This document shows, piece by piece, positions 1 to 64,000 of a stretch of DNA of 64,000 bases. The stretch is taken from assembly GCA_015228935.1 (NCBI GenBank), contig JADGCO010000001.1, positions 148,103-212,102 on the forward strand. The letters are read 5' to 3'. A program made the position numbers and the translations under genes. Within the stretch, counting starts at the first letter, position 1. Each line of letters begins with the position of its first letter. Origin of the DNA: Magnetococcales bacterium. GTDB lineage: Bacteria; Pseudomonadota; Magnetococcia; Magnetococcales; DC0425bin3. The notes under the pieces were generated by a model, which saw nothing but the letters and a program-made list of their open reading frames with translations, was not told the origin of the DNA and made no database searches.

Positions 1-1781
<1,781 letters not shown>

Positions 1782-1847
1782 TGCCTACCCCTGTCAAAGA
1801 ACAAAATTTGAGGATGCGTCAGGCATCCCTCTCCAGATATACCGTTA

Positions 1848-2318
1848 TCACCAGCGATAGTGGGCGAACACTTTGTTCGCTTCCGCCATGCGATGGGTAT
1901 CATCCCGTTTTTTTACTGTGGCACCGCGGCCGGCAGCCGCTTCGATCAATTCGGCGGCCAAGCGTTCCCGCATGGTCTTTTCACCCCGTTTCCGGGCAAA
2001 GCTGACCAGCCAGCGGATGGCCAGGGTTTGACGACGGCTGGGACGCACTTCCACCGGCACCTGATAGGTGGCACCGCCCACCCGCCTTGACCGAACTTCA
2101 ACGGCCGGGCGGGCATTGTCTACTGCATCCTTGAAAATTTTCAAGGGATCTTCTTTGGCCCGGTCGCCGACAATGGCCAAGGCACCGTAGAAAAGACGCT
2201 CCGCAAGGGACTTCTTCCCATCTCGCATGAGACAGTTCATGAACTTGGTCACCAGCTTATCCCCATAAACAGGGTCTGGTACGATTTCCCTTTTTGGAAC
2301 TTCACGACGCCTGGACAT
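1848..2318 (-). CDS. rpsG: 30S ribosomal protein S7
   Basis: 156-aa [31 protein letters not shown]...[22 protein letters not shown]...AHYRW, full-length S7 pattern. str operon context. Confidence 0.97.
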
Positions 2319-2482
2319 CCAGTTGACTCCCCTGCTGTTGGCCTGATCCGGTTCTTTATCATTCTATCATCAGTTGCCTGCTGCCTGCACGCACCTGATT
2401 CAAAAAAACCGTTTTTTTTCCGTCTGTCTCGTAAGCAACCCGCTCTGGACATGACCCGACTTCAGTGTGTCACGTCATGTTC

Positions 2483-2854
2483 CTACTTGGGCTTTTTGGC
2501 TCCATATTTCGAGCGACCCTGTTTCCGATCTTTCACGCCCTGCGTATCCAGCGTGCCACGCAGGATGTGGTAGCGCACGCCCGGCAAATCCTTGACCCGT
2601 CCGCCGCGTATCAAAACCACGGCATGCTCCTGGAGGTTATGGCTCTCTCCCGGAATATAGGCCGTGACTTCATGGCCATTGGTCAGACGTACCCGCGCCA
2701 CTTTGCGCAGGGCAGAGTTGGGCTTCTTGGGGGTCGTCGTGTAGACCCGGGTGCAAACGCCACGTTTCTGCGGGCAGCTTTGCATGGCAGGGACGTTGTT
2801 TTTCCTGCCCTGCGGCCGGCGACCGTTACGCAGCAGTTGATTGACGGTTGGCAT
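2483..2854 (-). CDS. rpsL: 30S ribosomal protein S12
   Basis: 123-aa [63 protein letters not shown]..., unmistakable S12. Confidence 0.98.
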
Positions 2855-2915
2855 ATCTCTAGGTCACTCCCACCTTTGTTTCAGACCACAAATCCCCGAG
2901 CCAGGGAAACCCATT

Positions 2916-2943
2916 AAATTAAGCTTTTCACCGAAGAAGTCAA
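2916..2943 (-). promoter_or_regulatory. Putative sigma70-type promoter for rpsL-rpsG-fusA
   Basis: Minus strand reads TTGACT (2943-2938), a 16-nt spacer, then TAATTT (2921-2916). An A/T-rich tract lies upstream. The element sits about 60 nt upstream of the rpsL ATG, in the rpoC-rpsL spacer. Identified by eye only. Confidence 0.35.
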
Positions 2944-2977
2944 CCCTCTTTTTTCAAAAAAAGAAAAACTTTTTCGG

Positions 2978-5900
2978 TCAGCCTTTACTGGCTGGAGATT
3001 CACCCTCTTTTTCCTTCTTGCGCAACAAGGTTTTCATCAGCCCGGCAGCCCGACCGGTCCCTGCCGGGATCAGCCGACCGACGATGACATTCTCTTTCAG
3101 GCCATTCAACGTATCTGCACGCCCGGAGATGGACGCCTCGGTCAGGACCCGGGTCGTCTCCTGGAACGATGCCGCCGAAATGAAGGACGGCGTGGAGAGG
3201 GACGCCTTGGTGATTCCCAGCAAAAGCGGGAAGGAGGTCGCCTGCCGCCCGGAACGAAGGGCAGCCTTGGCATTTTCCCGGTCAAACTCGCTCTTCTCGA
3301 CCGACTCGCCGGCAACGAAGGTCGTGTCGCCAGGATCCAGGATGGCCACCTTCTGCAACATTTGCCGCACAATCACTTCAATGTGCTTGTCGTTGATCCG
3401 CACGCCCTGGAGCCGGTAGACTTCCTGGATTTCGTTCACCATGAAGCGGCACAAATCCTCCAGGCCCAGAATTTTGAGAATGTCCTGCGGCACCGGAGAG
3501 CCTTCCATGAGGGGTTCACCGCGCCGGACATAGTCACCCTCATTGACGGCGAGCTGTTTCCCCTTGGGAAGCATATACTCCCGGGGTTCACCCACTTCCG
3601 CCGTCACGATGACCCGTCGCTTGCCTTTCAAATCCTTGCCGAAGGAGACCACCCCTTCGTTTTCGGAAATGATGGCATACTCCTTGGGCTTGCGGGCCTC
3701 GAACAGCTCCACCACCCGGGGCAGACCGCCTGTGATGTCGCGGGTTTTGGACGTTTGCCGGGGAACTTTGGCAATGATATCCCCGGCCAGGACATGATCC
3801 CCTTCCATGACCATGATCACGGCCCCGACGGGAAGGAAGTAACGCACTTCCGCGCCGGATGGCATGACCAGGGTTTCGCCGCTGTCAGGGTGTTTCAGGG
3901 TCAGCCGGGGTCGCATGTCGGTCTTGCGTCCCTGACTCTTCCAGTCGGTCACTTCCCGGGAACTCAGGCCTGTGGTTTCGTCGATGGTTTCGCGCAGGGT
4001 GTGGTTTTCAACCAGATCACCGTATTTGATGATACCTTCCATTTCCGTAATGATCGGCGAGGAGAAGGGATCCCATTCGGCAAAAGTCTGCCCCTTCTCC
4101 ACCCGCTGGCCATCGCCCACCATCAGGCGGCAACCATAGGGAACCCTGTGGCGTTCCCGTTCGCGTCCCAGTTCCAGCTCGGGAATCACGTCACCGCTGT
4201 TTTCGGACCCTTCCACGGCACGCACTTCGTGAATGGAAACCTCGCCGTTCCGGGACAGGACCACATAACGTCCATTGCGATCCTGCACCGTGGTGAGGTT
4301 ATGGAAACGGGCGATGCCACCATGCAGGGAATCGAGGGAGGATTGTTCCACTTTCCGGGATGCCGTTCCACCGATATGGAAGGTCCGCATGGTCAACTGG
4401 GTACCCGGTTCACCGATGCTCTGTGCGGCAATTACGCCGACCGCCTCGCCAATCGTCACCTTGGTCCCGCGGGCCAGATCGCGCCCATAACACTTGACGC
4501 ACACCCCGCGCTCGGTCGCACAGGTCAGGGGAGAGCGGATCTTGATGCTCTCCACATTGGAATTTTCAATCCGCTCCACATCGTCTTCGTCAAGAATTTT
4601 GCCGCACTCGGCAATTCTTTCATCCGTGATGGGATCCACGATATCTTCCAGGGGGGTACGTCCCAGCACGCGATCCGCCAGGGATTCGACCACATCATTC
4701 CCTTCCAGAAGGGCCGTGGCGGTCAGCCCTTCGGACGTGCCGCAATCCTCTTCCCGGACGATACAATCCTGGGCCACGTCCACCAGACGCCGGGTCAGGT
4801 ATCCGGAGTTGGCCGTCTTCAGGGCCGTATCCGCCAATCCTTTCCGGGCACCATGGGTGGAGATGAAGTATTGCAACACTGTCAGCCCTTCACGAAAGTT
4901 GGCCGTGATGGGGGCTTCGATGATTTCACCGGATGGTTTGGCCATCAAGCCGCGCATGCCCGCCAACTGGCGAATCTGCGCCGCCGAACCTCTGGCCCCG
5001 GAGTTGGCCATCATGAAAATGGAGTTGAACGAAAGCTGTTCACGGCCCACGTCGATAGTCTCCGACGAAATTCCCTTCATCATTTCGTCGGCCACCCGTT
5101 CCGTGCAGTGCGACCAGATGTCGATCACCTTGTTGTATTTTTCACCCTCGGTGATGAGACCTTCAATATACTGGCGCTCGATCTCCTTGACTTTTTCCTG
5201 TGAATCTTCCACGAGCGCCCGTTTGCTCTTCGGGATCACCATGTCATCCTTGCCGAACGAAATGCCGGCCCGGGCCGCAAAACCGAAACCAACGGTCATG
5301 ATCCGGTCGGCAAAAATGACGGTCTCCTTGGTACCGCAGTTGCGGTAGACCACGTCGATGAGCTTGGCCACCTCTTTTTTGGTGAGCAGACGGTTGACCA
5401 GGTCGAAGGGAATCTGATCGGGCAGAATTTCGGTCAACAGGATGCGTCCGACCGTGGTCTTCTGTCGCACGCCGCGATACCGACACATGATGGAGGCATG
5501 CAGTCCGATTGCGCTGGAATCATAGGCTTGGCGGACCTCCAGGGGCGAGGAGAAGATCATCCCCTCTCCCAGCACGTTCAGGCGCTCCGAGGTCATGTAG
5601 TACAGGCCCAGAATGATATCCTGGGTCGGCACGATGATGGGCTTGCCGTTGGCGGGCGAGAGAATGTTGTTGGTGGACATCATCAACACCCGCGCCTCAA
5701 TCTGGGCCTCGATGGAGAGCGGCACATGGACGGCCATCTGGTCGCCGTCAAAGTCGGCATTGAACGCCGTACAGACCAGGGGATGCAACTGGATGGCCTT
5801 GCCTTCGATCAACTTCGGCTCGAAGGCCTGGATACCCAGACGATGCAGGGTGGGTGCCCGGTTGAGCATGACCGGGTGTTCCCGGATCACCTCCTCCAGG

Positions 5901-7135
5901 ATGTCCCACACCTCGCTCTTTTCCTTCTCCACCATCCGTTTGGCCGCCTTGATGGTGGTGGCCAGACCGCGCTCTTCCAGGCGGTTGTAGATGAAGGGTT
6001 TGAACAGTTCCAGGGCCATTTTTTTGGGCAGGCCGCACTCGTGCAGCTTGAGATCCGGTCCCACCACGATCACCGACCGACCCGAATAGTCCACCCGCTT
6101 GCCGAGCAGATTGAGCCGGAAACGGCCCTGTTTGCCTTTCAACATTTCCGAGAGGGATTTCAGGGGGCGTTTGTTCGTCCCCGTGATCACCCGGCCCCGC
6201 CGGCCATTGTCGAACAGGGCATCCACCGACTCCTGCAACATGCGTTTTTCGTTGCGGATGATGATGTCGGGGGCCTTCAGTTCAAACAGGCGCTTGAGAC
6301 GGTTGTTGCGGTTGATCACCCGGCGATAGAGATCGTTCAGATCGGATGTGGCAAACCGGCCTCCGTCCAGGGGGACCAGGGGCCGCAATTCCGGTGGAAT
6401 CACCGGGATGGTTTCCAGGATCATCCACTCCGGGCGGTTGCCGGACTCCTGGAAAGACTCCAGGGTGTGCAGACGTTTGACGATTTTTTTCCGGCGGGCC
6501 TCGGAATTCGTGGCCACCAGCTCATCCCGCAGGCGGACGATGTCTTCCTCAATCTTCAGTCGGGAGAGCATGTCGCGGATGGCTTCGGCCCCGATGCCGG
6601 CGGTAAATTCGTCGCCGTATTCATCCTGCATCTGGTTGAAACGGTCCTCGGTCAGCAGATCTCCCTTTTTCAGGGGGGTCATGCCGGGTTCCAGGACCAC
6701 AAAATTTTCAAAATAGAGGACCCGTTCCAGATCTTTCAGGGTCATGTCCAGAAGCAGACCGATTCGACTGGGCAGGGATTTCAAAAACCAGATGTGCGCC
6801 ACCGGCGAGGCCAGCTCGATATGGCCCATCCGCTCGCGACGCACCTTGGATTGAATCACCTCGACGCCGCACTTTTCGCACACCACGCCCCGGTGTTTGA
6901 GGCGCTTGTATTTGCCGCAGAGACATTCGTAGTCCTTGACCGGACCAAATATTTTGGCACAGAAAAGGCCGTCCCGTTCCGGTTTGAAGGTCCGGTAGTT
7001 GATCGTTTCGGGTTTTTTGACCTCACCGAACGACCAGGAGCGGATTTTTTCCGGGGAAGCGATGGATATCTTGATGCCATCGAAACTCTGGCCCAACACC
7101 GGTCGGGAAAAAAGTTTGAACAGGTTTTGATTCAA
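2978..7135 (-). CDS. rpoC: DNA-directed RNA polymerase subunit beta'
   Basis: 1385-aa ORF with the zinc-binding [23 protein letters not shown] and the catalytic [12 protein letters not shown] motif. Confidence 0.99.
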
Positions 7136-7214
7136 CTGACGCCTCCGGTCGATCTGTGCGAGGTTGCCATGGGGGGCCGGGTCGCTTTATTTCGGATCCG
7201 GCTCCGGGCCATGG

Positions 7215-10200
7215 TCATTCCGGGGTCCTTACCAGCGATACATCCAGGGCCAGGGATTGCAGCTCCTTGACCAGGACGTTGAAGGATTCGGGGATTCCCG
7301 CCTCAAACGTATCGTCGCCCTTGACGATGGATTCGTAGATCTTGGTTCGTCCGGCCACGTCATCGGACTTGACCGTCAACATTTCCTGCAACGTATAGGA
7401 CGCACCATAGGCCTCCAAGGCCCAGACCTCCATTTCGCCAAACCGCTGCCCGCCAAACTGGGCCTTGCCACCCAACGGCTGCTGGGTCACCAGAGAGTAG
7501 GGACCAATGGAACGGGCGTGAATCTTGTCGTCCACCAGATGGTGGAGTTTGAGAATGTAAATGTAGCCGACGGTCACCGCCCGGTCGAAATAGTCACCCG
7601 TGCGACCGTCGATGAGACGCACCTGACCCGATTTGGGCAGACCGGCCTGTTCCAGCCAGCCGACGATTTCCTCTTCCCGCGCCCCGTCAAACACGGGCGT
7701 GGCTGCCGGGACACCATCCTTGAGGTTGCCGGCCAGATTCAGGGTTTCGGCGTCGGTCAACTCCCGCAGGTCATCGGCCTGATCCTGGTGATCATAGACC
7801 TCCAGGAGAAAATTCCGCAGATTGGCGACAGGTTCCCCTTTTTGGCACTGTTCCAGGAGCTTGCCGATTTTCTTTCCCAGCCCCTTGGCGGCCCAGCCCA
7901 GATGGGTCTCCAGAATCTGCCCGACATTCATGCGCGACGGCACACCGAGGGGATTGAGAACGATATCCACCGGCTGACCATCTTCCAGGTAGGGCATATC
8001 CTCCACGGGATTGATCTTGGAGATGACACCCTTGTTGCCGTGCCGTCCGGCCATTTTATCGCCTGGTTGCAGCTTGCGCTTGACGGCAATATACACCTTG
8101 ACCATTTTCAGCACGCCGGGGGGCAGATCATCGCCCCGTTCCAGCTTTTCCACCTTGCTTTCAAAGCGTTTTTGCAGTCGCTGGCCGGTTTTCAACACCT
8201 GTGCCCGGATGCCCTCGATCTGCTGCGTCACTACATCGTCATCGAGAACCACGTCCTGAAGATCGCGATTGGTGGCGGTGCGCACCCAATGCTCTTCAAT
8301 CTTGTCGCCGGAACCCAGGCGTGGCGCAGAACGGACCACGCGATGCAGCATCAGGCGCCGGATGCGGTCATCGGCATCATTTTCAATGATGCGGCGTTCA
8401 GCGACCATATCCTTGCGCAGGGCGGCAATCTCTTCCTGATCGATCAACTTGGCCCGATCATCCTTTTCCAGGCCGCGCCGGGAAAAGACCCGCACATTGA
8501 CGACCGTTCCCGAAATGCCCGGCGGCAGGCGCAGGGAAGTATCCCGGACATCGGAGGCTTTTTCTCCGAAGATGGCCCGCAAAAGTTTTTCTTCTGGCGT
8601 CAACTGGGTCTCCCCTTTGGGGGTCACCTTGCCGACCAGAATGTCGCCGGCCTTGACGTCGGCCCCGACATAGATGATGCCGGAGTCGTCCAGATTGCTC
8701 AGGGCCTCTTCGCCGACGTTGGGCATGTCCCGGGTGATCTCTTCCGGCCCGAGTTTGGTATCCCGGGCCATCACCTCGAACTCGTCGATATGGATCGAGG
8801 TGAAGACATCATCCTGGACAAGACGTTCGGAGATGAGGATCGAGTCTTCGAAGTTGTAGCCATTCCAGGGCATGAAGGCGACCAGGACGTTGCGCCCCAA
8901 AGCAAGTTCACCCCATTGGGTGCTGGGTCCATCCGCCACGATATCCCCGCTTCTGACCCGGTCGCCGGCCCGCACCAGGGGCACCTGATTGATGCAGGTA
9001 TTCTGGTTGGAGCGTTCAAACTTGGTCAGATTGTAGATATCGACGCCGGGTTCGCTGGAACCGGGTTCTTCGTCGGCCTTGATGACAATCCGCGAGGCAT
9101 CCACCTCTTCCACCACGCCATGGCGGCGGCTGACGATGGTCACCCCCGAATCCCGGGCCACGACCGGTTCCATGCCGGTCCCCACCAGGGGGGCATCGGT
9201 CTTGATGAGCGGCACGGCCTGCCGCTGCATGTTCGACCCCATCAAGGCGCGGTTGGCGTCGTCGTTTTCCAGAAAGGGAATCAGGGCTGCCGCCACCGAA
9301 ACGATCTGCTTGGGCGACACGTCCATGTACTGGATGCGATCCGGGGTGGCGATGGTAAATTCCAGTTTATGGCGGCACTGTACGACATCGCTGACGTAGC
9401 GCTTTTCGTGATCGAGAACGGCGTTGGCCTGGGCGATGACGTAGTTTTCTTCCTCGATGGCCGACAGATAATCGACTTCATCCGTAACCCGGCCCTCCAC
9501 GACCCGCCGATAGGGGCTTTCGATGAATCCGAAAGCGTTGATCCGGGCGAAGGTCGAAAGACTGTTGATCAGACCGATGTTCGGACCTTCCGGGGTTTCG
9601 ATGGGGCAGATGCGTCCATAATGGGTCGGATGCACGTCCCGGACCTCGAAACCGGCCCGTTCCCGCGTCATGCCTCCCGGTCCCAGGGCCGACAACCGGC
9701 GCTTGTGGGTAATTTCCGACAAGGGATTGGTCTGGTCCATGAACTGGGAGAGCTGACTGGAACCGAAAAATTCCCGAATGACCGCCGAAAAAGGTTTGGA
9801 ATTGAGGACATCGTGCGGCATGAGGGTTTCCGGCTCCGTTGAAGAGAGCCGTTCCCGGATGGCCCGCTCCATGCGGACCAAGCCAATGCGCACCTGATTT
9901 TCCAGCAGTTCGCCCACCGAACGGACGCGGCGATTGCCCAGGTGGTCAATGTCATCCACCTTGCCGTGGCCATCCTTCAGCTTCAGAAGAATGTCCACCA
10001 CACCCAGGATATCTTCCTTGCGGAGAATGCGGACATTCAAGTCGCACTCCAGATTGAGGCGTTTGTTCATCTTCAGCCGCCCAACCGTGGAAAGATCGTA
10101 GCGGTCGGCCTTGAAAAACAGGTTGCTGAACAAATTTTTGGCCGCATCGATGGTGGGGGGTTCCCCGGGGCGCATCATGCGGTAGATGTCGATCAGGGCC

Positions 10201-11303
10201 TCGTCCTGGCTTTGATTTTTGTCGAGATCAAGGGTATTGCGCAGGTAGGGACCAACGTTCACATAGTCGATGAAGAGGGTTTCAATCTCTTCGATGCCAT
10301 TATCCTCGAAAATGCTGAGCATGGCTTCCGTGATTTCGGCCCCGGCTTCGGCGATGAGTTCTCCGCCGACGTTGGGCATGTTGTGGGCCAGGAACCGGCC
10401 CACCAGATCCTCAGCCGGGACCTGAATCCAGTCCAACCCTTCGGATTGGAGCTTTTTGATGGCCCGGGCTGATATTTTCCGTTTCGCCCGGACGATCTCT
10501 TCCCCGGTCTGGGGGTGGACGATGGCATAATTGAGACGGCTGCCCAGCAGTTGGTCTGGGTTGAGGCGTTTTTCCCACAAGACCCCTTTTTTCCGGAACG
10601 GCTCCGTATCGTAGAACCGGCTCAACATTTCTTCCGGGTTCATGCCCAGGGCGCGCAGCAGGGTGGTGACCGGCATCTTGCGGCGGCGGTCGATTCTTGC
10701 GTACAGCAAATCCTTGGGATCAAACTCAAAATCGAGCCAGGACCCCCGATAGGGAATGATGCGGGAGGAAAAGAGCAGTTTACCCGAGCTGTGCGTCTTG
10801 CCCCGGTCGTGGTCGAAAAACACCCCCGGCGAGCGGTGCATCTGCGACACGATGACCCGTTCCGTGCCGTTGACGATGAAGGTACCGGTATCCGTCATCA
10901 GGGGAATTTCGCCCAGGTAAACATCCTGTTCCTTGATTTCCTTGATCGACTTGGCACCGGTATCCTCGTTTTCCTCCCACAGGACCAGGCGCAGGACCAC
11001 TTTCAGGGGTGCCGAGAAGGTCATCCCGCGGGCCAGACACTCATCCTCGTCATATTTGGGTTCACCGAGGGAAAAGGTGACGTACTCCAGGGTCACGGCA
11101 CCTGCATAATCGTGAATGGGAAAAACCGACTGAAAAACTGCGTGGAGTCCCGCATCTTCCCGGGTATCCGGGGAGGCACTTGCCTGCAGAAAACGTGCAA
11201 AGGATTCCTTTTGGATCGCGATCAGGTCAGGAATTTCGATAATGGTTGGAATCCGTCCGAAATTTTTGCGCAGACGCTGTTTTTCGGTAAAGCTCAGTGA
11301 CAT
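7215..11303 (-). CDS. rpoB: DNA-directed RNA polymerase subunit beta
   Basis: 1362-aa [22 protein letters not shown]... with rifampicin-region and C-terminal motifs ([25 protein letters not shown]). Confidence 0.99.
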
Positions 11304-11460
11304 CGGATTTCCTCTGCCGCCTTAAAAAAAATGGCCAGGCCCGCAACACAGCGTGGAACCGGATGCCTCATGTTGCTCCGGTCGGTCGCCGCTCATGATC
11401 CATGCGTCATAGCCGCTTGCTGCGTAAGCCGCCCTTGTCGAAGCGTGGCAACCCTGCACA

Positions 11461-11489
11461 CCGGGCAGGGGCACGAAGCCCCTGCCCGG
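11461..11489 (-). terminator. rplL-rpoB intergenic hairpin (attenuator-type)
   Basis: Perfect 12-bp stem CCGGGCAGGGGC / GCCCCTGCCCGG with a 5-nt loop, in the 221-nt spacer between the rplL stop and the rpoB start. That spacer is the classical location of the partial terminator. No U-tract follows. Confidence 0.45.
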
Positions 11490-11524
11490 ACGCCGGATCG
11501 ACCGAACAAGGTAAGCCCGGGAAC

Positions 11525-11908
11525 CTACTTGAGTTCAACCTTGGCACCGGACTCTTCGAGTTCCTTCTTATGTTTTTCAGCATCTTCCTTGCTGACCCCT
11601 TCCTTCACCACCTTGGGGGCACCTTCCACGAGGTCCTTGGCCTCCTTGAGGCCCAGGCCGGTGATGGCCCGCACGGCTTTGATGACATGGATCTTCTTGT
11701 CACCGGCATCGGTCAGGATCACATCGAAGGCGGTTTTTTCTTCAGCCGGGGCTGCGGCAGCGGCTCCGCCACCCACGGCGGCGACGGCCACGGCGGCTGG
11801 GGCTGCGGAGACGCCAAATTTGGTCTCCATGGCCTTGACCAGCTCGGCCAGTTCGAGGACCGTCATTTTTTCAATTTCTGCAATCAATTCTTCACGGGAC
11901 AGGGCCAT
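11525..11908 (-). CDS. rplL: 50S ribosomal protein L7/L12
   Basis: 127-aa ORF with an Ala-rich hinge and ...[53 protein letters not shown]. Confidence 0.98.
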
Positions 11909-11975
11909 GATCTACTCCTGATTTGATCTTGAATGTCTATGTCATTGGAGGGGTCGAGGCGGTGCCAAGGCACCC

Positions 11976-12497
11976 TCAAGCCGCCTGTTCTTTCTGTTTC
12001 TGGATTTGGGCCAGGACGCGCACCAGGCTGCCGGGAACGGCGGCCAGCACCCCGACAAAACCCTGGATGGGCGAATTCAAGGAACCGAGCATCCGGGCCA
12101 GCAGGACTTCCCGCGACGGCAGTTTGGCCAGAGCAATAATCCCTTTGGCATCGACCATCTTGCCATCCAGGATGCCACCGACGATTTGCAGATTGGGATG
12201 TTCCTTGGTGAAATCATCCAGAACCTTGGCCGGGGCCACCGGGTCCATGGATGTGGCCAGACTGGTGGGGCCTTTCAGCAGGGGGCCGATCGGCTCGAAC
12301 GGGGTCCCTTGGGCGGCCCGTTTGGCCAGGGTGTTTTTGACCACCCTGAATTCACTGCCCGACTCCCGAAATTTCCGGCGCAGGGCTGTCATCTCACTGA
12401 CGGTCATTCCTCGATAGTGGGCGACGACGGCCACTCTGGAACGTTCCAGACTGGCGCGCACCTCATCGATGACCTGACTTTTTTCCTCCCGCTTCAC
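11976..12497 (-). CDS. rplJ: 50S ribosomal protein L10
   Basis: 173-aa ORF MKREEKSQVIDEVRASLERSRVAVVAHYRGMTVSEMTALRRKFRESG... directly upstream of rplL. Confidence 0.96.
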   Translation of the reverse strand: MKREEKSQVIDEVRASLERSRVAVVAHYRGMTVSEMTALRRKFRESGSEFRVVKNTLAKRAAQGTPFEPIGPLLKGPTSLATSMDPVAPAKVLDDFTKEHPNLQIVGGILDGKMVDAKGIIALAKLPSREVLLARMLGSLNSPIQGFVGVLAAVPGSLVRVLAQIQKQKEQAA

Positions 12498-12657
12498 GCT
12501 GGGTTCCTCCTTTTGGCTCCCCTACGGGTTGCATCTGTCCAACGCAAAAGTCGCCCGGGGCCTTAAGGTCCCTTTTGTCTCGGCAGGTCGATCACCCGGT
12601 TACAGGCTCCACGGTGGAGGCCTCACCTGCTGTCATGGACTGAAAATCAAACGAATT

Positions 12658-13353
12658 TCATGACGCGAGGGAGTGGGGATCGACCTTGATGCCCACACCC
12701 ATGGTCGTACTGACGGAAATTTTCTTGATGAAGGTCCCCTTGATGGAGGAGGGACGCAACTTTTGGATGGTTTCCACCATGTTCTTGATGTTGGCCGACA
12801 ACTGATCCGGGGTAAAAGAGGCCTTGCCGATGCCTGCATGGAGGATACCGGCTTTTTCGACCCGGAAGGCCACTTGGCCTCCCTTGATTTCACGGATCAC
12901 CTTGGCCACATCGAAGGTGACGGTGCCCAGTTTGGGGTTGGGCATCAGGCCGCGGGGACCCAGCACCTTGCCGAGGCGACCAACCACACCCATCACATCG
13001 GGACAGGCGACAGTCCGGTCAAAGTCTGTCCAGCCACCCTGGATTTTTTCCACCAGATCGTCGGAGCCGGCATAATCCGCGCCGGCGGCCAGGGCTTCAG
13101 CCACCTTGTCCCCCTTGGCGAAGACCAGGACGCGCACCGTTTTGCCGGTACCGTTGGGGAGGATGGCCGTGCCACGGATCATTTGATCGGCATGGCGGGG
13201 GTCCACGCCCAGATTGAGGGCAATCTCCACGGTCTCGTCAAACTTGGCTGTGGCACCCTCTTTCAGGAGTCCCACGACTTCGGACAGGGGATAGGCTCTG
13301 GACCGATCCAGTTTTTCATGAATTTTCTGCAATCGTTTGCCACGTCGCGCCAT
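12658..13353 (-). CDS. rplA: 50S ribosomal protein L1
   Basis: Track ORF 12658-13422 trimmed to the internal ATG at 13353 ([32 protein letters not shown]...). That start lies 10 nt after the rplK stop. Confidence 0.95.
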
Positions 13354-13363
13354 TGCTGTTTCC

Positions 13364-13795
13364 TCATTCAACGATCTGGAGACCCATGGAACGGGCGGAG
13401 CCGGCGATGGTTCGCTTGGCACCTTCCAGATCCTTGGCGTTCATATCCGGCATTTTGGACTTGGCAATCTCCTCGATCTGCTTCCAGGTCACCTTGCCGG
13501 CCAGGGGGGGACGGCCTGGAGTGGCCGAACCTTTTTCCATTCCGGCAGCCTTTTTGAGAAAATAGGAAGCCGGCGGGGTCCGCAGGTCAAAGATGAACGT
13601 CCGATCCTGGAAAACCGTAATCACCACCGGAATCGGGGTGTTCGGTTCCATCCCTTGAGTCTTGGCATTGAAGGCCTTGCAAAACTCCATGATGTTCAGC
13701 CCGTGTTGGCCCAGGGCCGGACCTACTGGCGGACTCGGCTTGGCGGCCCCGGCGGGAACCTCCAATTTGATGTAGGCCGTGATTTTTTTTCCCAT
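13364..13795 (-). CDS. rplK: 50S ribosomal protein L11
   Basis: 143-aa [49 protein letters not shown]..., canonical L11. Confidence 0.98.
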
Positions 13796-13804
13796 GATAT
13801 TTCC

Positions 13805-14335
13805 CTACAGTTTCTCGACCTGGACAAATTCCAATTCCACCGGGGTGGCGCGACCGAAGATGCTGACAGAAACCTTCAAGCGGGTTTTGTCTTCATCCAC
13901 TTCTTCGACGACCCCGTTGAAGGAGACAAACGGACCATCCACCACACGCACACTTTCGCCCACCGAAAACTGCACTTTCGGTTTGGGTTTTTCCATGCCG
14001 TCTTCGACCTGGCGCAGGATTTTATCAACCTCGCGGTCGCTCAAGGGTTGCGGACGGCCCCCTCCACCCAGAAATCCCGTCACTTTCGGAATTTCGTTGA
14101 CCATGTGCCACGTCTCGTCATTCAGCTCCATGCGCACCAGGACATAGCCCGGATAGAACTTCCGCTCGGAAGTCACCTTCTTCCCTTTGCGCAGTTCAAC
14201 CACATCCTCGGAGGGCACCAGGATCTCTTCGAACATGTGTGCCCGTCCGGTCAGACGAATGCGCTCTTCCAGGGCCTGTTTCACCTTCTTTTCAAACCCG
14301 GAATAGGCATGGATGACGTACCACTTCTTGGCCAT
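13805..14335 (-). CDS. nusG: Transcription termination/antitermination factor NusG
   Basis: Track ORF trimmed to ATG 14335 ([26 protein letters not shown]...). The KOW region [22 protein letters not shown] is present. Confidence 0.96.
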
Positions 14336-14377
14336 GGATGACTCTTGACTATTCTGAAATCGATGACTCTGGATCAA

Positions 14378-14569
14378 TCAACCAACGACCAGCGAGACAA
14401 AAAATGCCAATATGCTGTCTATCAGCCACAAAAACAGCGACACCAGGAAGACCATGGCCAACACAAGAATGGTCGTATTGCTCGTATCTTTCCGGGTGGG
14501 CCAGACCACCTTGCGCAGCTCGCTGCGGACATCGGTAAGATATTGTTTGACCTCGGATACCTGAATCAT
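14378..14569 (-). CDS. secE: Preprotein translocase subunit SecE
   Basis: Track ORF trimmed to ATG 14569 (MIQVSEVKQYLTDVRSELRKVVWPTRKDTSNTTILVLAMVFLVSLFLWLIDSIL). It has a single C-terminal TM helix and sits immediately upstream of nusG. Confidence 0.9.
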   Translation of the reverse strand: MIQVSEVKQYLTDVRSELRKVVWPTRKDTSNTTILVLAMVFLVSLFLWLIDSILAFFVSLVVG

Positions 14570-14652
14570 GTCGGATCGACTTTTCCTTTGGAAATCTGGC
14601 AGGGCTCCGCCGGTCTCCACACCCTGTCAGGGTGATGCAGGGAACGTATTGC

Positions 14653-14728
14653 TGGCAGGACAGGAGGGACTCGAACCCCCAACCGCCGGTTTTGGAGACC
14701 GATGCTCTACCACTTGAGCTACTGTCCT
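14653..14728 (-). tRNA. tRNA-Trp (anticodon CCA)
   Basis: The reverse complement folds as a cloverleaf. Acceptor AGGACAG/CTGTCCT, anticodon loop CTCCAAA, T-arm GGTTCGAGTCC, encoded 3' CCA. Confidence 0.92.
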
Positions 14729-14775
14729 TCGCAAACAATCACCATTCCCCGGTTGCGCCTCTGGAACAGGACAGC

Positions 14776-14931
14776 CTACTTGATTTTTCCTTCCTTGTGA
14801 AGGGTATGCTTGCGGCAAAACGGACAATATTTGCGCAGAGCCAATTTTTCCGGTTTGGTGCGCTTGTTTTTGTCCGTTGTATAGTTGCGCCGTTTGCACT
14901 CTTCGCAACTCAGGCTGATCAGATCACGCAT
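14776..14931 (-). CDS. rpmG: 50S ribosomal protein L33
   Basis: 51-codon ORF, below the track size cutoff. Sequence is [51 protein letters not shown], with the CxxC...CxxC zinc ribbon typical of L33. Located between tuf and tRNA-Trp/secE. Confidence 0.9.
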
Positions 14932-15003
14932 ACAGATTCCTCCGGGACCATCTGGAACTATTTTGTCCCGTTACCCTCGTGTGGGGTTGCAAAGACGAAA
15001 CCA

Positions 15004-15028
15004 GCGGGATCCTGTTCAAAGATCCCGC
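15004..15028 (-). terminator. Possible intrinsic terminator after tuf
   Basis: Hairpin GCGGGATC-(9 nt)-GATCCCGC lies 28 nt after the tuf stop. On the minus strand it is followed by TGGTTTCGTCTTTGC, which is moderately T-rich. Confidence 0.35.
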
Positions 15029-15055
15029 CGGTTCGGCCTGACTTGGATGGCAGCT

Positions 15056-16246
15056 TTATTCGATGACCGTGGAGACGACTCCGGCACCCACCGTCCGGCC
15101 ACCTTCACGGATGGCGAAACGGAGGCCTTGCTCCATGGCGATGGGAGAGATCAGCTCCACTTCCAGCGCAATATTGTCACCGGGCATCACCATTTCGACG
15201 CCATCGGGCAGTTTCAGAATGCCGGTCACGTCGGTGGTCCGGAAGTAGAACTGGGGCCGATAGTTGGAGAAGAACGGGGTGTGGCGTCCGCCTTCTTCCT
15301 TGGTCAGGATGTAGCACTCGGCCTTGAATTTTTTGTGGGGGGTGATGGAACCGGGTTTGGCGAGGACCTGGCCGCGTTCCACTTCATCGCGTTTGGTGCC
15401 CCGCAGCAGAACGCCGATGTTGTCGCCGGCCTGACCTTGATCCAGGAGTTTCCGGAACATTTCGACGCCGGTGCAGATGGTCGAGGTTGTGGGCTGGAAG
15501 CCGACGATCTCGACGGTTTCACCCACTTTGACGATACCCCGCTCCACGCGCCCGGTCACCACGGTTCCGCGCCCGGAGATGGTGAACACGTCTTCGATGG
15601 GCATCAGGAAGGCCCCATCGAGGGGGCGTTCCGGAAGGGGAATATAGGCATCGACGGCATCCATCAACTTTTCGATGGCTCCCTTGCCCATCTCTCCGGC
15701 ATCCCCTTCCATGGCTTTCAGGGCGGAGCCTACCACGATGGGAATGTCATCGCCGGGGAATTCGTACTGGGAGAGGAGTTCCCGGACTTCCAGCTCGACG
15801 AGTTCCAGCAGTTCCGGATCGTCCACCTGGTCGGCCTTGTTCATGAACACCACCAGGGCCGGCACGCCGACCTGGCGGGCCAGCAGAATGTGTTCCCGGG
15901 TTTGCGGCATGGGACCGTCGGCAGCGGAGACGACGAGGATGGCACCATCCATCTGGGCGGCACCTGTGATCATGTTCTTGATGTAGTCGGCATGGCCAGG
16001 GCAGTCCACGTGTGCATAGTGGCGTTTGACCGTCTGGTATTCCACGTGGGCCGTCGAGATGGTGATGCCGCGTTCACGCTCTTCCGGAGCGGCATCGATC
16101 TTGTCGTAAGCCATGAACTCGGCCATGCCTTTTTCCGCCAGGACCTTGGTGATGGCCGCCGTCAGCGTCGTCTTGCCATGGTCCACGTGGCCGATGGTAC
16201 CGATGTTCACATGCGGCTTTGTTCGCTCGAATTTCGCTTTGGACAT
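15056..16246 (-). CDS. tuf: Elongation factor Tu
   Basis: 396-aa [43 protein letters not shown]...[26 protein letters not shown]. Confidence 0.99.
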
Positions 16247-16317
16247 GCCAATTTCTCCCAGCTTGAAGTAAGGCGGTGATATGTTCTACAGGTGTCCGGT
16301 CCCGCGAAGCTTGATAC

Positions 16318-16392
<75 letters not shown>

Positions 16393-16437
16393 ACACCTGA
16401 ATGCCGTGGGGTCCTGCCAACCAGGGTCTTTCCAAGC

Positions 16438-16511
16438 TGGAGCGGGTGGGGGGAATCGAACCCCCGTGATCAGCTTGGAAGGCTGACGTTCTACCATTGA
16501 ACTACACCCGC
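16438..16511 (-). tRNA. tRNA-Gly (anticodon TCC)
   Basis: Reverse complement is GCGGGTGTAGTTCAATGGTAGAACGTCAGCCTTCCAAGCTGATCACGGGGGTTCGATTCCCCCCACCCGCTCCA. Acceptor GCGGGTG/CACCCGC, anticodon loop CTTCCAA. Confidence 0.93.
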
Positions 16512-16570
16512 CTGTTCAGTTCCCCTTCACCCTCTGCTGATTTCAACGGCTCGCACGATCAGACAGACGG

Positions 16571-16655
<85 letters not shown>

Positions 16656-16696
16656 AAAGAATAGCCAAAAAGAAATAACAGAACGTCACAACAGGG

Positions 16697-17266
16697 TCAA
16701 GGGGATATCTCATTTTTTTCTGCAACACCTTCCAGGATGGTGACAATCCCCCAGGCCTCTTCCTGGATGGGGTTGCGGTAGGAGTGAACAACATTACCCC
16801 GGAACCGGGCACTGTCTCCGGCACTCAAGGTAACCACCTCTCCCGCCACATCCAGAACAACTTCGCCGCGCAGAACATAGAGGTACTCCTCGCTCCCCGG
16901 CGCATGAGGTTTACCATCATATACCGACTCGGGACGCAAGTGAAAGGCCTGTTGAAAAAAATGGAATACATTGGGGGGGGAGACATTCACGGCCTGGTAG
17001 ACCTCATCACCGGAAATCACCCGCCGCATCTGGTCCTGGCGATACACCTGGATCCGCTTGCAGTCCGACTCCACCAGATCATCAATCGATGTCCCCAGCG
17101 CCGCAGCAATCCGGAATACCACCGCCAGGGATGGGTTGCCGTCATCCCGCTCGGCGGTTGCCAATGTTGCCCGCGGAATTCCCGCCAAATCCGCCAAATG
17201 CTGCTGAGTCCATTTCCGCAGACTCCGAATGGCACGGATCCGCGTCCCTACCAGATTGGTCACCAT
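16697..17266 (-). CDS. XRE-family HTH transcriptional regulator with C-terminal cupin domain
   Basis: Track ORF 16697-17335 trimmed to ATG 17266 (MVTNLVGTRIRAIRSLRKWTQQHLADLAGIPRATLATAERDDGNPSLAVVFRIAAALG = HTH_XRE). The C-terminal half GSEEYLYVLRGEVVLDVAGEVVTLSAGDSARFRGNVVHSYRN is cupin-like. GGAGG lies 8-10 nt upstream of this ATG. Confidence 0.8.
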   Translation of the reverse strand: MVTNLVGTRIRAIRSLRKWTQQHLADLAGIPRATLATAERDDGNPSLAVVFRIAAALGTSIDDLVESDCKRIQVYRQDQMRRVISGDEVYQAVNVSPPNVFHFFQQAFHLRPESVYDGKPHAPGSEEYLYVLRGEVVLDVAGEVVTLSAGDSARFRGNVVHSYRNPIQEEAWGIVTILEGVAEKNEISP

Positions 17267-17400
17267 GGGCCACCTCCTCCCGGTCTGTTCATCACCCGGT
17301 TCCCTTTCTCCACCTGATTGGTCACCATGGGCCACATCCTCCCGGTCTGTTCATCACCCGGTTCCCTTTACTTCTCCAGATTGGTCACCATGGACCTCAC
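17255..17400. repeat. Tandem direct repeat, 62/63-nt unit x about 2.3
   Basis: Copies start at 17255, 17317 and 17380. Each begins ATTGGTCACCATGG, the reverse complement of CCATGGTGACCAAT that holds the regulator start codon. Copies 1 and 2 are near-identical over 62 nt. Copy 3 diverges after about 14 nt. Confidence 0.9.
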
Positions 17401-17744
17401 CATATCAGCCTGTTCCAGGCGCATCATTGACAAAATTACGACATTTTTGATGGTATACCATTTTTTTTTCTTGACGTACAGTTGGCAAATGCACCACAAT
17501 CCTTTCTCATTGGTGGTGCCCAGGTCACGATCACCGTCGCAACCCCGGCACGAGCGTGACACATCACCAGAGTCAAGATTCGATTTCATTGCGATGACTG
17601 AGTATTTTTTGCGTCACTTCGACACATCAACATGAATAGAATGCCTGACGCATCGACGATACGTTCAGGAGAGAACCGGTCCAACTGCCAGGGACCACCT
17701 GCTGACAACACCTCTAAAATCAAGACTGTCAAGGAGAGAATCCC

Positions 17745-18341
17745 ATGAGTGTATTGGTTACCAAACCGGCCCCGGATTTCAAGGCCACCGCTGTCATGCC
17801 CGACAACAGTTTCCAGGAAATTTCCCTGTCCGATTACAAGGGGCAATATGTCGTTCTGTACTTTTACCCCCTGGATTTCACCTTTGTCTGCCCCTCGGAA
17901 ATCATCGCCTTCGATCATCGGCTGAACGAATTCAAACAACGCAAGGTCCAGGTGCTGGGGGTCTCCATCGACTCCCACTTTGTCCACCTGGCCTGGAAAA
18001 ACACCGAGGTCAACAAAGGCGGCATTGGCAATGTGCAATATCCATTGGTGGCCGACATCAGCAAGGCCATTACCCGCGCCTATGATCTGGAAACCGGTCC
18101 CGGCATCTCCCTGCGCGGCTCCTTCCTGATCGACAAGGCCGGTGTGGTCCGGCATCAGGTGGTCAACGACCTCCCCCTGGGCCGTAACATCGACGAAATG
18201 CTGCGCATGGTCGATGCCCTGCAATTTTTCGAGGAACATGGCGAGGTCTGCCCGGCTGGCTGGCAGAAAGGTAAACCCGGCATGAAAGGCTCCACCGCCG
18301 GCGTGGCCGAATATCTGGCCCAGCATGCCAGCAAGCTTTGA
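17745..18341 (+). CDS. ahpC: Typical 2-Cys peroxiredoxin (AhpC/Tsa family)
   Basis: 198-aa ORF with the peroxidatic [10 protein letters not shown] and the resolving EVCPAGW motifs. Confidence 0.93.
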
Positions 18342-18378
18342 GTCGCTGCTTCATTCCCTGAATTCAAGGAGTCTCCCC

Positions 18379-18957
18379 ATGTCGATTACCCTTCCCCCCC
18401 TCCCCTATGATCTCAATGCCCTGGCACCCCATATTTCCAGGGAGACCCTGGAATTCCACCACGGCAAGCACCACCAGACCTACGTCACCAACCTGAACAA
18501 CCTGCTGCCAGGCACTGAGTTTGCCGGCAAATCCCTGGAAGAGATTGTCATGCGCTCTTCGGGCGGCATCTTCAACAACGCCGCCCAGGTTTGGAACCAT
18601 ACCTTCTATTGGAATTGCCTGTCGCCCAAGGGTGGCGGTGAACCAAAGGGAGAGTTGGCCAAGGCCATCAACGCCAAATGGGGATCCTTTGCCGCATTCA
18701 AGGAAGCCTTTGCCAAGTGTGCCGTCACCACTTTTGGTTCCGGCTGGGCCTGGCTGGTCAAAAATCCGGATGGCTCACTCGACCTTCTCAGCACGAGCAA
18801 TGCCGCCACCCCCATGACCCAGAACAAGAAAGCCCTCCTCACCTGCGATGTCTGGGAACATGCCTACTACATCGACTATCGCAATGCGCGTCCCAAATAT
18901 GTGGAAGCGTTCTGGAATCTGGTCAATTGGGATTTTGTGGCCGGAAATTTTGCCTGA
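18379..18957 (+). CDS. sodB: Fe-type superoxide dismutase
   Basis: Track ORF trimmed to ATG 18379, with AAGGAG 8 nt upstream. Sequence [36 protein letters not shown]...[11 protein letters not shown]...[13 protein letters not shown]. The AQVWNHTF signature favours Fe over Mn. Confidence 0.93.
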
Positions 18958-19002
18958 GCTTCCGCCTGTAACAATACCGGGGGTGACAGCCATGGTGCTG
19001 CA

Positions 19003-19128
19003 CCCCCCGGCATTTGGTCATACCCACTTCATCACCCTGGATCTTGGCCAGGTTTTATGGAACTGCCCCCCCGGCATCCGGTCACACCACTTCATCACCG
19101 GGGTCTTGGTCAGGTTTACTGGCCGGGG
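19003..19128. repeat. Imperfect tandem duplication, about 63-nt unit x2
   Basis: Copy 1 (19003-19065) is CCCCCCGGCATTTGGTCATACCCACTTCATCACCCTGGATCTTGGCCAGGTTTTATGGAACTG. Copy 2 (19066-about 19128) is CCCCCCCGGCATCCGGTCACACCACTTCATCACCGGGGTCTTGGTCAGGTTTACTGGCCGGGG. It lies between the sodB stop and the stop of the 1481-aa gene. Confidence 0.8.
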
Positions 19129-19183
19129 TAAATGAACCTGGCTGTGACCTTGGCTTTGTCCCGGATCCACCAATAATCAAGAC

Positions 19184-22100
19184 TCAGCTCTCTTTGGCAG
19201 CAATACGGAAACCGACATTGCCGATTCTTTTTGTCGCAGGGTCACAGCCACGAAAGTCAGACCGCAGGCAATCAGATGGATCAACCCAGGAGCCTCCCCG
19301 CAAAACCATTTTATCTCCCTCGTGGACAATTGGATCGAGCAGTAATCCGTATACATTTCTTTCATGATAATAAAAACTCCGACTCCATTCCCAAACATTT
19401 CCTACCAAATCACTGTGACCGTATGGTCCCTCTCCCAATGGATAAAGGCCCACCGGCGTTGGTACATTGATATTCCCACCAAAATTAGCATGTTCTGGAG
19501 TTGGTTTAGCATCTCCCCAAGGATAAATTCCCCCATCACGTCGTGTCGCCGCTATTTCCCAAACCTTCTCATCGGGTAAACAGATATTTTTTTCTGTCAA
19601 ATCACTTAACCACCGGCAGTAGGCCATGGCTTCAAACCAGGTAACATCAATGACCGGGCGATTGGGATACTGAACATGATGTTCCCACGCACCTGGTTCT
19701 TCCCACATATATTCCAGGCGCAGCTTCCAGCCCTTTTTGTCCCACCATTTTTCTTGCCGATACCCCTCTCCCTGTTCCATAAAAAGCTGATACTCAGCCA
19801 CGGTCACCGGATATTTTCCCAATTTCCATCCTGTCCCGGGAACCGGCAGCAGATTGTCTTGCTTCAGACGGGGGTCTCCTCCTTGCCCTAAAGCTTTTGC
19901 TGCTTCCATACGAGCTTCGATGGAAACTTTTTTTGCTCCTTCCAAGGTAAAAATTTCCATGGAACGCTCAAGCACCTTGCGATAAACGTCTTCAATCTCC
20001 ACCGGTGTTTTGTACTCGTAGGCAGTCATGGGTTGCAGAAGCCGGCCCATGATTCCGGCCATGCGGGCATTTTCTGCCAACGTGCTGTCTTTGCTCCGAG
20101 ACAACAACACCCTTTGTAACAACTGATCCACTCGTCTTGCCCCCCCCTCATCGAAAAGGGCACCGGAAAACAATTCGACCGTTTCCCGCCATTGGGGATT
20201 GTCCAGGCGGTCTTTGATGATCGGCCAATAGTCATCTGGAGAGTTTTCACCATCTCCCATCCATGCCAGGGCCTGGGCTGCCAGGTATTCCTGGAAGGTC
20301 AAATGCCAGAATTTCAGCTTTTGCGGTCCCACCTCTTCGACAATACCGCTCCCCAGGCACTCAAACCCCAACCATGACCGACCAAATTGTAAACGCTCTG
20401 ACTTGCTTGTTAATTGCGGAAAATGCCTCTGCACCCGAGGTTCCACTACCTCGGCTCCTTCCTGGAAATCAAACACCGCCTGTTTGCCACCCTTGCCACC
20501 CTTCATCATGGCCAGAGCCAGATCGGAAAATGCTTCCAGGGCAAAACGATCCTGGTAACCTGCATTCTTGCGCATGATTGTTCGGGCAGCAATCAACCAG
20601 CGCATGACGGCCTGGTAAACCCGTGCCCGGCCTTCCGGCAACTTTCCTTCGTTCCAATGAACCACGCACAAACAGGTCAACATGACCGGATTGGCTGCCA
20701 AGCGTCGAATGGCTGGTTTTTCCAGAATGGTCTGGAGCAGGATTGTGTGATGATCCTGGGCCACTGATTGTTCTGGTCTGCCAGCAGACCGTTCATGCAA
20801 TGCTGCCGACCAGCGAGTAATGAATTCACGGATCTCCGTCTGACTGAAAGGTTCAATCACAGCATGCGAAAATCCCAATCCCCGCATCTGCTTCACCCCA
20901 AAGGGACGACTGGAGACAACCATGGGACACTCTTTCCATTGTTGAACAGCATCCTGAACAATGGCGATCACCCGTTTTCGAATCTCTTCATCGGCCACTT
21001 CATCCAGGCCATCCAGGAGCAGAAAAACTTTTCCTTCTTCCAGCAGGGTTGTCCAATGGTGACGCCAATCCGCATCCTTTTTGGCAGTGAACGTCAGATC
21101 CAACAAATCCAACAACCGGTCGCATCCATGCCTTAATTGACTGACCGTGTCATCCTTGGTCAGGAGTACGGCCAGTTCCGAGAGTCTAAGAAACAGGGGA
21201 TAACGCGGTTCCTCTTTCTCGTCCATTCCCAAATATCGACCCCGCCAACTCCCTCCCGCCGGATGGGAAATTCCAAGCAAATCCTTGGCCAGCATGGCGG
21301 CCACCAGACGCAAAAAAGTGGTCTTGCCGGCACCTGGTTGTCCTTCAATGAGCAGTCGCCTGGATTGCGGCAGTAGTGACGCCAGGGAAGCCGAGTCTCC
21401 CTGCTCCAGGAATTGACCTTCCCTCACTTCACCCCGACTGCGCAACGGGGTGTACAATTGCTCAACATTGTACCATCCCGCATCCTGACTCCGCCCAGCC
21501 CCGGAACCAATGCCACGAATTTCAATCCTGCTCGTGCGCTCCAGCAAGGATTGCAGCCACGGTCGAAGATCCACAGTCGCTCTTGTTGCGCCATTATTGC
21601 TTTCCGACACTTTTTCAGGGGAACGAATCCGAATCCCTTCTGCCTGCTCCGGGCCAAAGGAGGTATCGTGCATAAAAAAGGCATTCCCCCCTCCGGTGAC
21701 AACCCTCTGCAAGGGCCAGATGCGTATTTGACCATCGGGATGCACCTCGCCCCAGGTATACCCCATGCTGCGCGACTCTCTGGCTGTGCCAAAATGTTCC
21801 AATCCGAACAACGAACTGGCCTGAAGGTAAAAACGGGGTTTGCCGCCAGATTCTGCAATACTCCAGGTGTGGTGGGCGTGCCGATGACCACACAGGAGCG
21901 CCAGGAAGCGTTCCGGGGTATAGACGGATTCCTTGAAACGACTCTGGGCATCCCTGGAGAGCCAATCCAGTGGATGGTGCATCATCAACAAGGCAGGATG
22001 TTCTTCCAGAATCCGCAAGGATGTGGAGCGACCGGTCGTTCCAGCCAACAGCAAGGCCTGCAACTGCTCGGCAGCCACTTCCAAACGCCCATGGGAATCC

Positions 22101-23629
22101 CCCTCCAGACACGCCATCCAGGCCGAATTCAGCCCGACAACGACCAGCGGCATACGACCCGGCAGGACAATCTTGACCAGCAAGTCACCAGGAAAATGCG
22201 AACGCCAATAAACACACCCCTTCCGTTGTGCCAATCCGGGCAGGATGGAACGTTCCAACCAGTTTTGATAATTGACAAAAAGCGGATTAAAAAACGCGGC
22301 ATCGCGTTTTTCCCAAAGGGTATCAAGGAGTTGCGCAATATAGGAATCATCCCGTCCCTTGCCAAAATTGTTCAAGATGGCGTAGGGAAAAGCGGCCAAG
22401 CCCTGGGGACGAACCAGGTCATGGTTGCCGGGAACTGGAATTACCAGTGGATCCTGGTCCATCCGGCCACTCCCCCGCAACCAACCCAAAAGCTCTTTCA
22501 GAAAGCCGTCCACAAACTGAAACTCTTCCGGTTGCCCACGCCAGGTCAGGTCACCCGTCAGGAGGATCAAATCCGGTACACCCGCAATCCTGACTCTCTC
22601 CAACAGGCTGGACTTGAATTCCTGATGAACCTGCCACCACAAGGAACGCTCGGGTGCCCCCAGGTGCAAATCCGAAAGGTGCAACCAGCGCAATGGCGCA
22701 TGACCGGCAGAACTCTCCACCCGGAGAACCGTTTTGCTGCTGATTTTCAGCAAGGTTTTGAACAAGGTTTGATAGTCGGCAAACAGGGCGGTGTCATCCA
22801 TCCCTTTGCTACTGACCAAAAGGGATTCATCCACCTCCAACGCGGGCAGGGAGTGAAGAACATGCACCTGTTGCACATTCAGGGTGGCCTCCAACATGTC
22901 GGCTGGTTCATTGAAAAATTCCCGCATATTTTCAGTCCATCTATCCTCCTCTAAAATGGCCTTTTGCGGAATACGAGTCACCACGGGAATCATGGCAATG
23001 GGTAGTGTATCAACAGGACGTTCTACCATCTTGATCCCACGCATGACCGCCCGTGTGCCCAGCAAATTTTCATTATTGTGGGCAAACAGGCACACCACCG
23101 TGTCAGCCAAAATGGAAATGGCCACACCTCCCACTTCGGTAATCCCGGTGCGGGCATCAATCAACAAATAATCCGGTTGAAATTGTTCGGCAATTTTTTC
23201 TTTCAGTTCGAGGAAGAAACCGATACCCCAGGGATCTTCCCCATAAAACATGTCGTGCCAACTCAACATGGCCAAATGTTTCCAATAATCTGTTTTTTCA
23301 GAATTTCCGGCGGCCAGCATGTGGATGCGACCGGCATGGGTTTCTGTCCCAATCGTTGCATCGGCCAGGCGAGGTTCCAGGACCAGGGCTGGAATTTTTT
23401 CCCACAGAAGTTCCTGATTGATTAAAAACCCATGCAGCAGGTCCACCACGCCCCCGGTCAATGGCTGCTGAAGCTGATTTTTAAATTTGTAGTACAATCC
23501 TGGGGCTTCCAGGTCAAAGTCCATGATAAAGACTTTTTTTCCTTCCCGGGCCAGGTATCGGGCCAGATTGGCAAGGGCCATACTGCGCCCCACTCCCCCT
23601 TTATATGAATAAAAAACGATGGTGTGCAT
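19184..23629 (-). CDS. Giant multidomain STAND protein: ParA/MinD-like ATPase, calcineurin-like metallophosphoesterase, NACHT NTPase, helical arm, FGE-sulfatase (SUMF1-like) domain
   Basis: 1481 aa. Residues 1-290: YSYKGGVGRSMALANLA deviant Walker A and LLIDARTG. Residues 313-640: the phosphoesterase motifs HLSDLHLG, LTGDLTWRG, PGNHD, MMHHP and CGHRHAHH. Residues 755-1000: LLIEGQPGAGKTTFLRL and VFLLLDGLDEV (NACHT Walker A and B). Residues 1262-1481: RPVIDVTWFEAMAYCRWL, GNVWEWS, LRGGSW and VGFRIA (FGE-sulfatase). Confidence 0.85.
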   Translation of the reverse strand: MHTIVFYSYKGGVGRSMALANLARYLAREGKKVFIMDFDLEAPGLYYKFKNQLQQPLTGGVVDLLHGFLINQELLWEKIPALVLEPRLADATIGTETHAGRIHMLAAGNSEKTDYWKHLAMLSWHDMFYGEDPWGIGFFLELKEKIAEQFQPDYLLIDARTGITEVGGVAISILADTVVCLFAHNNENLLGTRAVMRGIKMVERPVDTLPIAMIPVVTRIPQKAILEEDRWTENMREFFNEPADMLEATLNVQQVHVLHSLPALEVDESLLVSSKGMDDTALFADYQTLFKTLLKISSKTVLRVESSAGHAPLRWLHLSDLHLGAPERSLWWQVHQEFKSSLLERVRIAGVPDLILLTGDLTWRGQPEEFQFVDGFLKELLGWLRGSGRMDQDPLVIPVPGNHDLVRPQGLAAFPYAILNNFGKGRDDSYIAQLLDTLWEKRDAAFFNPLFVNYQNWLERSILPGLAQRKGCVYWRSHFPGDLLVKIVLPGRMPLVVVGLNSAWMACLEGDSHGRLEVAAEQLQALLLAGTTGRSTSLRILEEHPALLMMHHPLDWLSRDAQSRFKESVYTPERFLALLCGHRHAHHTWSIAESGGKPRFYLQASSLFGLEHFGTARESRSMGYTWGEVHPDGQIRIWPLQRVVTGGGNAFFMHDTSFGPEQAEGIRIRSPEKVSESNNGATRATVDLRPWLQSLLERTSRIEIRGIGSGAGRSQDAGWYNVEQLYTPLRSRGEVREGQFLEQGDSASLASLLPQSRRLLIEGQPGAGKTTFLRLVAAMLAKDLLGISHPAGGSWRGRYLGMDEKEEPRYPLFLRLSELAVLLTKDDTVSQLRHGCDRLLDLLDLTFTAKKDADWRHHWTTLLEEGKVFLLLDGLDEVADEEIRKRVIAIVQDAVQQWKECPMVVSSRPFGVKQMRGLGFSHAVIEPFSQTEIREFITRWSAALHERSAGRPEQSVAQDHHTILLQTILEKPAIRRLAANPVMLTCLCVVHWNEGKLPEGRARVYQAVMRWLIAARTIMRKNAGYQDRFALEAFSDLALAMMKGGKGGKQAVFDFQEGAEVVEPRVQRHFPQLTSKSERLQFGRSWLGFECLGSGIVEEVGPQKLKFWHLTFQEYLAAQALAWMGDGENSPDDYWPIIKDRLDNPQWRETVELFSGALFDEGGARRVDQLLQRVLLSRSKDSTLAENARMAGIMGRLLQPMTAYEYKTPVEIEDVYRKVLERSMEIFTLEGAKKVSIEARMEAAKALGQGGDPRLKQDNLLPVPGTGWKLGKYPVTVAEYQLFMEQGEGYRQEKWWDKKGWKLRLEYMWEEPGAWEHHVQYPNRPVIDVTWFEAMAYCRWLSDLTEKNICLPDEKVWEIAATRRDGGIYPWGDAKPTPEHANFGGNINVPTPVGLYPLGEGPYGHSDLVGNVWEWSRSFYYHERNVYGLLLDPIVHEGDKMVLRGGSWVDPSDCLRSDFRGCDPATKRIGNVGFRIAAKES

Positions 23630-23646
23630 GGTTCACCTGGACACTT

Positions 23647-24240
23647 TCAAGCGGGAGAAAACACCTGACCCTTGCCGGCTTTGGAATGAAGAACATCTTT
23701 TTCCTGAGATGTCCTATGCTTCATTCCCGGCAACACATTCTGCCGTTCATTTTTTTGCTTCTGGAGTTCTTCATTGCATAATGTTAAAATTTTTAACGTT
23801 TCCAGATACATTTGACGATTTTTTCCCATCGCCGGAGAGTGCAGCATAGCGATCATGATCGCCTGGGCTTGAAGAAAACGTTTCTTGGGCAACAATTCAT
23901 TTTGAATGCGCTGAAGAAAATCCTCAATCTTGTCGGCAGGCGCACGTTGCAAAAGCCGGATGGATGCATCTTGATTTTGTTCGGGTTGGTCCTGCAAAAA
24001 CTTTTTTGCCGCCTCCACGAAAGCGTTTCGCAAATAGACGATCAAAGCTTGCCAATCCGGGAAGGGAGGCATGGCAGACACTGGTTGAAAATTGCCGTTG
24101 GCAAGCAATTGATTCATGTCTGAGTCACTGATCCAGGGGCATCGTTCCTTACTGTATGGTGGTCGCAGGAGCCGTAATTTTTGTTCCATACGCACCACGG
24201 CCCACCCATCTTCCACTGAACATGCCAATAATTCAATCAT
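23647..24240 (-). CDS. Hypothetical protein (197 aa), operon partner of the NACHT protein
   Basis: Complete ORF. Its ATG overlaps the upstream stop (ATGA at 24237-24240), and it ends 17 nt before the NACHT gene start. I recognise no motif. The central and C-terminal part looks helical and is rich in charged residues and Gln. Confidence 0.6.
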   Translation of the reverse strand: MIELLACSVEDGWAVVRMEQKLRLLRPPYSKERCPWISDSDMNQLLANGNFQPVSAMPPFPDWQALIVYLRNAFVEAAKKFLQDQPEQNQDASIRLLQRAPADKIEDFLQRIQNELLPKKRFLQAQAIMIAMLHSPAMGKNRQMYLETLKILTLCNEELQKQKNERQNVLPGMKHRTSQEKDVLHSKAGKGQVFSPA

Positions 24241-25079
24241 AGTGTTTTGCCCCAGGGAATATTATGAATGTCCAACTGCTCAACAACAGTAGTGAACAGT
24301 GCAACTTCCATTCTTCTGCTTTTATCACCCATCGTATTCGCGTTTATGTCATCAAACGCTGAGTTTAAAAGACTTTCAAGCAGATTTTTCTCAATGCGAA
24401 CCTCTTCAATTTGCTCAGGAGTCAGGGAACCAACAAATATCACCTCTATATATTTCGTTTCTTTACAAACCAGTTCCGGCCAATCTTTTTGATCAATTTT
24501 TGCAATTTCTTCGTGATGTTTAAGGGCAGCAAGAGTGTGTCGCTGTTCCATGCTGGCCAGTTCCTGTTTAAATTTATCAAATATCAGAGTAGACTTCGCA
24601 TCCATATACCCAACCAAACTGTCTTCGGCAAGATAGATTGACAATATTTTTTCCCAATATTTTTCCTGCACCACGACGCAGTAATCTCCGTATTTTCTGG
24701 TTCCCTCACCTCCGATATTCAATAAACCATAATAAAATTTTTCCCCATCGACAAAAATTGACTCAAAATTCTTTCTTGGAAGATACCACTCACGCAGCTT
24801 TTCCTCCATCAATCTTTCCGGAGTTCTTCTGCCACGGATTGCGATCTGGTTTGCCCAATCATGAATATTTTTATACTTCTTGCTGAACAAAAAATCATTC
24901 AGCACATAGAGATGCATATTGATGGAAACCCGGGCTGTATTCTGGACATGATTCCGGAAACGACTCAAGAGTGTCGCATCGACTCCGGGAGTGGTCAGAA
25001 GGGTCTGATAACGACTTTCCAGGTCTGGGTCATTTTGTTGCGCCAAGGCAAAAATATCGAGTTTTGAGGAGAGGGACAC
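24237..25079 (-). CDS. Hypothetical protein (280 aa), first gene of the NACHT operon
   Basis: Complete ORF with a GTG start at 25079. This is the most AT-rich part of the window, so a 280-codon open frame is unlikely to be chance. No recognisable domain. Confidence 0.6.
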   Translation of the reverse strand: MSLSSKLDIFALAQQNDPDLESRYQTLLTTPGVDATLLSRFRNHVQNTARVSINMHLYVLNDFLFSKKYKNIHDWANQIAIRGRRTPERLMEEKLREWYLPRKNFESIFVDGEKFYYGLLNIGGEGTRKYGDYCVVVQEKYWEKILSIYLAEDSLVGYMDAKSTLIFDKFKQELASMEQRHTLAALKHHEEIAKIDQKDWPELVCKETKYIEVIFVGSLTPEQIEEVRIEKNLLESLLNSAFDDINANTMGDKSRRMEVALFTTVVEQLDIHNIPWGKTL

Positions 25080-25566
25080 CTGCTTGCATCCCTGATTGGA
25101 GTCACGATTCCGAAGGGATGAAATCCATGGTCAGCCTGTCTGAAATTTTGATTTCACTCATGCGGACGGCGGTTATTTTATCATGAATTGATCGTCCGTC
25201 AAGATTTTAATTTTCGTTTGTGTCCTATTTCCAGAATCCAATCGCGACGGAAGCATATTTGAATGCCAGCCCGCTGATTAAACTTTATGCAGTGTCCTGG
25301 TGTGGGGAAGTTGGGTGGAATCTCCAAAAGGCAGACAGCACTCGCTCCAATTAAATGGCATATTACTTGCTTGAACCATGGCATCGGGTCTGATCGGGTT
25401 GAATGTTTGCTGGGTCTCATCTAAGATAGTGAAGAGAGTTCATTTTACGAACTGTGTAGCCACCAGTGTGGAGAGTGAGTGAATATTATGATCAGGGGGG
25501 AATATCCATCAGCCCTGGCTGGCTTGGTCAGGATATTTCAGATCATGAATAGACACTCAAACCTAG

Positions 25567-27228
25567 ATGAATAGATACGCAAAAATCTGGATATGGTGCG
25601 GTTTTGGTCTGCTGGCGATGGCCTTACTGGTTGCTCTGGCCATGGTCAGCAACAATTTTCCGGCGTTCTCTTATCTTCACTACCTGGACATCATCGGACT
25701 GACAGGGGGGGCCATTTTCCTTCTGATTGGCTTGTTTCTCCAGGAAAAGAACACTCTGTCCCACCAGGAAATCAACAGGTTTTGTGATGATCTGACTGCG
25801 GCCTATATGCGTCTGGAGGCGCGATTGCAGGCAACCCGGTCACTCACCCTGAGCGTTCGGGATGCCATCGTCGCCTGCGATGAGCGTGGCATGATTAATT
25901 TTTGGAATCAAGGAGCGACCGCCCTGTTTCACCACGCCGAGCCGGAGGCCATGGGACGCTCCGTGGAAATCCTGATGCCGGAACGGTCTCGGGAAACGTA
26001 CCGGCAAAAATTCAAGCAAGTCAAAACCAACCCAAATTCCATGACCGGGGGGAAGATTCTCGATCTGACGGCTTTGCGCAAAGATGGCCAGGAAATTGAC
26101 ATTGAAATGTCCCTCGCCGGCTGGCGCACCGAGGGAGAACAATTTTTTGTCGCCGTCATCCGGGATATATCCCAACGCAAACATCACGAAGCCTCTTCCG
26201 AGCGCATCCAGCAATCCCGGGTGGCCATCAGCGAACTTCTGCGCATCGCCCTCGAACCCATTACCTTGAAAGAACAACTGCAACAAGCCATGAACGTCAT
26301 TCTCTCCGTTCCATGGCTGACCATCGAGTCCAAGGGATCCATTTTTCTGTTTGATGAAGAGAGCCAGGAACTGGAGTTGATCGTCGAACACAATCTTTCA
26401 AAACCATTGCTGACCGCCTGCGCCCGTTTGCCTCTGGGATATTGTCTTTGCGGTCGGGCCGCCCAGAGCAGGGAAATCGTATACTCCAATGATCTGGACC
26501 ATCGGCACGATGTCACCTTTGACGGGATTCGACCCCATGGTCATTACTGTGTTCCAATCCTTTCCCAGAATCGTCTGTTGGGTGTGGTCAACATGTACCT
26601 GACCCATAATCACATCCAGGATCCGGAAGAGACCGACTTTCTCTGGGCCATTGCCAATACCTTGGCCGGTGTCATTGAGCGCAAGAAAGCCGAAAACCTT
26701 CTGTCACACCTGGCCCATCACGATACCTTGACCGGCCTACCAAATCGCAAGCTCTTTCTCGAACGGCTTGATCATGACATGGCCCGTGCCAAACGCATGG
26801 AATCGCTCCTGGCAGTCATGTTTCTGGATCTGGATAAGTTCAAGGAAGTGAACGACACCATGGGACACGAAGTGGGCGATCAACTTCTCATCGAAGTGGC
26901 CAGGCGTCTGAAAAGCTGCCTGCGCGAATCCGACACCATTGCCCGTCTGGGCGGCGACGAATTTACCGTCATTCTGACTGTCCTTCCCAAACCGGAGGGA
27001 GCTGTCATCGTCGCCAAAAAAATCATTGCTGCCCTTGAAAAACCTTTTTATTTTCCAGATAAAGAGTGTCATATTGGCTCCAGCATCGGCGTCAGCTACA
27101 ACGATTGGCCCGATGATACCCCGGAATCTCTGCTCCATAAGGCCGATACCGCCATGTATGCCGTCAAGCGGGAGGGAAGAAACAATTTCAAGATTTTCGA
27201 TACCAGCATGGAAATTGCGGACAGATGA
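25567..27228 (+). CDS. Membrane-anchored PAS-GAF-GGDEF diguanylate cyclase
   Basis: 553 aa with two N-terminal TM helices and a PAS-like segment (RDAIVACDERGMINFWNQGATALF). A GAF-like segment follows, then a GGDEF domain with an intact RLGGDEF and the upstream HDTLTGLPNRK. Confidence 0.88.
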   Translation: MNRYAKIWIWCGFGLLAMALLVALAMVSNNFPAFSYLHYLDIIGLTGGAIFLLIGLFLQEKNTLSHQEINRFCDDLTAAYMRLEARLQATRSLTLSVRDAIVACDERGMINFWNQGATALFHHAEPEAMGRSVEILMPERSRETYRQKFKQVKTNPNSMTGGKILDLTALRKDGQEIDIEMSLAGWRTEGEQFFVAVIRDISQRKHHEASSERIQQSRVAISELLRIALEPITLKEQLQQAMNVILSVPWLTIESKGSIFLFDEESQELELIVEHNLSKPLLTACARLPLGYCLCGRAAQSREIVYSNDLDHRHDVTFDGIRPHGHYCVPILSQNRLLGVVNMYLTHNHIQDPEETDFLWAIANTLAGVIERKKAENLLSHLAHHDTLTGLPNRKLFLERLDHDMARAKRMESLLAVMFLDLDKFKEVNDTMGHEVGDQLLIEVARRLKSCLRESDTIARLGGDEFTVILTVLPKPEGAVIVAKKIIAALEKPFYFPDKECHIGSSIGVSYNDWPDDTPESLLHKADTAMYAVKREGRNNFKIFDTSMEIADR

Positions 27229-27285
27229 GACTGTAAACACGGTAAAAGGTTCAATACGTAAAAGTCAATTTTCCGGGCATAACGC

Positions 27286-28986
27286 ATGAATCAATCCCAT
27301 ACCCCTCTTGCCATTGCCATCCAGCTTTTCGAGCATACCGTGGAAGGAATGCTGGTCATGGACGCGAGTGGCAAGGTTGTGTCCGTGAATTCCGGCTATA
27401 CAAACATTACCGGAGAGTCACGTGAGGCCTTGTTGGGCAATCCGGCCATTTTGTTTCGGGACCCGGACAAACTGGATCGTTCACCCCAATCCATCCTGGA
27501 TGAGGCCCGGGAAAGGGGACACTGGCATGGCGTCATCTGGAATCGGCGTGGCAATGGCGAGTCTTATCAGGAGTCCATGGTTGTCACGGCCATCCACGAT
27601 TCCAAAGGTGAAACAACACATTTTGTTGCCGTCTGCCTGGACATGTCCCTGACCGGACTGAACGCTGCCGAGTTGCGTCTGCGCTCCAACCATGACCATC
27701 TTACCGACCTGCCCAACAGGCTGCTCTTCACCGACCGTCTGGAACAAATCCTGGTTCATGCACAACGTTCCCGGGAAAATGTGGTTTTGTTGTTTTTTGC
27801 CCTGGACTCTTTCAAAAAAATCAATGAAAGCCTGGGGCACCAGACAGGGGATCTGGTTCTGAAACAGGTGGCGGGTCGCCTGCGCCAGATCATTCGCAGG
27901 GAAGACACCCTGGGACGTTTGAGTGGAGATGAATTTGCCATCATTTTTCGCAATGCCCGCCACACGGAGAGTGCCATCACCATTGCCCAGAAGGTGCAGG
28001 CATCGCTGGCCGAACCCCTCATGGTGTCAAACCATGAGCTTGCGGTAACCGCCAGTGTGGGATTGGCCGTTTTTCCCATGGATGGCGAAGATGCCGAGAC
28101 GTTGATTCGTCATGCCAATCTGGCGTTGGCCCGGGCCAAACAGGCTGGCAGAAATACCTTCATGTTTTTCACCTCCTCCATGGCAGCCCAGGCCACCAAG
28201 AGAATGATCCTGGAAAACAGTCTGCGCAAAGCCTTGGATAACGGTGAATTTATTGTTTATTATCAACCCAAGGTCCATGTCGCTACCGGTCTGGTGACCG
28301 GCATGGAGGCCTTGATTCGCTGGAACCAACCCGGCATGGGGATGGTGCCACCGGGGGATTTTATCGCCATAGCCGAAGAAAGTGGGCTGATCGTGCCCAT
28401 GGGACAATGGGTTCTGGAAACATCCTGCCGCCAGAGCAAATCCTGGATCGATGCCGGGTTGGGCCCGCTCCGGGTGGCAATCAACCTTTCCGCTCGTCAG
28501 TTTCAGGTTGGAAAACTGAACAATACGATCAAAAAAGTCCTGGATACGACAGGTCTTTCCCCAACTGACCTGGAACTCGAAATTACCGAAAGCCTCATGA
28601 TGGCCGACATCAAGGAATCCATCATCACCTTGCGGGAATTGAGTGACATGGGACTGAGTATTGCCGTGGACGATTTTGGTACCGGCTACTCTTCCCTTTC
28701 CTATCTGCGCCAGTTTCCGATCAACACCATCAAGATCGACCGCTCCTTCGTCTCCACCCTGACCTCGGAATCTGGCGATACACCGATTGTCCGCGCCATC
28801 CTCTCCATGGCCCAGAGCCTCAATCTGGCCAGTGTCGCCGAAGGGGTGGAAACTGTGGAACAGCTCCAGATCCTGACCGAACTGGGTTGTGATGAATACC
28901 AAGGATATTATTTCAGCCGACCATTGCCACCGGAAGAGTTCGCCGCACTGGTGACCCGCCTGCGTCAGGTTTCCGAAAAAGATTGA
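27286..28986 (+). CDS. PAS-GGDEF-EAL c-di-GMP signalling protein
   Basis: 566 aa. It has a PAS domain, a GGDEF domain with a variant SGDEF site (RLSGDEFAI), and an EAL domain (EALIRW, DDFGTGYSSLSYL, KIDRSF). Confidence 0.9.
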   Translation: MNQSHTPLAIAIQLFEHTVEGMLVMDASGKVVSVNSGYTNITGESREALLGNPAILFRDPDKLDRSPQSILDEARERGHWHGVIWNRRGNGESYQESMVVTAIHDSKGETTHFVAVCLDMSLTGLNAAELRLRSNHDHLTDLPNRLLFTDRLEQILVHAQRSRENVVLLFFALDSFKKINESLGHQTGDLVLKQVAGRLRQIIRREDTLGRLSGDEFAIIFRNARHTESAITIAQKVQASLAEPLMVSNHELAVTASVGLAVFPMDGEDAETLIRHANLALARAKQAGRNTFMFFTSSMAAQATKRMILENSLRKALDNGEFIVYYQPKVHVATGLVTGMEALIRWNQPGMGMVPPGDFIAIAEESGLIVPMGQWVLETSCRQSKSWIDAGLGPLRVAINLSARQFQVGKLNNTIKKVLDTTGLSPTDLELEITESLMMADIKESIITLRELSDMGLSIAVDDFGTGYSSLSYLRQFPINTIKIDRSFVSTLTSESGDTPIVRAILSMAQSLNLASVAEGVETVEQLQILTELGCDEYQGYYFSRPLPPEEFAALVTRLRQVSEKD

Positions 28987-29083
28987 AATTCCGATTGTCG
29001 GACCTGGCCACAACCAAGCCAACCCAAAATATCCACTCCGCGACGAAGCAATCGAGGTTATTTGTTGATTGCCCGGCAATCCA

Positions 29084-29494
29084 TCAAACAAGCTCTGTCA
29101 CCCCCTGCACGGCATAACGAAATCGTCCGGGTTTACCGGAACGAACCACGCATCGCGCCCGCTGATCCAACGCCACAAACTGCACCGGTGGTCCAAAACG
29201 AAAATGGGCTTTTGGATCCTCACTGGGCACCCGCCGCAAATCCAGGGCAGGAGCCGAGGCACCGGAAAGCACGAGATGGTCATACGCATTGAGCCATTGA
29301 CACAACTGCTCCGCATCCTGCTTGTTCCAGGCCAGGATGTCCTGCAAAATCTCTTCGGGTGAGCGTTGAGGCAAGGGTTCCGAATTTTCCCTGTGCTGGT
29401 CTCGGGGAAACAGGATCGGACGCAGTTTGGCAGGCAGCCGGGCACCGGCTGCCTGGGAGAGACGCAGGAACATGGAAAAAATCTGGTTCGACAT
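29084..29494 (-). CDS. Hypothetical protein (136 aa)
   Basis: This is the only protein-like frame in this spacer; the overlapping alternatives are Cys/Arg/Pro-rich. No family recognised. Confidence 0.35.
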   Translation of the reverse strand: MSNQIFSMFLRLSQAAGARLPAKLRPILFPRDQHRENSEPLPQRSPEEILQDILAWNKQDAEQLCQWLNAYDHLVLSGASAPALDLRRVPSEDPKAHFRFGPPVQFVALDQRARCVVRSGKPGRFRYAVQGVTELV

Positions 29495-29606
29495 GTCATC
29501 GCCTTTCGTGAGCGTGGCGGAAAGAGTCTGCCTGGGTGATTACACCCTGTCCCGGGGGGTGGCGTCAATCGTTGCCAGGTGGCCTGAAAAAATTTCTGGT
29601 CGGTGG

Positions 29607-30698
29607 GTGATTTTCCAGTCTGGTTGCCGAACCGCCCGGCGCATTGTGCTGATGGCTGTGGTGGGTCTGCTGATGTCCGGTTGCAGCACGGTGCATTATT
29701 ATCTACAGGCGATAGGCGGCGAAATCGATCTTCTGGCCCGCCGCCAATCCGTGGCGGAATTGCTGGAAGATCCGAACACGCCTGCCCATCTGCGAGAACG
29801 GTTGCTTCTGGCCAAAAAGGCCACCGATTTTGCGGTCAACGACCTTGCCCTGCAACCGACCGGATCTTTTCGATCCTATGCGGATTTGGGCCGACCCTAT
29901 GTGGTCTGGGGCGTTTATGCCACGCCGGTTTTTTCCCTGCAACCGGTCACCTGGTGCTTTCCCATCGTAGGATGCATGACCTACCGGGGATTTTTTTCCG
30001 AAACCGATGCCCGGCGTTCCGGCCAGGAGTTGGCCGAACAGGAAAAAGACGTGTATATCACCGGTGCCCCGGCCTACTCCACGCTGGGATGGTTTGATGA
30101 CCCCCTGCTCAACACCTTTCTCGATTGGCCGGAACCTTGGCTGGTCGGGCTGATTTTTCACGAAATGGCCCATGCCACCCTGTACATTTCCGACGATACC
30201 ACCTTTAATGAGTCCTATGCCGAGGCTGTCGGTCAGATTGGAATCGAGCGTTGGTTGCAGCAGGCCGGAAAACATTCCGTTTTGGAAAAATATCACCGCC
30301 ATTTGCAACGCCGGTCCCAGTGTCTGCATTTGATTCAAAAAACCCGCACCTTGCTGGGGGTGGTCTATGCTTCGCAACGCACCCCATCCGAGATGCAGGC
30401 TGTCAAATCCCGGATTTTGGCTGCATCCCGGGCATCCTGGCAGCGTCTCGCTGCTGCATGGGGTGGTTCCGGGGAGTGTGCGGCATGGTTCACGCCAGAG
30501 TTGAACAATGCCCAATTGGTTGCCCTGACCACCTACAATCGCTGGGTTCCTGCCTTCCTCTCCCTCTTGGCCCGGGAAGGTGGGTCCATGCCGCAATTTC
30601 ACCAGGCTGCCCGCAAGCTGGGCAACCTGCCACCGAACGAACGCCTTGACCAGTTACAGCAACTTGCCGGGAAATCTCCCCCCCAACCAACGCCATGA
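29607..30698 (+). CDS. Predicted zinc aminopeptidase lipoprotein (COG4324-like)
   Basis: Contains HEMAH (LIFHEMAHATLYISDDTTFNESYAEAVG). Start is uncertain: GTG 29607 gives the lipoprotein signal VIFQSGCRTARRIVLMAVVGLLMSGC. The track ORF extends to 29427, and ATG 29652 is also possible. Confidence 0.65.
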   Translation: MIFQSGCRTARRIVLMAVVGLLMSGCSTVHYYLQAIGGEIDLLARRQSVAELLEDPNTPAHLRERLLLAKKATDFAVNDLALQPTGSFRSYADLGRPYVVWGVYATPVFSLQPVTWCFPIVGCMTYRGFFSETDARRSGQELAEQEKDVYITGAPAYSTLGWFDDPLLNTFLDWPEPWLVGLIFHEMAHATLYISDDTTFNESYAEAVGQIGIERWLQQAGKHSVLEKYHRHLQRRSQCLHLIQKTRTLLGVVYASQRTPSEMQAVKSRILAASRASWQRLAAAWGGSGECAAWFTPELNNAQLVALTTYNRWVPAFLSLLAREGGSMPQFHQAARKLGNLPPNERLDQLQQLAGKSPPQPTP

Positions 30699-31387
30699 AC
30701 AGCGACGACAGCCTGCCTCACGCATTGCCCAACTCCACCCATGAACCGAACCCCAATCCCCGGCAGCGACCGTGGGTGATCCTGGTGCATGGATTGTGGA
30801 TGAACGGATGGGAAATGGGGGTATTACGTTTTCGATTGCACGAGGCCGGTTTTCGAACCTTGCGCTTCAGTTACCCGTCCCGGCGGGCCACGGTGGCCGA
30901 AAATGCTTCAAGATTGAAAGAGTTTCTGTTGCATCATGTGGCCGATGGTCGCGTCCATCTGGTGGGGCACAGTCTGGGTGGCCTGGTCATTCTGCGTTTT
31001 CTGCACGATTATCCAGAGTGGCCCGTGCAACGATGTCTGGCATTGGGGTCACCCTTCCGGGGCAGTCAGGCCGCCCGGCAATTATACCGGTTCGCCCCAA
31101 CCCGATGGCTCCTCGGTCGCAGCATGTTCGAAGGCCTGGATGGACAGGGTGTCCATGATGTCCCACCACAAAAAATATTTGCCAGCGTGGTGGGGGATCG
31201 TGCCGCCGGCTTGGCCATGCGGATCGTGCTACTGCACCTCCCTCATGATGGGGTGGTGGAAGTGGCGGAAACCCGTTTGGATGGAGTTCATGCCCGGATC
31301 CAACGGTACTGCAATCATCTGGGATTGGTATTTTCCCGGACGGTGGCCGATGATGTGATCCGCTTTTTGAAAACCGGAAAGTTTTAA
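30695..31387 (+). CDS. Alpha/beta-fold hydrolase
   Basis: 230 aa with the nucleophile elbow VGHSLGG. It overlaps the upstream gene by 4 nt. Confidence 0.75.
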   Translation: MNSDDSLPHALPNSTHEPNPNPRQRPWVILVHGLWMNGWEMGVLRFRLHEAGFRTLRFSYPSRRATVAENASRLKEFLLHHVADGRVHLVGHSLGGLVILRFLHDYPEWPVQRCLALGSPFRGSQAARQLYRFAPTRWLLGRSMFEGLDGQGVHDVPPQKIFASVVGDRAAGLAMRIVLLHLPHDGVVEVAETRLDGVHARIQRYCNHLGLVFSRTVADDVIRFLKTGKF

Positions 31388-31426
31388 ACAACAAAAGCAG
31401 AAAAACAACCACTGGAGAACGCGAAC

Positions 31427-31966
31427 ATGACGACATCCGCAGCGGAAAAACGGGGATTGGTGGTGGTATTGACCGGTGATGGCAAGGGAAAATCTTCCAG
31501 TGCCTTTGGCATGGTGTTGCGGGCTGCGGGTTGGGGCATGCGGGTGTGCGTCATCCAATTCGTCAAAGGAAAGTGGAAAACCGGCGAGGAACGCGCAGCC
31601 TCCACCCTCAAGGATATTACCTGGCATGCCATGGGGGATGGTTTTACCTGGAACACCAATGACCCATCTCAGGACCGTGCCACCACGCGCCATATCTGGA
31701 ATTTTTGTCAGGAGCAGGTTCGTTCCAATGCGTTTGACATGGTGGTGTGGGATGAAATCAACTTTGCCGTGGGCATGGGTTGGCTGACCGGCACGGAGGT
31801 GGCTGATTTCATCCGTGCCGAAAAACCTCCCCATCTGCATCTGATCCTGACCGGACGCAATGCGGCTCCGGAACTCATCGAGGTTGCCGATACGGTGACT
31901 GAAATGCGCGAAATCAAACACGCCTTCAAGGCCGGTATCAAAGCCACTCGCGGCATCGAGTTTTGA
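31427..31966 (+). CDS. cobO: Cob(I)yrinic acid a,c-diamide adenosyltransferase
   Basis: 179 aa. GLVVVLTGDGKGKSSSAFGMVLRAAGWGMRVCVIQFVKG...VVWDEINFA...LILTGRNAAPELIEVADTVTEMREIKH is the CobO/BtuR pattern. Confidence 0.88.
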   Translation: MTTSAAEKRGLVVVLTGDGKGKSSSAFGMVLRAAGWGMRVCVIQFVKGKWKTGEERAASTLKDITWHAMGDGFTWNTNDPSQDRATTRHIWNFCQEQVRSNAFDMVVWDEINFAVGMGWLTGTEVADFIRAEKPPHLHLILTGRNAAPELIEVADTVTEMREIKHAFKAGIKATRGIEF

Positions 31967-31982
31967 TGCAGGTCAATGAAAA

Positions 31983-32501
31983 ATGAAGAAAAACAGCATT
32001 CGTATCTTGCCAGGACAAAAAAGCTGGCAAGAATACGGCAGGCCAAACCTTGCGGAAGTTCCCGATCATTTTCGGATTCGACAACCTGCAATACTTATTG
32101 CCGGTAGATCATTGGACGAGGCTTTGCAAATTTTGACAAACGCAGTCGGAATTTCCCCGACAAATTTGATGCGCATCGTGGAAACTCCGGTCGAGAAAGT
32201 AATCCTGCAACGAAAACTATTGGAACATGTGGCAGTAAAAAGAACAGATGCCCGGGAGCAATTTGGTAATTTTTTGCTTCCGACGTTGACCGATCCCTAT
32301 GAGGTATGGCTGACACGGTATCAAGATGGATACCGCACTCAGTATATTGGTCTGTTCCAAGGACACCGCGACATGCTGGCTATCGTCCAGGTGACCCAGG
32401 AAAAGAACTTGTTTTGGAACTTGATCCGTGCAAGATCCAGATACATGGACAGCCGGCGTGTTGGAACATTGATTTACACAAAAGAAAAGGTGGGAGGTTA
32501 G
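31983..32501 (+). CDS. Hypothetical protein, possibly a phage/plasmid-type BECR-fold (PBECR-like) nuclease domain
   Basis: 172 aa. The segment LLEHVAVKRTDAREQFGNFLLPTLTDPYEVWL...YIGLF resembles the H..K/R...lp.l..Pdev... pattern I associate with PBECR domains. This is weak, by-eye evidence only. Confidence 0.45.
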   Translation: MKKNSIRILPGQKSWQEYGRPNLAEVPDHFRIRQPAILIAGRSLDEALQILTNAVGISPTNLMRIVETPVEKVILQRKLLEHVAVKRTDAREQFGNFLLPTLTDPYEVWLTRYQDGYRTQYIGLFQGHRDMLAIVQVTQEKNLFWNLIRARSRYMDSRRVGTLIYTKEKVGG

Positions 32502-32671
32502 GCCAGTCAACAGCATCTGGATACTGTCCCGGCGTCCCCCACCGGCTATCGGGTCCAGACCCAGCCGGCTTCGCGCTCCCACCTTCTGTTGACGAAGCTA
32601 CCCAATTTCCGGATGGATGGCAATAAAAATCGACGACCCACGGATGCAGGGATGCCCGACCTTTGGCTGGA

Positions 32672-34588
32672 TCAACTTTTCCAGTAGTAGCTCCGAATCT
32701 CTTTCACGGAGGGGATGCGCGTCAGGGCGTTCAAGACCCGCCCGAGGGTGTAGGGATCCTTGCCGCCCATCTCGATGGCGATGGTATAGACGGATCCTGA
32801 CCGCCCCTTGCTTTGAATGGAGTGGCCGTTGATGCCGTAACTCACCATGAGTTCGAGAACCGGCAGCAAGGCTCCTGTCTGATGGTCCAGGGTAAAGGTC
32901 ACATTGAGGGTTTCGGAGGCCGGAACCAGATTCCACCCCCCCTTTTCCCACAAGGGACCCTGGGCCTTGGGGCAATCGGCGCGATGCACGATCCATTGCC
33001 CATCCGCCGAGATGCGTCCCACAACGTCATTACCGGGCACCGCAATACAACAGGCCGACCATCGCAAATCCGGACCACTCAGGGAGGTCAACAAAAATCG
33101 TCCATCCGGACTCCGCTCCACGCCCCTGACCGGAATTTTCTGGTCTTTCAGGGCCTGCTTGATCATGGTGCGGGCACGGGCGGTTTTGACGACATCAATC
33201 CAGGCACGTTGGGGACGTGCCCCCTTGGCTGTCAAAACATGGACCACATCCCCATCGGCCAGGGGATGTTCAGGTGGACACTGGATGCCGTTGACCCGGG
33301 CACCGATACAATGTTGGCCCAGTTCCGTGTGGACCAGATAAGCAAAATCAATCACCACCGATCCCACCGGAAAGGTCAGTCGATCTCCCTTGGGAGAGTA
33401 GACGTCCAACAAGTCCGGCAGCACATGGGCATGCACCTCGGACATGCGCAGATCGCTGTCTCCCAGGGTGGCGAGAAGATTCATATAGCGGGTGGTGTCC
33501 GGCCCGCTTTTTCCCCAATTGGCCAAAATTCCCATCCGGTTGGACTCTTCGTCACGGGGATTGACGATATGGACCTTGAGGGGATGCCCTTCCCAGACCA
33601 CCCGGGTGGTCAGGGCACGGAAACCATTGATGCGCGGGGCATTGAGATAATCGCGAATGTGTCGCGGCAGAGGACCAAAAAAACTGTGGACCCGTCCCAG
33701 AACCCGCCAGGCCGTATCATCGTCGGGAACCAGGAGTTTCAGACGATACACCGGCCAGCCAACACGGACCAACTGACCCGTTCCGGGCTTTTCGGCCAGG
33801 TGAAAGTAGTCACCGATTTTTTTTTGTTCCAGGATGAAATCCATGGCCAAGTCATCGCCCATGACGGCAGGCAATTGACGTTTCAGGCGTTCCATGCTCT
33901 CGGCCCCTCTTTTCTGGAGGGTGAGCAGGGTACGTTTGGCCCGTTGGGTCTGGATGGGCATCAGATGGGGCAACAGCCGTTCGATCAAAAGATCTGCCAA
34001 GGCAATCATGCCCAGGCGCCGGGCCACCCCCACATAAATCAGTCCCAGGCTGGCCTTGATTTTGGCCTTGGCAGGACCGTGAACATGCAAGGTTTCCGAA
34101 TTGTGCAGCCAGTCGAAGGTCTTGACCACCAGGACCCGCAAATCCTTGGAGGCGGCCGCCATGATGCGCCGATAGGTGGCGGCCATATCGCCGGCCCCGG
34201 TTTGCAGATTGCGAATCTTGGAGAGGGAGCGCACCATGGTCGCCACGTCTTCGCAAAAACCGGCAATGCGGGTTTCGGCTTCCATGACGGGGGGGGCATC
34301 TTCGATGGCATCGTGCAACAGGGCGGCACAAATGGCCGTCACATCCGTCAAGCCCCATTCCAGACAATGATTTGCCACACTGATGACATGGGTCACGTAA
34401 GGGATGCCATCCAGCTTGCGAATTTGACCAGCATGAAACTCACAGGCCATCGTGGCTGCCATGGCCACCCGTTGGCTTCCCGGATCACCAATCCGTTCCC
34501 GGCACTGTGCAACCAATTCCGCAATCTGTTCTTCAACCTGGCGCATCGGCTTTCTTTTCAACAATCTTTCTGTCAAAATCCCTGACAA
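32672..34588 (-). CDS. Long RelA/SpoT homologue (HD hydrolase, degenerate synthetase, TGS, ACT)
   Basis: 638 aa. The HD domain is intact (GIPYVTHVISVA, ALLHDAIEDAP). The synthetase-like core reads RDYLNAPRINGFRALTTRV / KVHIVNPRDEESNRMGI. The TGS domain reads DVYSPKGDRLTFPVGSVVIDFAYLVHTELG. An ACT-like tail closes the protein. Confidence 0.8.
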   Translation of the reverse strand: MSGILTERLLKRKPMRQVEEQIAELVAQCRERIGDPGSQRVAMAATMACEFHAGQIRKLDGIPYVTHVISVANHCLEWGLTDVTAICAALLHDAIEDAPPVMEAETRIAGFCEDVATMVRSLSKIRNLQTGAGDMAATYRRIMAAASKDLRVLVVKTFDWLHNSETLHVHGPAKAKIKASLGLIYVGVARRLGMIALADLLIERLLPHLMPIQTQRAKRTLLTLQKRGAESMERLKRQLPAVMGDDLAMDFILEQKKIGDYFHLAEKPGTGQLVRVGWPVYRLKLLVPDDDTAWRVLGRVHSFFGPLPRHIRDYLNAPRINGFRALTTRVVWEGHPLKVHIVNPRDEESNRMGILANWGKSGPDTTRYMNLLATLGDSDLRMSEVHAHVLPDLLDVYSPKGDRLTFPVGSVVIDFAYLVHTELGQHCIGARVNGIQCPPEHPLADGDVVHVLTAKGARPQRAWIDVVKTARARTMIKQALKDQKIPVRGVERSPDGRFLLTSLSGPDLRWSACCIAVPGNDVVGRISADGQWIVHRADCPKAQGPLWEKGGWNLVPASETLNVTFTLDHQTGALLPVLELMVSYGINGHSIQSKGRSGSVYTIAIEMGGKDPYTLGRVLNALTRIPSVKEIRSYYWKS

Positions 34589-34752
34589 TTACCCCGGCAC
34601 ATCCGTTGCCGGATATCCTTGTGCCACAGCCGTTGCATTTTCAAGACCATAATTTGTTCCAAAAAGACTCAATTACAGGTATAAAGCATTTTACCGGAGA
34701 GAATCGACCCGGTATACGTATCGGAATCCCACATAAAAAATCGGGGCCAGAT

Positions 34753-35391
34753 ATGGGCAGATGGCTCAAACGCATCGCGGGCATGCTGGTACCTTACGGG
34801 CTGGGTATCGTGTTGGGAGTGATATTTGCTCTCCTTCTGGTACCCAATGCCATGGAAACCATGACGGCTCCTTTTTTGCCAAGTGTCTGGGAATGGCCTC
34901 CCGCGAACTTTTTTTCCTTGCGTGCAACTCAGGCGGAGATGCTCCCCGGCAGCTCGTTGCTGTATGCCGGATCATTGCCGGTTCCCTTGCCGGTTTCCAA
35001 AACACCCCACACTCCCACTGACCATACTCCAGCATTGACCACGGAGCCAAGGAAGAACGAGGAGCAGGGCATTCCGGCGGAAATGGCTCCCGCAGATCTC
35101 CCTGTCTCACCACCCTCCGGGGCAGAGGATGCAGACCAGGAAAGCACTCCCCTGCCGGTCATCCATATTCCGAACTGCGGTCCGGCCCCCTTGCGCGTTG
35201 GTCCGGCTACGGATCACTATTTTGCCTGTAAATGGCAGGCGGGGTGTCTGGAACGTTTGCAACAGACCTATCAAATGATCGAACAGGGAATAAACCATTG
35301 CACCCGCTCCGGCAATGGACGCGCCTGTCGTTCCTACTACCGCTCCCTGGCCAGGCAGTATCAAAGCAACATGTGTGACACACCTCCCTGA
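34753..35391 (+). CDS. Hypothetical membrane-anchored protein with a Cys-rich C-terminal domain
   Basis: Track ORF trimmed to ATG 34753 (MGRWLKRIAGMLVPYGLGIVLGVIFALLLVP = one TM helix). A Pro/Thr-rich linker follows, and the last about 80 aa contain six Cys. Confidence 0.5.
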   Translation: MGRWLKRIAGMLVPYGLGIVLGVIFALLLVPNAMETMTAPFLPSVWEWPPANFFSLRATQAEMLPGSSLLYAGSLPVPLPVSKTPHTPTDHTPALTTEPRKNEEQGIPAEMAPADLPVSPPSGAEDADQESTPLPVIHIPNCGPAPLRVGPATDHYFACKWQAGCLERLQQTYQMIEQGINHCTRSGNGRACRSYYRSLARQYQSNMCDTPP

Positions 35392-35415
35392 TCAACATCG
35401 GAGGGATCCATCTCC

Positions 35416-36333
35416 ATGGAGGGTTTTGCAAATTATTGTTTCCCGGTTTCCGGGGTACAGGTCGGATTGTGGTTGCCTCCACTGGTGGCTTTTGGCATTT
35501 CGTTTTTCACGTCCATGGTGGGAATTTCCGGGGCGGTGTTGTTGCTTCCCTTTCAGATGAGCGTTTTGCACTACACGACCCCGGGCGTGAGCGCCACCAA
35601 TCTGGTTTTCAACCTGATCGCCACCCCCAGCGGCATCTGGCGTTATGCCCGGGAGGGGCGACTGTTGTTGCCTCTGGTCGGCGTGATCACGGCTGGTACC
35701 TTGCCGGGAATATTTTTGGGATATCTCCTGCGGGTCCATTATCTGCCCGATCCCGCCCGTTTCAAACTTTTTGCCGGAGGGGTGTTGTTCTATCTTGCCT
35801 GGCGTCTGCTCGGTGAGAACAAAAACTCTGGCAACAGTCGGCTTCCGGCTGAAAATAAACCGGGAACATCTCAACCCGGCACGTCGGTCATCCACAGCGT
35901 ATTCACCTGGCGTCACCTGGCGTTCACCAGTCAGGGAACCGGATACCAGGTCTCTACGCCGGCCTTGTTTTTTCTGGCTTTGGTCGTCGGAACATTGGGC
36001 GGCACCTATGGCATTGGCGGCGGGGCCATCATCGCCCCTTTTTGTGTCACCTGGTTTCGCCTGCCCATCCGTCTGGTGGCCGGAGCCGCCCTGGCCGGAA
36101 CCTTGGCGACCTCCTGTTTTGGCGTGGCATTTTACAGTTTGATGCCAACCGGATCCACCGCATCAGTTCGTCCCGATTGGCTCCTGGGCATCCTGTTCGG
36201 ACTGGGTGGGGCCATCGGCATGTATGCCGGAGCTTCCGCCCAAAAATATTTTTCCCAGAACATGCTGCAAAATATTCTGGGTGTTTCTCTGCTGTTTTTG
36301 GCGGGATTTTACTGGTTGCAAGGGTTTTGGTGA
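35416..36333 (+). CDS. TauE/SafE-family anion exporter (DUF81)
   Basis: 305-aa polytopic membrane protein. FGISFFTSMVGISGAVLLLPFQ and GTLGGTYGIGGGAIIAPF are the two TauE half-repeats. Confidence 0.8.
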   Translation: MEGFANYCFPVSGVQVGLWLPPLVAFGISFFTSMVGISGAVLLLPFQMSVLHYTTPGVSATNLVFNLIATPSGIWRYAREGRLLLPLVGVITAGTLPGIFLGYLLRVHYLPDPARFKLFAGGVLFYLAWRLLGENKNSGNSRLPAENKPGTSQPGTSVIHSVFTWRHLAFTSQGTGYQVSTPALFFLALVVGTLGGTYGIGGGAIIAPFCVTWFRLPIRLVAGAALAGTLATSCFGVAFYSLMPTGSTASVRPDWLLGILFGLGGAIGMYAGASAQKYFSQNMLQNILGVSLLFLAGFYWLQGFW

Positions 36334-36347
36334 AATGCGGTACCTGT

Positions 36348-36408
36348 GGGGCAGGCCGTATGGATCCTGACCTCAACAGGGGCAGGCCGTATGGATCCTG
36401 ACCTCAAC
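36348..36408. repeat. 30-nt direct repeat x2 (period 31)
   Basis: GGGGCAGGCCGTATGGATCCTGACCTCAAC occurs at 36348-36377 and again at 36379-36408. It lies between convergent genes, and copy 2 overlaps the stop codon of the 36404-37357 gene. Confidence 0.9.
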
Positions 36409-37357
36409 GCGAGGGAAAGCGGAACAGCAGGGTACCGGAGACACTCTTGTGTTCGGCAAACCCTTTATTGAAGACGGCGATGGCTCCCCGAATCTCCCGG
36501 AGCGCGGTCAGATTTACATCGTCGCCATGACCAGTGTTCAATTTGCGGGAAAGTTCCAGATGCCAATGCCCGTCTTTCCACACGCCCCTGGCCGTCACAT
36601 CAGCCAGGCTGCCGGAAGGGTCCTTCAGCATCTGGATGCCAGGCAGCGTCTCTCCGTTCGGCTGCGCAGGCGCATCAAGATTGTCATAGATCGGCTTGCC
36701 AGCGTCGCGGATTTTGCGGATGTAAACCATCCCCCCTTCGGGATGCTCATACTCGGCGGCGTTCTCCTGCGGTGTGGCGGAGATGACATGCATGAAATCC
36801 TCGGCCAGACCAGCCGGATTGGTACGGCCTGCCGACCATTGCCAGAGGTCCACCCGATAGTCGTTCCGGGAGAGCATGCATTCGTCGTAGGTTCCCCCCA
36901 TGTCAAAGCGGACGACAAACATGTCGTCACGCAGTTTGCTGCGTTTGTACTGGGTTCCGCTCAACTTCCAGGGGCGATAGAGAGTACTGGCCTCCGGATC
37001 TGGCCAGCGGGCGGCAAAGAAGAAGCGTTCCCCGGCCACGCCGGCCTTGATGCGCACTTTCAGCACGCCGGTCACATTGTCTGCATCGTTCTCCTTGGCC
37101 GGCTTGATCTCGACATCTGTCCAGCCCGAATCCCCCCAATCTGCCAACTCCCCATCCACCTGGGGAAGCGCGGAGAGGGCAGGCACATCAACCGGGATGG
37201 GCGACGCGGCAGGAGGGGATGCCGCCCAGACGCACCCTGCCCACCCTGCGGCCCAAGACGCACCGCCAAGCAGCGCCAGAGCGGTCCGCGACCACAGGGT
37301 CCGACCGCCCGCGCCCGGCATCTGTCCTGATCGTGTCAACATCACGCCGTCACTCAA
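36404..37357 (-). CDS. Periplasmic EB_dh-like (ethylbenzene dehydrogenase gamma / NxrC-like) haem-binding domain protein
   Basis: 317 aa with a signal-like N-terminus. VDGELADWGDSGW...ERFFFAARWPDPEAS...DMFVVRFDMGG...RVDLWQWSAGRTNPAGLAEDFM matches the EB_dh / DOMON-like pattern as I recall it. Start is uncertain (M1, M6 or M13). Confidence 0.55.
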   Translation of the reverse strand: MSDGVMLTRSGQMPGAGGRTLWSRTALALLGGASWAAGWAGCVWAASPPAASPIPVDVPALSALPQVDGELADWGDSGWTDVEIKPAKENDADNVTGVLKVRIKAGVAGERFFFAARWPDPEASTLYRPWKLSGTQYKRSKLRDDMFVVRFDMGGTYDECMLSRNDYRVDLWQWSAGRTNPAGLAEDFMHVISATPQENAAEYEHPEGGMVYIRKIRDAGKPIYDNLDAPAQPNGETLPGIQMLKDPSGSLADVTARGVWKDGHWHLELSRKLNTGHGDDVNLTALREIRGAIAVFNKGFAEHKSVSGTLLFRFPSR

Positions 37358-37808
37358 TGGTTATCCGACCTTCCATGCCCTGTTTCTGGTGGTCGTCGAT
37401 GGTGCAGAAGACCGGATAGCTGCCTTTTTTCACTGCAACGAAATAGATATCCAACTGGCCCCCGACCATCAATTCCACGGCAAGCAGATAGGGGACCTTG
37501 ATTTCGCCGTCCTTGTCGGACTGCACCTTGCGGGTGGCAATCGACTTGTAGAACTCTGGCGCGGTGAAATAATGCTTTTTCTCACCCGCGTTCTTGAGGA
37601 TCAGTTGGTAGGTTTTGCCTTCCTTGAAGGTCAACTGCTTTGGAGAGTAGGAGTACTCATCCATGGTGACCGTTACCTTCTCGATGGCCTTCCAGTCTGC
37701 GGCCTTGACGATCTCTGCGCTGTTGACCACATAATCCTCGGCGGCTAACACATCCACACCCGTCATCAGGACCAACGTCAAGGCGATCCAACGCATCGGA
37801 TTTTTCAT
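37350..37808 (-). CDS. Secreted cupredoxin (type-1 copper protein)
   Basis: Track ORF trimmed to ATG 37808 (MKNPMRWIALTLVLMTGVDVLA signal peptide). Candidate Cu ligands are KKHYF ... FCTIDDHQKQGM (C-x4-H-x4-M). Confidence 0.7.
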   Translation of the reverse strand: MKNPMRWIALTLVLMTGVDVLAAEDYVVNSAEIVKAADWKAIEKVTVTMDEYSYSPKQLTFKEGKTYQLILKNAGEKKHYFTAPEFYKSIATRKVQSDKDGEIKVPYLLAVELMVGGQLDIYFVAVKKGSYPVFCTIDDHQKQGMEGRITIE

Positions 37809-38048
37809 CTGCACCTGCTCCCTTAGGCTCGTGTTGCGTCCGAAAGTCGTCTCAATAAACAGCCGGATTTTCAAAGAGACCATGCCTGTGGCCGACAATC
37901 CGCATTTTCCGGCGTGCATGGTGCGGCAAGGCATGACCATTGACGGATTATGCGATGGCTGACAGGTATTTGGCAAGAAAAATACCGCCGGTCATGGCGA
38001 CACTTCCACTCCCTGCGTCTTTCCGGAATTCTGGCCGACATTTTCGGC

Positions 38049-38954
38049 TCACCTGCCCCCCTCCCCGGGCAGCAGACGCGCCCGAAATGGACTGGTTATG
38101 AGCTTTTCCAGGCGGTAACCGGCGTTAAAGACCGCAAACTGCACGACACGCTCACCACCGACTTCCAGCACCACATCATTGGGATCCTTGGTCTTCAGCA
38201 AACGGGACATTTCGACGGTCCAGACCCCATCCTTCCATCGTCCCGCGGCGGTCACGTCCGCCCGGCTGCCGGAGGCCTCGCCAACCTTGACAATGCTTGG
38301 CACCACCGGCCCGGATTCCGGCTTGGGCGTCGGCTCGGTCTGCCAACCCGGAATCCCCTCATCCATGGCGTTTTGAAAATAGACCGTCCCCTTGTTCCCC
38401 TCGTATTCCCGCGCCGGTTTATCGAACGGCTTGTTGGAAAAGAGGTGCTGCATGTCGTCGGCAAAGCCGGACAGGTTGGAACGTCCGGCACTCCACCGCC
38501 AGACATCGGTTCGGTACTGGGTACTCGACAGCATGCACTGGCTGAACGACTCTCCCATCTGCCAGCGCACGACCAGCATGTCGTCCAGGGCACGGCTGCG
38601 TTGATATCCGTTCCCGGACAACTTCCAAGGCTTGTAAAGGGCATTCATGGTCTCATCCGACCATTGGGCGGCAAAATAGAGCCTCTCCCCATGATGGCCG
38701 AACCACACCCGCAATTTTTTTTCCTTTAACGGGGCATCCTTGCCTGTCGCCGCATCCACCTCCCACTCCGAGTCAGTCAGGGAAAGCAGGCGGCCCTCTC
38801 GCATCCCCTGCGCATTCCAATCCCCCAACTCTCCATCCACGACCACAGGGACGTTCAAAGGCATGACAGGCAGTTCATCATAAGGGGAATTCGCCCACCC
38901 AGTCGTTGCAACCAGCCCTGCAACCAGCCACCCGAACAGCAACGATCTACCCAT
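38049..38954 (-). CDS. Periplasmic EB_dh-like haem-binding domain protein (paralogue of 36404-37357)
   Basis: 301 aa with signal peptide MGRSLLFGWLVAGLVATTGWA. VDGELGDWNAQGM...ERLYFAAQWSDETMN...DMLVVRWQMGE...RTDVWRWSAGRSNLSGFADDM is colinear with the paralogue. Confidence 0.55.
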   Translation of the reverse strand: MGRSLLFGWLVAGLVATTGWANSPYDELPVMPLNVPVVVDGELGDWNAQGMREGRLLSLTDSEWEVDAATGKDAPLKEKKLRVWFGHHGERLYFAAQWSDETMNALYKPWKLSGNGYQRSRALDDMLVVRWQMGESFSQCMLSSTQYRTDVWRWSAGRSNLSGFADDMQHLFSNKPFDKPAREYEGNKGTVYFQNAMDEGIPGWQTEPTPKPESGPVVPSIVKVGEASGSRADVTAAGRWKDGVWTVEMSRLLKTKDPNDVVLEVGGERVVQFAVFNAGYRLEKLITSPFRARLLPGEGGR

Positions 38955-40045
38955 TACCGTTTATCCCTGTCCAGGTCTCCATCCTGACCTACCGGATCCA
39001 AATGCCCCAACGACCAGGAACGGCCTGGCACTGGACGATACAGCAGGATGTAGGTACGCCCCTTCAGGTTCAGTTGCGCCTCACCGCTCTCTCCCTGGCG
39101 CATCCTCACCGTAGCTTCCAGAAACCGTGGATCATTGCTGATCGAGGCAACGCCGAGCAGATAATCGGCCAACTTTTCCCGCATCGTAAAATCAGCCGCA
39201 TCCTCGTCGTCATGATGATCGGCAGCATCTCTGGTGCGCAATCCAGAGCGGATCTTCTGCCGGCTGTCGGCCAGCAACAGCCCATCCTTGTCAAGCAGGA
39301 AGTACTGCCCCTCCTCCTCCGAATCCAATTGAAACTTCCCAGACCCGGTCGAGTAACTGAAATCCTTGCTGGACAGGACTTTCTCATAGACATCGAGCGG
39401 GATTTCAAAATGGAAAAACGCTGGTTTATCGCCGTTCTCCAGAATGATCGGGATGGTATAGGCGATCACCCAGTGAAGCGAATCCGGAGACATGTAGGGG
39501 TCGCTGGTATGGATATTCCCCGGCAGGAGACGGAACGACGGTGCGAAAAAGGGGGAGTCCGACTCGCTGTTCGAAAAGAAATGGGCATCTTCCACCTTGC
39601 CATGCACGGTCCGCAAATGTTCCTGGCCCGTGCGGTCGATCAGGCAGACTTCACCGATGGGAAAGCGTTTGTTCAGGATCGTGGCCCACTCTTCCATCTT
39701 TTTGCGCAGCTTGACCTGACTGGGCGAAAAGGTTGGGACCCCCATCGCGTTCAGGGTGTTGGATCCTGACTCCGGCAAAGAAAAATATTCCTTAAAAACA
39801 GGCATCTCAACGGTGGTCAGCAGCGTGCTTTTCACCTCGTGGTGAAACATCTTGATGCGAAACAGCATCTGCTCGATCTGGGCTTCTGCCTGTTCTCTGG
39901 CAGCTTCCAGGCTCATCTGCGGCCTGGCATGCCCGGCTTGCGGCCAAGCCAGCACGCCTGCCAGAAAAAATACCATCAAGATCCATTTCCCATACATTCG
40001 CATCATCTTATCTTTCGTCAATGATGGATCCATGCAACTCTGCAA
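38954..40045 (-). CDS. Secreted Cache/PDC-like domain protein with no transmembrane or output module
   Basis: The likely start is the ATGATG at 40006 (MMRMYGKWILMVFFLAGVLAWPQAGHA signal). The segment EVCLIDRTGQEHLR...DPYMSPDSLHWVIAYTIPI...GQYFLLDKDGLLLADS has the Cache-type pattern. Its stop overlaps the next gene's ATG by 1 nt (TAATG). Confidence 0.5.
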   Translation of the reverse strand: MQSCMDPSLTKDKMMRMYGKWILMVFFLAGVLAWPQAGHARPQMSLEAAREQAEAQIEQMLFRIKMFHHEVKSTLLTTVEMPVFKEYFSLPESGSNTLNAMGVPTFSPSQVKLRKKMEEWATILNKRFPIGEVCLIDRTGQEHLRTVHGKVEDAHFFSNSESDSPFFAPSFRLLPGNIHTSDPYMSPDSLHWVIAYTIPIILENGDKPAFFHFEIPLDVYEKVLSSKDFSYSTGSGKFQLDSEEEGQYFLLDKDGLLLADSRQKIRSGLRTRDAADHHDDEDAADFTMREKLADYLLGVASISNDPRFLEATVRMRQGESGEAQLNLKGRTYILLYRPVPGRSWSLGHLDPVGQDGDLDRDKR

Positions 40046-40586
40046 TCACCAACTTTTCTTCCCGGGAAAGCCCTATATCCGTGCGAACGCTCCTGGCATG
40101 CTCCACCAGTTTGACCGCCAAAACAGAAAATTGTTTGTGAACGTGAATCCGTCGCAAACCTTCCCGGACACCCAGGACAACGGTACCAGTCTACCCATGA
40201 AGCGGCAAGGCCGCAACCAAACGGAAAAGTCGGCATGGGTGTTGCTGTAGGATTGTGTCGGCTATACCATCAAGGTGGCAACCCGCTTCAAGGGTGCCCT
40301 GGGGACATGGGCCCGGCAAGGCTGGAGAAACACCATCCCTGCTCCCGGTCATCCTGGTCACTCCTGTTGATCATTGGTGACGGATACCTTGATGATCCTT
40401 TGGAACTCCTGCAAAATCCCCGGGTACTCTCTCTTGTTCCCACAGGTGATGGGCATGGTACCGGGCCTGGACTCCATCTTATCCCGGTATTTTTCCGGCC
40501 TGGGGGATCCTGGTCATTGGCATTGGAGTGCTGATTATCAACGAAGTGTTTCATTGACGGTTGTTGCGGCAGGGAGATGTGCGTCC

Positions 40587-42287
40587 ATGATACGTTTTTT
40601 CTCGACCATTGGCGGCAGGATGTTGATCCTGGTAGGTGGGGTCATTCTGTTGAACGTAGTCACCATGGTCGCCTTTTATACCAAAAGTCAGGAGCAAAGC
40701 ATCCTGTCGCAAAACGAGGCCAATATGGGCAAGATGGCCGAAGCGGTTTCCCACGGCTTGCAGTCAGTCATGCTGGGCGGTTACGCGGATATTGCCCACG
40801 CCTACGCGGATGGCCTCAAGCGGGTGCGGGATGTGGAGGATTTCCGTATTCTCCGGATGGATGGCAACGAAGCCTTTCAGGACAATAAAACGATTCACGA
40901 TGTCAACACACGGATGGGGAGCGATGAATTCCAGCCACGAAAGGAGGAACGGGCAGTGCCGGTGTTGGCCAGGGATGACGCAAACCTCAAAAAGGTGTTG
41001 CAGGATAAAAAAACATCGATCTTGTATCATGGCGGCGACAATAAAGAAAAAAAATTGACCTTTCTGCTGCCGATTCTGGCGGAAAAGTCCTGCTACCGCT
41101 GCCATGGCAAAGAGAATCCTGTACGCGGAATATTGAAACTGACCACCTCGCTGGCATCGGTACACGAAGCGATCAGGGCCACCCGGATCCAGGCCACCAT
41201 GATCCTGGCTGCAAGCATTCTGGGAAGTCTTCTGGTGGTTGGTTTCCTGATCCGGTATTCACTGGTGCGGCCGATTGATCGGGTCACTTCGGCGATGGCA
41301 AAGGTTGCGCAGGGGGACTTTTCGCAGCAGGTTCCAGTCATGGGGATGCAAGAGTTGGAGAGGATGGCGAGCAGTTTCAATGTTATGACACGCGAGGTGC
41401 TGGAGGGCTATTCCCACCTGACCGAGGAACAAAACAAGCTGACCACGATCATCCTGTCGGCGCGAGAGGCAATTGTGGTGTCCAATGCCGCCGGGGTCGT
41501 GGTCATCGTCAACCCGGCTGCCGAACGGATCCTGGAAAAGTCGGATCGGGAATTGATTGAAGGCGGCTTCCTCGCCGTGGTGGATGACCCCGCCTATGTG
41601 CGCGCCTTTCTGGACAAGAACGGGGCAGACATGCCCGATACCCTGGTCTACAAGGATCGGATCCTCAATTTCTATGCGGCGACCATTCAAAACAAGCAGG
41701 GAGTTACCATCGGCAGTGCGGCCCTGATCCGTGACATTACCGAGGAGAAGCGCCTGGAAGAGGCGTTGCGTCTGATGTCCTACACCGACAAGCTGACCGG
41801 TCTATACAACCGGCGGCGGTTGGAGGAGTTATTGAGCGGTGAATATAACCGGGCGCGCCGGTACAGTTTATCCCTTTCGGTTTTGTTTTTCGATGTGGAT
41901 CATTTCAAAAAATTCAATGATACATATGGCCACGACATGGGTGACAAAGTGCTGGAGGTGATCGGACATGTCGCCAAAAGCCATTTCCGGACCATGGACT
42001 ATGCCTGTCGCTACGGCGGGGAAGAATTTTGCATCATTTTGCCCAACACCGACGAGGAGGGAGCCTTTTCTTCGGCGGATCGTTTCCGGGAACGGTTGGA
42101 GAATACGGATATCAGCGGGATGCGCGTAACGTGCAGCATCGGAGTGGCCACCTTTCCCGAAGCCGCTGGAGAAAAATGGGATGAATTTCTCAAGCTGGCG
42201 GACAATGCCCTGTACGAGGCCAAGCGTCAGGGACGGAACCGGGTGGTGCAGTGGCGTGCCGGCATGACCGGCAAGGGCGTGCAGTAA
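40587..42287 (+). CDS. Diguanylate cyclase with a periplasmic CxxCH (c-haem, Tll0287/DUF3365-like) sensor, HAMP, PAS and GGDEF domains
   Basis: Track ORF trimmed to ATG 40587, with GGGAGA 10 nt upstream. TM1 is followed by a periplasmic domain of about 175 aa. That domain ends LPILAEKSCYRCHGKENPVRGILKL (CYRCH = 41091-41105). TM2, HAMP and PAS follow, then GGDEF with an intact RYGGEEF. Confidence 0.8.
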   Translation: MIRFFSTIGGRMLILVGGVILLNVVTMVAFYTKSQEQSILSQNEANMGKMAEAVSHGLQSVMLGGYADIAHAYADGLKRVRDVEDFRILRMDGNEAFQDNKTIHDVNTRMGSDEFQPRKEERAVPVLARDDANLKKVLQDKKTSILYHGGDNKEKKLTFLLPILAEKSCYRCHGKENPVRGILKLTTSLASVHEAIRATRIQATMILAASILGSLLVVGFLIRYSLVRPIDRVTSAMAKVAQGDFSQQVPVMGMQELERMASSFNVMTREVLEGYSHLTEEQNKLTTIILSAREAIVVSNAAGVVVIVNPAAERILEKSDRELIEGGFLAVVDDPAYVRAFLDKNGADMPDTLVYKDRILNFYAATIQNKQGVTIGSAALIRDITEEKRLEEALRLMSYTDKLTGLYNRRRLEELLSGEYNRARRYSLSLSVLFFDVDHFKKFNDTYGHDMGDKVLEVIGHVAKSHFRTMDYACRYGGEEFCIILPNTDEEGAFSSADRFRERLENTDISGMRVTCSIGVATFPEAAGEKWDEFLKLADNALYEAKRQGRNRVVQWRAGMTGKGVQ

Positions 42288-42302
42288 GCAGCGCACTGAA
42301 AA

Positions 42303-42443
42303 TCACTGGCAGGCTTTCCCTGGCCGATGCAACAGGTCAAGTTCCGTCAGGAGGTCTGGCTCCAGAAAATTCCGCAGCAAATCGGCCACCATTTCCGGAT
42401 GGGAAAAGATGCGGTGGTAGATGGAATCATCGTCGTCGATCAT
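42303..42443 (-). pseudogene. N-terminal fragment of an Rpn-family (YhgA-like PD-(D/E)XK) recombination-promoting nuclease / putative transposase
   Basis: 46-codon ORF MIDDDDSIYHRIFSHPEMVADLLRNFLEPDLLTELDLLHRPGKACQ*. The Y..lFSHPEMV.DLL..F. motif is the characteristic N-terminus of proteins of about 300 aa. Here it is truncated after 46 aa. Confidence 0.6.
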
Positions 42444-42465
42444 GCCCGGCATCGTACCTCATTGC

Positions 42466-42596
42466 CGGGAACACGCAAAGGGCAATCTCATCAATATGAA
42501 ATCGAAGACGATGTGATGCAATCACTATCCATTACGCGACGCGAATTTCACGGCGAGTGGAACTACAGCATTGCACCGGGGGGATGTGTTGCATGA
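42466..42596 (+). pseudogene. C-terminal fragment of an ISAzo13-family transposase
   Basis: The tail of track ORF 42327-42596 reads ...YEIEDDVMQSLSITRREFHGEWNYSIAPGG*. FHGEWNY(T/S)I.P is the signature C-terminus of ISAzo13-type DDE transposases. No DDE core lies upstream. Confidence 0.55.
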
Positions 42597-42627
42597 AGGA
42601 CTTGTTCAAGTTATTTTGAACAGCCTC

Positions 42628-42822
42628 CTAACCGGCATTCGCCCCGGTTTTGGTTTCCGCCACCACCTTGCCAGTGCTGTCGATGATCTGGACAGTACTC
42701 CCGACCACCGGGCCGTCGATGACGGTCCCGGAGAGGGTCGTTGCACCTGACCCATTGTCTTGATTATCTTTCTTGCATCCAGGCAAAACCAATAGAGAAG
42801 AGAATATAACCTGTGGGTTATT
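42628..42822 (-). pseudogene. Possible lipoprotein gene remnant
   Basis: A 65-codon open frame bounded by two TAG codons: NNPQVIFSSLLVLPGC|KKDNQDNGSGATTLSGTVIDGPVVGSTVQIIDSTGKVVAETKTGANAG*. It has a lipobox-like LPGC and a start resembling a carboxypeptidase-regulatory domain. There is no usable start codon and the frame is very short. Confidence 0.3.
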
Positions 42823-42958
42823 CTACAGGATTGACATCTCAGAATGCAACCGGATTTTTGCTTTTCCCAGGAAAAATAATTCTGGTAAAGTGGCCCCGAG
42901 GCCCGATAGCCTCGAAGACTCAAGGAAGATGTTTGTTGTCCACGCGGAGAAAAAATCC

Positions 42959-43573
42959 ATGTCCCAAAACCTGACCATTGATGATATCTGGAAACTCTTT
43001 CACGAGACCAATCGACTGTTTCGAGAATCGGAAGCCAGAATGGCACACGATCTCCAGGAAACCAGACGCATTCTCCAGGAAAGCCGCGCCGAAACCGAAC
43101 GCAAATCCCAGGAAACCGATAAAAAAATCAAGGAGGTCACAACACTGGTCGGCAGATTGGGTGGTCGTTGGGGAGAATTTGTGGAAGGTCTGGTGGCACC
43201 AGCCTGCGAAACCCTGTTCGCCCAGCGGGGCATCCCGATCCATCAGGTCAGTCCTCATGTCAAGGCCGCTCTTCCCGGCAACCGTCATATGGAAATCGAT
43301 CTTCTGGTTGCCAATACCGATGTCGTCGCCCTGGTGGAAGTCAAGAGCCGCTTGACGAGCGAAGACGTGCGTGAACATCAGACACGCATGGCCGAGTTCA
43401 AGGAGTTTTTTCCCATATATGCCGACAAACGGGCCATGGGAGCCATGGCCGGTATCTTGATCGACAAGGACGTGGATCGTCACGTCATGAATGCGGGTTT
43501 TTTTCTCATCGTGCAATCGGGTGATTCCGTACAACTGGCCAACGACATGGATTTCGTGCCCAGGGTTTGGTGA
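42959..43573 (+). CDS. DUF3782-like coiled-coil plus PD-(D/E)XK nuclease-fold protein
   Basis: Track ORF trimmed to ATG 42959. The N-terminal part is a charged coiled coil (RESEARMAHDLQETRRILQESRAETERKSQETDKKIKE). The core MEIDLLVANTDVVALVEVKSRL has a D...E.K arrangement. Confidence 0.6.
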   Translation: MSQNLTIDDIWKLFHETNRLFRESEARMAHDLQETRRILQESRAETERKSQETDKKIKEVTTLVGRLGGRWGEFVEGLVAPACETLFAQRGIPIHQVSPHVKAALPGNRHMEIDLLVANTDVVALVEVKSRLTSEDVREHQTRMAEFKEFFPIYADKRAMGAMAGILIDKDVDRHVMNAGFFLIVQSGDSVQLANDMDFVPRVW

Positions 43574-43610
43574 AAGCGAGAAATTCTGTGGGGTTGGATT
43601 GTTTCGACGA

Positions 43611-44687
43611 TCACTGTCGATGCTGGCCCAGAACGAGCCTTTTTTTGAAGTTTTTCGGCATCGATTTTTGGGGACTCTGGAGATTGGTCAACAGGAGATC
43701 CGGCTCCAGAATCCAGGTGGGTGGTTTTGGTTGGAGTCTGGCGCGTCCCTGGGTTTGCAGGCCAGCCGTATTCAGGTACAGATGAGTCACGTTGACTTGT
43801 TGTCCCTGTCTGGCGGCCTGGACGACCAGATGGTCAATGACCAGGGGTTCCGTGGCCGGGAGGGGCGTGAGTCCTGCAAATTGAGCCAGTTGCCGAAGGA
43901 TGCCCCGGGTCTCCTGGACCAGAAAGGGGAGTGAATCCGGCAGGATGGATGGCCCACCGGGCAGAGGAGGGGCGGTCACCTGTGCCAGCCAGCCGTGCCA
44001 TGCCTCCTGACCCGGAGTGATATTCAACACCTCAAGTGTGGCATCCCTGGCCTCGATGCCTTCCACGGCCAGGGAGGATATCTGAACCCGGCCCGGACAC
44101 TGCGGGCTGCCGGTGGCATGCAGGCCGGAAAACCGGACATCATGCAGGGGGGGCAGATCCGGAATTCCTTCCGGAATTTTCTGGAGATTGCCTTCTGCCA
44201 CGGTGAGTTCCCAGCGATTGTCACCGGTACGGCGCAGGTTCAGGTTGTGCAGGGTGCCTTCCGGCGGGATCACCTTGTCAGCCTGGACCTCGATACTTTT
44301 GCCGGCCAGTCTGGCAACAACCCCTTCCAGACGCAGATCGTGAATCGGCAGCCGGACATCCTTGAGGGCCGGGGAGCGGGTCCAGAGAGCGATCAGGGCA
44401 GCGATGCGTTGTGGGTCACCCTGAAAATATTCAAGACGCAGCTCCACTTGCACAGGAGCCAGCGCATGGATCACCAGCCGGCCACGCATCTGCATGTCCG
44501 GTTCGTCCATTTTGAGAATTTGTTCCAGCAACTCGGACTTGGGTTTGGGTGCAAACGGAATCTGAACCGGGGGGGCAGTCCGGCAGGCCGAATCTCCCTC
44601 CGGCATGGGGGAGGGGGCGGCGGCCTGCACGGGTACCGGTCCGGTCAGTAGCAGATAAAACAAGAGGAGTCGGCTGGCAAAGGTCAT
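43611..44687 (-). CDS. Hypothetical secreted protein
   Basis: Track ORF trimmed to ATG 44687 (MTFASRLLLFYLLLTGPVPVQAAAP signal peptide). 358 aa, no recognised domain. Confidence 0.5.
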   Translation of the reverse strand: MTFASRLLLFYLLLTGPVPVQAAAPSPMPEGDSACRTAPPVQIPFAPKPKSELLEQILKMDEPDMQMRGRLVIHALAPVQVELRLEYFQGDPQRIAALIALWTRSPALKDVRLPIHDLRLEGVVARLAGKSIEVQADKVIPPEGTLHNLNLRRTGDNRWELTVAEGNLQKIPEGIPDLPPLHDVRFSGLHATGSPQCPGRVQISSLAVEGIEARDATLEVLNITPGQEAWHGWLAQVTAPPLPGGPSILPDSLPFLVQETRGILRQLAQFAGLTPLPATEPLVIDHLVVQAARQGQQVNVTHLYLNTAGLQTQGRARLQPKPPTWILEPDLLLTNLQSPQKSMPKNFKKRLVLGQHRQ

Positions 44688-44991
44688 GTGGAAAATCCAT
44701 GAATGTATTGGTTGGAATGCGATTGACTGTGGTAGAATTTTCCCCGGAAGGAGCGCATGACGACCACAGATGTGCTTGATACTCGGATGGTGGCAGGGAC
44801 CTGGTCCCGGAACGTTTTCCTGCCCTGCGCTGACACATCGCGTATTCTGTCGCAATCTGATGGATCAAGCGCAAGCAAGCAAGGAGAGAAATTGCAATAC
44901 GGAGAAGCTCTGATGGGCAATTTCAGTTTTTTATTAAAGGGAACGGCAATATAGTTGAATAATCCGAATTCTTATTCAAGGATCGTTTCAC

Positions 44992-46155
44992 ATGCGGCGT
45001 GATAGGACCGGCCAATATGTCACCAGCATTGCCGGAGGTGAGTCCGTCCAGGCCTTTGTGCCCAGCCCGTTGCCTCCTGTGCCGCCATTGGATCTGAGCG
45101 GTGAGCGACAGGAAACGCTGGAAAAGGCCACTTTGGCGTTAGGGCGTCTCGACAGCATTGCATGGCTTTTGCCCGATCCGAAACTCTATTTGTATTCCTA
45201 TGTGCGTCGCGAGGCGGTGTTGTCGTCGCAGATTGAGGGGACGCAATCCTCGCTTGCAGATCTGCTGTTGTTTGAGTTGGACGAGGTGCCAGGTGTTCCA
45301 TTCGATGATGTGGTGGAGGTTTCCAACCATGTCGCCGCACTGGAACACGGCGTGGCGCGGTTGCGGGAGGGATTTCCCTTGTGCAACCGGCTGGTGCGGG
45401 AGATGCACGCCAAACTGATGGCGCGAGGGCGCGGCAGCAACAAGGCTCCCGGTGAGTTTCGGCGAAGTCAGAACTGGATCGGCGGCACCCGTCCCGGTAA
45501 CGCCTTTTTCGTGCCGCCGCCGCCCCAGGAGGTCGAGAGGTGCATGGCCGCATTGGAGGAATTCATCCATGGCGCGACCGGGAAGATGCCGGTTTTGCTC
45601 AAGGCGGCTTTGGTGCATCTGCAATTCGAGACCATCCACCCCTTTCTGGATGGCAATGGACGGTTGGGGCGTTTGCTGATTGCATTGGTACTGCATGAAG
45701 GCGGTGCGCTGACGCAGCCGTTGCTCTATTTGAGTCTCTATTTCAAGCAGCACCGGTCATTGTATTATGATTTGCTCAATCGCGTGCGCCTCTCCGGGGA
45801 GTGGGAAGTCTGGGTGGATTTTTTTCTCGAAGGGGTGGAAGAGACCGCCAATGGGGCCGTGCAGACCGCCCGGCGGCTGGTGACGCTCTTCGAGCAGGAT
45901 ACCCGGCGCGTCCAGGGCAGTGGACGTGGGGCTTCCACCCTCTTGCGTGTTCTCGACACTTTGCGGCAAAGACCATTGTGCAGCCTGAACCAGCTTTGCC
46001 AGAATGCAGGCATCTCGTTCCCCACCGCATCCAAATCCATGCTGACCCTGGTGAACCTGGGCATCGCCCGCGAACTCACCGGTCAGCGCCGCAACCGAAT
46101 GTTTGTGTACGATGGATATCTCAATATCCTGAATGAAGGAGGTGATGCACTGTAA
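44992..46155 (+). CDS. Fic-family protein (AMPylase-type), with an N-terminal inhibitory-helix motif and a C-terminal wHTH-like region
   Basis: 387 aa. The Fic motif is HPFLDGNGRLGRLL. The upstream SSQIEGT fits the [ST]xxxE[GN] auto-inhibition motif. Confidence 0.9.
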   Translation: MRRDRTGQYVTSIAGGESVQAFVPSPLPPVPPLDLSGERQETLEKATLALGRLDSIAWLLPDPKLYLYSYVRREAVLSSQIEGTQSSLADLLLFELDEVPGVPFDDVVEVSNHVAALEHGVARLREGFPLCNRLVREMHAKLMARGRGSNKAPGEFRRSQNWIGGTRPGNAFFVPPPPQEVERCMAALEEFIHGATGKMPVLLKAALVHLQFETIHPFLDGNGRLGRLLIALVLHEGGALTQPLLYLSLYFKQHRSLYYDLLNRVRLSGEWEVWVDFFLEGVEETANGAVQTARRLVTLFEQDTRRVQGSGRGASTLLRVLDTLRQRPLCSLNQLCQNAGISFPTASKSMLTLVNLGIARELTGQRRNRMFVYDGYLNILNEGGDAL

Positions 46156-46191
46156 TATCGAGTAACCATCTGACCTGCAAAGCACGCTCAC

Positions 46192-48300
46192 TCAAAACCC
46201 GCTTTCCCGTATCACGAGGCTGCGGGCGGAGCGGTACATGGAGTCGAGAATGCTGAGGGGTTGACCGGTCAGATGTACCGTGCCGCGCAAAATGTGGAGC
46301 ATGCCGTGTGCGGGGGTCAGGTAGGGTTCGAGTTGGACGAGATAGAGGGCGGTGAGAGGAATGGCTTCGCCTTGGGCATTGGCCTTGGCGGGGATTTCCC
46401 CGCCGAGATGCGATCCCAGCCAGGGATGATGCAACTGTTTGGTGTTGGTGCTTTCGATGCGGGTGACACGTGCCCTCAGGGTGGGAAGATCACCCATTTC
46501 CGGAAAAAATTCCCCCTCGCCGCCAAACAATACCAGATCCCGGCGCGTCTCTTCCACATAAGCCTCGATGACCCAGCGTTGGAAATTGGCCAGTTCCAGC
46601 AGGGGTTCGGTCATGCCGATCCAGTCGCCGGGGTGGAGATGTTCCAGGCGATGGACCACCAGGCCGTCGGTTGGCGCGGTCAGGGTGAGTTGTTCCCGTT
46701 GCCGGAGAAGTCCCTGCTGTTCGGCAAGGCGGGAACTCAGTTTCTGGCGGATATCCCGGCGCTGATCGAGAAGATCGATCTGGACCGAGTGCAGGGAGAG
46801 TTGTTGGCGCAGAAGCGTGATTTCTGTCTGGGTCTGTTTGATCTTGTGGGTCAGATCGGGAGAGGAGAGACGGGCCAGGATCCGGCCTTGCTGCACCGTC
46901 TCCCCTTTGGTCACTTCCCAGGCGTCCAGGCGGGCGGGAACCGGGGCATACAAGGCTGGCGGGTGTTCGGGACGTAACAGGGCCGGGACTTCCACGCGGT
47001 GGTGCCAGGGGTGAACCAGGAACAAAATCAGGCCGGTGAAGAAGAGGGTGGTCAAGGTGGTATGGAGGTTGATATGCAGGCGCTGCCGCAATTGCCACCA
47101 GCTTCCCAGCTCCAGCATGACCGGACGCAGAATGAACCAACCCACTTCCACGAGCATGAGTACGACGCCCAGCAGCTTGAAGAAATAATGGTAGACCAGC
47201 AGGGCAATGCTCATGAACAAGACCAGCCGATAGGTCCAGGAAAGATACGCGAACAGAATCAGGAAAGGGCGGGTTTGATGCAGATCGGGTTCCGGATCTG
47301 GATCTCCCAGGCCCAATAAAAGTTCGCGCAGCCACCAGCGGCCCAGGGCACCGGAACGGGCATGGAGGTTTTGGACCTCGATCCAGTCGGAGAGCATGTA
47401 GTAGGCATCGAAGCGCAAAAAAGGACTGAGATTGACCGCCAGGGTCATGGTCCAGCCGCTGGTGGCCAGAAAAAAGGCGGCACTGCGGGCCGGACCATCC
47501 GGGAGGAAACTCCACAGCAGCGTGGCCCAGGAAGCCAGAACCAGTTCGGCGGCAATGCCGGCGAGTCCCACGATGACACGTTGTTTGCGTTCCGGCAGTT
47601 TCCAGACGGCGGTGACATCCGAGTAGAGGACCGGCCACATGACCAGAAAGGCCACTCCCATCGTCGGGACAGGACAGCCATGGCGTTTGGCGGCCAGGAC
47701 ATGGCCAAATTCGTGGATGGCCTTGGAAGCAAAGACGGCCAGGGCCATCATGATGGCCCCGTCCAGGGTAAAATGACTCGTCAGGGTGGCAAAAAATATG
47801 TCCCATTGGCGACTGACCAAGGTGATTCCGGCCAGGGTGACCACAGCCATGAAGAGCCAGAAGCCACGGGAAAAAGCCCACGCCATGGAGGGCAGAATGG
47901 CTTCCAGAAAACGATCCGGGCGCAGCAGGGGGACCCGGAAAAAAAGATAGGCGTGAAACAGGATCTGGTACCAGTTTTGTTGGGTTCCCGTCGCCTGGCG
48001 GTGCAGGCGGGCCAGATCGGACTTGCCCTGGATGCGGACCAGATTGTGGGTGGTCAGAAAACGGGCCACGTCCAGAACCTGCTCGGCCCGCACATGGACG
48101 GGGGTTTCGTGGGTGGCGCGGGCGGCAATCTGCTCGGCGCTGCCCATGTTCCAGCGGGAAAGAATTTCAAATTCGCGCCAGCCGATGCGAAAATAGTGGT
48201 TGCTGGCCGGGTCGTGGATGGTCCAGGTCGGGGCATGGTTGCGGGTCCGGGGTCCGGGGAAGAGGTGGAGTTCCTCCCGGAGAGGGGGGAGGGTCGTCAT
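46192..48300 (-). CDS. M50 (site-2-protease-type) membrane metalloprotease fused to a C-terminal HlyD-like periplasmic adaptor region
   Basis: 702 aa. HEFGHVLAAKRHG (HExxH inside a TM helix) and NLSPFLRFDAYY (NxxPxxxxD) are the two S2P/M50 motifs. A further TM helix follows. The C-terminal part has a lipoyl-like segment, a coiled coil and a beta-barrel-like segment (VTKGETVQQGRILARLSSPDL...LLRQQLS...). Confidence 0.75.
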   Translation of the reverse strand: MTTLPPLREELHLFPGPRTRNHAPTWTIHDPASNHYFRIGWREFEILSRWNMGSAEQIAARATHETPVHVRAEQVLDVARFLTTHNLVRIQGKSDLARLHRQATGTQQNWYQILFHAYLFFRVPLLRPDRFLEAILPSMAWAFSRGFWLFMAVVTLAGITLVSRQWDIFFATLTSHFTLDGAIMMALAVFASKAIHEFGHVLAAKRHGCPVPTMGVAFLVMWPVLYSDVTAVWKLPERKQRVIVGLAGIAAELVLASWATLLWSFLPDGPARSAAFFLATSGWTMTLAVNLSPFLRFDAYYMLSDWIEVQNLHARSGALGRWWLRELLLGLGDPDPEPDLHQTRPFLILFAYLSWTYRLVLFMSIALLVYHYFFKLLGVVLMLVEVGWFILRPVMLELGSWWQLRQRLHINLHTTLTTLFFTGLILFLVHPWHHRVEVPALLRPEHPPALYAPVPARLDAWEVTKGETVQQGRILARLSSPDLTHKIKQTQTEITLLRQQLSLHSVQIDLLDQRRDIRQKLSSRLAEQQGLLRQREQLTLTAPTDGLVVHRLEHLHPGDWIGMTEPLLELANFQRWVIEAYVEETRRDLVLFGGEGEFFPEMGDLPTLRARVTRIESTNTKQLHHPWLGSHLGGEIPAKANAQGEAIPLTALYLVQLEPYLTPAHGMLHILRGTVHLTGQPLSILDSMYRSARSLVIRESGF

Positions 48301-48306
48301 GTCGAT

Positions 48307-49680
48307 CTATATCCCGGTCATGCGGCGCAAGGCGGCCAGGGGGCGACGCAACAGATAGTGAAACAGGGACACTTCCTGTCCTGTGATCCGGGCCGTGCCA
48401 CGCAAACCAATGCGGGGCGGGGCAATCTCGCCCGCAAAACGGGCCGTGAGTCGATAGGCCAGAAATCCCTCGGGCGCGGAAGTGGGTCGAAAAGCGGATT
48501 CAACCAGGTGGGCCGGCAACGGTTGGTCCGGTTCGCTGTTGCTGAAAAAGTTGACTGCGGCATCGGGTTCCAGACGAATGGCATCCGTGACGGGGAGATG
48601 AATTTCCAGCTCCGTGGCATCCGGGTCGGCAATGACCAGGATGCGTTCTCCCACCGTGACCGGGCGTCCCAGCCAGTCGTTGACATCCTCGAACAGGGCG
48701 ATACCGTCCCGGCTGGCCCGGATGCGGATGCGTTCCAGGAGGTGTTCGACATGGGTCACTTCGGTGCGGCGTTGTTCGACCCGTCCCTGGAGCAGGGCCA
48801 GGCGAATTTTGCTCTCCTGATCGAGGACTGCTTTCTGGGCCTCTTGCCGGTATTCATTCTGGGCGGATTCCAGATCGGTGCGGGCCACATCCAGACGGTT
48901 GCGCAGGTTGGTGTCATCGAGGAGCAGCAGCAGATCACCTTTTTTGACCGTGCGGTTGGGACGCACCAGGAATTGATCGATCACCCCGTCCTGGGGAGAG
49001 CGGACCACAACCGGATCAATCGGAATCACCTCGGCAGGGGCCAGAACCGACATGTCAATCGGGAGAGAGAGTGAACCCGCCAGGACGGCCACCAGGAGCA
49101 GAAGAGGCAGACGGCGGATATCGGGCAGGGGACCGAATTGCAGACGGCGACGGGGTTGCAGTGCCCGCCAGGCGTGGGCATAACTTTCGGCCAGGATGGC
49201 AAGCAGCTCCTGGTCAGTCTGATTCCAGGCCGCTTCCCGGGCCAGCAGCATGCCGCCGGGACGGGCACCAGATGGCAGATTCAGGGGCAGCCACAACAAT
49301 TCGGCAGGCAACCATTCCGCCCAGGCGGATTGGTCGGTCTCCGGGAGGCTTTCCGGGGCAATGACGCGCACCTCCGCAGCATGGGACGACCGGTCCAAAG
49401 TGCCACACAATTGCCGCATCCAGGCCACGAACGGGACTTGTGGATCGATACGGAACAGACCGGAAATGGCCACCACCTCCCCTTGACCGGGGGCGTTTCT
49501 TTGCCACAGGATGGCCTGCCGGTAGGGGGTGAGCAGGTGGGTTTCATTGACCAGGACAAAGCCGAGGGCCTCAATATCCGGGGCATCACGGGCCATCTTG
49601 CCCAGTTCCAGGATCAGGCTCAGACTCCGCAGGCGAAATTGCTGGGAGTCGGGTGTGGTTTTGTGGGCGGTATCGGTCAC
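48307..49680 (-). CDS. HlyD-family adaptor protein with an extra N-terminal cytoplasmic domain of about 190 aa
   Basis: 457 aa. After a TM helix (LPLLLLVAVLAGSL) come VVVRSPQDGVIDQFLVRPNRTVKKGDLLLLLDD, a coiled coil and a barrel. The N-terminal domain is not recognised. Confidence 0.7.
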   Translation of the reverse strand: MTDTAHKTTPDSQQFRLRSLSLILELGKMARDAPDIEALGFVLVNETHLLTPYRQAILWQRNAPGQGEVVAISGLFRIDPQVPFVAWMRQLCGTLDRSSHAAEVRVIAPESLPETDQSAWAEWLPAELLWLPLNLPSGARPGGMLLAREAAWNQTDQELLAILAESYAHAWRALQPRRRLQFGPLPDIRRLPLLLLVAVLAGSLSLPIDMSVLAPAEVIPIDPVVVRSPQDGVIDQFLVRPNRTVKKGDLLLLLDDTNLRNRLDVARTDLESAQNEYRQEAQKAVLDQESKIRLALLQGRVEQRRTEVTHVEHLLERIRIRASRDGIALFEDVNDWLGRPVTVGERILVIADPDATELEIHLPVTDAIRLEPDAAVNFFSNSEPDQPLPAHLVESAFRPTSAPEGFLAYRLTARFAGEIAPPRIGLRGTARITGQEVSLFHYLLRRPLAALRRMTGI

Positions 49681-50570
49681 GGCCTCGATTTCCCGGTGGT
49701 TTCAGGGAAGATGACACGACCGTTCATGCCTGAAATCAGTTCAGGAAACTGGCCATCCAGGCGGCCAATCACCTTGATGGATTGACTGACGGCCTCCACC
49801 TGGGGTATGGGGCGCACCACCCGGGCCGGATAATTTCGACCGGTTTCATCGATATGGACCGTCAACGGCGTCCCGGGAAGCAGGCGGGAGAGCCAGCGGG
49901 AGGGCACGATCATGGCCAGTTCCAGATCGGCATTGTTCAGGATTTCCAGCAGATGCTGTCCCTCCGTCATATATTGGAATGGCTGGGCCTGTAACGCAAT
50001 GACCTGTCCGGGAAAGGGAGCGCGCACAAGACAGCGGTCCACCATGATCTTCTGGGTGGTGACTTCAGCCGTGTTGCGGGCCAGTTCGGCCTGGTCCAGT
50101 TCAAGTTCCAACGGGGAGAGGGAACCCAGCTCCATCAGGCGCGTGTGTACTTCCACCCGTTTTTGGGCGGCATGGACCTCCGCCAGGGCTTTTTGCAGAC
50201 GGGTATGAAACAGGGTGCAATCAAATTCCACCAGCAGTCTACCCCGGGGAAAGGCCTCCCCTTCAGTCACGTGGATGCGCTGGATTTTGGCAGTGATCTC
50301 GGCACCGAGTACCGTGCGTTGCCGGGAGGTCAATTGTGCCCGAATCTCTTCGGTGCCCCGGTCAATTCCGTCGGAACCGGTCTCCACAGGGACCGGAATT
50401 TTTTCCCTGCTGCTGGTGACCGAAGGTGCAGACGGTGCCGACCAGACCGGAACAACCGGGGGCAGCAGCAGACAACACACCAGCCAGCCAAGACGCAGAC
50501 CACCCCGGACAGCCATGGTCTGGCCGGCGGGAGAGAGGAGATTTTTCCTGATGGATCGGGACATCATCAT
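49677..50570 (-). CDS. HlyD/membrane-fusion-family periplasmic adaptor
   Basis: 297 aa. An N-terminal anchor is followed by GAEITAKIQRIHVTEGEAFPRGRLLVEFD, a short coiled coil and VRAPFPGQVIAL. It overlaps the next gene by 4 nt. Confidence 0.75.
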   Translation of the reverse strand: MMMSRSIRKNLLSPAGQTMAVRGGLRLGWLVCCLLLPPVVPVWSAPSAPSVTSSREKIPVPVETGSDGIDRGTEEIRAQLTSRQRTVLGAEITAKIQRIHVTEGEAFPRGRLLVEFDCTLFHTRLQKALAEVHAAQKRVEVHTRLMELGSLSPLELELDQAELARNTAEVTTQKIMVDRCLVRAPFPGQVIALQAQPFQYMTEGQHLLEILNNADLELAMIVPSRWLSRLLPGTPLTVHIDETGRNYPARVVRPIPQVEAVSQSIKVIGRLDGQFPELISGMNGRVIFPETTGKSRP

Positions 50571-50577
50571 GGGCGTT

Positions 50578-52326
50578 TCAAGGTGGGTTGACCCCTTCTT
50601 GGACAGGCAGGGGCCTTGACGGATTGTTCAGGGTAGCGGATTGGTTCGCTGGAGGAAAGGTGGGCGATGGGATATCCAGAATGAATGTCTCCGGTTCATG
50701 CCGTGGGGTTGCCTGGATGCGTTCCATGGACTTTTGCAGGAGTTTGCGGACCCGTTCGATCAGATCAGCCCGGGAATTGGGCACTGTCGTGGGTTCAGGA
50801 CCGGGAACCTGTATCAGGGCTTTTTCCCATTCAGTCAGATTTTTTTCAATGTTTTCACTCAGGGATTTCAGATCATTGTCGGTGGTGTTCATGGCAACCG
50901 GATCGGCTCCCACGGCCACCTGAAGTTGACCCAGGGCATTTTCCAGTTGAGCAAGAGCTTGATTTTGTTGCAGGCGGGTCAAAACGGCTTTGACCTTGTT
51001 GCGGATTTGTTCCAGGCGGTTTTCGGCGGCGTTGTTTTGTTGCGTGGTCACATGGTGCAGGATTGCCTGGTCGATGGTGCTGAGATCCATGGTCCGGCGA
51101 TACTGTTGCAAGGCGGTGAGATATTGCCGCCAGGCAATATGGGTTTGACTCAAAATGGCCATGTGCAGGGCCAGGCGACGGGTTTCGGTCACCGCTTCCT
51201 GTGATCTGGCCCATTGCAACCGCCAGGGGGCCGTGGCCAGATTGATCAGGTTCCAGGAGATGCGCAAGCCCGCTTCCGCCCAGCTCTGGTTGACCAGAAA
51301 GGTATTGCTTTCATAATTGCCGGTCAGGCTCATTTCCAGGCCGGGAAAGAGGCGGGCGATGGCTTTGCGGGTCTCCTCGCTGCTGATACGGGCCTGATAA
51401 TTTTCTTCACGCAACTCCGGGCGGTTGCGCAGAGCCAGTCGTTCCAGGGCGGCCAGGGGCATGTCAGAGGGGAACGCGGTCAGGGGGGGTTCAGTGGCGG
51501 CCAGTTTGAAGGTTTTTCCCGGTGGCACGTTCATCAAGGGAGACAACTCGATGCGGGCCATGGCCATGTCGTCACGCAATTTTTCCAACTGCACCACAAT
51601 TTCCAGAATCGAACGTCGATAGCGCAATATCTCCAGAGGGGGACGCAGACGTTCCTGGGCGATTTGCTCCAGGGCAACACGGGCCTCTTCGGCCTGTTGC
51701 AAGGCATCGGTAATCTCTTGGGCCAGGTTTTGTGCCCCCCAGGCACGCCAGAAGGCGTAACGAATTTCCCGGGTCAGGTTTTGAATCACCTTGCGCCGCC
51801 GCTCTTCGGTGATCAGCAACCGGTCCGCCTCCTGGCGTGCCCGGAAATAGCTGACGCCAAAATCCAGGACATTCCAGGTCATGGAGAGGTCGATCTGTTC
51901 ATGATCCCGATTCTGCGAGGTCGAGGACTCAAGGGAAATGCTGCCACTCTGGACCGATTGGCTGCTGGAAGCCGCCGCATTGGAGCGGCTCGTATAGCCC
52001 GCCGAAGCCAGCAACCCGGGCAGCAGCTCCGCCCGGGTCAGGTCCAGTTGATTTCTGGAAAGCATCTCTTCCATCAACTTCAGACGGTGATCAAGATTGA
52101 AGCTGATGGCCCGGGCCATGGCATCATAGATGGTCACGGTTTCCGGGAGGGGGGGCTGGTTTTCGAACATTTTAAGCTCATCGGCCTCGACGAGCCGGGC
52201 CTGCTCTGCCTCGGTCAAGGCCTGCGGTTTGACAATACAGCCAGCCGGCAGGATCAGAAGGAGTATCCAGCCCAACAGATACAGCGACAGGGAAGTGGCA
52301 GATTTGCAGGCAGACATCTTCGCCAA
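50578..52326 (-). CDS. TolC-family outer-membrane efflux lipoprotein with a Pro-rich C-terminal extension
   Basis: 582 aa with lipobox LILPAGC and two OEP-type helical repeats. The track start is TTG 52326; ATG 52317 is the alternative. Confidence 0.75.
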   Translation of the reverse strand: MAKMSACKSATSLSLYLLGWILLLILPAGCIVKPQALTEAEQARLVEADELKMFENQPPLPETVTIYDAMARAISFNLDHRLKLMEEMLSRNQLDLTRAELLPGLLASAGYTSRSNAAASSSQSVQSGSISLESSTSQNRDHEQIDLSMTWNVLDFGVSYFRARQEADRLLITEERRRKVIQNLTREIRYAFWRAWGAQNLAQEITDALQQAEEARVALEQIAQERLRPPLEILRYRRSILEIVVQLEKLRDDMAMARIELSPLMNVPPGKTFKLAATEPPLTAFPSDMPLAALERLALRNRPELREENYQARISSEETRKAIARLFPGLEMSLTGNYESNTFLVNQSWAEAGLRISWNLINLATAPWRLQWARSQEAVTETRRLALHMAILSQTHIAWRQYLTALQQYRRTMDLSTIDQAILHHVTTQQNNAAENRLEQIRNKVKAVLTRLQQNQALAQLENALGQLQVAVGADPVAMNTTDNDLKSLSENIEKNLTEWEKALIQVPGPEPTTVPNSRADLIERVRKLLQKSMERIQATPRHEPETFILDIPSPTFPPANQSATLNNPSRPLPVQEGVNPP

Positions 52327-52501
52327 TCAATTGACAAGGTGGCCAGACAGTCGCAACTTGAGAACCTCTGTAAAATCAGGTCCTCAGCCCAGGGCGTCCG
52401 GAATGCTGCCTTTGACATGCAGCTTCTGTTCATATCCTGGTGTTGCCCGCCATCTTGAGACTACGCAAATTTTCTGCCAATTATCCGGATGTTTTCATGT
52501 G

Positions 52502-53284
52502 TCAATTCGAATGGAGTCTGCCTGGAACAATCTCGTGAAACATTCCCATGTCTCCACTCTCAAACAATTGATCATAGAGAAATTTATCTTCGATCCGATC
52601 CAGTTCCATCCAGAGACCGGTGACCGGAACGGCAGGAATTTTCCAGCCAGTCCGGATGAGGCGGATCAGCAGACCGGTCATGTCCAGGCGTTGGCGGTCG
52701 GGGGCGGGGAGGGTGTGGAGAACGTGTTCCACGCGCTCCCAACCGCCGGGTTGAAAGCGCAGCAGGCCCATGAACTGGCCCTGAATCTGTTCGATGTCAT
52801 CGGTGCGACCGCCGATGTCGAGGAGGTAGCCATCCGGGTCGGTACAGAAGGTTTCGGCATCCAGGAGCGGGTTGGCAAAGCGGGCTTCCCAGATTTTTCG
52901 CCAACAGGTATGCGACGTGATGGCCAGTTCGGCACGGGTGGCATTCAGCTTGTGCAGCATGGCGGCTTCCATGGTGATGTCGGCATAACAGACGATACAG
53001 GGAAATCGGGTCAGCCAGTCACGGGCACAGGTCAGGGAGAGGACCATGTTGGTGGTGGCCCAGGCGGGATTGTGGAAGGTGTCGGGGACCCTGGTTGCCA
53101 ACTGTTCTGCCTGATAACCGGTGACGATGGCCACCCGGGTGATGCCGGCATCCCGGAAGGCCGCCAATTGCCAGTCAAGGAGGGTACGGCCTCCCAACGA
53201 GAGGAGACATTTGGGTTGCGTGTTGGTCAAGGTTCCCATACGACTGCCGCGACCGGCGGCCAGAATGATGCCTCTGGTGTCCAT
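52502..53284 (-). CDS. Nucleotidyltransferase (LicC/MobA-like fold); candidate Cj1416-like cytidylyltransferase
   Basis: 260 aa. The N-terminal GIILAAGRGSRMGTLTNTQPKCLL is the NTP-transferase signature. The specific role is inferred only from the neighbouring genes. Confidence 0.7.
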   Translation of the reverse strand: MDTRGIILAAGRGSRMGTLTNTQPKCLLSLGGRTLLDWQLAAFRDAGITRVAIVTGYQAEQLATRVPDTFHNPAWATTNMVLSLTCARDWLTRFPCIVCYADITMEAAMLHKLNATRAELAITSHTCWRKIWEARFANPLLDAETFCTDPDGYLLDIGGRTDDIEQIQGQFMGLLRFQPGGWERVEHVLHTLPAPDRQRLDMTGLLIRLIRTGWKIPAVPVTGLWMELDRIEDKFLYDQLFESGDMGMFHEIVPGRLHSN

Positions 53285-53310
53285 GGTGTCAAAAACTTCC
53301 TGGGATCATG

Positions 53311-53532
53311 TTATTCACCCGGCTTGATGATGTTCGATTCCGGAATTATCCGTCCTTGTTCTTCAGCCACATCCAACCAGGAGAGCATGGCTTCCCTGCC
53401 ATTGGCTAAGGCATCTTCGACCGTTTCTCCATCAGACATGCAACCGGGCAGGTCGGGAAATTCGATCAGATAACCACCACCTTCTTCCTTTTTCAGATGA
53501 CGGATCATGAAGGGAAAGTTTGGTTCGTTCAT
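53311..53532 (-). CDS. hicB: HicB-family antitoxin
   Basis: 73 aa. FMIRHLKKEEGGGYLIEFPDLPGCMSDGETVEDALANGREAMLSWL is the HicB/UPF0150 RNase-H-like fold pattern. It overlaps hicA by 4 nt. Confidence 0.8.
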   Translation of the reverse strand: MNEPNFPFMIRHLKKEEGGGYLIEFPDLPGCMSDGETVEDALANGREAMLSWLDVAEEQGRIIPESNIIKPGE

Positions 53533-53771
53533 TTTGCATTCTCGATTGTGTCGATCATTTCGACTAATTTGAAAATATAGACTGGTTTCAACGGTTTGTG
53601 AGCTGGAATACTCAAAATTTCTGTGACACTGGGATGAGAAAAAATCACATGGCTTCCACGAGGATTTCGCACGATCATTCCATATCGCTCGGCAAGAGTC
53701 TTGATTTCCTCAATTCGCCAGTCACGGGCACTGTTCCGCATTTTCTGGAGAACTTTTTGAGCTTTCGTCAT
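53529..53771 (-). CDS. hicA: HicA-family mRNA interferase toxin
   Basis: 80 aa. WRIEEIKTLAERYGMIVRNPRGSHVIFSHPSVTEILSIPAHKPLKPVYIFKLVEMI is the HicA/YcfA pattern, including the GSH motif. Confidence 0.75.
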   Translation of the reverse strand: MTKAQKVLQKMRNSARDWRIEEIKTLAERYGMIVRNPRGSHVIFSHPSVTEILSIPAHKPLKPVYIFKLVEMIDTIENAK

Positions 53772-53825
53772 GGGAATATCATAACACCGAAAATGCGAAT
53801 CATGTCAAAGCAAGATGTGTCGTCA

Positions 53826-54557
53826 TTACATACAACGGCTTTGGTCACGATCTGATTTATTAAAATTTTCCATGTGACGCTGGTCAACCGGGTCATGTTT
53901 CAATTGCAGATGGCTGCCAAACACACTCGCGAATAAAACAACATCCTGGTGCCGGAAAGGGGTGATGCGTTCCGGATGCCACATGATGCCGCAAAGAGGT
54001 TCTGCCGGGTGCCGGATGGCCTTGATGACGCCATCCACGGCCCAGGCCCAGACATGCAGAGTCTCTTTGCCGGTCTGGAGGGGAAAAACGGAATTTTTCT
54101 GGTCATGGGCCAGATCGACAATCTGGAATCCAAACTCATGGAAACTGTTGACGGTTTCCCAGTTGCCCCGGATGCGGATATTTTGTTGGGGCTGGACGTG
54201 TCCCTGCACCCGCTGCAAGGTCAGACCCAGATGTGACATCAGGACCTGCATGCCGCGACAGACACCCAGGACCGGGATGTGTCGCTCCCTGGCCCATGGC
54301 AGGAGGGCAAACTCCAGGGCATCCCGTTCCGGGGCATCGCCCTGCAAGGCTGCCAGGGTATTGCCACCGGTCAACAGAATGCCTTGGGGTCGGCAGGCTT
54401 GCAACAGGTCGAGGGCAGTGGCCGCATGGTTCGGCAACAACAGCGGCAAAATACCGCAAAGCCGCAAAAACGCCACCCAGCGCTGATCCAGGGCATCGCG
54501 CCGTTCCCCCGTTGCCGGGTGCAGATCGACTCTCTGGGTGACGGCGATGCAGGTCAT
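53826..54557 (-). CDS. Class-I glutamine amidotransferase-like hydrolase (peptidase C26 / PuuD-like); candidate Cj1417-like
   Basis: Track ORF trimmed to ATG 54557 (ATGA overlap with the upstream stop). The nucleophile motif is PVLGVCRGMQVL, and the His region is MWHPE. Confidence 0.75.
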   Translation of the reverse strand: MTCIAVTQRVDLHPATGERRDALDQRWVAFLRLCGILPLLLPNHAATALDLLQACRPQGILLTGGNTLAALQGDAPERDALEFALLPWARERHIPVLGVCRGMQVLMSHLGLTLQRVQGHVQPQQNIRIRGNWETVNSFHEFGFQIVDLAHDQKNSVFPLQTGKETLHVWAWAVDGVIKAIRHPAEPLCGIMWHPERITPFRHQDVVLFASVFGSHLQLKHDPVDQRHMENFNKSDRDQSRCM

Positions 54558-56917
54558 CCCATGATCCGTACCTGCCGGTTGGCGCAATCCATGGCCAGGA
54601 CCCGGGCTTGTGACCACTCCCGGAACAGGATTTCCCCGGCCCCGATCACGGCAGGAATGCCCAGTTCTCCGGCCCGGATGGCCATGTGCGAGTTGACGCC
54701 GCCAAATTCGGTGATGAAACCGCCAATGCCATGGGAAAAAATCCAGTCATAGCCGGGGTCGGCGTGCGAAATCATGATCACATTGCCCGGCAACCGGGCA
54801 TGCTCGGCATCCTCCCGGACCACCTGACCCACGACATGTTCCAGGGTGATGTAATTGGGGTGGTCCACGGGCAGTTGGAATTGATAGACATCATCCGGAC
54901 GGACGATGAGGGGCGGCAGGGAGAGACTCTGGGTGAGGACATGTCGCCGCCGTCCCTCCGCAATGGTGTGGGCCAGGACGGTTTCCGGATCCTCGCTCCC
55001 GGCATAGAGGCGATGAATCAGGCCGATATCGGCAAAGGAGGCATCCTCGCGGCTGAAGCCATGGTCGCGGGCATATGTTTCGAACAACTGCAAGGCAGTA
55101 CTCAGACTCCGGGTAAAGATGAATTTGGCCTGTTCCCGTCCTTCGATGGCACCCTGGATAAACCGGAACAGGCTGAGAACGTCATGATCGATACCATGTT
55201 TTTTCAGCAGGCTCAGGATCCCCTCCATTTTTCCCAACGTCAGGGAGAAGGGGTCCCGGTTTTCCCGGGGGGGAGGAATTTTACTGGAGGTTTCACCCTT
55301 CCTGGTGGACCAGTCGAAGTAAAGATCCGGCTCTTCGTCATAACGCGGGGAGAGAATGTTGTAGGTACCGGGACGCAGATGTCCATAACGGGCCAGAAAA
55401 GCTTCCCGGCTCAGGGTATGAAAATCCTCTCCCAGGCGGGAACTGACGGTTTGCAGGGAGGTCATGAAGGCGGCATGATCCCGGGCTGACAGGACGCCGA
55501 CCTGCACCAGGGATTTCAGCATTTGCACGGCAATGAAACCGGCCCGGGCCAGACCGGCAAAGGGGAGGGTTCCATACCGTTTGCAATCCTCAAGAATCCA
55601 GTAGATCTTGGCGAGAGTGTCCTGGTTGCTGGAGGCAATTTTTTGCCGACGCTCTTCGAGTTCCTGCACGCGCCGGATGTCCCCTTTCCAGAGGCCGGCT
55701 TCTTCGCCGATGATCCGGTTGGTCAATTTTCTGAGGCTCTGTTCCAGTGCCCGGGTATCCTGTCGGGAAAAACCATGCTCGTGCAGTACCGTGAGTCGTT
55801 CCGGCAGATCGAAGGTATAACAGGAGTAGATGACCTCGAACTCCACCTTGTCATGTTGATGGGGATTTTCCTCCAGACGGTCGATGTAGTGGTTGACCAG
55901 ACGTTCGGCCAGAGTTTCCGGTACGTCTGCCGGCACGAACGAGTTGAAGCTGACCCGGACATCGATGTAGGGCAGACCGGCAAAATCGATCAGCAGGGGA
56001 AAACTGCGCAGATTTCTGTAGCCGTAGTTGTCCCGTTGGTAGGCCCAGATGTGATCGGTCACCAGTTCCTTGTAGAGGGACAAGGCGAGGGGGCGTGGCC
56101 GCACCCCGATGATTTCGGCGGGATTCCAGTCCGGCATGATGCCAAAGATGGAACGTCGCCCGTAAAGATAGGGATGGGGTTGTGTGTGGGAGGTGATTTT
56201 TCGATGGATCTGTTGCAGGACCTGCCGGCTGGTTGCGGCATCACCGGTAAATCCCCCGGCGCGATGCAGGGGTCGCACCTGGAGCAGATACAACTCCCCA
56301 TTGCCAGCCACGGCAAATTCCACATCCAGGGTATCGCGGGCAAACAGGGTTTCCAGTTCTTGCAGGAGGCGGAGCAAACCTTGCCAGGGTTCTGACGGCA
56401 GTTCGGGGGCATTGCGGGCCAGATACAACGTTTGCAAGTGTTGGCCGGCCCCGGAGGTCACCCCATCCGTCTTTCCCGTATGGGCATCGTAGTTGATGAC
56501 GTTATAATGGCCCCCTGTGTTGGGATCTCGCGTAAAGGCGACGCCGCTCACATGGACAGATGATAAAAATGGTTGGACAAAAATCTGGTCATCCTGGGAA
56601 CCGGCGGCAAAAGAGGCCAGCACCTGGTCAATGGCCAGACTCAAGTCATCCTGGCTCACCACATTGCCCACCGAGGTGAAGTGACCGGCCAGGGAACCGC
56701 TCTCCGTATCCTCTGCCCGGGCAGAACTGCGCACGATCAAGGGTCCCTGCGACCAGGCATGCCCGAGGATTTCCTGCCTGACCCTGCCCGGTGTTTCCCG
56801 CCACTGCCGGGCGGTAAACCGGTATTGCGGAAGAATCCGGGCACTCTTGAGAACGGGTTCCAGCAACGCCAGTGTTTCTGCCTTGGTACCGAATTGCATG
56901 GCCATGGGCAACCTCAC
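54554..56917 (-). CDS. PEP-utilising-enzyme family kinase (PPDK_N ATP-grasp plus swivelling phosphohistidine domain); candidate L-glutamine kinase (Cj1418-like)
   Basis: 787 aa. The N-terminal GTKAETLALLEP...IVRSSARAEDTESGSLAGHFTSVGNV is PPDK_N-like. The C-terminal ITEFGGVNSHMAIRAGELGIPAVIGAG is the mobile His domain. Confidence 0.8.
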   Translation of the reverse strand: MRLPMAMQFGTKAETLALLEPVLKSARILPQYRFTARQWRETPGRVRQEILGHAWSQGPLIVRSSARAEDTESGSLAGHFTSVGNVVSQDDLSLAIDQVLASFAAGSQDDQIFVQPFLSSVHVSGVAFTRDPNTGGHYNVINYDAHTGKTDGVTSGAGQHLQTLYLARNAPELPSEPWQGLLRLLQELETLFARDTLDVEFAVAGNGELYLLQVRPLHRAGGFTGDAATSRQVLQQIHRKITSHTQPHPYLYGRRSIFGIMPDWNPAEIIGVRPRPLALSLYKELVTDHIWAYQRDNYGYRNLRSFPLLIDFAGLPYIDVRVSFNSFVPADVPETLAERLVNHYIDRLEENPHQHDKVEFEVIYSCYTFDLPERLTVLHEHGFSRQDTRALEQSLRKLTNRIIGEEAGLWKGDIRRVQELEERRQKIASSNQDTLAKIYWILEDCKRYGTLPFAGLARAGFIAVQMLKSLVQVGVLSARDHAAFMTSLQTVSSRLGEDFHTLSREAFLARYGHLRPGTYNILSPRYDEEPDLYFDWSTRKGETSSKIPPPRENRDPFSLTLGKMEGILSLLKKHGIDHDVLSLFRFIQGAIEGREQAKFIFTRSLSTALQLFETYARDHGFSREDASFADIGLIHRLYAGSEDPETVLAHTIAEGRRRHVLTQSLSLPPLIVRPDDVYQFQLPVDHPNYITLEHVVGQVVREDAEHARLPGNVIMISHADPGYDWIFSHGIGGFITEFGGVNSHMAIRAGELGIPAVIGAGEILFREWSQARVLAMDCANRQVRIMG

Positions 56918-56953
56918 GAAAACCGTTATGCCAAACCGGAATGGACCAACCGG

Positions 56954-57706
56954 TTACAGTTTGGCCTGGGCCATCCAGATGCGTGTGGTGTAGGGAATGG
57001 GAATGGCTTGCTGACCGGTTTCCGTCACCAGACGTTCAATGGCCTGGATGATGGCCGGCAGGCGGGCACCGGCCTGCCGTTGCAACGTGGCATGCGAGCG
57101 CCAGGCCTCGACCAGGTCCGCCGGGGTTTGGGCATGCACGATGGTTCCCTCCATGCGTATCACCTCGCCGAACAGGCCCGACTCTCGAATCACTTCCGTC
57201 TGATCCTGGCGGCGGGTGCCATAGTCGTAATCCGGAATGGTATCGCGAATGATTTGTTCAATTTTTTGTTGAAAGGGATCATCGAGATCACGATGATTCC
57301 ACAGAGCGGCAAACCAGCCCCGTTTTTTGAGAATGCGGCAGCTTTCCCGCAAGGCAGCCGGGCGATCCGTGACATTGAACGACGAACCAAAAGTGACCAT
57401 GTCGAAACGTCCAGACTCTTGTCCGGTCTGTTCGCCGCTTCCTTCTGACCATTGCACGCGGGGCAGGTGCGCGGTTCGTTCCCGACCCAGGGCGCGCATG
57501 GCGTCGTTGGGTTCCACGGCCTGCACCGTCAAGCCCCGTCCGGCAAGCTGCAAGGTCAGGTGGGCCACGCCCGCCCCCACGTCACAGACCACCGCCGGCG
57601 GACGACACCCCGCCAGGGCCAGCATTTCATCGATGGCGGATGCCGCATAATCCGGACGTTTCAAGTAGGCCTGGGCCAGGTTGGAATAATCCCATTCGGT
57701 CTGCAT
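56954..57706 (-). CDS. Class I SAM-dependent methyltransferase
   Basis: 250 aa with motif I VCDVGAGVAHLTLQLAGRG. Confidence 0.85.
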   Translation of the reverse strand: MQTEWDYSNLAQAYLKRPDYAASAIDEMLALAGCRPPAVVCDVGAGVAHLTLQLAGRGLTVQAVEPNDAMRALGRERTAHLPRVQWSEGSGEQTGQESGRFDMVTFGSSFNVTDRPAALRESCRILKKRGWFAALWNHRDLDDPFQQKIEQIIRDTIPDYDYGTRRQDQTEVIRESGLFGEVIRMEGTIVHAQTPADLVEAWRSHATLQRQAGARLPAIIQAIERLVTETGQQAIPIPYTTRIWMAQAKL

Positions 57707-58033
57707 CGCGTTGCCTCACCCTGTTTGCCAAAGTATTGTTCTCCTTTGCCGGCCACAGGCAATTATTTCCCGTGGCTGCCAGGCAGGATTTTCCGGACAA
57801 CAGCCTGGGAACCAGCCCGGGTTGTGTTTCTGTTGCCTTGAAATAGGTGCCCTGCCGAGGAAAAAGCATAAATCAGGCCAAGCGTGGGCTGTCTGGCAAG
57901 CCTGATGCCAGGCGATGAGATGAATATTAGCGGTGTGCTGAAGAAGAATGCTTTTCACATTGATGACAACCACTGCCTGGCTATACACTCTTCGATAGAA
58001 GCTTCACATCCTGTTTGGTATGGAACGCGCACC

Positions 58034-59296
58034 ATGGCTATGATCGAAGGACTTCGCATTCGTAACTATCGTGCCCTCAAAGACATCACGATGGGCAGAA
58101 TTGGCACCGATCCTGACTACAAGGATGTTGATGAACTGACACCTCTGGTAGTGGTTATTGGCAGGAATGGTGCTGGCAAGAGTACCCTTTTCGATGCTTT
58201 TGGCTTTCTGGCTGACTGCATGGAGATGGATGTGGAAACTGCCTGCAACGTAGGCTGGCGTGGCGGACTGGACAAACTTCTTTCAGTTGACGTGCAGGAT
58301 GATCCAAACGCCACCCTGGATTTCGTCGTCTATTACCGGGAAGCACAAAACGAAAGACCCATTACCTACGAGATTTCCATTGGCCGCAATCCAAAAACCG
58401 GCGAGGCCTGCGTGGCATCGGAAAAGTTGCGGCAACGCCGCCTTGGAGAGAGGTATGGTCGCCCCTATCCCTTCCTTGATCTGACCTTCGGCCGGGGATA
58501 CGCATGGGCAGGCCAGAAAAGCGTGGAAGGAGACGAGGCAGGGGACAAAATGGCTGTCACCCTCAATCCCGGTCGGCTGGCCATCACGACCCTGGCAGAA
58601 CATATCAAAGATCATCCCCGCGTCACCCGATTCCGCAATTTTATCAAGGGTTGGTACTTGAGCTACTTTACTCCTGACGCTGCCCGTCAGACGCCCAAGT
58701 TCAAACCCGAGACGCACCTTGATCTGCGCGGAGAAAATCTCGGCAATGTGGTCCACCATATGTATACCAGGGACAAAAAGCGCTTCGAAAAAGTACTGGA
58801 TCGTATCGGGCGGAAAATTCCGGGCATTGGACGTATTACGCCCTATGTGGATTCGGTGACCAAAAACGTTTATCTGCAATTTTTTGACAAGGGGTTCACC
58901 ACGTCCTTTTTTGCTCCCCAAATGTCTGATGGTACCCTGAAACTCTTCGCATACATGCTGCTCCTGGAAGATCCTGAACCGCCTCCCTTCATCTGTATCG
59001 AAGAGCCGGAAAACGGCCTGCATCACAAACTGCTGGAAGATCTGGCTCGCGAGTTCCGTGCCCACGCGGAAAGGATGCCAAAGCCGCCACAGCTTTTCAT
59101 CACCACTCACCAGCCCTACTTCGTCGATGCACTGACACCTGCAGAGACGTGGATCCTGGAAAAACAGGACAATGGTTTCGCTACTCTTTCTCATGCCAGC
59201 GACAACCCAGTCATCGTGAACATGGTCAATGAGGGTATTCCCCTGGGAAACCTGTGGTACAGCGACTACATGGACGATTGGACGGACGTGAGATGA
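58034..59296 (+). CDS. ABC/SMC-like (AAA_15/21, COG4637-type) ATPase
   Basis: Track ORF trimmed to ATG 58034. Motifs: Walker A VIGRNGAGKSTLFDAFGFL, signature-like MSDGTLKLFAYMLLL, Walker B FICIEEPENGLH and H-loop ITTHQP. Confidence 0.85.
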   Translation: MAMIEGLRIRNYRALKDITMGRIGTDPDYKDVDELTPLVVVIGRNGAGKSTLFDAFGFLADCMEMDVETACNVGWRGGLDKLLSVDVQDDPNATLDFVVYYREAQNERPITYEISIGRNPKTGEACVASEKLRQRRLGERYGRPYPFLDLTFGRGYAWAGQKSVEGDEAGDKMAVTLNPGRLAITTLAEHIKDHPRVTRFRNFIKGWYLSYFTPDAARQTPKFKPETHLDLRGENLGNVVHHMYTRDKKRFEKVLDRIGRKIPGIGRITPYVDSVTKNVYLQFFDKGFTTSFFAPQMSDGTLKLFAYMLLLEDPEPPPFICIEEPENGLHHKLLEDLAREFRAHAERMPKPPQLFITTHQPYFVDALTPAETWILEKQDNGFATLSHASDNPVIVNMVNEGIPLGNLWYSDYMDDWTDVR

Positions 59297-59961
59297 AATT
59301 TCATATCCTTGTCGAGGGAATCTCCGACAAAACTGCCCTATGGTATCTGCTGCCTGGAATTCTTGGTCCTCGGGAACATCCACACATGTGGTATATCCAC
59401 AAACATAAAGGCATCGGCTCACTTTCCACGGCTCCCCATACCGTGGTCAAATCTGCGGAAACTTTGCTGGGCCAACTGCCCACCAAACTGAAGGCCTACG
59501 GACAAGCTTTAAAAGAAGATGAAATCGTTGTGGTTCTGCTTGACCTGGATGATAAAGATCAGGCCTTGTTTTGTACTCAGATGGCATGCCTTGTGGCTGG
59601 AATTAATCCCATGCCCAACCTTCTCGTCTGTTTTGCCATTGAAGAGCTGGAAGCCTGGTATCTGGGAGACATGACGGCTCTGTTTACAGCTTTTCCAGAG
59701 GCCAGAAAACAAAGTGTTTTGGTAGGTGGTTACGTCCAGGACAGTATATGCGGTACATGGGAATTGTTGGTGCGTGTCACCCTTGGCAAGGATCCAGCGT
59801 CACTGTCCAAGAGAGGTCGATGTGAATCGGGAGAGTTCAAGACCCAACTTGCCAACAAGATTTCGCCACACATGGATGTTGATAAAAACCTTTCTCCAAG
59901 TTTCCAAACTTTCAGAGATTTGTTGCGGAATACAGCAAACCTTCCACTCAAAGTTTTCTGA
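59293..59961 (+). CDS. DUF4276-like (Toprim-like) protein
   Basis: Track ORF trimmed to ATG 59293, which overlaps the ATPase stop (ATGA). MKFHILVEGISDKTAL carries an early invariant-looking Glu. VVVLLDLDD is a mid-protein acidic cluster. Length is 222 aa. Confidence 0.65.
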   Translation: MKFHILVEGISDKTALWYLLPGILGPREHPHMWYIHKHKGIGSLSTAPHTVVKSAETLLGQLPTKLKAYGQALKEDEIVVVLLDLDDKDQALFCTQMACLVAGINPMPNLLVCFAIEELEAWYLGDMTALFTAFPEARKQSVLVGGYVQDSICGTWELLVRVTLGKDPASLSKRGRCESGEFKTQLANKISPHMDVDKNLSPSFQTFRDLLRNTANLPLKVF

Positions 59962-60126
59962 ATTTTGCAGGTAAGGGTTTTGCGGGATGCGCATCCCGGT
60001 CACTGTCTCTTCCATGCGTGTGGATCCCTTGGCGTGAGGATCCCTTGATGGCAATACCTTCTGGAAAAACTTGTCCCAGGATTGTCAATTCAGAGCCAGG
60101 TTCCAGTCGTCAAAATCCAAAATTGC

Positions 60127-60495
60127 TCAAATATCACTACCTGAAAGAGCCAAGTGAAAAAATGCATGGAAATTGATCTGGATCAAGTTTCCCTTATATT
60201 TTGTGTGGACAACGGGCCGCACCATCGGGCAGGATCCTGAACCTGTTGCCCTGCTCGCTGTGAGGCCGAAGTCGAAAGTGCTGCACACAGGGAGTCTTGC
60301 GTATCTGTTGGTTGGTCGTCCATTGCCGTTTGCGTTCAGATCTGTTGTGGTGAATTTTGTCAAGATTCCGTTATAGTGATTTTTTTCAGTGGTCTTAACG
60401 TGATCCGGGTCCGGTTTTCCTGATTCTGGCGTAAAAAGGGATCCGGTGCATGTTGGGTGGTTGGTGATGTTCAAAAGGTCAAGCATGTGAAACAT
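60127..60495 (-). CDS. Questionable hypothetical protein (122 aa)
   Basis: A long open frame in a relatively AT-rich spacer. The sequence is T/N/G-rich with no recognisable motif or obvious RBS. Confidence 0.25.
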   Translation of the reverse strand: MFHMLDLLNITNHPTCTGSLFTPESGKPDPDHVKTTEKNHYNGILTKFTTTDLNANGNGRPTNRYARLPVCSTFDFGLTASRATGSGSCPMVRPVVHTKYKGNLIQINFHAFFHLALSGSDI

Positions 60496-60559
60496 GGATG
60501 CGGGCCGTCGTCACACACGGTCCGCGAAAAGAGGACACAGGCTTCGGGAGGCAGACGAA

Positions 60560-63500
60560 ATGAGTTCAGAAACGAACCAGTTGTCACGGCGGCGTTTCCT
60601 TCAGGCGGTGGGTGTCGCCGGATTGGGGACTCTGGCTGTGCCAGGAGAGGTGATGGCGGGATTCCGCTACCTCTCCCCGGTCCAGGTGGAGAACCCCCTG
60701 GCCGCGTACCCCAATCGCGATTGGGAACGGATTTATCGGGATATTTTTCGGCATGACAAGACATTCGTCTTCATGTGCTGCCCGAACGATACCCATAACT
60801 GCCTTCTCAATGCCTTCGTCAAGAACGATGTCATTGTGCGTATCGAGCCGACCTATGGGTACGGCAAGGCGCAGGACCTCTACGGCAACCAGGCAACCCA
60901 TCGTTGGGATCCCCGCTGCTGCCAGAAGGGTCTGGTTCTTGCCCGCCGTTTCTACGGTGATCGGCGTGTCAATGGGTCGTTTCTGCGCAAAGGGTTCAAG
61001 GAGTGGGTGGACCAGGGATTCCCGCGTGATCCGGCCACGGGTGCGGCTCCCCCGTCCCTGATGCGCCGGGGCTGGGACTCCTGGGTGAAAGTGACCGCCC
61101 AGGAAGCTGCCCAGTATCACGCCAAATCCCTTTATAACATCTCCAAGACCTATACCGGTGATCAGGGCAAAAAATATTTGCTGGCCCAGGGGTATGATCC
61201 CGACATGGTGGAAGCGGTCGGCGGGGCCGGAACCCGGGTGACCAAATTCCGGGGTGGCATGGCCATGCAGGGTGCTTTGCGCATCTTCGGTGCCTTCCGC
61301 ATGGGCAACTCCATGGCCCTGCTGGATGCTCACCTGCGCAAGGTTCCCGAGGAAGAGGCCAAAGGCTCCGGTTCCTGGGACTCCTATTCGTTCCATACCG
61401 ACCTTCCCCCCGGCCATCCCATGGTGACGGGTGATCAAACCAATGACTTCGAATTGTTCGATTCGGAAAATGCCGGCCTCATCATTGCCTGGGGCATGAA
61501 CTGGATTTCAACCAAGATGCCGGATGGTCACTGGCTCTCCGAAGCCCGTCTCAAGGGAGCCAAGACCGTCGCCGTGACCGTGGAATACTCCTCCACGGCC
61601 AACAAGTGCGATGATGTCCTCGTGATTCGCCCCGGCACCGATCCGGCCTTTGCCCTCGGTCTGGCCCAGGTGATCATCGCCGAGAATCTCTACGATGCCG
61701 ACTTCGTCAAGCGGTATACCGATCTGCCCACCCTGGTGCGGATGGATACCCTGGATCGTCTGCAAGCCAAGGATGTATTCGCCGGCCACAAAAACAGCGC
61801 CTTGCAAAACTGGACCCAGGTGATTCCAAAAGGTGAAAAACCCGGTCCCACCCCGGCCCAGAGGGGTGTGCAGATTCCGGAAGCCCTGGCAGGCGAGTTT
61901 GGCGACTTTGTCATGTGGGACGCCAAAAAGAATGCCGCCGTGGCCGTCACCCACGACCAGGTGGGGTCGCACTTTGAAAAGCTGGGTATCGATCCGGCCC
62001 TGCAAGGCAGTTTCGATGTGACCCTGGCGGACGGCAGAAAAGTGGTCTGTCGTACCGTGTTCGATCTGACCAAACAGTATCTGGACCACAACATGAAACC
62101 GGCCATGGTGCGCCAAATCACCTGGGCACCGGAAAATGGCATCCAGACCCTGGCCCGCGATATTGCCAAAAATCGCGGCAAGACCCTGTTTGCCACCGGC
62201 ATGGGCCCCAACCAGTTCTGGAACAACGACAACAAGGACCGGGCCATCCTGCTTGTGGCCGCCTTGACCGCCAACCTGGGTCGCCATGGCGGCAATGTGG
62301 GCAGCTACGCCGGTGTCTACAAAAACACCCTCTTCTCCGGCGTGCCCCGCTGGACCCTGGAAAATCCGTTCCATCCCCAACTCGATCCCGATGGCGCGGT
62401 CAAACCGCAGCTCTATCTGCGTCCCGAGTCCATGCACTACTGGGCCAATGGTGAACGGCTGATGAAGGCCGGCAACAAAAAAATCACCGTCGGTGCCCAT
62501 GTCCCCACCCCGACCAAAGCCATCTGGCAGGTCAACTCCAACTCCAGCCTCGGCAATCAAAAGGGTATGTACGATGTGGTCTTCAATACCCTGCCCAAGG
62601 CGGAGATCGTGGTCTACAACGAATGGTGGTGGACCGCCTCCTGTGAGTTTTCCGACATCGTTTATGGTGTGGACTCCTGGATGGAATTGAAATATCCCGA
62701 CTTCACGGGATCCAATACCAATCCGTTCTTCCAGGCCTATCCCCGCACCCCGGTCAAACGCTCCTATGCCACGGTTTCCGATAACGAAACCTATCTGTAC
62801 GTGGCCCAGGAAATGGCCAAACTGACCGGTGACGAACGCTTTGCGCAAATGTGGAAATTCATCGCCGACGGTCGGCCCGAAGTCTATCTGCAACGGATGA
62901 TCGACGGTTCGACATCGCTCAAAGGATACCGTTTCACGGAACTGGAAACCCTGGCCAAACAAGGAATTCCAGCCCTATTGAACACCCGGACCTATCCGCG
63001 CATCAACAGCTATGAACAGGTGCAGGAGTCCCGCCCCTGGCATACCAAGACCGGTCGCCTGGAGTACTACCGTCCCGAGCTGGAGTTCATCGAGGCGGGC
63101 GAAAATCTGATCGTGCATCGGGAACCTTCCGATGCCACTTTCCATGATCCCTGTGCCATTGTCGCGGCGGCCCATCCGGCCATCACGCCCAAGCGGCCCC
63201 CGGACTGGAACATTCCGGAAGGGGATCGGACCCATACCAGCCGGCAGATGCGCAACACGACCTACACGGTGGAGCAGCTTCTTGCCACCAAACATCCGTT
63301 GAAGGATAAAGGGTGGGATCACGTTTTCCACACCCCGAAATACCGGCACGGTGCCCACACCACCCCGATTGACACCGACTTCATGTCGGCTCTTTTCGGA
63401 CCCTTTGGCGATATGTACCGGCGCGACAAGCGCATGCCGAGCGTCGGTGAAATGTACGTAGACATCAATCCAATCGATGCCAAGGCCATGGGCATCGAAG

Positions 63501-64000
63501 ACGGGGATTATGTCCATGTGGACGGCGATCCGAATGACCTCCCCTTCCGGGGCTGGAACGATCCCAAACGCAAGGAAGAGTACAAGGTGGCACGCCTGCT
63601 GTGCCGCGCCCGCTACTATCCTGGCACTCCGACCGGGATTACCCGCATGTGGTTCAACGGCTACATGGCCACACCCGGTTCGGTGAAAGCCCATGAAACC
63701 CGTCTGGATGGCATCGCCAAAAATTCCGAGACCAACTATCAATCCCTGTTCCGTTACGGTGGTCACCAGAGCCTGACCCGTTCCTGGCTCAAACCCACCC
63801 ACCAGACCGCAACCCTGATCACCCGGAAATCCTGGACCAACGAGGTGACCAAGGGGTTCAATGTCGATGTCCACTGCGTGACCAACGCTCCCCGTGAATC
63901 CATCGCCAAATTCACCAAAGCGGAAAATGGCGGTATCGGAGGCGTCGGCAAGTGGCGTCCGGTGGAACTGGGACTGCGTCCCGGAAATGAGAGCGCGTCC
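60560..64000 (+). CDS. Tat-exported molybdopterin oxidoreductase catalytic subunit, type II DMSO-reductase family (NxrA/NarG/EbdA/SerA-like); 3' end cut by the window
   Basis: Absent from the track because there is no stop in the window. ATG 60560 has GGGAGG 9-14 nt upstream. MSSETNQLSRRRFLQAVGVAGLGTLAVPG is a twin-arginine signal. CCPNDTHNC is the N-terminal Fe-S region. The frame stays open for 1147 codons to 64000. All three large antisense track ORFs here are shadows. Confidence 0.85.
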   Translation, partial: MSSETNQLSRRRFLQAVGVAGLGTLAVPGEVMAGFRYLSPVQVENPLAAYPNRDWERIYRDIFRHDKTFVFMCCPNDTHNCLLNAFVKNDVIVRIEPTYGYGKAQDLYGNQATHRWDPRCCQKGLVLARRFYGDRRVNGSFLRKGFKEWVDQGFPRDPATGAAPPSLMRRGWDSWVKVTAQEAAQYHAKSLYNISKTYTGDQGKKYLLAQGYDPDMVEAVGGAGTRVTKFRGGMAMQGALRIFGAFRMGNSMALLDAHLRKVPEEEAKGSGSWDSYSFHTDLPPGHPMVTGDQTNDFELFDSENAGLIIAWGMNWISTKMPDGHWLSEARLKGAKTVAVTVEYSSTANKCDDVLVIRPGTDPAFALGLAQVIIAENLYDADFVKRYTDLPTLVRMDTLDRLQAKDVFAGHKNSALQNWTQVIPKGEKPGPTPAQRGVQIPEALAGEFGDFVMWDAKKNAAVAVTHDQVGSHFEKLGIDPALQGSFDVTLADGRKVVCRTVFDLTKQYLDHNMKPAMVRQITWAPENGIQTLARDIAKNRGKTLFATGMGPNQFWNNDNKDRAILLVAALTANLGRHGGNVGSYAGVYKNTLFSGVPRWTLENPFHPQLDPDGAVKPQLYLRPESMHYWANGERLMKAGNKKITVGAHVPTPTKAIWQVNSNSSLGNQKGMYDVVFNTLPKAEIVVYNEWWWTASCEFSDIVYGVDSWMELKYPDFTGSNTNPFFQAYPRTPVKRSYATVSDNETYLYVAQEMAKLTGDERFAQMWKFIADGRPEVYLQRMIDGSTSLKGYRFTELETLAKQGIPALLNTRTYPRINSYEQVQESRPWHTKTGRLEYYRPELEFIEAGENLIVHREPSDATFHDPCAIVAAAHPAITPKRPPDWNIPEGDRTHTSRQMRNTTYTVEQLLATKHPLKDKGWDHVFHTPKYRHGAHTTPIDTDFMSALFGPFGDMYRRDKRMPSVGEMYVDINPIDAKAMGIEDGDYVHVDGDPNDLPFRGWNDPKRKEEYKVARLLCRARYYPGTPTGITRMWFNGYMATPGSVKAHETRLDGIAKNSETNYQSLFRYGGHQSLTRSWLKPTHQTATLITRKSWTNEVTKGFNVDVHCVTNAPRESIAKFTKAENGGIGGVGKWRPVELGLRPGNESAS

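What the first reader, a model, noticed from the sequence alone, without database searches (positions are those of the whole stretch)
46192..52326. TolC / HlyD / HlyD / M50-protease::HlyD operon with no ABC, RND or MFS pump
Four minus-strand genes are separated by 7 nt, a 4-nt overlap and 6 nt:
- an outer-membrane TolC-like lipoprotein with a Pro-rich tail;
- a 297-aa adaptor;
- a 457-aa adaptor with an extra cytoplasmic domain of about 190 aa;
- a 702-aa protein in which an S2P/M50 intramembrane metalloprotease core (HEFGH, NLSPFLRFD) is fused to a C-terminal adaptor-like region.

The operon has every part of a tripartite envelope-spanning conduit except an energising transporter. The only polytopic inner-membrane component is the protease.

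M50 proteases of the YydH type process exported peptides in the Bacillus yydFGHIJ system. This could therefore be a cleave-and-release export or signalling device whose cargo and energy source are unknown. I could not find a convincing small precursor-peptide gene in the flanks (52327-52501 or 46156-46191).
Basis: partly seen in the sequence, partly recalled or inferred. Interest (0 to 1): 0.55.

Follow-up and report, generated by a model that had tools for sequence, protein, structure and literature searches.

The report
Pump-less envelope conduit with leader protease
Four genes encode an outer-membrane channel, two periplasmic adaptors and a third adaptor fused to a membrane protease with a leader-peptide-binding domain but no energy-supplying pump; in most other bacteria this cassette sits beside a giant adhesin-like protein with a conserved N-terminal "LEPR" leader, which suggests an undescribed way of exporting or releasing such proteins.

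Summary
Four intact minus-strand genes (46192-52326) are separated by 7 nt, a GTGA overlap and 6 nt. They encode a TolC-like OMF, a 297-aa adaptor, a GAF-like::TM::adaptor protein, and a 702-aa RRE::M50::adaptor fusion. AlphaFold/Foldseek shows the fused C-terminus is a true adaptor (MacA E 3e-12). The N-terminal 90 aa adopt a RiPP leader-recognition fold.

The cassette is not a one-off. The RRE+M50 module has 1,877 clusters (50% identity) at E<=1e-30, and the closest 150 are nearly all ~700-aa fusions. In 80 genomes from Pseudomonadota, Desulfobacterota and Nitrospirota, no ABC, RND or MFS gene is a conserved neighbour. The 64-kb window has no ABC domain at all.

The recurrent fifth gene is a giant (1,400 to over 3,400 aa) Ig/cadherin-repeat protein. 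It has a roughly 30-aa basic leader, a "LEPRxMFDGAA" motif (NCBIfam LEPR-XLL) and DUF4347. It lies next to the cassette in about 45 of 48 informative loci.

I infer leader-guided, protease-coupled export or release of giant adhesins. In this Magnetococcus MAG and its closest relatives the cassette is an orphan, so its cargo is unknown. I found no literature on the system.

The parts
50578..52326 (-). Outer-membrane factor (TolC-like). Probable lipoprotein (lipobox LPAG-C at residues 26-30). About 80-aa Pro-rich C-terminal tail. An alternative ATG start lies at 52317.
   Evidence: Pfam OEP, E 5.5e-29, two stretches. Single N-terminal hydrophobic segment at residues 14-32. Orthologues at 36-45% identity in 50+ loci.
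49677..50570 (-). MFP1: short periplasmic adaptor (297 aa) with an N-terminal signal or anchor (residues 27-45).
   Evidence: Pfam HlyD_3 6.4e-13 and HlyD_D23 1.4e-8. NCBIfam RND_mfp 90 bits against a cutoff of 94.9. Conserved next to the OMF in homologous loci.
48307..49680 (-). MFP2: cytoplasmic GAF-like domain (residues 1-185), one TM segment (residues 188-209), then a periplasmic adaptor (residues 210-457).
   Evidence: Pfam HlyD_3 1.1e-14. TM segment. 6 of 20 aligned homologues hit Pfam GAF, best E 2.5e-6. Lies immediately upstream of the M50 fusion in nearly every one of 80 loci.
49126..49680 (-). GAF-like cytoplasmic domain of MFP2 (residues 1-185).
   Evidence: Inferred by homology. 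The window protein itself does not reach the Pfam threshold; 6 of 20 family members do.
46192..48300 (-). RRE::Peptidase_M50::MFP fusion protein (702 aa), the only polytopic inner-membrane component.
   Evidence: Pfam Peptidase_M50 2.9e-9 and HlyD_3 4.2e-8. NCBIfam daptide_HExxH 6e-44, below cutoff. AF2 model pLDDT 83.
48037..48300 (-). N-terminal cytoplasmic PqqD/RRE-like domain (residues 1-88; three strands then three helices).
   Evidence: AF2 pLDDT 90-96 over residues 10-90. The top six Foldseek PDB hits are all RiPP recognition elements: TbiB1 with leader (5v1u/5v1v; E 0.012-0.06, TM 0.66-0.68) and CteB (5wgg/5why).
47014..47916 (-). M50 intramembrane metalloprotease core plus extra TM helices (residues 129-429; about 7 TM segments, N-in/C-out). 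HEFGH is at 47701-47715 and NLSPFLRFD at 47407-47433.
   Evidence: Motifs invariant in the alignment. Hydropathy. Secondary structure of the model, including the re-entrant beta-hairpin at 214-225. Profile hits to MjS2P 3b4r (0.0018) and RseP 7w6x (0.03).
46195..46998 (-). Periplasmic adaptor (MFP) domain of the fusion (residues 435-702), with an alpha-hairpin at 481-506/508-536.
   Evidence: Foldseek: MacA 3fpp E 3e-12, plus EmrA, MexA, AcrA, ZneB and CusB. Profile against PDB: MacA/MexA chimera 1.3e-11, ZneB, HlyD.
52327..52501 (-). Upstream intergenic region (175 nt), the presumed promoter region of the operon. No precursor ORF.
   Evidence: Sequence read. The consensus scan finds nothing above chance on the minus strand.

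Best explanation
The four genes form a conserved envelope-spanning module made of:
- a TolC-like outer-membrane channel;
- two periplasmic adaptors, one carrying a cytoplasmic GAF-like sensor domain;
- a third adaptor fused to an inner-membrane M50 metalloprotease that carries a cytoplasmic RiPP-recognition-element (RRE) domain.

In most genomes the module is the operon partner of a giant Ig/cadherin-repeat, adhesin-like protein. That protein has a basic N-terminal leader of about 30 aa ending in LEPRxMFDGAA, then DUF4347, and a conserved C-terminal G(K/R)PxLxxQL motif.

Proposed mechanism:
1. The RRE binds the LEPR leader at the cytoplasmic face of the membrane.
2. The M50 active site cleaves the leader.
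3. The three adaptor domains together bridge to the OMF, so the giant protein is exported, or tethered and later released, through a type-1-like conduit that has no ABC, RND or MFS energiser.
4. The GAF-like domain provides regulatory input.

Shown: the gene content, the folds, the conservation, the adjacency to LEPR giants, and the absence of a linked pump. Inferred: RRE-leader binding, the cleavage, the export route, and the energy source. Candidate energy sources are co-translational threading, an extracellular Ca2+ folding ratchet, or the proton-motive force.

In this Magnetococcus MAG the cassette is an orphan copy. Its cargo is presumably encoded outside the 64-kb window.
For: - Domains and motifs.
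- Adaptor fold of the fused C-terminus.
- RRE fold. The NCBIfam daptide leader-protease model covers RRE plus M50.
- GAF in the MFP2 family.
- Synteny: MFP2 then M50 fusion in nearly all of 80 loci, with OMF and MFP1 adjacent in most.
- Giant repeat ORFs abut the cassette in 43 loci under the automatic criteria, plus L016 and L027 on inspection, out of 48 loci with at least 2 kb of upstream flank.
- The strict LEPR regex gives 11 hits in 80 loci against roughly 0.5 by my rough estimate of chance. All 11 lie at the N-termini of these giants.
- Giant proteins carry DUF4347 (E 1e-48 to 1e-55) plus Big_13, Big_5 and Ca_tandemer repeats.
- The leader matches NCBIfam NF012209 LEPR-XLL (20.8 bits, cutoff 17).
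- Independent gene calls with Pfam show the five-gene unit without an ABC transporter.
- Starting from the cargo side: 3 of 4 LEPR-bearing DUF4347 proteins have the cassette or part of it adjacent. Of 2 DUF4347 proteins lacking the leader, neither does.
- The RRE surface residues of the window protein are the family-invariant ones. This implies the same kind of leader is recognised here.
Against: - No cargo gene, LEPR motif or DUF4347 lies in the 64-kb window. The closest relatives (84% and 58% identity) are also orphan cassettes. For this locus the cargo assignment therefore rests on homology alone.
- Protein translocation without an ATPase or a known PMF-driven transporter has no precedent for a TolC-type system.
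- The RRE Foldseek E-values are modest (about 1e-2).
- No experiment or paper supports cleavage of the LEPR leader.
- DUF4347 also occurs on RTX proteins, which presumably use classical T1SS.
Confidence: 0.55

Rival explanations
1. The cassette is an accessory to a classical type 1 secretion system. An ABC exporter encoded elsewhere energises export of the giant protein. The M50 fusion, adaptors and OMF only hold the N-terminal LEPR/DUF4347 end and cleave it to release the surface-tethered adhesin. This would be a LapG/LapD-like retention-and-release switch, with the GAF-like domain as the signal input.
For: - Translocation needs energy, and none is encoded locally.
- DUF4347 also occurs on RTX-type proteins. 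A Vibrio LEPR-XLL protein has a C-terminal RTX region (PMC10868602).
- The leader contains a G/A-A-A/G-V stretch that recalls the LapG di-alanine site. This is my own recollection and I did not test it.
- GAF-like domain in the MFP2 family.
Against: - Adaptors are normally co-encoded with their inner-membrane transporter. Here three adaptor domains and an OMF recur across three phyla without any transporter.
- Three cassette-linked giants scanned against Pfam show no HemolysinCabind/RTX repeats. Aligned C-termini of 40 giants instead share their own C-terminal motif.
Confidence: 0.2
2. One reading: the cassette cleaves the leader from a small ribosomal peptide (bacteriocin, RiPP or signal) and exports the product. 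On this view, orphan cassettes such as this one serve an unlinked or very small precursor gene.
For: - RRE plus M50 is the architecture of RiPP leader proteases. The daptide_HExxH model matches at 6e-44 and the RRE fold is supported.
- This locus and its nearest relatives have no giant gene nearby.
Against: - No conserved small ORF or LEPR-like peptide in the window or in orphan loci.
- No RiPP-tailoring enzymes in the window or as recurrent neighbours.
- About 45 of 48 informative loci pair the cassette with giant proteins.
- The daptide model score of 150 is well below the cutoff of 300.
Confidence: 0.12
3. The cassette is a small-molecule or lipid efflux device, or an envelope-stress or regulated-intramembrane-proteolysis signalling device, unrelated to protein export. 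In this view the M50 domain cleaves a membrane regulator.
For: - S2P proteases classically cleave anti-sigma factors.
- Databases annotate the proteins as efflux adaptors.
Against: - No sigma or anti-sigma genes, and no transporter, recur in the neighbourhood.
- An RRE domain indicates peptide-leader recognition.
- The strong linkage to LEPR giants would be left unexplained.
Confidence: 0.05

Closest known systems
Type 1 secretion systems for giant adhesins (LapA/LapEBC with LapG/LapD; SiiE; HlyBD-TolC)
   Same: - TolC-family OMF plus HlyD-family adaptor(s) spanning the periplasm.
- In homologous loci the cargo is a giant Ig/cadherin-repeat, Ca2+-stabilised adhesin-like protein encoded next to the apparatus.
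- A protease acting on the N-terminal region is plausible.
   Different: - No ABC transporter is linked in 80 loci.
- The conserved signal is N-terminal (LEPR leader) rather than a C-terminal RTX-type signal.
- The protease is an inner-membrane M50 enzyme fused to an adaptor, not a periplasmic cysteine protease.
- There are three distinct adaptor domains.
Peptidase-containing ABC transporters with HlyD adaptors (CvaAB-TolC, NHLP/Nif11 bacteriocin exporters, TIGR03794 systems)
   Same: The logic is the same: leader recognition and leader cleavage are physically coupled to an HlyD/TolC export route. There are weak NCBIfam hits to NHLM_micro_HlyD (1e-5).
   Different: - The peptidase is M50 (metallo, intramembrane), not C39 (cysteine, cytoplasmic).
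- It is fused to the adaptor, not to an ABC pump.
- The likely cargo is thousands of residues long.
RRE-bearing M50 leader proteases of RiPP pathways (daptide MpaP family NF041824; B. subtilis YydH)
   Same: Homologous RRE plus M50 core (query residues 27-387 against model positions 19-359, E 6e-44). The catalytic motifs HExxH and NxxPxxxxD are shared.
   Different: - The score is half the family cutoff.
- No C-terminal adaptor is expected in those proteins (from what I know of the family; not tested here).
- They occur in Gram-positive RiPP clusters with tailoring enzymes and ABC exporters, per the literature, which I am citing from memory. None of these partners occurs here.
Tripartite efflux pumps with two different adaptors (e.g. 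TriABC-OpmH)
   Same: More than one non-identical MFP working with one OMF.
   Different: Those pumps have an RND transporter. Here the adaptors have no pump partner, and one of them is fused to a protease.

Membership tests
Peptidase family M50 (site-2 protease) | An HExxH zinc motif in one TM helix, a second NxxPxxxxD(G) motif supplying the third ligand, and a polytopic membrane core. | tested here: met
   HEFGH at 196-200 and NLSPFLRFD at 290-298, invariant in 19 homologues. Pfam PF02163 at 37.1 bits against a cutoff of 27.2. Profile hits to MjS2P and RseP. About 7 TM segments.
Periplasmic adaptor / membrane fusion protein (HlyD family) | Lipoyl-like and beta-barrel domains with an alpha-helical hairpin. 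| tested here: met
   All three proteins hit HlyD_3 above cutoff. The fusion's C-terminus matches MacA, EmrA, MexA and AcrA structures (E down to 3e-12) and has a hairpin at 481-536.
Outer membrane factor (TolC/OEP) | Two OEP repeats. | tested here: met
   PF02321 at 101.7 bits, two stretches. It does not reach the TIGR01844 type_I_sec_TolC cutoff (18 bits against 225).
Type 1 secretion system | A dedicated ABC transporter partnered with the MFP and OMF. | tested here: not met
   No ABC NBD in the 64-kb window. Only 7-13 of 80 homologous loci have any ABC domain within 10 kb, and never at a fixed position. Pfam-annotated loci L084, L085, L086 and L090 have none adjacent.
RND or MFS tripartite efflux pump | An RND or MFS inner-membrane transporter encoded with the adaptor. 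| tested here: not met
   Clustering all flanking ORFs of the 80 loci gives no recurrent family apart from the four cassette genes and the giant proteins. Genes flanking the cassette in the window (40.4-56.9 kb) are Fic, an NTP-transferase, HicAB, a GATase and a GGDEF protein.
Daptide intramembrane metalloprotease (NF041824, equivalog) | Score at or above the curated cutoff (300 bits), in a daptide gene-cluster context. | tested here: not met
   150.6 bits against a cutoff of 300. No daptide-type tailoring genes in the window.
YydH of the yydFGHIJ system | Context with a YydF-like precursor, a radical-SAM epimerase (YydG) and an ABC exporter (YydIJ). | tested here: not met
   No ABC domain in the window; no small-precursor candidate (LEPR-like motif scan) and no radical-SAM domain among the ten flanking ORFs scanned. 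The 'putative peptide zinc metalloprotease' label is only a JGI/KEGG-style annotation.
RiPP recognition element (PqqD-like) | A winged helix-turn-helix with a three-stranded sheet followed by three helices. It binds a leader as an added strand. | tested here: inconclusive
   Topology and fold are met: the top six PDB matches are all RREs, TM 0.66-0.68, probability 0.94-1.0, but E is only about 1e-2. Leader binding was not testable. The sequence profile finds no PDB relative.
LEPR-XLL giant-protein-linked cassette (the five-gene unit defined here) | An adjacent giant protein with a LEPR leader and DUF4347. | tested here: not met
   Absent from the whole window and from the closest relatives' loci. 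Present in about 45 of 48 informative homologous loci.

The most novel reading that the evidence does not exclude
The cassette would be the core of a previously unrecognised protein secretion pathway of Gram-negative bacteria. An N-terminal LEPR leader is captured by an RRE domain. An M50 intramembrane protease fused to a periplasmic adaptor removes the leader. Giant adhesins are then threaded through a hetero-oligomeric adaptor/TolC tube with no ABC ATPase. Export would be powered by translation (co-translational export), by extracellular Ca2+-dependent folding, or by the proton-motive force, and gated by a GAF-like sensor domain.
Probability: 0.35. Interest if true: 0.9.

Novelty: new variant of a known kind. 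Interest (0 to 1): 0.72.

Why it matters
Every described TolC-dependent system is defined by its inner-membrane energiser (ABC, RND, MFS or PET). Here a large family replaces that energiser with a leader-binding intramembrane protease. The family has at least 1,877 clusters at 50% identity and is present in Azospirillum, Burkholderia/Trinickia, Methylomonas, Phytobacter, Nitrospirota, Desulfobacterota and magnetotactic bacteria. It is genetically tied to some of the largest bacterial proteins.

If the inferred function holds, three things follow:
- It assigns a function to the curated but unexplained LEPR-XLL motif. DUF4347 may share in it, although that domain also occurs without the leader or the cassette.
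- It explains how a widespread class of giant adhesins reaches the cell surface or leaves it.
- It extends RRE-guided leader recognition from small RiPPs to proteins of thousands of residues.

It also corrects the database labels "efflux RND transporter periplasmic adaptor", "multidrug transporter" and "biotin/lipoyl-binding protein" now attached to these genes. The hypothesis can be tested directly in culturable hosts.

Tried and rejected
- **Small precursor search.** Strict and relaxed LEPR-like regexes over all six frames of the window and of the orphan or giant-less loci gave nothing.
- **Cargo in the window.** tblastn with DUF4347, leader and C-terminal motif queries gave only hits with E>1.
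- **Cargo elsewhere in the DMHC-1 genome.** This could not be tested.
- **ABC partner.** A Walker A plus LSGGQ motif scan and tblastn with five ABC queries both showed no conserved partner.
- **Defence-system membership.** PADLOC gave no hits.
- **Sequence-only detection of the RRE.** The profile against PDB gave nothing meaningful, and phmmer of residues 1-440 against PDB gave nothing. Only the fold comparison worked.
- **Promoter and terminator scan.** Not above shuffled expectation.
- **Literature.** Ten searches found no description of the cassette. Terms covered M50/HlyD/TolC, "putative peptide zinc metalloprotease", site-2 protease with MFP/OMF, DUF4347, LEPR-XLL, BTH_II1339 and neighbours, daptide, and YydH+HlyD.
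- **Regulatory S2P / anti-sigma reading.** Rejected for lack of recurrent regulators.
- **Pseudogene or relic reading.** Rejected because all four ORFs are intact and the invariant residues are retained.

Full report
**1. Observation**

The ORF list shows four minus-strand ORFs at 50578-52326 (582 aa), 49677-50570 (297 aa), 48307-49680 (457 aa) and 46192-48300 (702 aa). I read the junctions directly. There are 7 nt between the first pair. The second pair overlaps by GTGA. The third pair is separated by 6 nt.

Pfam assigns the following:
- First protein: OEP, E 5.5e-29.
- Second protein: HlyD_3 and HlyD_D23.
- Third protein: HlyD_3 at residues 320-416, leaving about 190 N-terminal residues unassigned.
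- Fourth protein: Peptidase_M50 (residues 185-285, E 2.9e-9) plus HlyD_3 (residues 539-620, E 4.2e-8).

HEFGH (196-200) and NLSPFLRFD (290-298) are present. Their key residues are invariant in an alignment of 19 homologues at 42-58% identity. The finding is therefore real at the stated coordinates.

The window comes from a Magnetococcus sp. DMHC-1 MAG, because the fusion protein has a 100%-identical database entry.

**2. Anatomy of the proteins**

An AlphaFold2 model of the fusion protein (pLDDT 83) shows four regions:
- Residues 12-84: three strands followed by three helices.
- Residues 129-429: a helical membrane core that includes the S2P-type re-entrant hairpin at 214-225.
- Residues 435-700: a beta-rich periplasmic domain.
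- Residues 481-536: a two-helix hairpin within that domain.

Hydropathy gives about seven TM segments. This fits a cytoplasmic N-terminus and a periplasmic C-terminus.

Foldseek against the PDB matches the C-terminal part to MacA (E 3e-12), EmrA, MexA, AcrA, ZneB and CusB. A sequence profile finds the same adaptors, and also MjS2P and RseP around the HExxH helix.

I modelled residues 1-120 separately (pLDDT 85). All top six Foldseek hits are RiPP recognition elements. They are TbiB1 bound to its leader peptide (5v1u, 5v1v; TM 0.66-0.68) and the RRE of the sactipeptide enzyme CteB (5wgg, 5why), with probabilities of 0.94-1.0 and modest E-values of 0.01-0.1. In agreement, the NCBIfam model for the daptide leader metalloprotease aligns to residues 27-387 (E 6e-44). 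The 150-bit score is half the curated cutoff, so this shows homology, not membership.

For the 457-aa adaptor, 6 of 20 aligned family members hit Pfam GAF in the N-terminal cytoplasmic segment (best E 2.5e-6). It is followed by one TM segment at residues 188-209. The architecture is thus GAF-like::TM::adaptor.

The OMF is a probable lipoprotein with a Pro-rich tail.

**3. How common it is, and whether a pump is really missing**

The fusion has thousands of relatives of about 700-720 aa. A full HMMER scan with the RRE+M50 part (residues 1-440) against 1.84 billion cluster representatives finds 1,877 clusters at E<=1e-30 and 6,625 at E<=1e-10. Nearly all of the best 150 are about 700 aa long, which means they carry the fused adaptor.

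A scan of one genome per GTDB species returned at least 580 confirmed loci. I analysed the best 80. They come from Alpha-, Beta-, Gamma- and Zetaproteobacteria, Desulfobacterota and Nitrospirota. They include isolates of Azospirillum, Skermanella, Methylomonas, Burkholderia/Trinickia, Phytobacter, Caenispirillum and Azonexus.

tblastn with the four window proteins shows that the GAF-adaptor gene lies immediately upstream of the fusion gene in nearly every locus. The OMF and the short adaptor lie upstream in the commonest order (OMF-MFP1-MFP2-M50 fusion), or downstream, or divergently.

ABC-like ORFs (Walker A plus LSGGQ) occur within 10 kb in 7 of 80 loci. ABC-domain tblastn hits occur in 13 of 80. 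Positions and strands vary. The 64-kb window has none. Clustering all flanking ORFs reveals no recurrent RND, MFS or other transporter family.

**4. The recurrent fifth gene**

The only other recurrent neighbour is a giant ORF. Open frames of 1,400 to over 3,000 codons have a Thr/Gly/Asp/Ala/Val/Ser/Asn-rich repeat composition. They end 40-450 nt from the cassette on the same strand, and many run off the 10-kb flank. They are present in 43 loci by automatic criteria. On inspection L016 and L027 also qualify. That makes about 45 of the 48 loci that have at least 2 kb of upstream sequence.

Where the N-terminus is inside the fetched DNA (11 loci), it always shows the same layout:
- 22-38 residues rich in Lys/Arg;
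- a short xLLxA stretch;
- the motif LEPR(I/F/L/M)MFD(G/A)A(A/G)V.

The strict regex is expected about 0.5 times by chance in this amount of six-frame translation (my rough estimate). It occurs 11 times, and only at these N-termini.

The motif matches NCBIfam NF012209, "LEPR-XLL domain", at 20.8, 15.8 and 12.4 bits against a cutoff of 17. It is followed by Pfam DUF4347 (E 1e-48 to 1e-55), then Big_13, Big_5 and Big_12 Ig-like repeats and Ca_tandemer repeats. The C-termini of 40 such proteins share a motif G(K/R)P(S/G)(L/F)xxQ(L/F), followed by an amphipathic stretch, 25-45 residues from the end. No HemolysinCabind/RTX repeat was detected in the three giants scanned.

Independent gene calls with precomputed Pfam hits confirm the unit:
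- L085: DUF4347 giant (1,902 aa), OEP, MFP1, MFP2, M50 fusion. No ABC within 10 kb.
- L084: giant (3,428 aa), MFP2, M50 fusion, OEP, MFP1.
- L090: OEP, MFP1, MFP2, M50 fusion, then the giant.

I also sampled from the cargo side:
- Three of four DUF4347 proteins that carry the LEPR-type leader have the cassette, or at least OMF-MFP1, adjacent (L089, L090, L091). The fourth (L092) has none within 10 kb.
- Two DUF4347 proteins that lack the leader have no cassette nearby. One is from Phormidium and is followed by an RTX protein. The other has an ordinary Sec signal peptide.

The sample is small. It suggests that the leader, not DUF4347, is what tracks the cassette.

**5. This locus**

The window has no LEPR motif, no DUF4347 and no giant repeat ORF. 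The largest ORFs are rpoB, rpoC and a 1,481-aa STAND-like protein. The cassette is flanked by a convergent Fic/DOC gene, an NTP-transferase gene and a HicAB pair.

The closest relatives (84% and 58% identity, other Magnetococcales MAGs) are likewise stand-alone four-gene cassettes in different neighbourhoods. This Magnetococcales sub-clade is therefore an "orphan" form. All four ORFs are intact, and the family-invariant residues of the RRE, the M50 core and MFP2 are retained. I therefore expect a functional system whose cargo is encoded elsewhere. I could not test this because only the window is available.

**6. Mechanism**

Shown:
- An OMF, three adaptor domains, a cytoplasmic leader-binding fold and an intact intramembrane metalloprotease are encoded together.
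- No energising transporter is encoded with them.
- In other genomes the cassette is tightly linked to giant proteins bearing a conserved N-terminal leader.

Inferred:
- The RRE docks the LEPR leader at the membrane.
- The M50 site removes it.
- The polypeptide passes, or is held, in a tube built from the three adaptors and the OMF.
- The GAF-like domain regulates the process.

The energy source is unknown. An N-terminal signal combined with the absence of an ATPase makes two options worth testing: co-translational threading, and an extracellular Ca2+-folding ratchet. Both are speculation.

The main rival is that a distant T1SS ABC exporter does the work, and the cassette only retains and releases the adhesin in a LapG/LapD-like way.

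**7. Comparison with known systems, and novelty**

The system works like a T1SS or a peptidase-containing bacteriocin exporter: leader cleavage coupled to a HlyD/TolC route. It fails the defining test for both, because it has no ABC transporter. It shares its RRE-M50 core with RiPP leader proteases, but it is not a member of the daptide or YydH families.

Ten full-text searches found no paper on the cassette. LEPR-XLL and DUF4347 appear only as passing annotations. Databases label the genes as efflux adaptors, multidrug transporters or biotin/lipoyl-binding proteins.

I rate it a new variant of a known kind, namely a tripartite, type-1-like envelope system. If export proves to be ABC-independent, it would be a new secretion pathway.

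Noticed in passing
window 19184-23629 (-): A 1,481-aa single ORF combines a ParA/MinD-like P-loop, a calcineurin-like phosphoesterase, a NACHT/STAND NTPase and a C-terminal FGE-sulfatase (SUMF1-like) domain. This is an unusual fusion and may be a defence or signalling STAND protein.
   Followed up: partly
window 53311-53771 (-): A HicA toxin / HicB antitoxin pair lies just upstream of the cassette's neighbour. Together with the Fic/DOC gene (44992-46155, +), whose stop is only 36 nt from the stop of the M50 fusion, it suggests the cassette sits in a variable, island-like stretch.
   Followed up: partly
window 40374-42287 (+): A HAMP-GGDEF diguanylate cyclase lies 4 kb downstream of the cassette. 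GGDEF/EAL genes also flank relatives (L082/L083, L086, L088, L091). This hints at c-di-GMP control, which would fit an adhesin system.
   Followed up: no
L082 1972-4029 and L083 1728-3839: In the 58%-identical Magnetococcales relatives, the OMF carries a C-terminal SPOR (peptidoglycan-binding) domain in the position where the window's OMF has a Pro-rich tail.
   Followed up: no
C-termini of giant ORFs in L003, L008, L013, L017, L020, L029, L060, L070 and about 30 more loci: A conserved C-terminal motif G(K/R)P(S/G)(L/F)xxQ(L/F), followed by an amphipathic stretch, lies 25-45 aa from the end of the LEPR giants. I know of no curated model for it. It could be a second recognition signal or an anchoring signal.
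   Followed up: partly
L088 10001-17610 and L087 10001-11176: DUF4347 also occurs without the LEPR leader. In Phormidium it precedes a 2,012-aa HemolysinCabind (RTX) protein. In another genome it follows an ordinary Sec signal peptide. Neither has the cassette nearby.
   Followed up: partly
L016 3368-7195: Two tandem OMF paralogues lie between the giant gene and MFP1 in an uncultured gammaproteobacterium.
   Followed up: no
L006 and L010 (Skermanella), L023 (Paramagnetospirillum): Only the MFP2 and M50-fusion pair is present. No OMF, MFP1 or giant gene lies within the 8.5 kb upstream (nor within 10 kb downstream in L006 and L010). The two-gene core can therefore be separated from the rest of the cassette.
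   Followed up: no
window 24001-26000: There is a local GC dip to 0.458 against about 0.55-0.59 elsewhere in the window. I did not examine it.
   Followed up: no
window 43611-44855 (-): An ORF of about 360-414 aa with an N-terminal hydrophobic, signal-like segment has no Pfam match. It lies just beyond the Fic gene.
   Followed up: no

What the first reader, a model, noticed from the sequence alone, without database searches (positions are those of the whole stretch)
52502..57706. Gene set matching the Campylobacter phosphoramidate (MeOPN) pathway outside its usual host
The minus-strand run contains four biosynthetic genes:
- a SAM methyltransferase (56954-57706);
- a 787-aa PPDK_N plus phosphohistidine-domain kinase (54554-56917);
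- a class-I amidotransferase-like C26 hydrolase (53826-54557, ATGA-coupled to the kinase);
- a LicC-like nucleotidyltransferase (52502-53284).

In C. jejuni NCTC 11168 the O-methyl phosphoramidate capsule modification is made by enzymes of the same families:
- Cj1418, L-glutamine kinase (PEP-utilising-enzyme family);
- Cj1416, CTP:phosphoglutamine cytidylyltransferase;
- Cj1417, gamma-glutamyl-CDP-amidate hydrolase (GATase-like);
- Cj1415, cytidine diphosphoramidate kinase;
- Cj1419 and Cj1420, methyltransferases.

Three of the four core families plus a methyltransferase are present and co-oriented here. I do not see a Cj1415-like (APS-kinase-fold) gene or a transferase in the window. If the assignment holds, this organism may decorate a surface polymer with a phosphoramidate, a very rare P-N modification.
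Basis: partly seen in the sequence, partly recalled or inferred. Interest (0 to 1): 0.6.

Follow-up and report, generated by a model that had tools for sequence, protein, structure and literature searches.

The report
Phosphoramidate-donor gene cassette in Magnetococcus
Four intact, co-oriented genes in this Magnetococcus genome are true relatives of the Campylobacter enzymes that build the phosphorus-nitrogen (phosphoramidate) donor for capsule decoration, but the same cassette occurs in very many environmental bacteria and archaea, and the last two steps of the pathway are not encoded in this window.

Summary
The four minus-strand ORFs exist as described and belong to the stated families.

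A direct comparison with a C. jejuni MeOPN locus, recovered from a public genome, gave one full-length match per gene, in the same order:
- methyltransferase to Cj1419-type: 38% identity;
- kinase to Cj1418, L-glutamine kinase: 41% over 789 residues, with the phospho-His conserved;
- hydrolase to Cj1417: 24%, with the Cys-His-Glu motifs conserved;
- nucleotidyltransferase to Cj1416: 33%.

The kinase and C. jejuni Cj1418 both pass the same curated NCBIfam equivalog. Of 72 other genomes with readable downstream sequence, 65 have both the hydrolase and the nucleotidyltransferase next to the kinase. The window proteins keep 196 of 197 family-conserved positions.

Three caveats apply:
- No Cj1415-type kinase and no candidate transferase lies anywhere in the 64 kb.
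- A HicAB toxin-antitoxin pair sits inside the cassette.
- The closest relative (81% identity) keeps only the methyltransferase and the kinase.

The cassette is not rare. There are at least 1,589 50%-identity clusters, including SAR11, Prochlorococcus, Helicobacter, Vibrio, Azospirillum and archaea.

Verdict: a new member of a known kind. It probably makes cytidine diphosphoramidate. The acceptor is unknown. Interest is moderate to low.

The parts
56954..57706 (-). Class-I SAM methyltransferase, Cj1419-type (250 aa). It is the first gene of the cassette.
   Evidence: - Pfam Methyltransf_11 and Methyltransf_25.
- 38% identity over the full length to the C. jejuni Cj1419-type protein (E 3e-61), and 31% to the Cj1420-type protein.
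- Keeps 34 of 34 family-conserved columns.
- dN/dS is 0.12 against the 81%-identity relative.
54554..56917 (-). L-glutamine-kinase-type enzyme, Cj1418 family. It is 783 aa from ATG 56905, or 787 aa from GTG 56917. The predicted catalytic residue is His740, in the motif GGVNSHMAIRA.
   Evidence: - NCBIfam NF004508: 955.6 bits against a cutoff of 501, full length. C. jejuni Cj1418 hits the same model at 1173 bits.
- 40.7% identity over 789 aligned residues to the C. jejuni protein. His740 aligns with His737.
- Keeps 111 of 112 conserved columns.
- dN/dS is 0.13.
- In the NJ tree it sits inside the cassette-bearing family.
53826..54557 (-). Class-I amidotransferase-like hydrolase, Cj1417 type (gamma-glutamyl-CDP-amidate hydrolase-like, 243 aa). 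Its start overlaps the kinase stop as ATGA.
   Evidence: - Pfam Peptidase_C26 and GATase.
- The best NCBIfam model is NF045546, at 89 bits. The next family scores 39 bits, but the curated cutoff is 250.
- 24% identity to C. jejuni Cj1417, E 2e-16, and 46% to the Magnetococcales L002 homologue.
- The GVCRGMQ Cys motif and the MWHPE His/Glu motif are conserved. Keeps 20 of 20 conserved columns.
- Relative to homologues it has a 14-residue internal insert and a 26-residue C-terminal extension.
53529..53771 (-). HicA toxin (80 aa). It is an insertion inside the cassette and not part of the pathway.
   Evidence: - Pfam HicA_toxin, E 7e-7.
- Annotated in the same way on the deposited contig.
- Absent from this position in the other loci surveyed.
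53311..53532 (-). HicB antitoxin (73 aa), overlapping the HicA stop. It is part of the same insertion.
   Evidence: - Called on the deposited contig with Pfam HicB_lk_antitox and HicB-like_2.
- Window coordinates were obtained from the 99.1%-identity alignment between the window and L003.
52502..53284 (-). Nucleotidyltransferase, Cj1416 type (CTP:phosphoglutamine cytidylyltransferase-like, 260 aa).
   Evidence: - Pfam NTP_transf_3.
- 32.5% identity over 249 residues to C. jejuni Cj1416, E 8e-47.
- Keeps 31 of 31 conserved columns, including the LAAGxGSR loop.
- LicC, IspD and GlgC structures match only the N-terminal 60 residues or so.

Best explanation
The four genes are a Magnetococcus copy of the nucleoside-diphosphoramidate ('MeOPN core') cassette first characterised in C. 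jejuni as Cj1419-Cj1418-Cj1417-Cj1416.

**Proposed mechanism (inferred from the characterised C. jejuni enzymes)**
1. The kinase uses ATP to phosphorylate its swivelling His740. [quoted passage not shown] This makes the P-N bond.
2. The nucleotidyltransferase condenses L-glutamine phosphate with CTP to give CDP-L-glutamine.
3. The amidotransferase-like hydrolase uses its Cys-His-Glu triad to release glutamate and leave cytidine diphosphoramidate.
4. The Cj1419-type methyltransferase probably supplies the O-methyl group at some later stage. This step is unproven even in Campylobacter.

**What is not encoded here**
- The 3'-phosphorylation of the donor (the Cj1415 step) and the transfer to an acceptor are not encoded in this 64 kb window.
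- They would have to be encoded elsewhere in the genome, or the pathway stops at the nucleotide donor.
- The acceptor (glycan, lipid, protein or small molecule) is unknown.

**What is shown and what is inferred**
- Shown: homology, gene order, conserved catalytic motifs, co-conservation across genomes, and purifying selection.
- Inferred: the substrates, the product and the biological target.
For: **Direct comparison with C. jejuni**
- Each window protein has one full-length match in the C. jejuni GP013 locus L016, in the same gene order.
- Identities are 38% (methyltransferase), 40.7% (kinase), 24% (hydrolase) and 32.5% (nucleotidyltransferase).
- The L016 proteins belong to clusters that NCBI names gamma-glutamyl-CDP-amidate hydrolase, CTP:phosphoglutamine cytidylyltransferase and cytidine diphosphoramidate kinase.

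**Family membership**
- The kinase and Cj1418 both pass the same equivalog model, NF004508.
- The phospho-His motif aligns: His740 with His737.
- The hydrolase's best curated family is the Cj1417 model, 50 bits ahead of the next family.

**Co-conservation**
- Of 72 kinase loci with at least 1.6 kb of downstream sequence, 63 have the hydrolase immediately downstream on the same strand, and 65 have both the hydrolase and the nucleotidyltransferase.
- Independent gene fusions link the kinase to an APS-kinase domain and to a nucleotidyltransferase domain.
- The same order, methyltransferase-kinase-hydrolase-nucleotidyltransferase, occurs on Azospirillum lipoferum 4B plasmid p6, with an APS-kinase-domain gene upstream of the methyltransferase.

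**Integrity of the window genes**
- The window proteins keep 111/112, 20/20, 31/31 and 34/34 family-conserved columns.
- dN/dS is 0.12-0.13 for the methyltransferase and kinase against the 81% relative.
- The kinase and hydrolase are translationally coupled through an ATGA overlap.

**Pathway chemistry:** taken from PMC11800397 and PMC6429109.
Against: - No Cj1415-type kinase lies anywhere in the window. In the kinase's own clade the APS-kinase gene usually lies next to or fused with the cassette.
- No DUF2972, sulfotransferase-like or CDP-glycerol-transferase-like candidate transferase is in the window.
- No glycan biosynthesis genes were found in the window ORFs scanned.
- A HicAB module interrupts the operon, and the hydrolase carries an atypical insert and C-terminal tail.
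- The closest relative has only the methyltransferase and kinase at this locus.
- The hydrolase scores 89 bits against a curated cutoff of 250.
- No biochemical data exist for any non-Campylobacter member, and the role of the methyltransferase is unassigned even in C. jejuni.
Confidence: 0.75

Rival explanations
1. Orphaned or eroding cassette. The genes are real homologues, but the pathway no longer ends in any modification in this organism. On this view the 3'-kinase and transferase have been lost, a toxin-antitoxin module has landed in the operon, and the lineage is shedding the genes.
For: - No Cj1415-type gene or transferase lies in 64 kb.
- HicAB sits inside the cassette.
- The hydrolase has an unusual insert and tail.
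- The 81%-identity relative retains only the methyltransferase and kinase, with no detectable remnant of the other two genes.
- The flanks look like a variable island: a HEC-01 candidate defence pair, a Fic protein and the toxin-antitoxin module.
Against: - All four ORFs are intact and keep 196 of 197 family-conserved positions.
- dN/dS of 0.12-0.13 shows purifying selection on the methyltransferase and kinase since the split from the relative.
- About half of the other loci also lack an APS-kinase gene within the few kb that could be read, so a distant location is common.
- The rest of the genome could not be searched.
Confidence: 0.15
2. Same enzyme families but different chemistry. On this view the kinase phosphorylates a substrate other than L-glutamine, or the nucleotidyl intermediate is used for something other than a phosphoramidate decoration. 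Examples would be a CDP-activated amino acid or a small-molecule product.
For: - Identity to the characterised enzymes is only 24-41%.
- The hydrolase is below the curated Cj1417 cutoff.
- The kinase superfamily contains members in quite different contexts. The Cupriavidus plasmid homologue stands alone next to a TPP enzyme and an aminotransferase, and has a variant motif.
- Candidate transferases beside the cassette differ between lineages: DUF2972, sulfotransferase-like, or CDP-glycerol glycerophosphotransferase.
Against: - The window kinase passes the same equivalog model as Cj1418.
- It sits within the clade whose members carry the kinase-hydrolase-nucleotidyltransferase triad.
- A glutamine-amidotransferase-type hydrolase coupled to the kinase is exactly what the glutamine route requires.
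- All family-invariant residues are retained.
Confidence: 0.09
3. The large gene is an ordinary PEP synthase, pyruvate phosphate dikinase or rifamycin phosphotransferase, as public annotation says ('phosphoenolpyruvate synthase', 'PEP-utilizing enzyme'). On this view the neighbouring genes are unrelated.
For: - NCBI names for close homologues are 'phosphoenolpyruvate synthase' or 'PEP-utilizing enzyme'.
- Pfam finds only PPDK_N and the PEP-utilizers domain.
Against: - PpsA, PPDK and Rph NCBIfam models score 55 bits or less against cutoffs of 456-1700, and they cover only the ATP-grasp fragment or the 60-residue mobile domain.
- PDB PpsA and Rph-like structures match only residues 705-762.
- The full-length match is to Cj1418.
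- Linkage to the hydrolase and nucleotidyltransferase is conserved.
Confidence: 0.01

Closest known systems
C. jejuni MeOPN biosynthesis genes Cj1415-Cj1420 (L-glutamine kinase Cj1418, CTP:phosphoglutamine cytidylyltransferase Cj1416, gamma-glutamyl-CDP-amidate hydrolase Cj1417, cytidine diphosphoramidate kinase Cj1415, methyltransferases Cj1419/Cj1420)
   Same: - Four of the six genes have full-length homologues here, in the same order and orientation (methyltransferase, kinase, hydrolase, nucleotidyltransferase).
- The phospho-His, the Cys-His-Glu triad and the nucleotide-binding loop are conserved.
- The kinase belongs to the same NCBIfam equivalog.
   Different: - There is no Cj1415-type kinase, no second methyltransferase and no DUF2972 (Cj1421/Cj1422-type) transferase in the window.
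- The cassette is not in a capsule locus.
- HicAB is inserted between the hydrolase and the nucleotidyltransferase.
- The hydrolase falls below the curated Cj1417 cutoff.
Uncharacterised cassette on Azospirillum lipoferum 4B plasmid AZO_p6, and similar loci in Haematospirillum, Sericytochromatia, Clostridium homopropionicum, Aeromonas and Prochlorococcus
   Same: - This is the closest clade for the kinase (51-55% identity).
- The order methyltransferase-kinase-hydrolase-nucleotidyltransferase is identical.
   Different: - Those loci usually add an APS-kinase-domain gene directly upstream, or fused to the kinase.
- They often have sulfotransferase-fold genes beside the cassette.
- In Azospirillum the cassette lies among polysaccharide genes.
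- The window has none of these features.
MeOPN-like four-gene cluster reported in Borg extrachromosomal elements of Methanoperedens (bioRxiv 10.1101/2024.11.05.622173)
   Same: It is also a predicted kinase, cytidylyltransferase and hydrolase set found outside Campylobacter and assigned by similarity only.
   Different: - The Borg assignment rests on structure prediction.
- Its cluster includes a PEP-mutase fusion and lies in a glycoconjugate region.
- No sequence comparison with the Borg genes was made here.
PAPS pathway (APS kinase plus sulfotransferases), as a mechanistic analogue
   Same: - In C. jejuni the final donor is a 3'-phosphorylated nucleotide made by an APS-kinase-fold enzyme.
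- Sulfotransferase-fold genes recur next to the cassette in several lineages.
   Different: - The link is by analogy only.
- A profile comparison between DUF2972 proteins and the sulfotransferase-like neighbours gave no support (probability 1.6%).
- Neither component is present in the window.

Membership tests
Nucleoside-diphosphoramidate (MeOPN core) cassette, C. jejuni Cj1415-Cj1419 type | A Cj1418-type L-glutamine kinase: full-length homology and the same curated equivalog. | tested here: met
   - 40.7% identity over 789 residues.
- NF004508: 955.6 bits for the window protein and 1173 bits for C. jejuni, against a cutoff of 501.
Nucleoside-diphosphoramidate (MeOPN core) cassette, C. jejuni Cj1415-Cj1419 type | A catalytic phosphohistidine in the C-terminal swivel domain. 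That His737 is the catalytic residue of Cj1418 is my recollection of Taylor et al. 2017, a paper not held in the library. | tested here: met
   - The GGVNSH(740)MAIRA motif aligns with GGANSH(737)MAIRA of the 779-aa C. jejuni protein.
- The motif is conserved in at least 90% of the 79 family members aligned.
Nucleoside-diphosphoramidate (MeOPN core) cassette, C. jejuni Cj1415-Cj1419 type | A Cj1417-type amidotransferase-like hydrolase with a Cys-His-Glu triad next to the kinase. | tested here: met
   - ATGA-coupled to the kinase.
- E 2e-16 to Cj1417.
- The CRG and WHPE motifs are kept, and 20 of 20 conserved columns are retained.
Nucleoside-diphosphoramidate (MeOPN core) cassette, C. jejuni Cj1415-Cj1419 type | The hydrolase reaches the curated cutoff of NCBIfam NF045546 (gamma-glutamyl-CDP-amidate hydrolase). 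| tested here: not met
   - 89 bits against a cutoff of 250.
- The Magnetococcales L002 homologue also fails, at 122 bits. C. jejuni scores 331 bits.
- The model is narrow and Campylobacter-centred.
Nucleoside-diphosphoramidate (MeOPN core) cassette, C. jejuni Cj1415-Cj1419 type | A Cj1416-type cytidylyltransferase in the cassette. | tested here: met
   - 32.5% identity over 249 residues, E 8e-47.
- 31 of 31 conserved columns retained.
- Present in 66 of 72 comparable loci.
Nucleoside-diphosphoramidate (MeOPN core) cassette, C. jejuni Cj1415-Cj1419 type | A Cj1415-type (APS-kinase-fold) cytidine diphosphoramidate 3'-kinase. | tested here: not met
   - No hit in the 64 kb by tblastn or by a family HMM.
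- The rest of the genome could not be searched.
Nucleoside-diphosphoramidate (MeOPN core) cassette, C. jejuni Cj1415-Cj1419 type | A phosphoramidate transferase (DUF2972, Cj1421/Cj1422 type) and a glycan locus. | tested here: not met
   - No DUF2972, sulfotransferase-like or TagF-like homologue in the window.
- Pfam scans of the window ORFs tested found no glycan genes.
Nucleoside-diphosphoramidate (MeOPN core) cassette, C. jejuni Cj1415-Cj1419 type | Collinear gene order: methyltransferase, kinase, hydrolase, nucleotidyltransferase. | tested here: met
   The order is the same as in L016 (C. jejuni) and L004 (Azospirillum), apart from the HicAB insertion.
Nucleoside-diphosphoramidate (MeOPN core) cassette, C. 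jejuni Cj1415-Cj1419 type | Enzyme activities (glutamine N-phosphorylation, CDP-glutamine formation, CDP-amidate release) and a P-N product in the cell. | not testable with these tools
   Needs biochemistry and 31P-NMR. The organism is known only as a metagenome-assembled genome.
PEP synthase / pyruvate phosphate dikinase / rifamycin phosphotransferase | A full-length match above the family cutoff, including the PEP/pyruvate or rifamycin-binding domain. | tested here: not met
   - The best of these models scores 55.7 bits against a cutoff of 883. Only the ATP-grasp fragment and the mobile domain match.
- PDB hits cover residues 705-762 only.
PuuD-type gamma-glutamyl-GABA hydrolase (the usual public annotation of the hydrolase) | A match above the curated cutoff of NF008471. 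| tested here: not met
   - 36 bits against a cutoff of 266.
- PuuD structure 6vtv matches residues 37-136 only.
   LicC (1jyk) matches only residues 4-62 at 33 bits. Cj1416 matches over the full length at 146 bits.

The most novel reading that the evidence does not exclude
The glutamine-kinase cassette may be a widespread and largely unrecognised route to P-N (phosphoramidate) modification, present across many bacterial phyla and some archaea, including SAR11, Prochlorococcus and magnetotactic bacteria. In the clade that includes this window, the donor would be handed to sulfotransferase-fold (often TPR-fused) transferases rather than to the Campylobacter DUF2972 enzymes. The targets would then not be limited to capsules. 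In Magnetococcus the missing kinase and transferase would lie elsewhere in the genome.
Probability: 0.3. Interest if true: 0.6.

Novelty: new member of a known kind. Interest (0 to 1): 0.35.

Why it matters
**The gap between the literature and the genomes**
- Phosphoramidate decorations are known chemically from Campylobacter capsules. Phosphoramide substituents have been reported in Shewanella MR-4 and Xanthomonas LPS.
- Two reviews still treat the chemistry as Campylobacter-restricted: one calls the modification Campylobacter-only, the other calls the glutamine kinase C. jejuni-specific.
- The survey prompted by this window shows the core cassette in very many lineages.
- The chemistry could therefore be much more common than the literature implies.

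**Where it can be tested**
- Cultured carriers are available: Azospirillum lipoferum 4B, Clostridium homopropionicum DSM 5847, Aeromonas dhakensis and Vibrio alfacsensis.

**Two side results**
- The methyltransferase was present next to the cassette in 14 of the 31 loci readable on both sides, usually just upstream of the kinase. This is independent support for linking Cj1419-type enzymes to the pathway, a step still unassigned in C. jejuni.
- The NCBIfam model that covers Cj1418 is still titled 'hypothetical protein'.

**This locus itself**
- It is an incomplete, uncultured example, so its individual importance is modest.

Tried and rejected
- **Raushel-lab primary papers.** Four look-ups (PMC6643271, PMC5938747, PMC5629633, PMC5938751) found none held. 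The identity of His737 as the catalytic residue therefore rests on my recollection plus the alignment.
- **Viral contigs.** A scan for the MPDWNPAE motif found nothing.
- **Cj1415-type kinase in the window.** tblastn with four fused APS-kinase domains and an HMM built from 43 sequences gave no hit.
- **Candidate transferases in the window.** tblastn with sulfotransferase-like, DUF1566, DUF2972 and CDP-glycerol-transferase neighbours of other cassettes gave no hit.
- **Are DUF2972 transferases sulfotransferase-like?** hhalign gave a probability of 1.6%, so this is not supported.
- **Is the cassette a defence system?** PADLOC gave no hits for the kinase, hydrolase or nucleotidyltransferase, and only a generic methyltransferase-domain hit. 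Only the neighbouring AAA_21/DUF4276 pair is a defence candidate.
- **Three 'unknown' minus-strand ORFs at 60584-63874.** These were considered as possible transferases and rejected. They are shadow ORFs of a plus-strand molybdopterin oxidoreductase gene.
- **Link to the downstream OEP/HlyD/M50 export genes.** Not seen in the other loci whose annotation was read, so I treat it as coincidental.
- **Searching for the missing kinase with a whole-database protein search.** Not attempted. Only the top 120 hits are listed, and the chance of seeing this MAG's protein among them was judged too low.

Full report
**What is in the window**

Pfam confirms the families:
- 56954-57706: a class-I SAM methyltransferase.
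- 54554-56917: a 783/787-aa protein with a PPDK_N ATP-grasp fragment and a C-terminal PEP-utilizers mobile domain.
- 53826-54557: a Peptidase_C26/GATase protein.
- 52502-53284: an NTP_transf_3 nucleotidyltransferase.

The kinase stop and the hydrolase start overlap as ATGA.

A HicA/HicB toxin-antitoxin pair (53311-53771) lies on the same strand between the hydrolase and the nucleotidyltransferase.

The exact kinase sequence is deposited for a metagenome-assembled genome named Magnetococcus sp. DMHC-1. A second assembly of the same organism matches the last 19.4 kb of the window at 99.1% identity.

**Getting the reference sequences**

No C. jejuni sequence was at hand. I took the motif MPDWNPAE, which is invariant in the 120 best kinase homologues. 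I back-translated it with A/T-rich codons and scanned the genome collection.

This returned 106 loci, among them several C. jejuni strains.

C. jejuni GP013 (L016) carries these genes in one orientation, preceded by a DUF2972 gene:
- two methyltransferases (267 and 253 aa);
- a 779-aa kinase;
- a 200-aa amidotransferase-like protein;
- a 253-aa nucleotidyltransferase;
- a 170-aa APS-kinase-like protein.

An exact-sequence look-up places three of these proteins in clusters that NCBI names gamma-glutamyl-CDP-amidate hydrolase, CTP:phosphoglutamine cytidylyltransferase and cytidine diphosphoramidate kinase. They are therefore the Cj1417, Cj1416 and Cj1415 enzymes. The kinase cluster is named only 'PEP-utilizing enzyme' or 'hypothetical protein'.

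**Direct comparison**

Each window protein finds exactly one partner in the C. jejuni locus, across its full length and in the same order:

| Window protein | C. jejuni partner | Identity | E-value |
|---|---|---|---|
| Methyltransferase | 253-aa Cj1419-type | 38% | 3e-61 |
| Methyltransferase | 267-aa Cj1420-type | 31% | 1e-34 |
| Kinase | Cj1418 | 40.7% over 789 aligned residues | 0 |
| Hydrolase | Cj1417 | 24% | 2e-16 |
| Nucleotidyltransferase | Cj1416 | 32.5% | 8e-47 |

Further points:
- The kinase's GGVNSH(740)MAIRA motif aligns with His737 of the 779-aa C. jejuni protein.
- Both kinases pass the same NCBIfam equivalog, NF004508: 955.6 and 1173 bits against a cutoff of 501.
- PEP synthase, PPDK and rifamycin-phosphotransferase models reach at most 55 bits, on the shared domains only.
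- The hydrolase's best curated family is the Cj1417 model NF045546, at 89 bits. The next family scores 39 bits. The score is below the cutoff of 250, as is that of another Magnetococcales homologue (122 bits), so the model is narrow.
- LicC, IspD and sugar-phosphate nucleotidyltransferases match only the first 60 residues or so of the nucleotidyltransferase.

**Co-conservation**

I searched all retrieved loci with the window and C. jejuni proteins.

| Loci considered | Feature | Count |
|---|---|---|
| 72 pattern-derived loci with at least 1.6 kb readable downstream of the kinase | Hydrolase present | 68 |
| same 72 | Hydrolase immediately downstream on the same strand | 63 |
| same 72 | Nucleotidyltransferase present | 66 |
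| same 72 | Both present | 65 |
| 31 loci readable on both sides | APS-kinase-type gene present | 15 |
| same 31 | Cj1419-type methyltransferase present | 14 |

Gene fusions add independent linkage:
- Many close homologues carry an N-terminal APS-kinase domain.
- The Vibrio alfacsensis plasmid copy carries an N-terminal nucleotidyltransferase domain.

Azospirillum lipoferum 4B plasmid p6 has the order APS-kinase-domain gene, methyltransferase, kinase, hydrolase, cytidylyltransferase, followed by sulfotransferase-domain genes. This cluster lies among polysaccharide genes.

In a neighbour-joining tree the window kinase and its 81% relative sit with Azospirillum, Haematospirillum, Sericytochromatia, another Magnetococcales genome and Clostridium. 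This is within the same family as the Campylobacter/Helicobacter clade and apart from a Cupriavidus-type outgroup that lacks the cassette.

**Integrity**

Against alignments of 34-79 homologues, the window proteins keep the following positions that are at least 90% conserved:
- kinase: 111 of 112;
- hydrolase: 20 of 20;
- nucleotidyltransferase: 31 of 31;
- methyltransferase: 34 of 34.

The retained positions include the hydrolase CRG cysteine motif, its WHPE motif, and the nucleotidyltransferase LAAGxGSR loop.

Against the 81%-identity relative, dN/dS is 0.12 for the methyltransferase and 0.13 for the kinase. The genes are therefore not visibly decaying.

**What is missing or odd here**

- No APS-kinase-fold gene exists anywhere in the 64 kb.
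- No homologue of any candidate transferase seen beside other cassettes is present.
- Pfam scans of the window ORFs tested found no glycan-synthesis genes. They found rpoBC, tuf, c-di-GMP signalling proteins, a giant NACHT protein, a Fic protein, an OEP/HlyD/M50 export set, a HEC-01 candidate defence pair and a molybdopterin oxidoreductase.
- HicAB interrupts the operon.
- The hydrolase has a 14-residue insert and a 26-residue tail not seen in relatives.
- The closest relative (GCA_015229045.1) keeps the methyltransferase and kinase but has no hydrolase or nucleotidyltransferase, and no remnant of them, in 20.6 kb.
- A more distant Magnetococcales genome has kinase-hydrolase-nucleotidyltransferase flanked by TPR-sulfotransferase proteins.

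**Most likely mechanism**

By homology with the characterised C. jejuni enzymes (pathway as summarised in PMC11800397 and PMC6429109):
1. [quoted passage not shown]
2. The nucleotidyltransferase makes CDP-L-glutamine.
3. The hydrolase releases glutamate to leave cytidine diphosphoramidate.

The methyltransferase probably provides the O-methyl group. This is unassigned even in C. jejuni, although its recurrent placement just upstream of the kinase in other lineages supports a link.

The 3'-phosphorylation and the transfer step must be encoded elsewhere or are absent. The acceptor is unknown.

I put 0.75 on the cassette making an NDP-amidate. The probability that a surface glycan is the target in this organism is clearly lower.

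**Rivals**

- An orphaned cassette with no end product (0.15). The missing genes, the toxin-antitoxin insertion and the relative's gene loss fit this reading. The intact conserved residues and purifying selection argue against it.
- Different chemistry from the same enzyme families (0.09).
- Ordinary PEP synthase or rifamycin phosphotransferase. This is refuted.

**How unusual is it**

The kinase family has 1,589 50%-identity clusters at E of 1e-30 or better. At least 7,581 90%-identity proteins reach E of 1e-10 or better, and JGI already labels some of them 'glutamine kinase'.

The A/T-biased scan alone found the cassette in these groups:
- Campylobacter, Helicobacter, Sulfurospirillum and Arcobacter;
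- Pelagibacter (SAR11), Prochlorococcus and Cyanobium;
- Shewanella, Vibrio, Aeromonas and Alteromonas;
- Clostridium, Fusobacterium and Bacteroidota;
- candidate-phyla-radiation (CPR) lineages;
- Methanosarcinales, Thermoplasmatales and Woesearchaeota.

In the open-access literature I could search:
- One review describes the modification as known only from Campylobacter, and another calls the glutamine kinase C. jejuni-specific.
- Only a Borg preprint notes a similar cluster elsewhere.
- Phosphoramide substituents have been reported chemically in Shewanella MR-4 and Xanthomonas campestris LPS.

The Magnetococcus locus is therefore a new member of a known kind, and not an exceptional one. The broader point is worth more than this single incomplete locus: a widespread cassette with under-described chemistry and lineage-specific candidate transferases.

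**Limits**

- The C. jejuni reference is strain GP013, not NCTC 11168. Its identity with the characterised enzymes rests on NCBI cluster names and on protein lengths, gene order and the His737 position matching what I recall for NCTC 11168.
- The locus survey is biased towards A/T-rich genomes and to 8-kb windows. Absences of the APS-kinase and methyltransferase are therefore under-determined.
- The tree is a simple neighbour-joining tree without support values.
- The rest of the Magnetococcus genome could not be searched.

Noticed in passing
window 53311-53771 (-): A HicA/HicB toxin-antitoxin pair is inserted inside the cassette, between the hydrolase and the nucleotidyltransferase. In nearly all other loci these two genes are adjacent. 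The hydrolase's extra 26-residue C-terminal tail may be a scar of the insertion.
   Followed up: partly
window 57884-59961 (+): An AAA_21 ATPase and a DUF4276 protein lie divergent from the cassette. They match the PADLOC candidate defence system HEC-01 (A: 515 bits; B: 228 bits).
   Followed up: partly
window 46192-52326 (-): Directly downstream of the cassette, on the same strand, lies an outer-membrane efflux protein, two HlyD-type adaptors and a 702-aa Peptidase_M50::HlyD fusion. This looks like a peptide or small-molecule export set. The association with the cassette was not seen in the other annotated loci I read.
   Followed up: partly
window 60584-63874 (-) versus about 60560-64000 (+): Three long minus-strand ORFs with no family hits are shadow ORFs. 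The real gene is a plus-strand, TAT-signal molybdopterin oxidoreductase that runs off the window end. It is followed on the deposited contig by Fer4_11, EB_dh and Nitrate_red_del genes.
   Followed up: yes
window 19184-23629 (-): A 1481-aa protein combines ParA/CbiA, Metallophos, NACHT and FGE-sulfatase domains. This is an unusual STAND-type architecture.
   Followed up: no
L001 (Magnetococcales GCA_015229045.1) 7484-10607: The closest relative (81% kinase identity) keeps only the methyltransferase-kinase pair, under purifying selection (dN/dS about 0.12). There is no hydrolase or nucleotidyltransferase within 20 kb. What a methyltransferase plus kinase pair would do on its own is unexplained.
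   Followed up: partly
L002, L004, L035, L040, L071, L085, L093, L107 (flanks of the cassette): Sulfotransferase-fold genes (Sulfotransfer_3/_1, often TPR-fused) recur next to the cassette in unrelated lineages. DUF2972 (Cj1421/Cj1422-type) genes appear only in Campylobacter and Helicobacter loci. The Vibrio alfacsensis plasmid has a CDP-glycerol glycerophosphotransferase-family gene instead. This suggests lineage-specific phosphoramidate transferases. A profile comparison of DUF2972 with the sulfotransferase-like proteins gave no support for homology.
   Followed up: partly
P0035, P0046, P0056, P0058, P0071, P0085, P0116; L005 8332-11340: The kinase is repeatedly fused at its N-terminus to an APS-kinase domain (many environmental homologues). 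In Vibrio alfacsensis pVa1 it is fused to a nucleotidyltransferase-like domain. These are Rosetta-stone links between pathway steps.
   Followed up: partly
NCBIfam NF004508 / C. jejuni cluster of L016 2911-5250: The curated model that covers the experimentally characterised L-glutamine kinase Cj1418 is still titled 'hypothetical protein'. NCBI therefore names family members 'PEP-utilizing enzyme' or 'phosphoenolpyruvate synthase', while Cj1415, Cj1416 and Cj1417 carry their enzyme names.
   Followed up: yes
window 31983-32501 (+) and 44992-46155 (+): A PBECR2 (Barnase/EndoU/RelE-like) nuclease-domain protein and a Fic/DOC protein with an HTH domain. Both are further signs that this part of the chromosome collects mobile or conflict-related genes.
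   Followed up: no

Follow-up and report, generated by a model that had tools for sequence, protein, structure and literature searches.

A solitary HEC-01-type gene pair in a Magnetococcales genome, a candidate two-gene anti-phage system

Among the metabolic genes of a Magnetococcales bacterium, two overlapping genes specify an ATPase of the ABC type together with a small putative nuclease, raising the question of whether they constitute an anti-phage system and, if so, of which kind. We analysed this locus within a stretch of 64,000 nt, hereafter the window (assembly GCA_015228935.1, contig JADGCO010000001.1, positions 148,103-212,102 of the forward strand). Gene A (58034..59296, plus strand) encodes a 420-aa ABC ATPase of the SMC/Rad50-like type, the presumed sensor and regulator, and gene B (59293..59961, plus strand) a 222-aa DUF4276 protein, the presumed nuclease effector; both assignments combine open reading frame, homology and structural model. 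The stop codon of A and the start codon of B overlap by 4 nt in an ATGA (59293..59296, plus strand), pointing to translational coupling. This coupled arrangement, the four sequence motifs of the ATPase and two motifs of its partner had been described in an original prediction, and all were located in the sequence. Longer, GTG-initiated ORFs starting at 57884 and 59254 were rejected, the homologues of A being 416-421 aa and those of B 213-227 aa long. Because at least 8000 homologues of A (E ≤ 1e-10) and 213 of B (E ≤ 0.001) were retrieved, A and B are real genes rather than chance ORFs.

The surroundings differ from the pair in composition. The AT-richer segment noted in the original prediction spans 57707-60560, with a G+C content of 50.6% (50.7% for the pair, 46.7% for the line 58741-58800) versus 55.9% for the whole window and ~58-62% for the flanking genes, and GC3 is 0.59 in A and 0.47 in B, compared with 0.68 in the two upstream genes. 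The flanks were likewise as proposed, a biosynthetic cluster on one side and a Mo-enzyme gene on the other: a small-molecule methyltransferase of the UbiE/Methyltransf_11 type, a PEP-utilising enzyme, a GATase and an NTP-transferase lie 5' of the pair, and a TAT-signal molybdopterin oxidoreductase follows 3' from ~60557. A low-GC spacer of 327 nt (57707..58033, plus strand) separates the divergent methyltransferase gene from A and, from its position and composition, presumably holds the promoter of the pair; the single sigma-70-like match within it overlaps the start codon of A and is no better than chance. In the low-GC spacers, two small minus-strand ORFs (57716-57988 and 60127-60495) have no counterpart in Pfam or PADLOC and are probably not genes. 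Searches of the flanks for Rfam families, nearby tRNA genes and terminal repeats returned none, and the nearest defence-like element inside the window is a HicAB pair, 4.3 kb off.

In Magnetococcus DMHC-1, an orthologous pair (95% identical for A, 88% for B) displays the same architecture and the same flanks as the window, and strain THC-1_WYH carries the pair at a different locus. The low G+C and GC3 and this variable location among Magnetococcales support mobility of the pair. No true empty site was found among 80 metagenome loci (≤66% identity) retrieved with the neighbouring methyltransferase, so that composition and variable location are what support an insertion. At these loci, all devoid of A-B, the methyltransferase adjoins the PEP-utilising enzyme in 69 cases and the Mo-enzyme in none.

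Protein A is an SMC/Rad50-like ABC ATPase head without a long coiled coil. It matches Pfam AAA_21 (4.8e-35) and also AAA_15, as expected for the proposed ATPase family, and carries a Walker A motif GRNGAGKS from aa 43 (58160..58183), an ABC signature-like MSDGT from aa 297 (58922..58936), a Walker B and D-loop ICIEEPENGLH from aa 320 (58991..59023) and an H-loop TTHQP from aa 357 (59102..59116), all on the plus strand and read directly from the sequence. Across 86 homologous pairs, the Walker A residues G43, N45, G46, G48 and K49, the glutamates E323, E324 and E326, and H359 are invariant, as are S298 and G300 of the signature-like motif, T301 being found in 83. A single-sequence search of PDB sequences gave P-loop-level matches only. 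With the AlphaFold2 (AF2) model of A (pLDDT 89, pTM 0.88), Foldseek gave matches to Septu and retron PtuA, SMC1, Rad50, Ts OLD and GajA (E 4e-13 to 6e-11, probability 1.00 each), with 212 PDB matches at E ≤ 0.001. These matches support the predicted ABC head fold of A.

Is B a Toprim nuclease? Its DUF4276 identity, suggested in the original prediction, is borne out by Pfam PF14103 (2.3e-11, 44.8 bits for a gathering cutoff of 30.2, profile positions 1-191 of 192), a model that matches all 39 aligned homologues; a protein identical to B is present in NCBI, from a Magnetococcales MAG. The AF2 model of B (pLDDT 89, pTM 0.88) follows the order b1-a1-b2-a2-b3-a3-b4 and then helices, which is the Toprim order of secondary structures, suggesting a Toprim-like core (~aa 1-115) followed by a helical domain (~aa 116-215). 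The early glutamate and acidic cluster on which a Toprim layout had been proposed fall where such a core would place them. HILVEGISD, from aa 4, contains E8, the putative catalytic Glu (codon 59314..59316, plus strand), which stands at the end of strand 1, directly after residues 2-7 of the model, and is invariant in the 86 pairs. VVLLDLDD, from aa 80, contains the putative DxD D84-L-D86 (59542..59550, plus strand) directly after strand 3 (residues 77-83), with D84 in 86/86 pairs and D86 in 85/86, the exception being D86N. Other residues of B are invariant as well, and two sites stand out among them. The acidic cluster E117-E118-L-E120 (59641..59652, plus strand), which follows strand 4 and opens the helical domain, has all three glutamates invariant (86/86), and K183 (59839..59841, plus strand), equally invariant, sits on the modelled C-terminal helix 176-193. 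In Bp OLD, metal B is bound by T506 and E508, where that protein's helical domain begins, and K562 is catalytic (PMC6755086). By analogy of position, E117/E118/E120 are a candidate second-metal site, and K183 is a candidate counterpart of K562.

Searches beyond the DUF4276 family gave fainter signals. With the model of B, the best Foldseek matches were the C-terminal region of Xcc OLD (6njv, E 0.043) in the PDB and an RloB-like protein (E 0.019) in BFVD, both at TM ~0.35 and not significant. PF20469 (OLD-like_TOPRIM) hits 10 of the 39 family members, all below threshold (best E 0.013), compared with one hit for each of the chance families in the same Pfam scan. A search with the C-terminal region of P2 Old retrieved just 5 fragments, and P2 Old was therefore compared as a single sequence. 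Aligned to it by hhalign, the profile of B places E8 on the LLVEG of residues 395-399 (span 395-436), with a probability of only 5.9%, and a profile search of PDB sequences found nothing. Overall, these searches are weakly consistent with a Toprim fold for B.

The identity of the pair as a system is clearer. PADLOC model PDLC04182 (HEC-01A) matches A at 1.6e-155 (residues 1-414 to positions 1-401 of 406), and PDLC04205 (HEC-01B) matches B at 2.7e-68 (residues 1-213 to positions 1-211 of 213). Because these matches run end to end, the kind of system is already catalogued, and by sequence A and B belong to the candidate anti-phage system HEC-01, which bears out the proposal of a candidate defence pair. 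Co-conservation, the test set for that proposal, was strict: of 81 related loci, drawn from many phyla, 80 have A as a separate ORF immediately 5' of B and in the same orientation, and in the sole exception (L013) A is reduced to a C-terminal stub. Spacing is always tight, usually a gap of 2-4 nt, with overlaps in a few loci. In addition, the identities of A and B co-vary across the 86 pairs (Mantel r = 0.72, a value reached by 0/999 permutations). This subfamily is found in at least 547 species-representative genomes.

We then considered where the relatives reside. HEC-01 was defined through its embedding in hma loci by Payne et al. (bioRxiv 10.1101/2024.01.29.577857), who report that its metal site is conserved with that of Bp OLD. 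Among the same-subfamily loci, 9-10 of 80 (about one in eight) are embedded in BREX or Hma operons, next to the BREX genes PglX, PglZ, BrxC, BrxA and a helicase, or to HmaB and HmaC, on the same strand, with the methylase on one side and the downstream genes on the other. The other ~88% of sampled loci, including the window copy, are solitary, with mostly housekeeping neighbours. The association with defence islands that had been anticipated thus holds for the embedded subset, but not for most relatives, the window copy among them. Outside the BREX and Hma subsets, no third conserved gene recurs beside the pair. A PADLOC mad3 hit on a neighbouring gene (locus L079) was rejected because the gene encodes an ABC-F type ATPase (ABC_tran plus ABC_tran_Xtn).

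From these data, we conclude that A-B is probably a solitary, horizontally acquired HEC-01 copy, a two-gene candidate anti-phage system that is in effect a 'split OLD nuclease'. The analysis establishes the gene structure, the assignment to the family, the strict pairing, the conservation of the catalytic residues, the sporadic distribution and the occasional BREX/Hma embedding; by analogy with known systems, we infer a physical complex of A and B, its trigger, its substrate (DNA or RNA) and a defence phenotype of the window copy. Following OLD, Gabija and PARIS, A would be a sensor controlling a two-metal Toprim nuclease, B, in which E8 and D84xD86 would form the metal-binding core and the helical domain would supply E117/E118/E120 and K183. 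A would oligomerise and hold or gate B until a cue, phage-derived or consisting of foreign or unmodified nucleic acid, alters its ATP-bound state. The nuclease would then be released or licensed to cut nucleic acid by two-metal catalysis, and phage replication would stop either directly or via abortive infection.

A more specific version, which we regard as rather unlikely, is that the solitary HEC-01 subfamily acts as an autonomous, PARIS-like abortive infection system in which the DUF4276 nuclease held by A is triggered by phage and cuts cellular RNA, such as tRNA, and not DNA. If so, DUF4276 would be a second, independently evolved family of Toprim RNase effectors, and the ability of the pair to work alone or plugged into BREX or Hma would be explained.

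Does the pair act on its own at all? It may instead be an accessory nuclease module of a DNA-modification system, cutting unmodified DNA, in which case the window copy would be an inactive orphan or would depend on a methylase encoded elsewhere. The position of the embedded pairs, downstream of a methylase and in line with the operon, fits this idea, and so does the MADS system, in which deletion of mad3 or mad4 lowers defence and mad5 can be deleted only together with mad2 or mad3. The published phage tests of HEC-01 disagree. Only the solitary HEC-01 of P. agarici has been challenged with a broad panel of phages, and when expressed alone it gave no protection (Payne et al., bioRxiv 10.1101/2024.01.29.577857), as an accessory role would predict; A is 35% identical (4e-72) to the HEC-01A of that system. 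By contrast, HEC-01 from cold-seep microbes, where it is listed among the most abundant candidate systems, was cloned alone and reported to protect E. coli B against at least one of T7, T5 and T4, the text of that study giving no effect size for HEC-01. Further points against an accessory role are that the solitary majority of loci nevertheless keep every catalytic residue, that Payne et al. chose their candidates precisely for occurring outside hma loci as well, and that the methyltransferase adjoining the window pair is not a partner DNA methylase, because it stands next to the PEP-utilising enzyme in unrelated loci without the pair. Survival of the module alone argues for autonomous function, and we consider a purely accessory role improbable, if the most serious of the alternatives.

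Less probable still is a role outside immunity, either an auxiliary one in DNA repair or recombination, of the SMC/Rad50/RecF/OLD type, or that of a selfish, addiction-type module maintained by the harm it does to cells that have lost it. The model of A is as close to SMC, Rad50 and cohesin heads as to defence ATPases, most loci lie among housekeeping genes, and only 1 of 50,697 phage records and 3 of 72,556 plasmid records carry a relative, a rarity that many defence cassettes do not share. Against this stand the patchy spread across phyla and the change of locus between related Magnetococcales, an atypical composition that speaks against a vertically inherited housekeeping role, and the BREX/Hma embedding and the published protection result, which favour defence. 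Finally, that the pair is a decaying remnant without current function in this genome, as its solitary low-GC context and the truncated A of one relative (L013) might suggest, is very improbable, given that neither ORF is broken or shortened relative to the family models, every invariant catalytic residue is present, and the architecture is shared with the closely similar DMHC-1 orthologue.

The solitary, horizontally acquired HEC-01 copy thus stands as the preferred reading, and the window provides a clean and intact example of it from a magnetotactic lineage. Pairs of this type are widespread, as the breadth of the subfamily and of the close relatives of the ATPase attests, and the residue set for mutagenesis is defined: K49 and E323/E324 in A, and E8, D84/D86, E117/E118/E120 and K183 in B.

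How does the pair compare with known systems? The original prediction had likened it to PARIS and to OLD nucleases. A-B resembles PARIS in being split into an ATPase gene and a Toprim-type gene, the latter for a small putative nuclease that stands alone. The mechanism worked out best for such pairs is that of PARIS, whose ATPase scaffold senses a phage protein and then frees the nuclease. The likeness stops at the layout. AriB is a DUF4435 protein whereas B belongs to DUF4276, and no AriB or DUF4435 signal was detected for B with PADLOC or Pfam, nor did any of 39 family members give one at E ≤ 5. The only AriA model to match A is a generic, AAA_21-derived one of 304 positions (2e-32), which agrees with that Pfam family in length and in match coordinates, and no AriA chain appears among the 50 structures that match A best. 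The rarity on phages also sets the relatives of the pair apart from PARIS. We conclude that A-B is PARIS-like in layout only. The resemblance to the OLD family (P2 Old, the Bp, Xcc and Ts OLD proteins, GajA) goes further, as these combine an ABC ATPase, a Toprim and a helical domain, and B shares with the OLD C-terminal region (~205 aa) its size and two-domain layout as well as the kinds of invariant residues, namely the Glu, the DxD, an acidic residue where the helical domain begins, and the Lys. In OLD proteins, by contrast, a single polypeptide contains both ATPase and Toprim, while the window pair consists of two separate genes.

The best structural matches of A are the PtuA ATPases of Septu and of retron Ec78-Eco7 (E 4e-13 to 1e-12), which are also paired with a small nuclease. 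The partner there is PtuB, an HNH nuclease, whereas B is Toprim-like, and sequence similarity between PtuA and A is negligible (NCBIfam PtuA, E 0.002). DUF4276 partners are found in two other systems. In Menshen NsnC-C variants, a DUF4276 domain is the predicted Toprim nuclease effector near an ABC-type ATPase (NAR 2025, PMC12065111); it is the C-terminal domain of NsnC in a three-gene system, whereas B is free-standing in a two-gene one. In MADS of P. aeruginosa, Mad3-Mad4 pair an AAA_15/21 ABC ATPase with a DUF4276 protein, like A-B, and the PARIS paper lists MADS3-4 among the ABC ATPase-plus-TOPRIM systems. The operon in which Mad3 and Mad4 act, though, has eight genes, one of them for a methylase, and the window pair has no other mad genes nearby. 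A scores 95.5 bits against the NCBIfam MAD3 model, whose cutoff is 420, no NCBIfam model matches B, and the flanking genes are metabolic, all of which place the pair outside MADS.

The closest match is HEC-01 itself, with the same order of two genes, the ABC ATPase and then the DUF4276/TOPRIM protein. HEC-01 was originally defined as embedded in Hma, as some relatives of the window pair are, whereas the window copy is solitary. It also belongs to a different subfamily (that of models PDLC04182 and PDLC04205) from the HEC-01 of P. agarici, whose HEC-01B, by BLAST, aligns with B only around the AxxELEAxYLxD motif. The novelty implied for a system built on a DUF4276 partner does not hold, since HEC-01, MADS Mad3/Mad4 and the Menshen variants had already been described. 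In conclusion, A-B opens no new class of system, and adds one more data point to a known candidate family.

The ATPase gene, HEC-01A, is a 420-aa ORF on the forward strand (58034-59296) and carries the motifs GRNGAGKS (aa 43), MSDGT (aa 297), ICIEEPENGLH (aa 320) and TTHQP (aa 357). Its stop overlaps, within an ATGA, the start of HEC-01B, a 222-aa forward-strand ORF (59293-59961) with HILVEGISD at aa 4 and VVLLDLDD at aa 80. An ORF and motif check returned both ORFs, their lengths, all quoted motifs and the overlap exactly as in the original prediction, and the chosen start codons were preferred over upstream GTGs because they fit the homologue lengths (416-421 aa for HEC-01A, 213-227 aa for HEC-01B). 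Against Pfam, HEC-01A matched both families foreseen for it, AAA_21 (4.8e-35) and AAA_15, and HEC-01B scored 44.8 bits against DUF4276, above the gathering threshold of 30.2, which bears out the earlier guess. Both proteins matched, over their full length, the two PADLOC-DB profiles of the candidate anti-phage system HEC-01 (HEC-01A, PDLC04182, 1.6e-155; HEC-01B, PDLC04205, 2.7e-68), supporting their reading as a candidate defence pair. Against NCBIfam, HEC-01A gave only a sub-threshold match to MAD3 (95.5 bits vs 420) and HEC-01B no match. These results confirm the observation and support its interpretation, and they place the pair as a new member in a candidate family that had been catalogued before.

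The pair has a G+C content of 50.7%, below the 55.9% of the window and the roughly 58-62% of the flanking genes, as expected from the AT-richer segment first described, and GC3 is 0.59 for HEC-01A and 0.47 for HEC-01B versus 0.68 for the two genes upstream. The upstream cluster encodes a small-molecule methyltransferase, a PEP-utilising enzyme, a GATase and an NTP-transferase; a TAT-signal molybdopterin oxidoreductase gene follows downstream, from about 60557. Since the window holds four tRNA genes and unannotated ORFs of rpoB/rpoC size (a match of size only), it was taken as chromosomal; the DNA comes from a Magnetococcales MAG. The orthologous pair of Magnetococcus sp. DMHC-1 is flanked by the same genes as in the window, and strain THC-1_WYH carries the pair at a different location. 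The adjoining methyltransferase was rejected as a partner: its place beside the PEP-utilising enzyme is conserved in 69 of 80 distant loci, which carry neither HEC-01A nor HEC-01B.

Several other features of the window were recorded. A 16-nt unit forms a direct tandem repeat at 60016-60047 (GCGTGTGGATCCCTTG / GCGTGAGGATCCCTTG), 55 nt past the HEC-01B stop, within the 595-nt low-GC spacer preceding the molybdopterin oxidoreductase gene, and might be an operator of that gene or an insertion scar. A HicB-like antitoxin (53311-53532, PF15919, 4.2e-12) and a HicA-like toxin (53529-53771, PF07927, 7.2e-07) lie on the reverse strand (53311-53771), 4.3 kb upstream of the pair, in another small stretch of low G+C (44-48%) that separates the NTP-transferase gene from the GATase gene; both are also present in the syntenic DMHC-1 locus. 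The reverse-strand region 19184-25420 encodes a 1481-aa multidomain protein (N-terminal ParA/CbiA-like P-loop, Metallophos, NACHT/NPHP3_N STAND NTPase, C-terminal FGE-sulfatase) with weak PADLOC matches to PDC-M28B and PDC-S60; its gene is flanked by three ORFs that lack annotation (23647-25420), GC3 is low throughout (0.42-0.55), and the gene appears to be an immune candidate of the NLR/Avs-like type on an acquired island of its own. PBECR2 denotes phage Barnase-EndoU-ColicinE5/D-RelE-like nuclease 2, and a 172-aa protein with this domain (31983-32501, forward strand; 2.2e-17, low GC3 of 0.49) may be a toxin-type RNase.

At least 547 HEC-01B relatives were recovered when species-representative genomes were scanned. 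Among 83 loci (80 from the scan and 3 others), 81 had enough upstream sequence to be judged, and in 80 of these HEC-01B is immediately preceded by a full-length HEC-01A homologue in the same orientation, usually 2-4 nt away and now and then overlapping; a lack of such co-conservation would have counted against the original prediction. At the sole exception, locus L013 (8935-10639), an intact HEC-01B follows an ORF in which only the final ~27 residues of HEC-01A survive, attached to unrelated, TPR-like sequence; either the copy has degraded or the assembly is chimeric here. Across 86 pairs, all ATPase motif residues and all candidate nuclease residues are invariant or nearly so, and the identities of the two proteins co-vary (Mantel r 0.72, reached by 0 of 999 permutations).

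Neighbour clustering of the sampled loci found no third gene conserved beside the pair. With one representative annotated per cluster and other members placed by BLAST clustering, six loci are embedded in BREX operons (PglX, PglZ, BrxC, BrxA, helicase) and three between HmaB and HmaC, and one short contig shows only a helicase beside the pair. The other loci, including that of the window, are solitary insertions with unrelated housekeeping neighbours. Relatives are very rare in phage (1 of 50,697) and plasmid (3 of 72,556) records. The distribution is sporadic and compositionally atypical, with occasional embedding in DNA-modification defence systems. Six BREX/Hma-embedded loci (L028, L031, L033, L059, L078, L082; for example L078 1270-2811) also encode a ~513-aa SLFN AlbA_2, HATPase_c_4 and Fic-like_C protein, with no PADLOC match, which may be a regulator or an additional embedded component. 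A more distant HEC-01-like pair in Magnetococcales MAGs (L088 8385-10264, L089 8787-10666) sits inside a long same-strand run of mostly unannotated ORFs, including Peptidase_S74 and BNR_2 proteins, possibly a prophage or tail-fibre region.

By the definition of Payne et al., HEC-01 combines an ABC ATPase with a TOPRIM protein and lies inside Hma systems, and their P. agarici HEC-01 gave no protection against the phages tested (bioRxiv 10.1101/2024.01.29.577857); HEC-01A of the window is 35% identical to its P. agarici counterpart, and HEC-01B is far more diverged. The main rival explanation is that the module is only an accessory effector needing a modification system, which would leave the solitary window copy an orphan. 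This is made less likely by the predominance of solitary yet intact copies and by a positive stand-alone test: in E. coli B, one cold-seep HEC-01 representative is reported to confer protection from one or more of the phages T7, T5 and T4, the text of that study giving no effect size for HEC-01 (Nat Commun 2026, PMC12881386). In MADS, a methylation-associated defence system, deleting mad3 or mad4 reduces defence, and the methylase gene mad5 is deletable only jointly with mad2 or mad3. Given the HEC-01, MADS and Menshen literature, the earlier statement that no characterised system is built on DUF4276 does not stand as worded, but no mechanism has been worked out. The best-supported reading is a split OLD-like system, in which the ABC ATPase would sense a cue and control the DUF4276 Toprim nuclease, which would then cut nucleic acid by two-metal catalysis; the physical complex of the two proteins, trigger, substrate and phenotype are what we infer.

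The AF2 model of HEC-01A (pLDDT 89) is an ABC head; among solved structures it is closest to Septu and retron PtuA, SMC1, Rad50, Ts OLD and GajA (E 4e-13 to 6e-11), with no one family standing out and AriA, the PARIS ATPase, absent from the top 50. The PARIS paper counts both 'MADS3-4' and AbiL among ABC ATPase-plus-TOPRIM systems. HEC-01B is modelled (pLDDT 89, pTM 0.88) as b1-a1-b2-a2-b3-a3-b4 followed by a helical domain, with invariant E8 predicted to end strand 1 and invariant D84xD86 immediately past strand 3, the defining Toprim layout. Our own tests of this fold agree but are weak: the best PDB match was the Xcc OLD C-terminal region (6njv) with E 0.043 (TM 0.35), the best BFVD match an RloB-like protein (E 0.019), and hhalign placed residues 5-46 onto the P2 Old LLVEG motif region with a probability of only 5.9%. 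Among 39 family members, sub-threshold matches went to PF20469 OLD-like_TOPRIM (10/39) and DUF3226 (14/39), unrelated families each matching just once. The assignment was reported independently by two papers, the Menshen study naming DUF4276 and RloB new Toprim members and Payne et al. reporting from a superposition that their HEC-01B shares a conserved metal site with Bp OLD (bioRxiv 10.1101/2024.01.29.577857). The active site of Bp OLD coordinates metal A through E400, D455 and D457 and metal B through E404 together with T506 and E508, which lie where the helical domain begins, and is completed by K562 (PMC6755086). HEC-01B has an invariant acidic cluster, E117/E118/E120, directly past strand 4 and an invariant K183 on a C-terminal helix, which are candidate counterparts of these Bp OLD residues. 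The OLD C-terminal region consists of a Toprim domain (about 115 aa) and a helical domain (about 90 aa), and HEC-01B is of equal size and follows the same two-domain plan.
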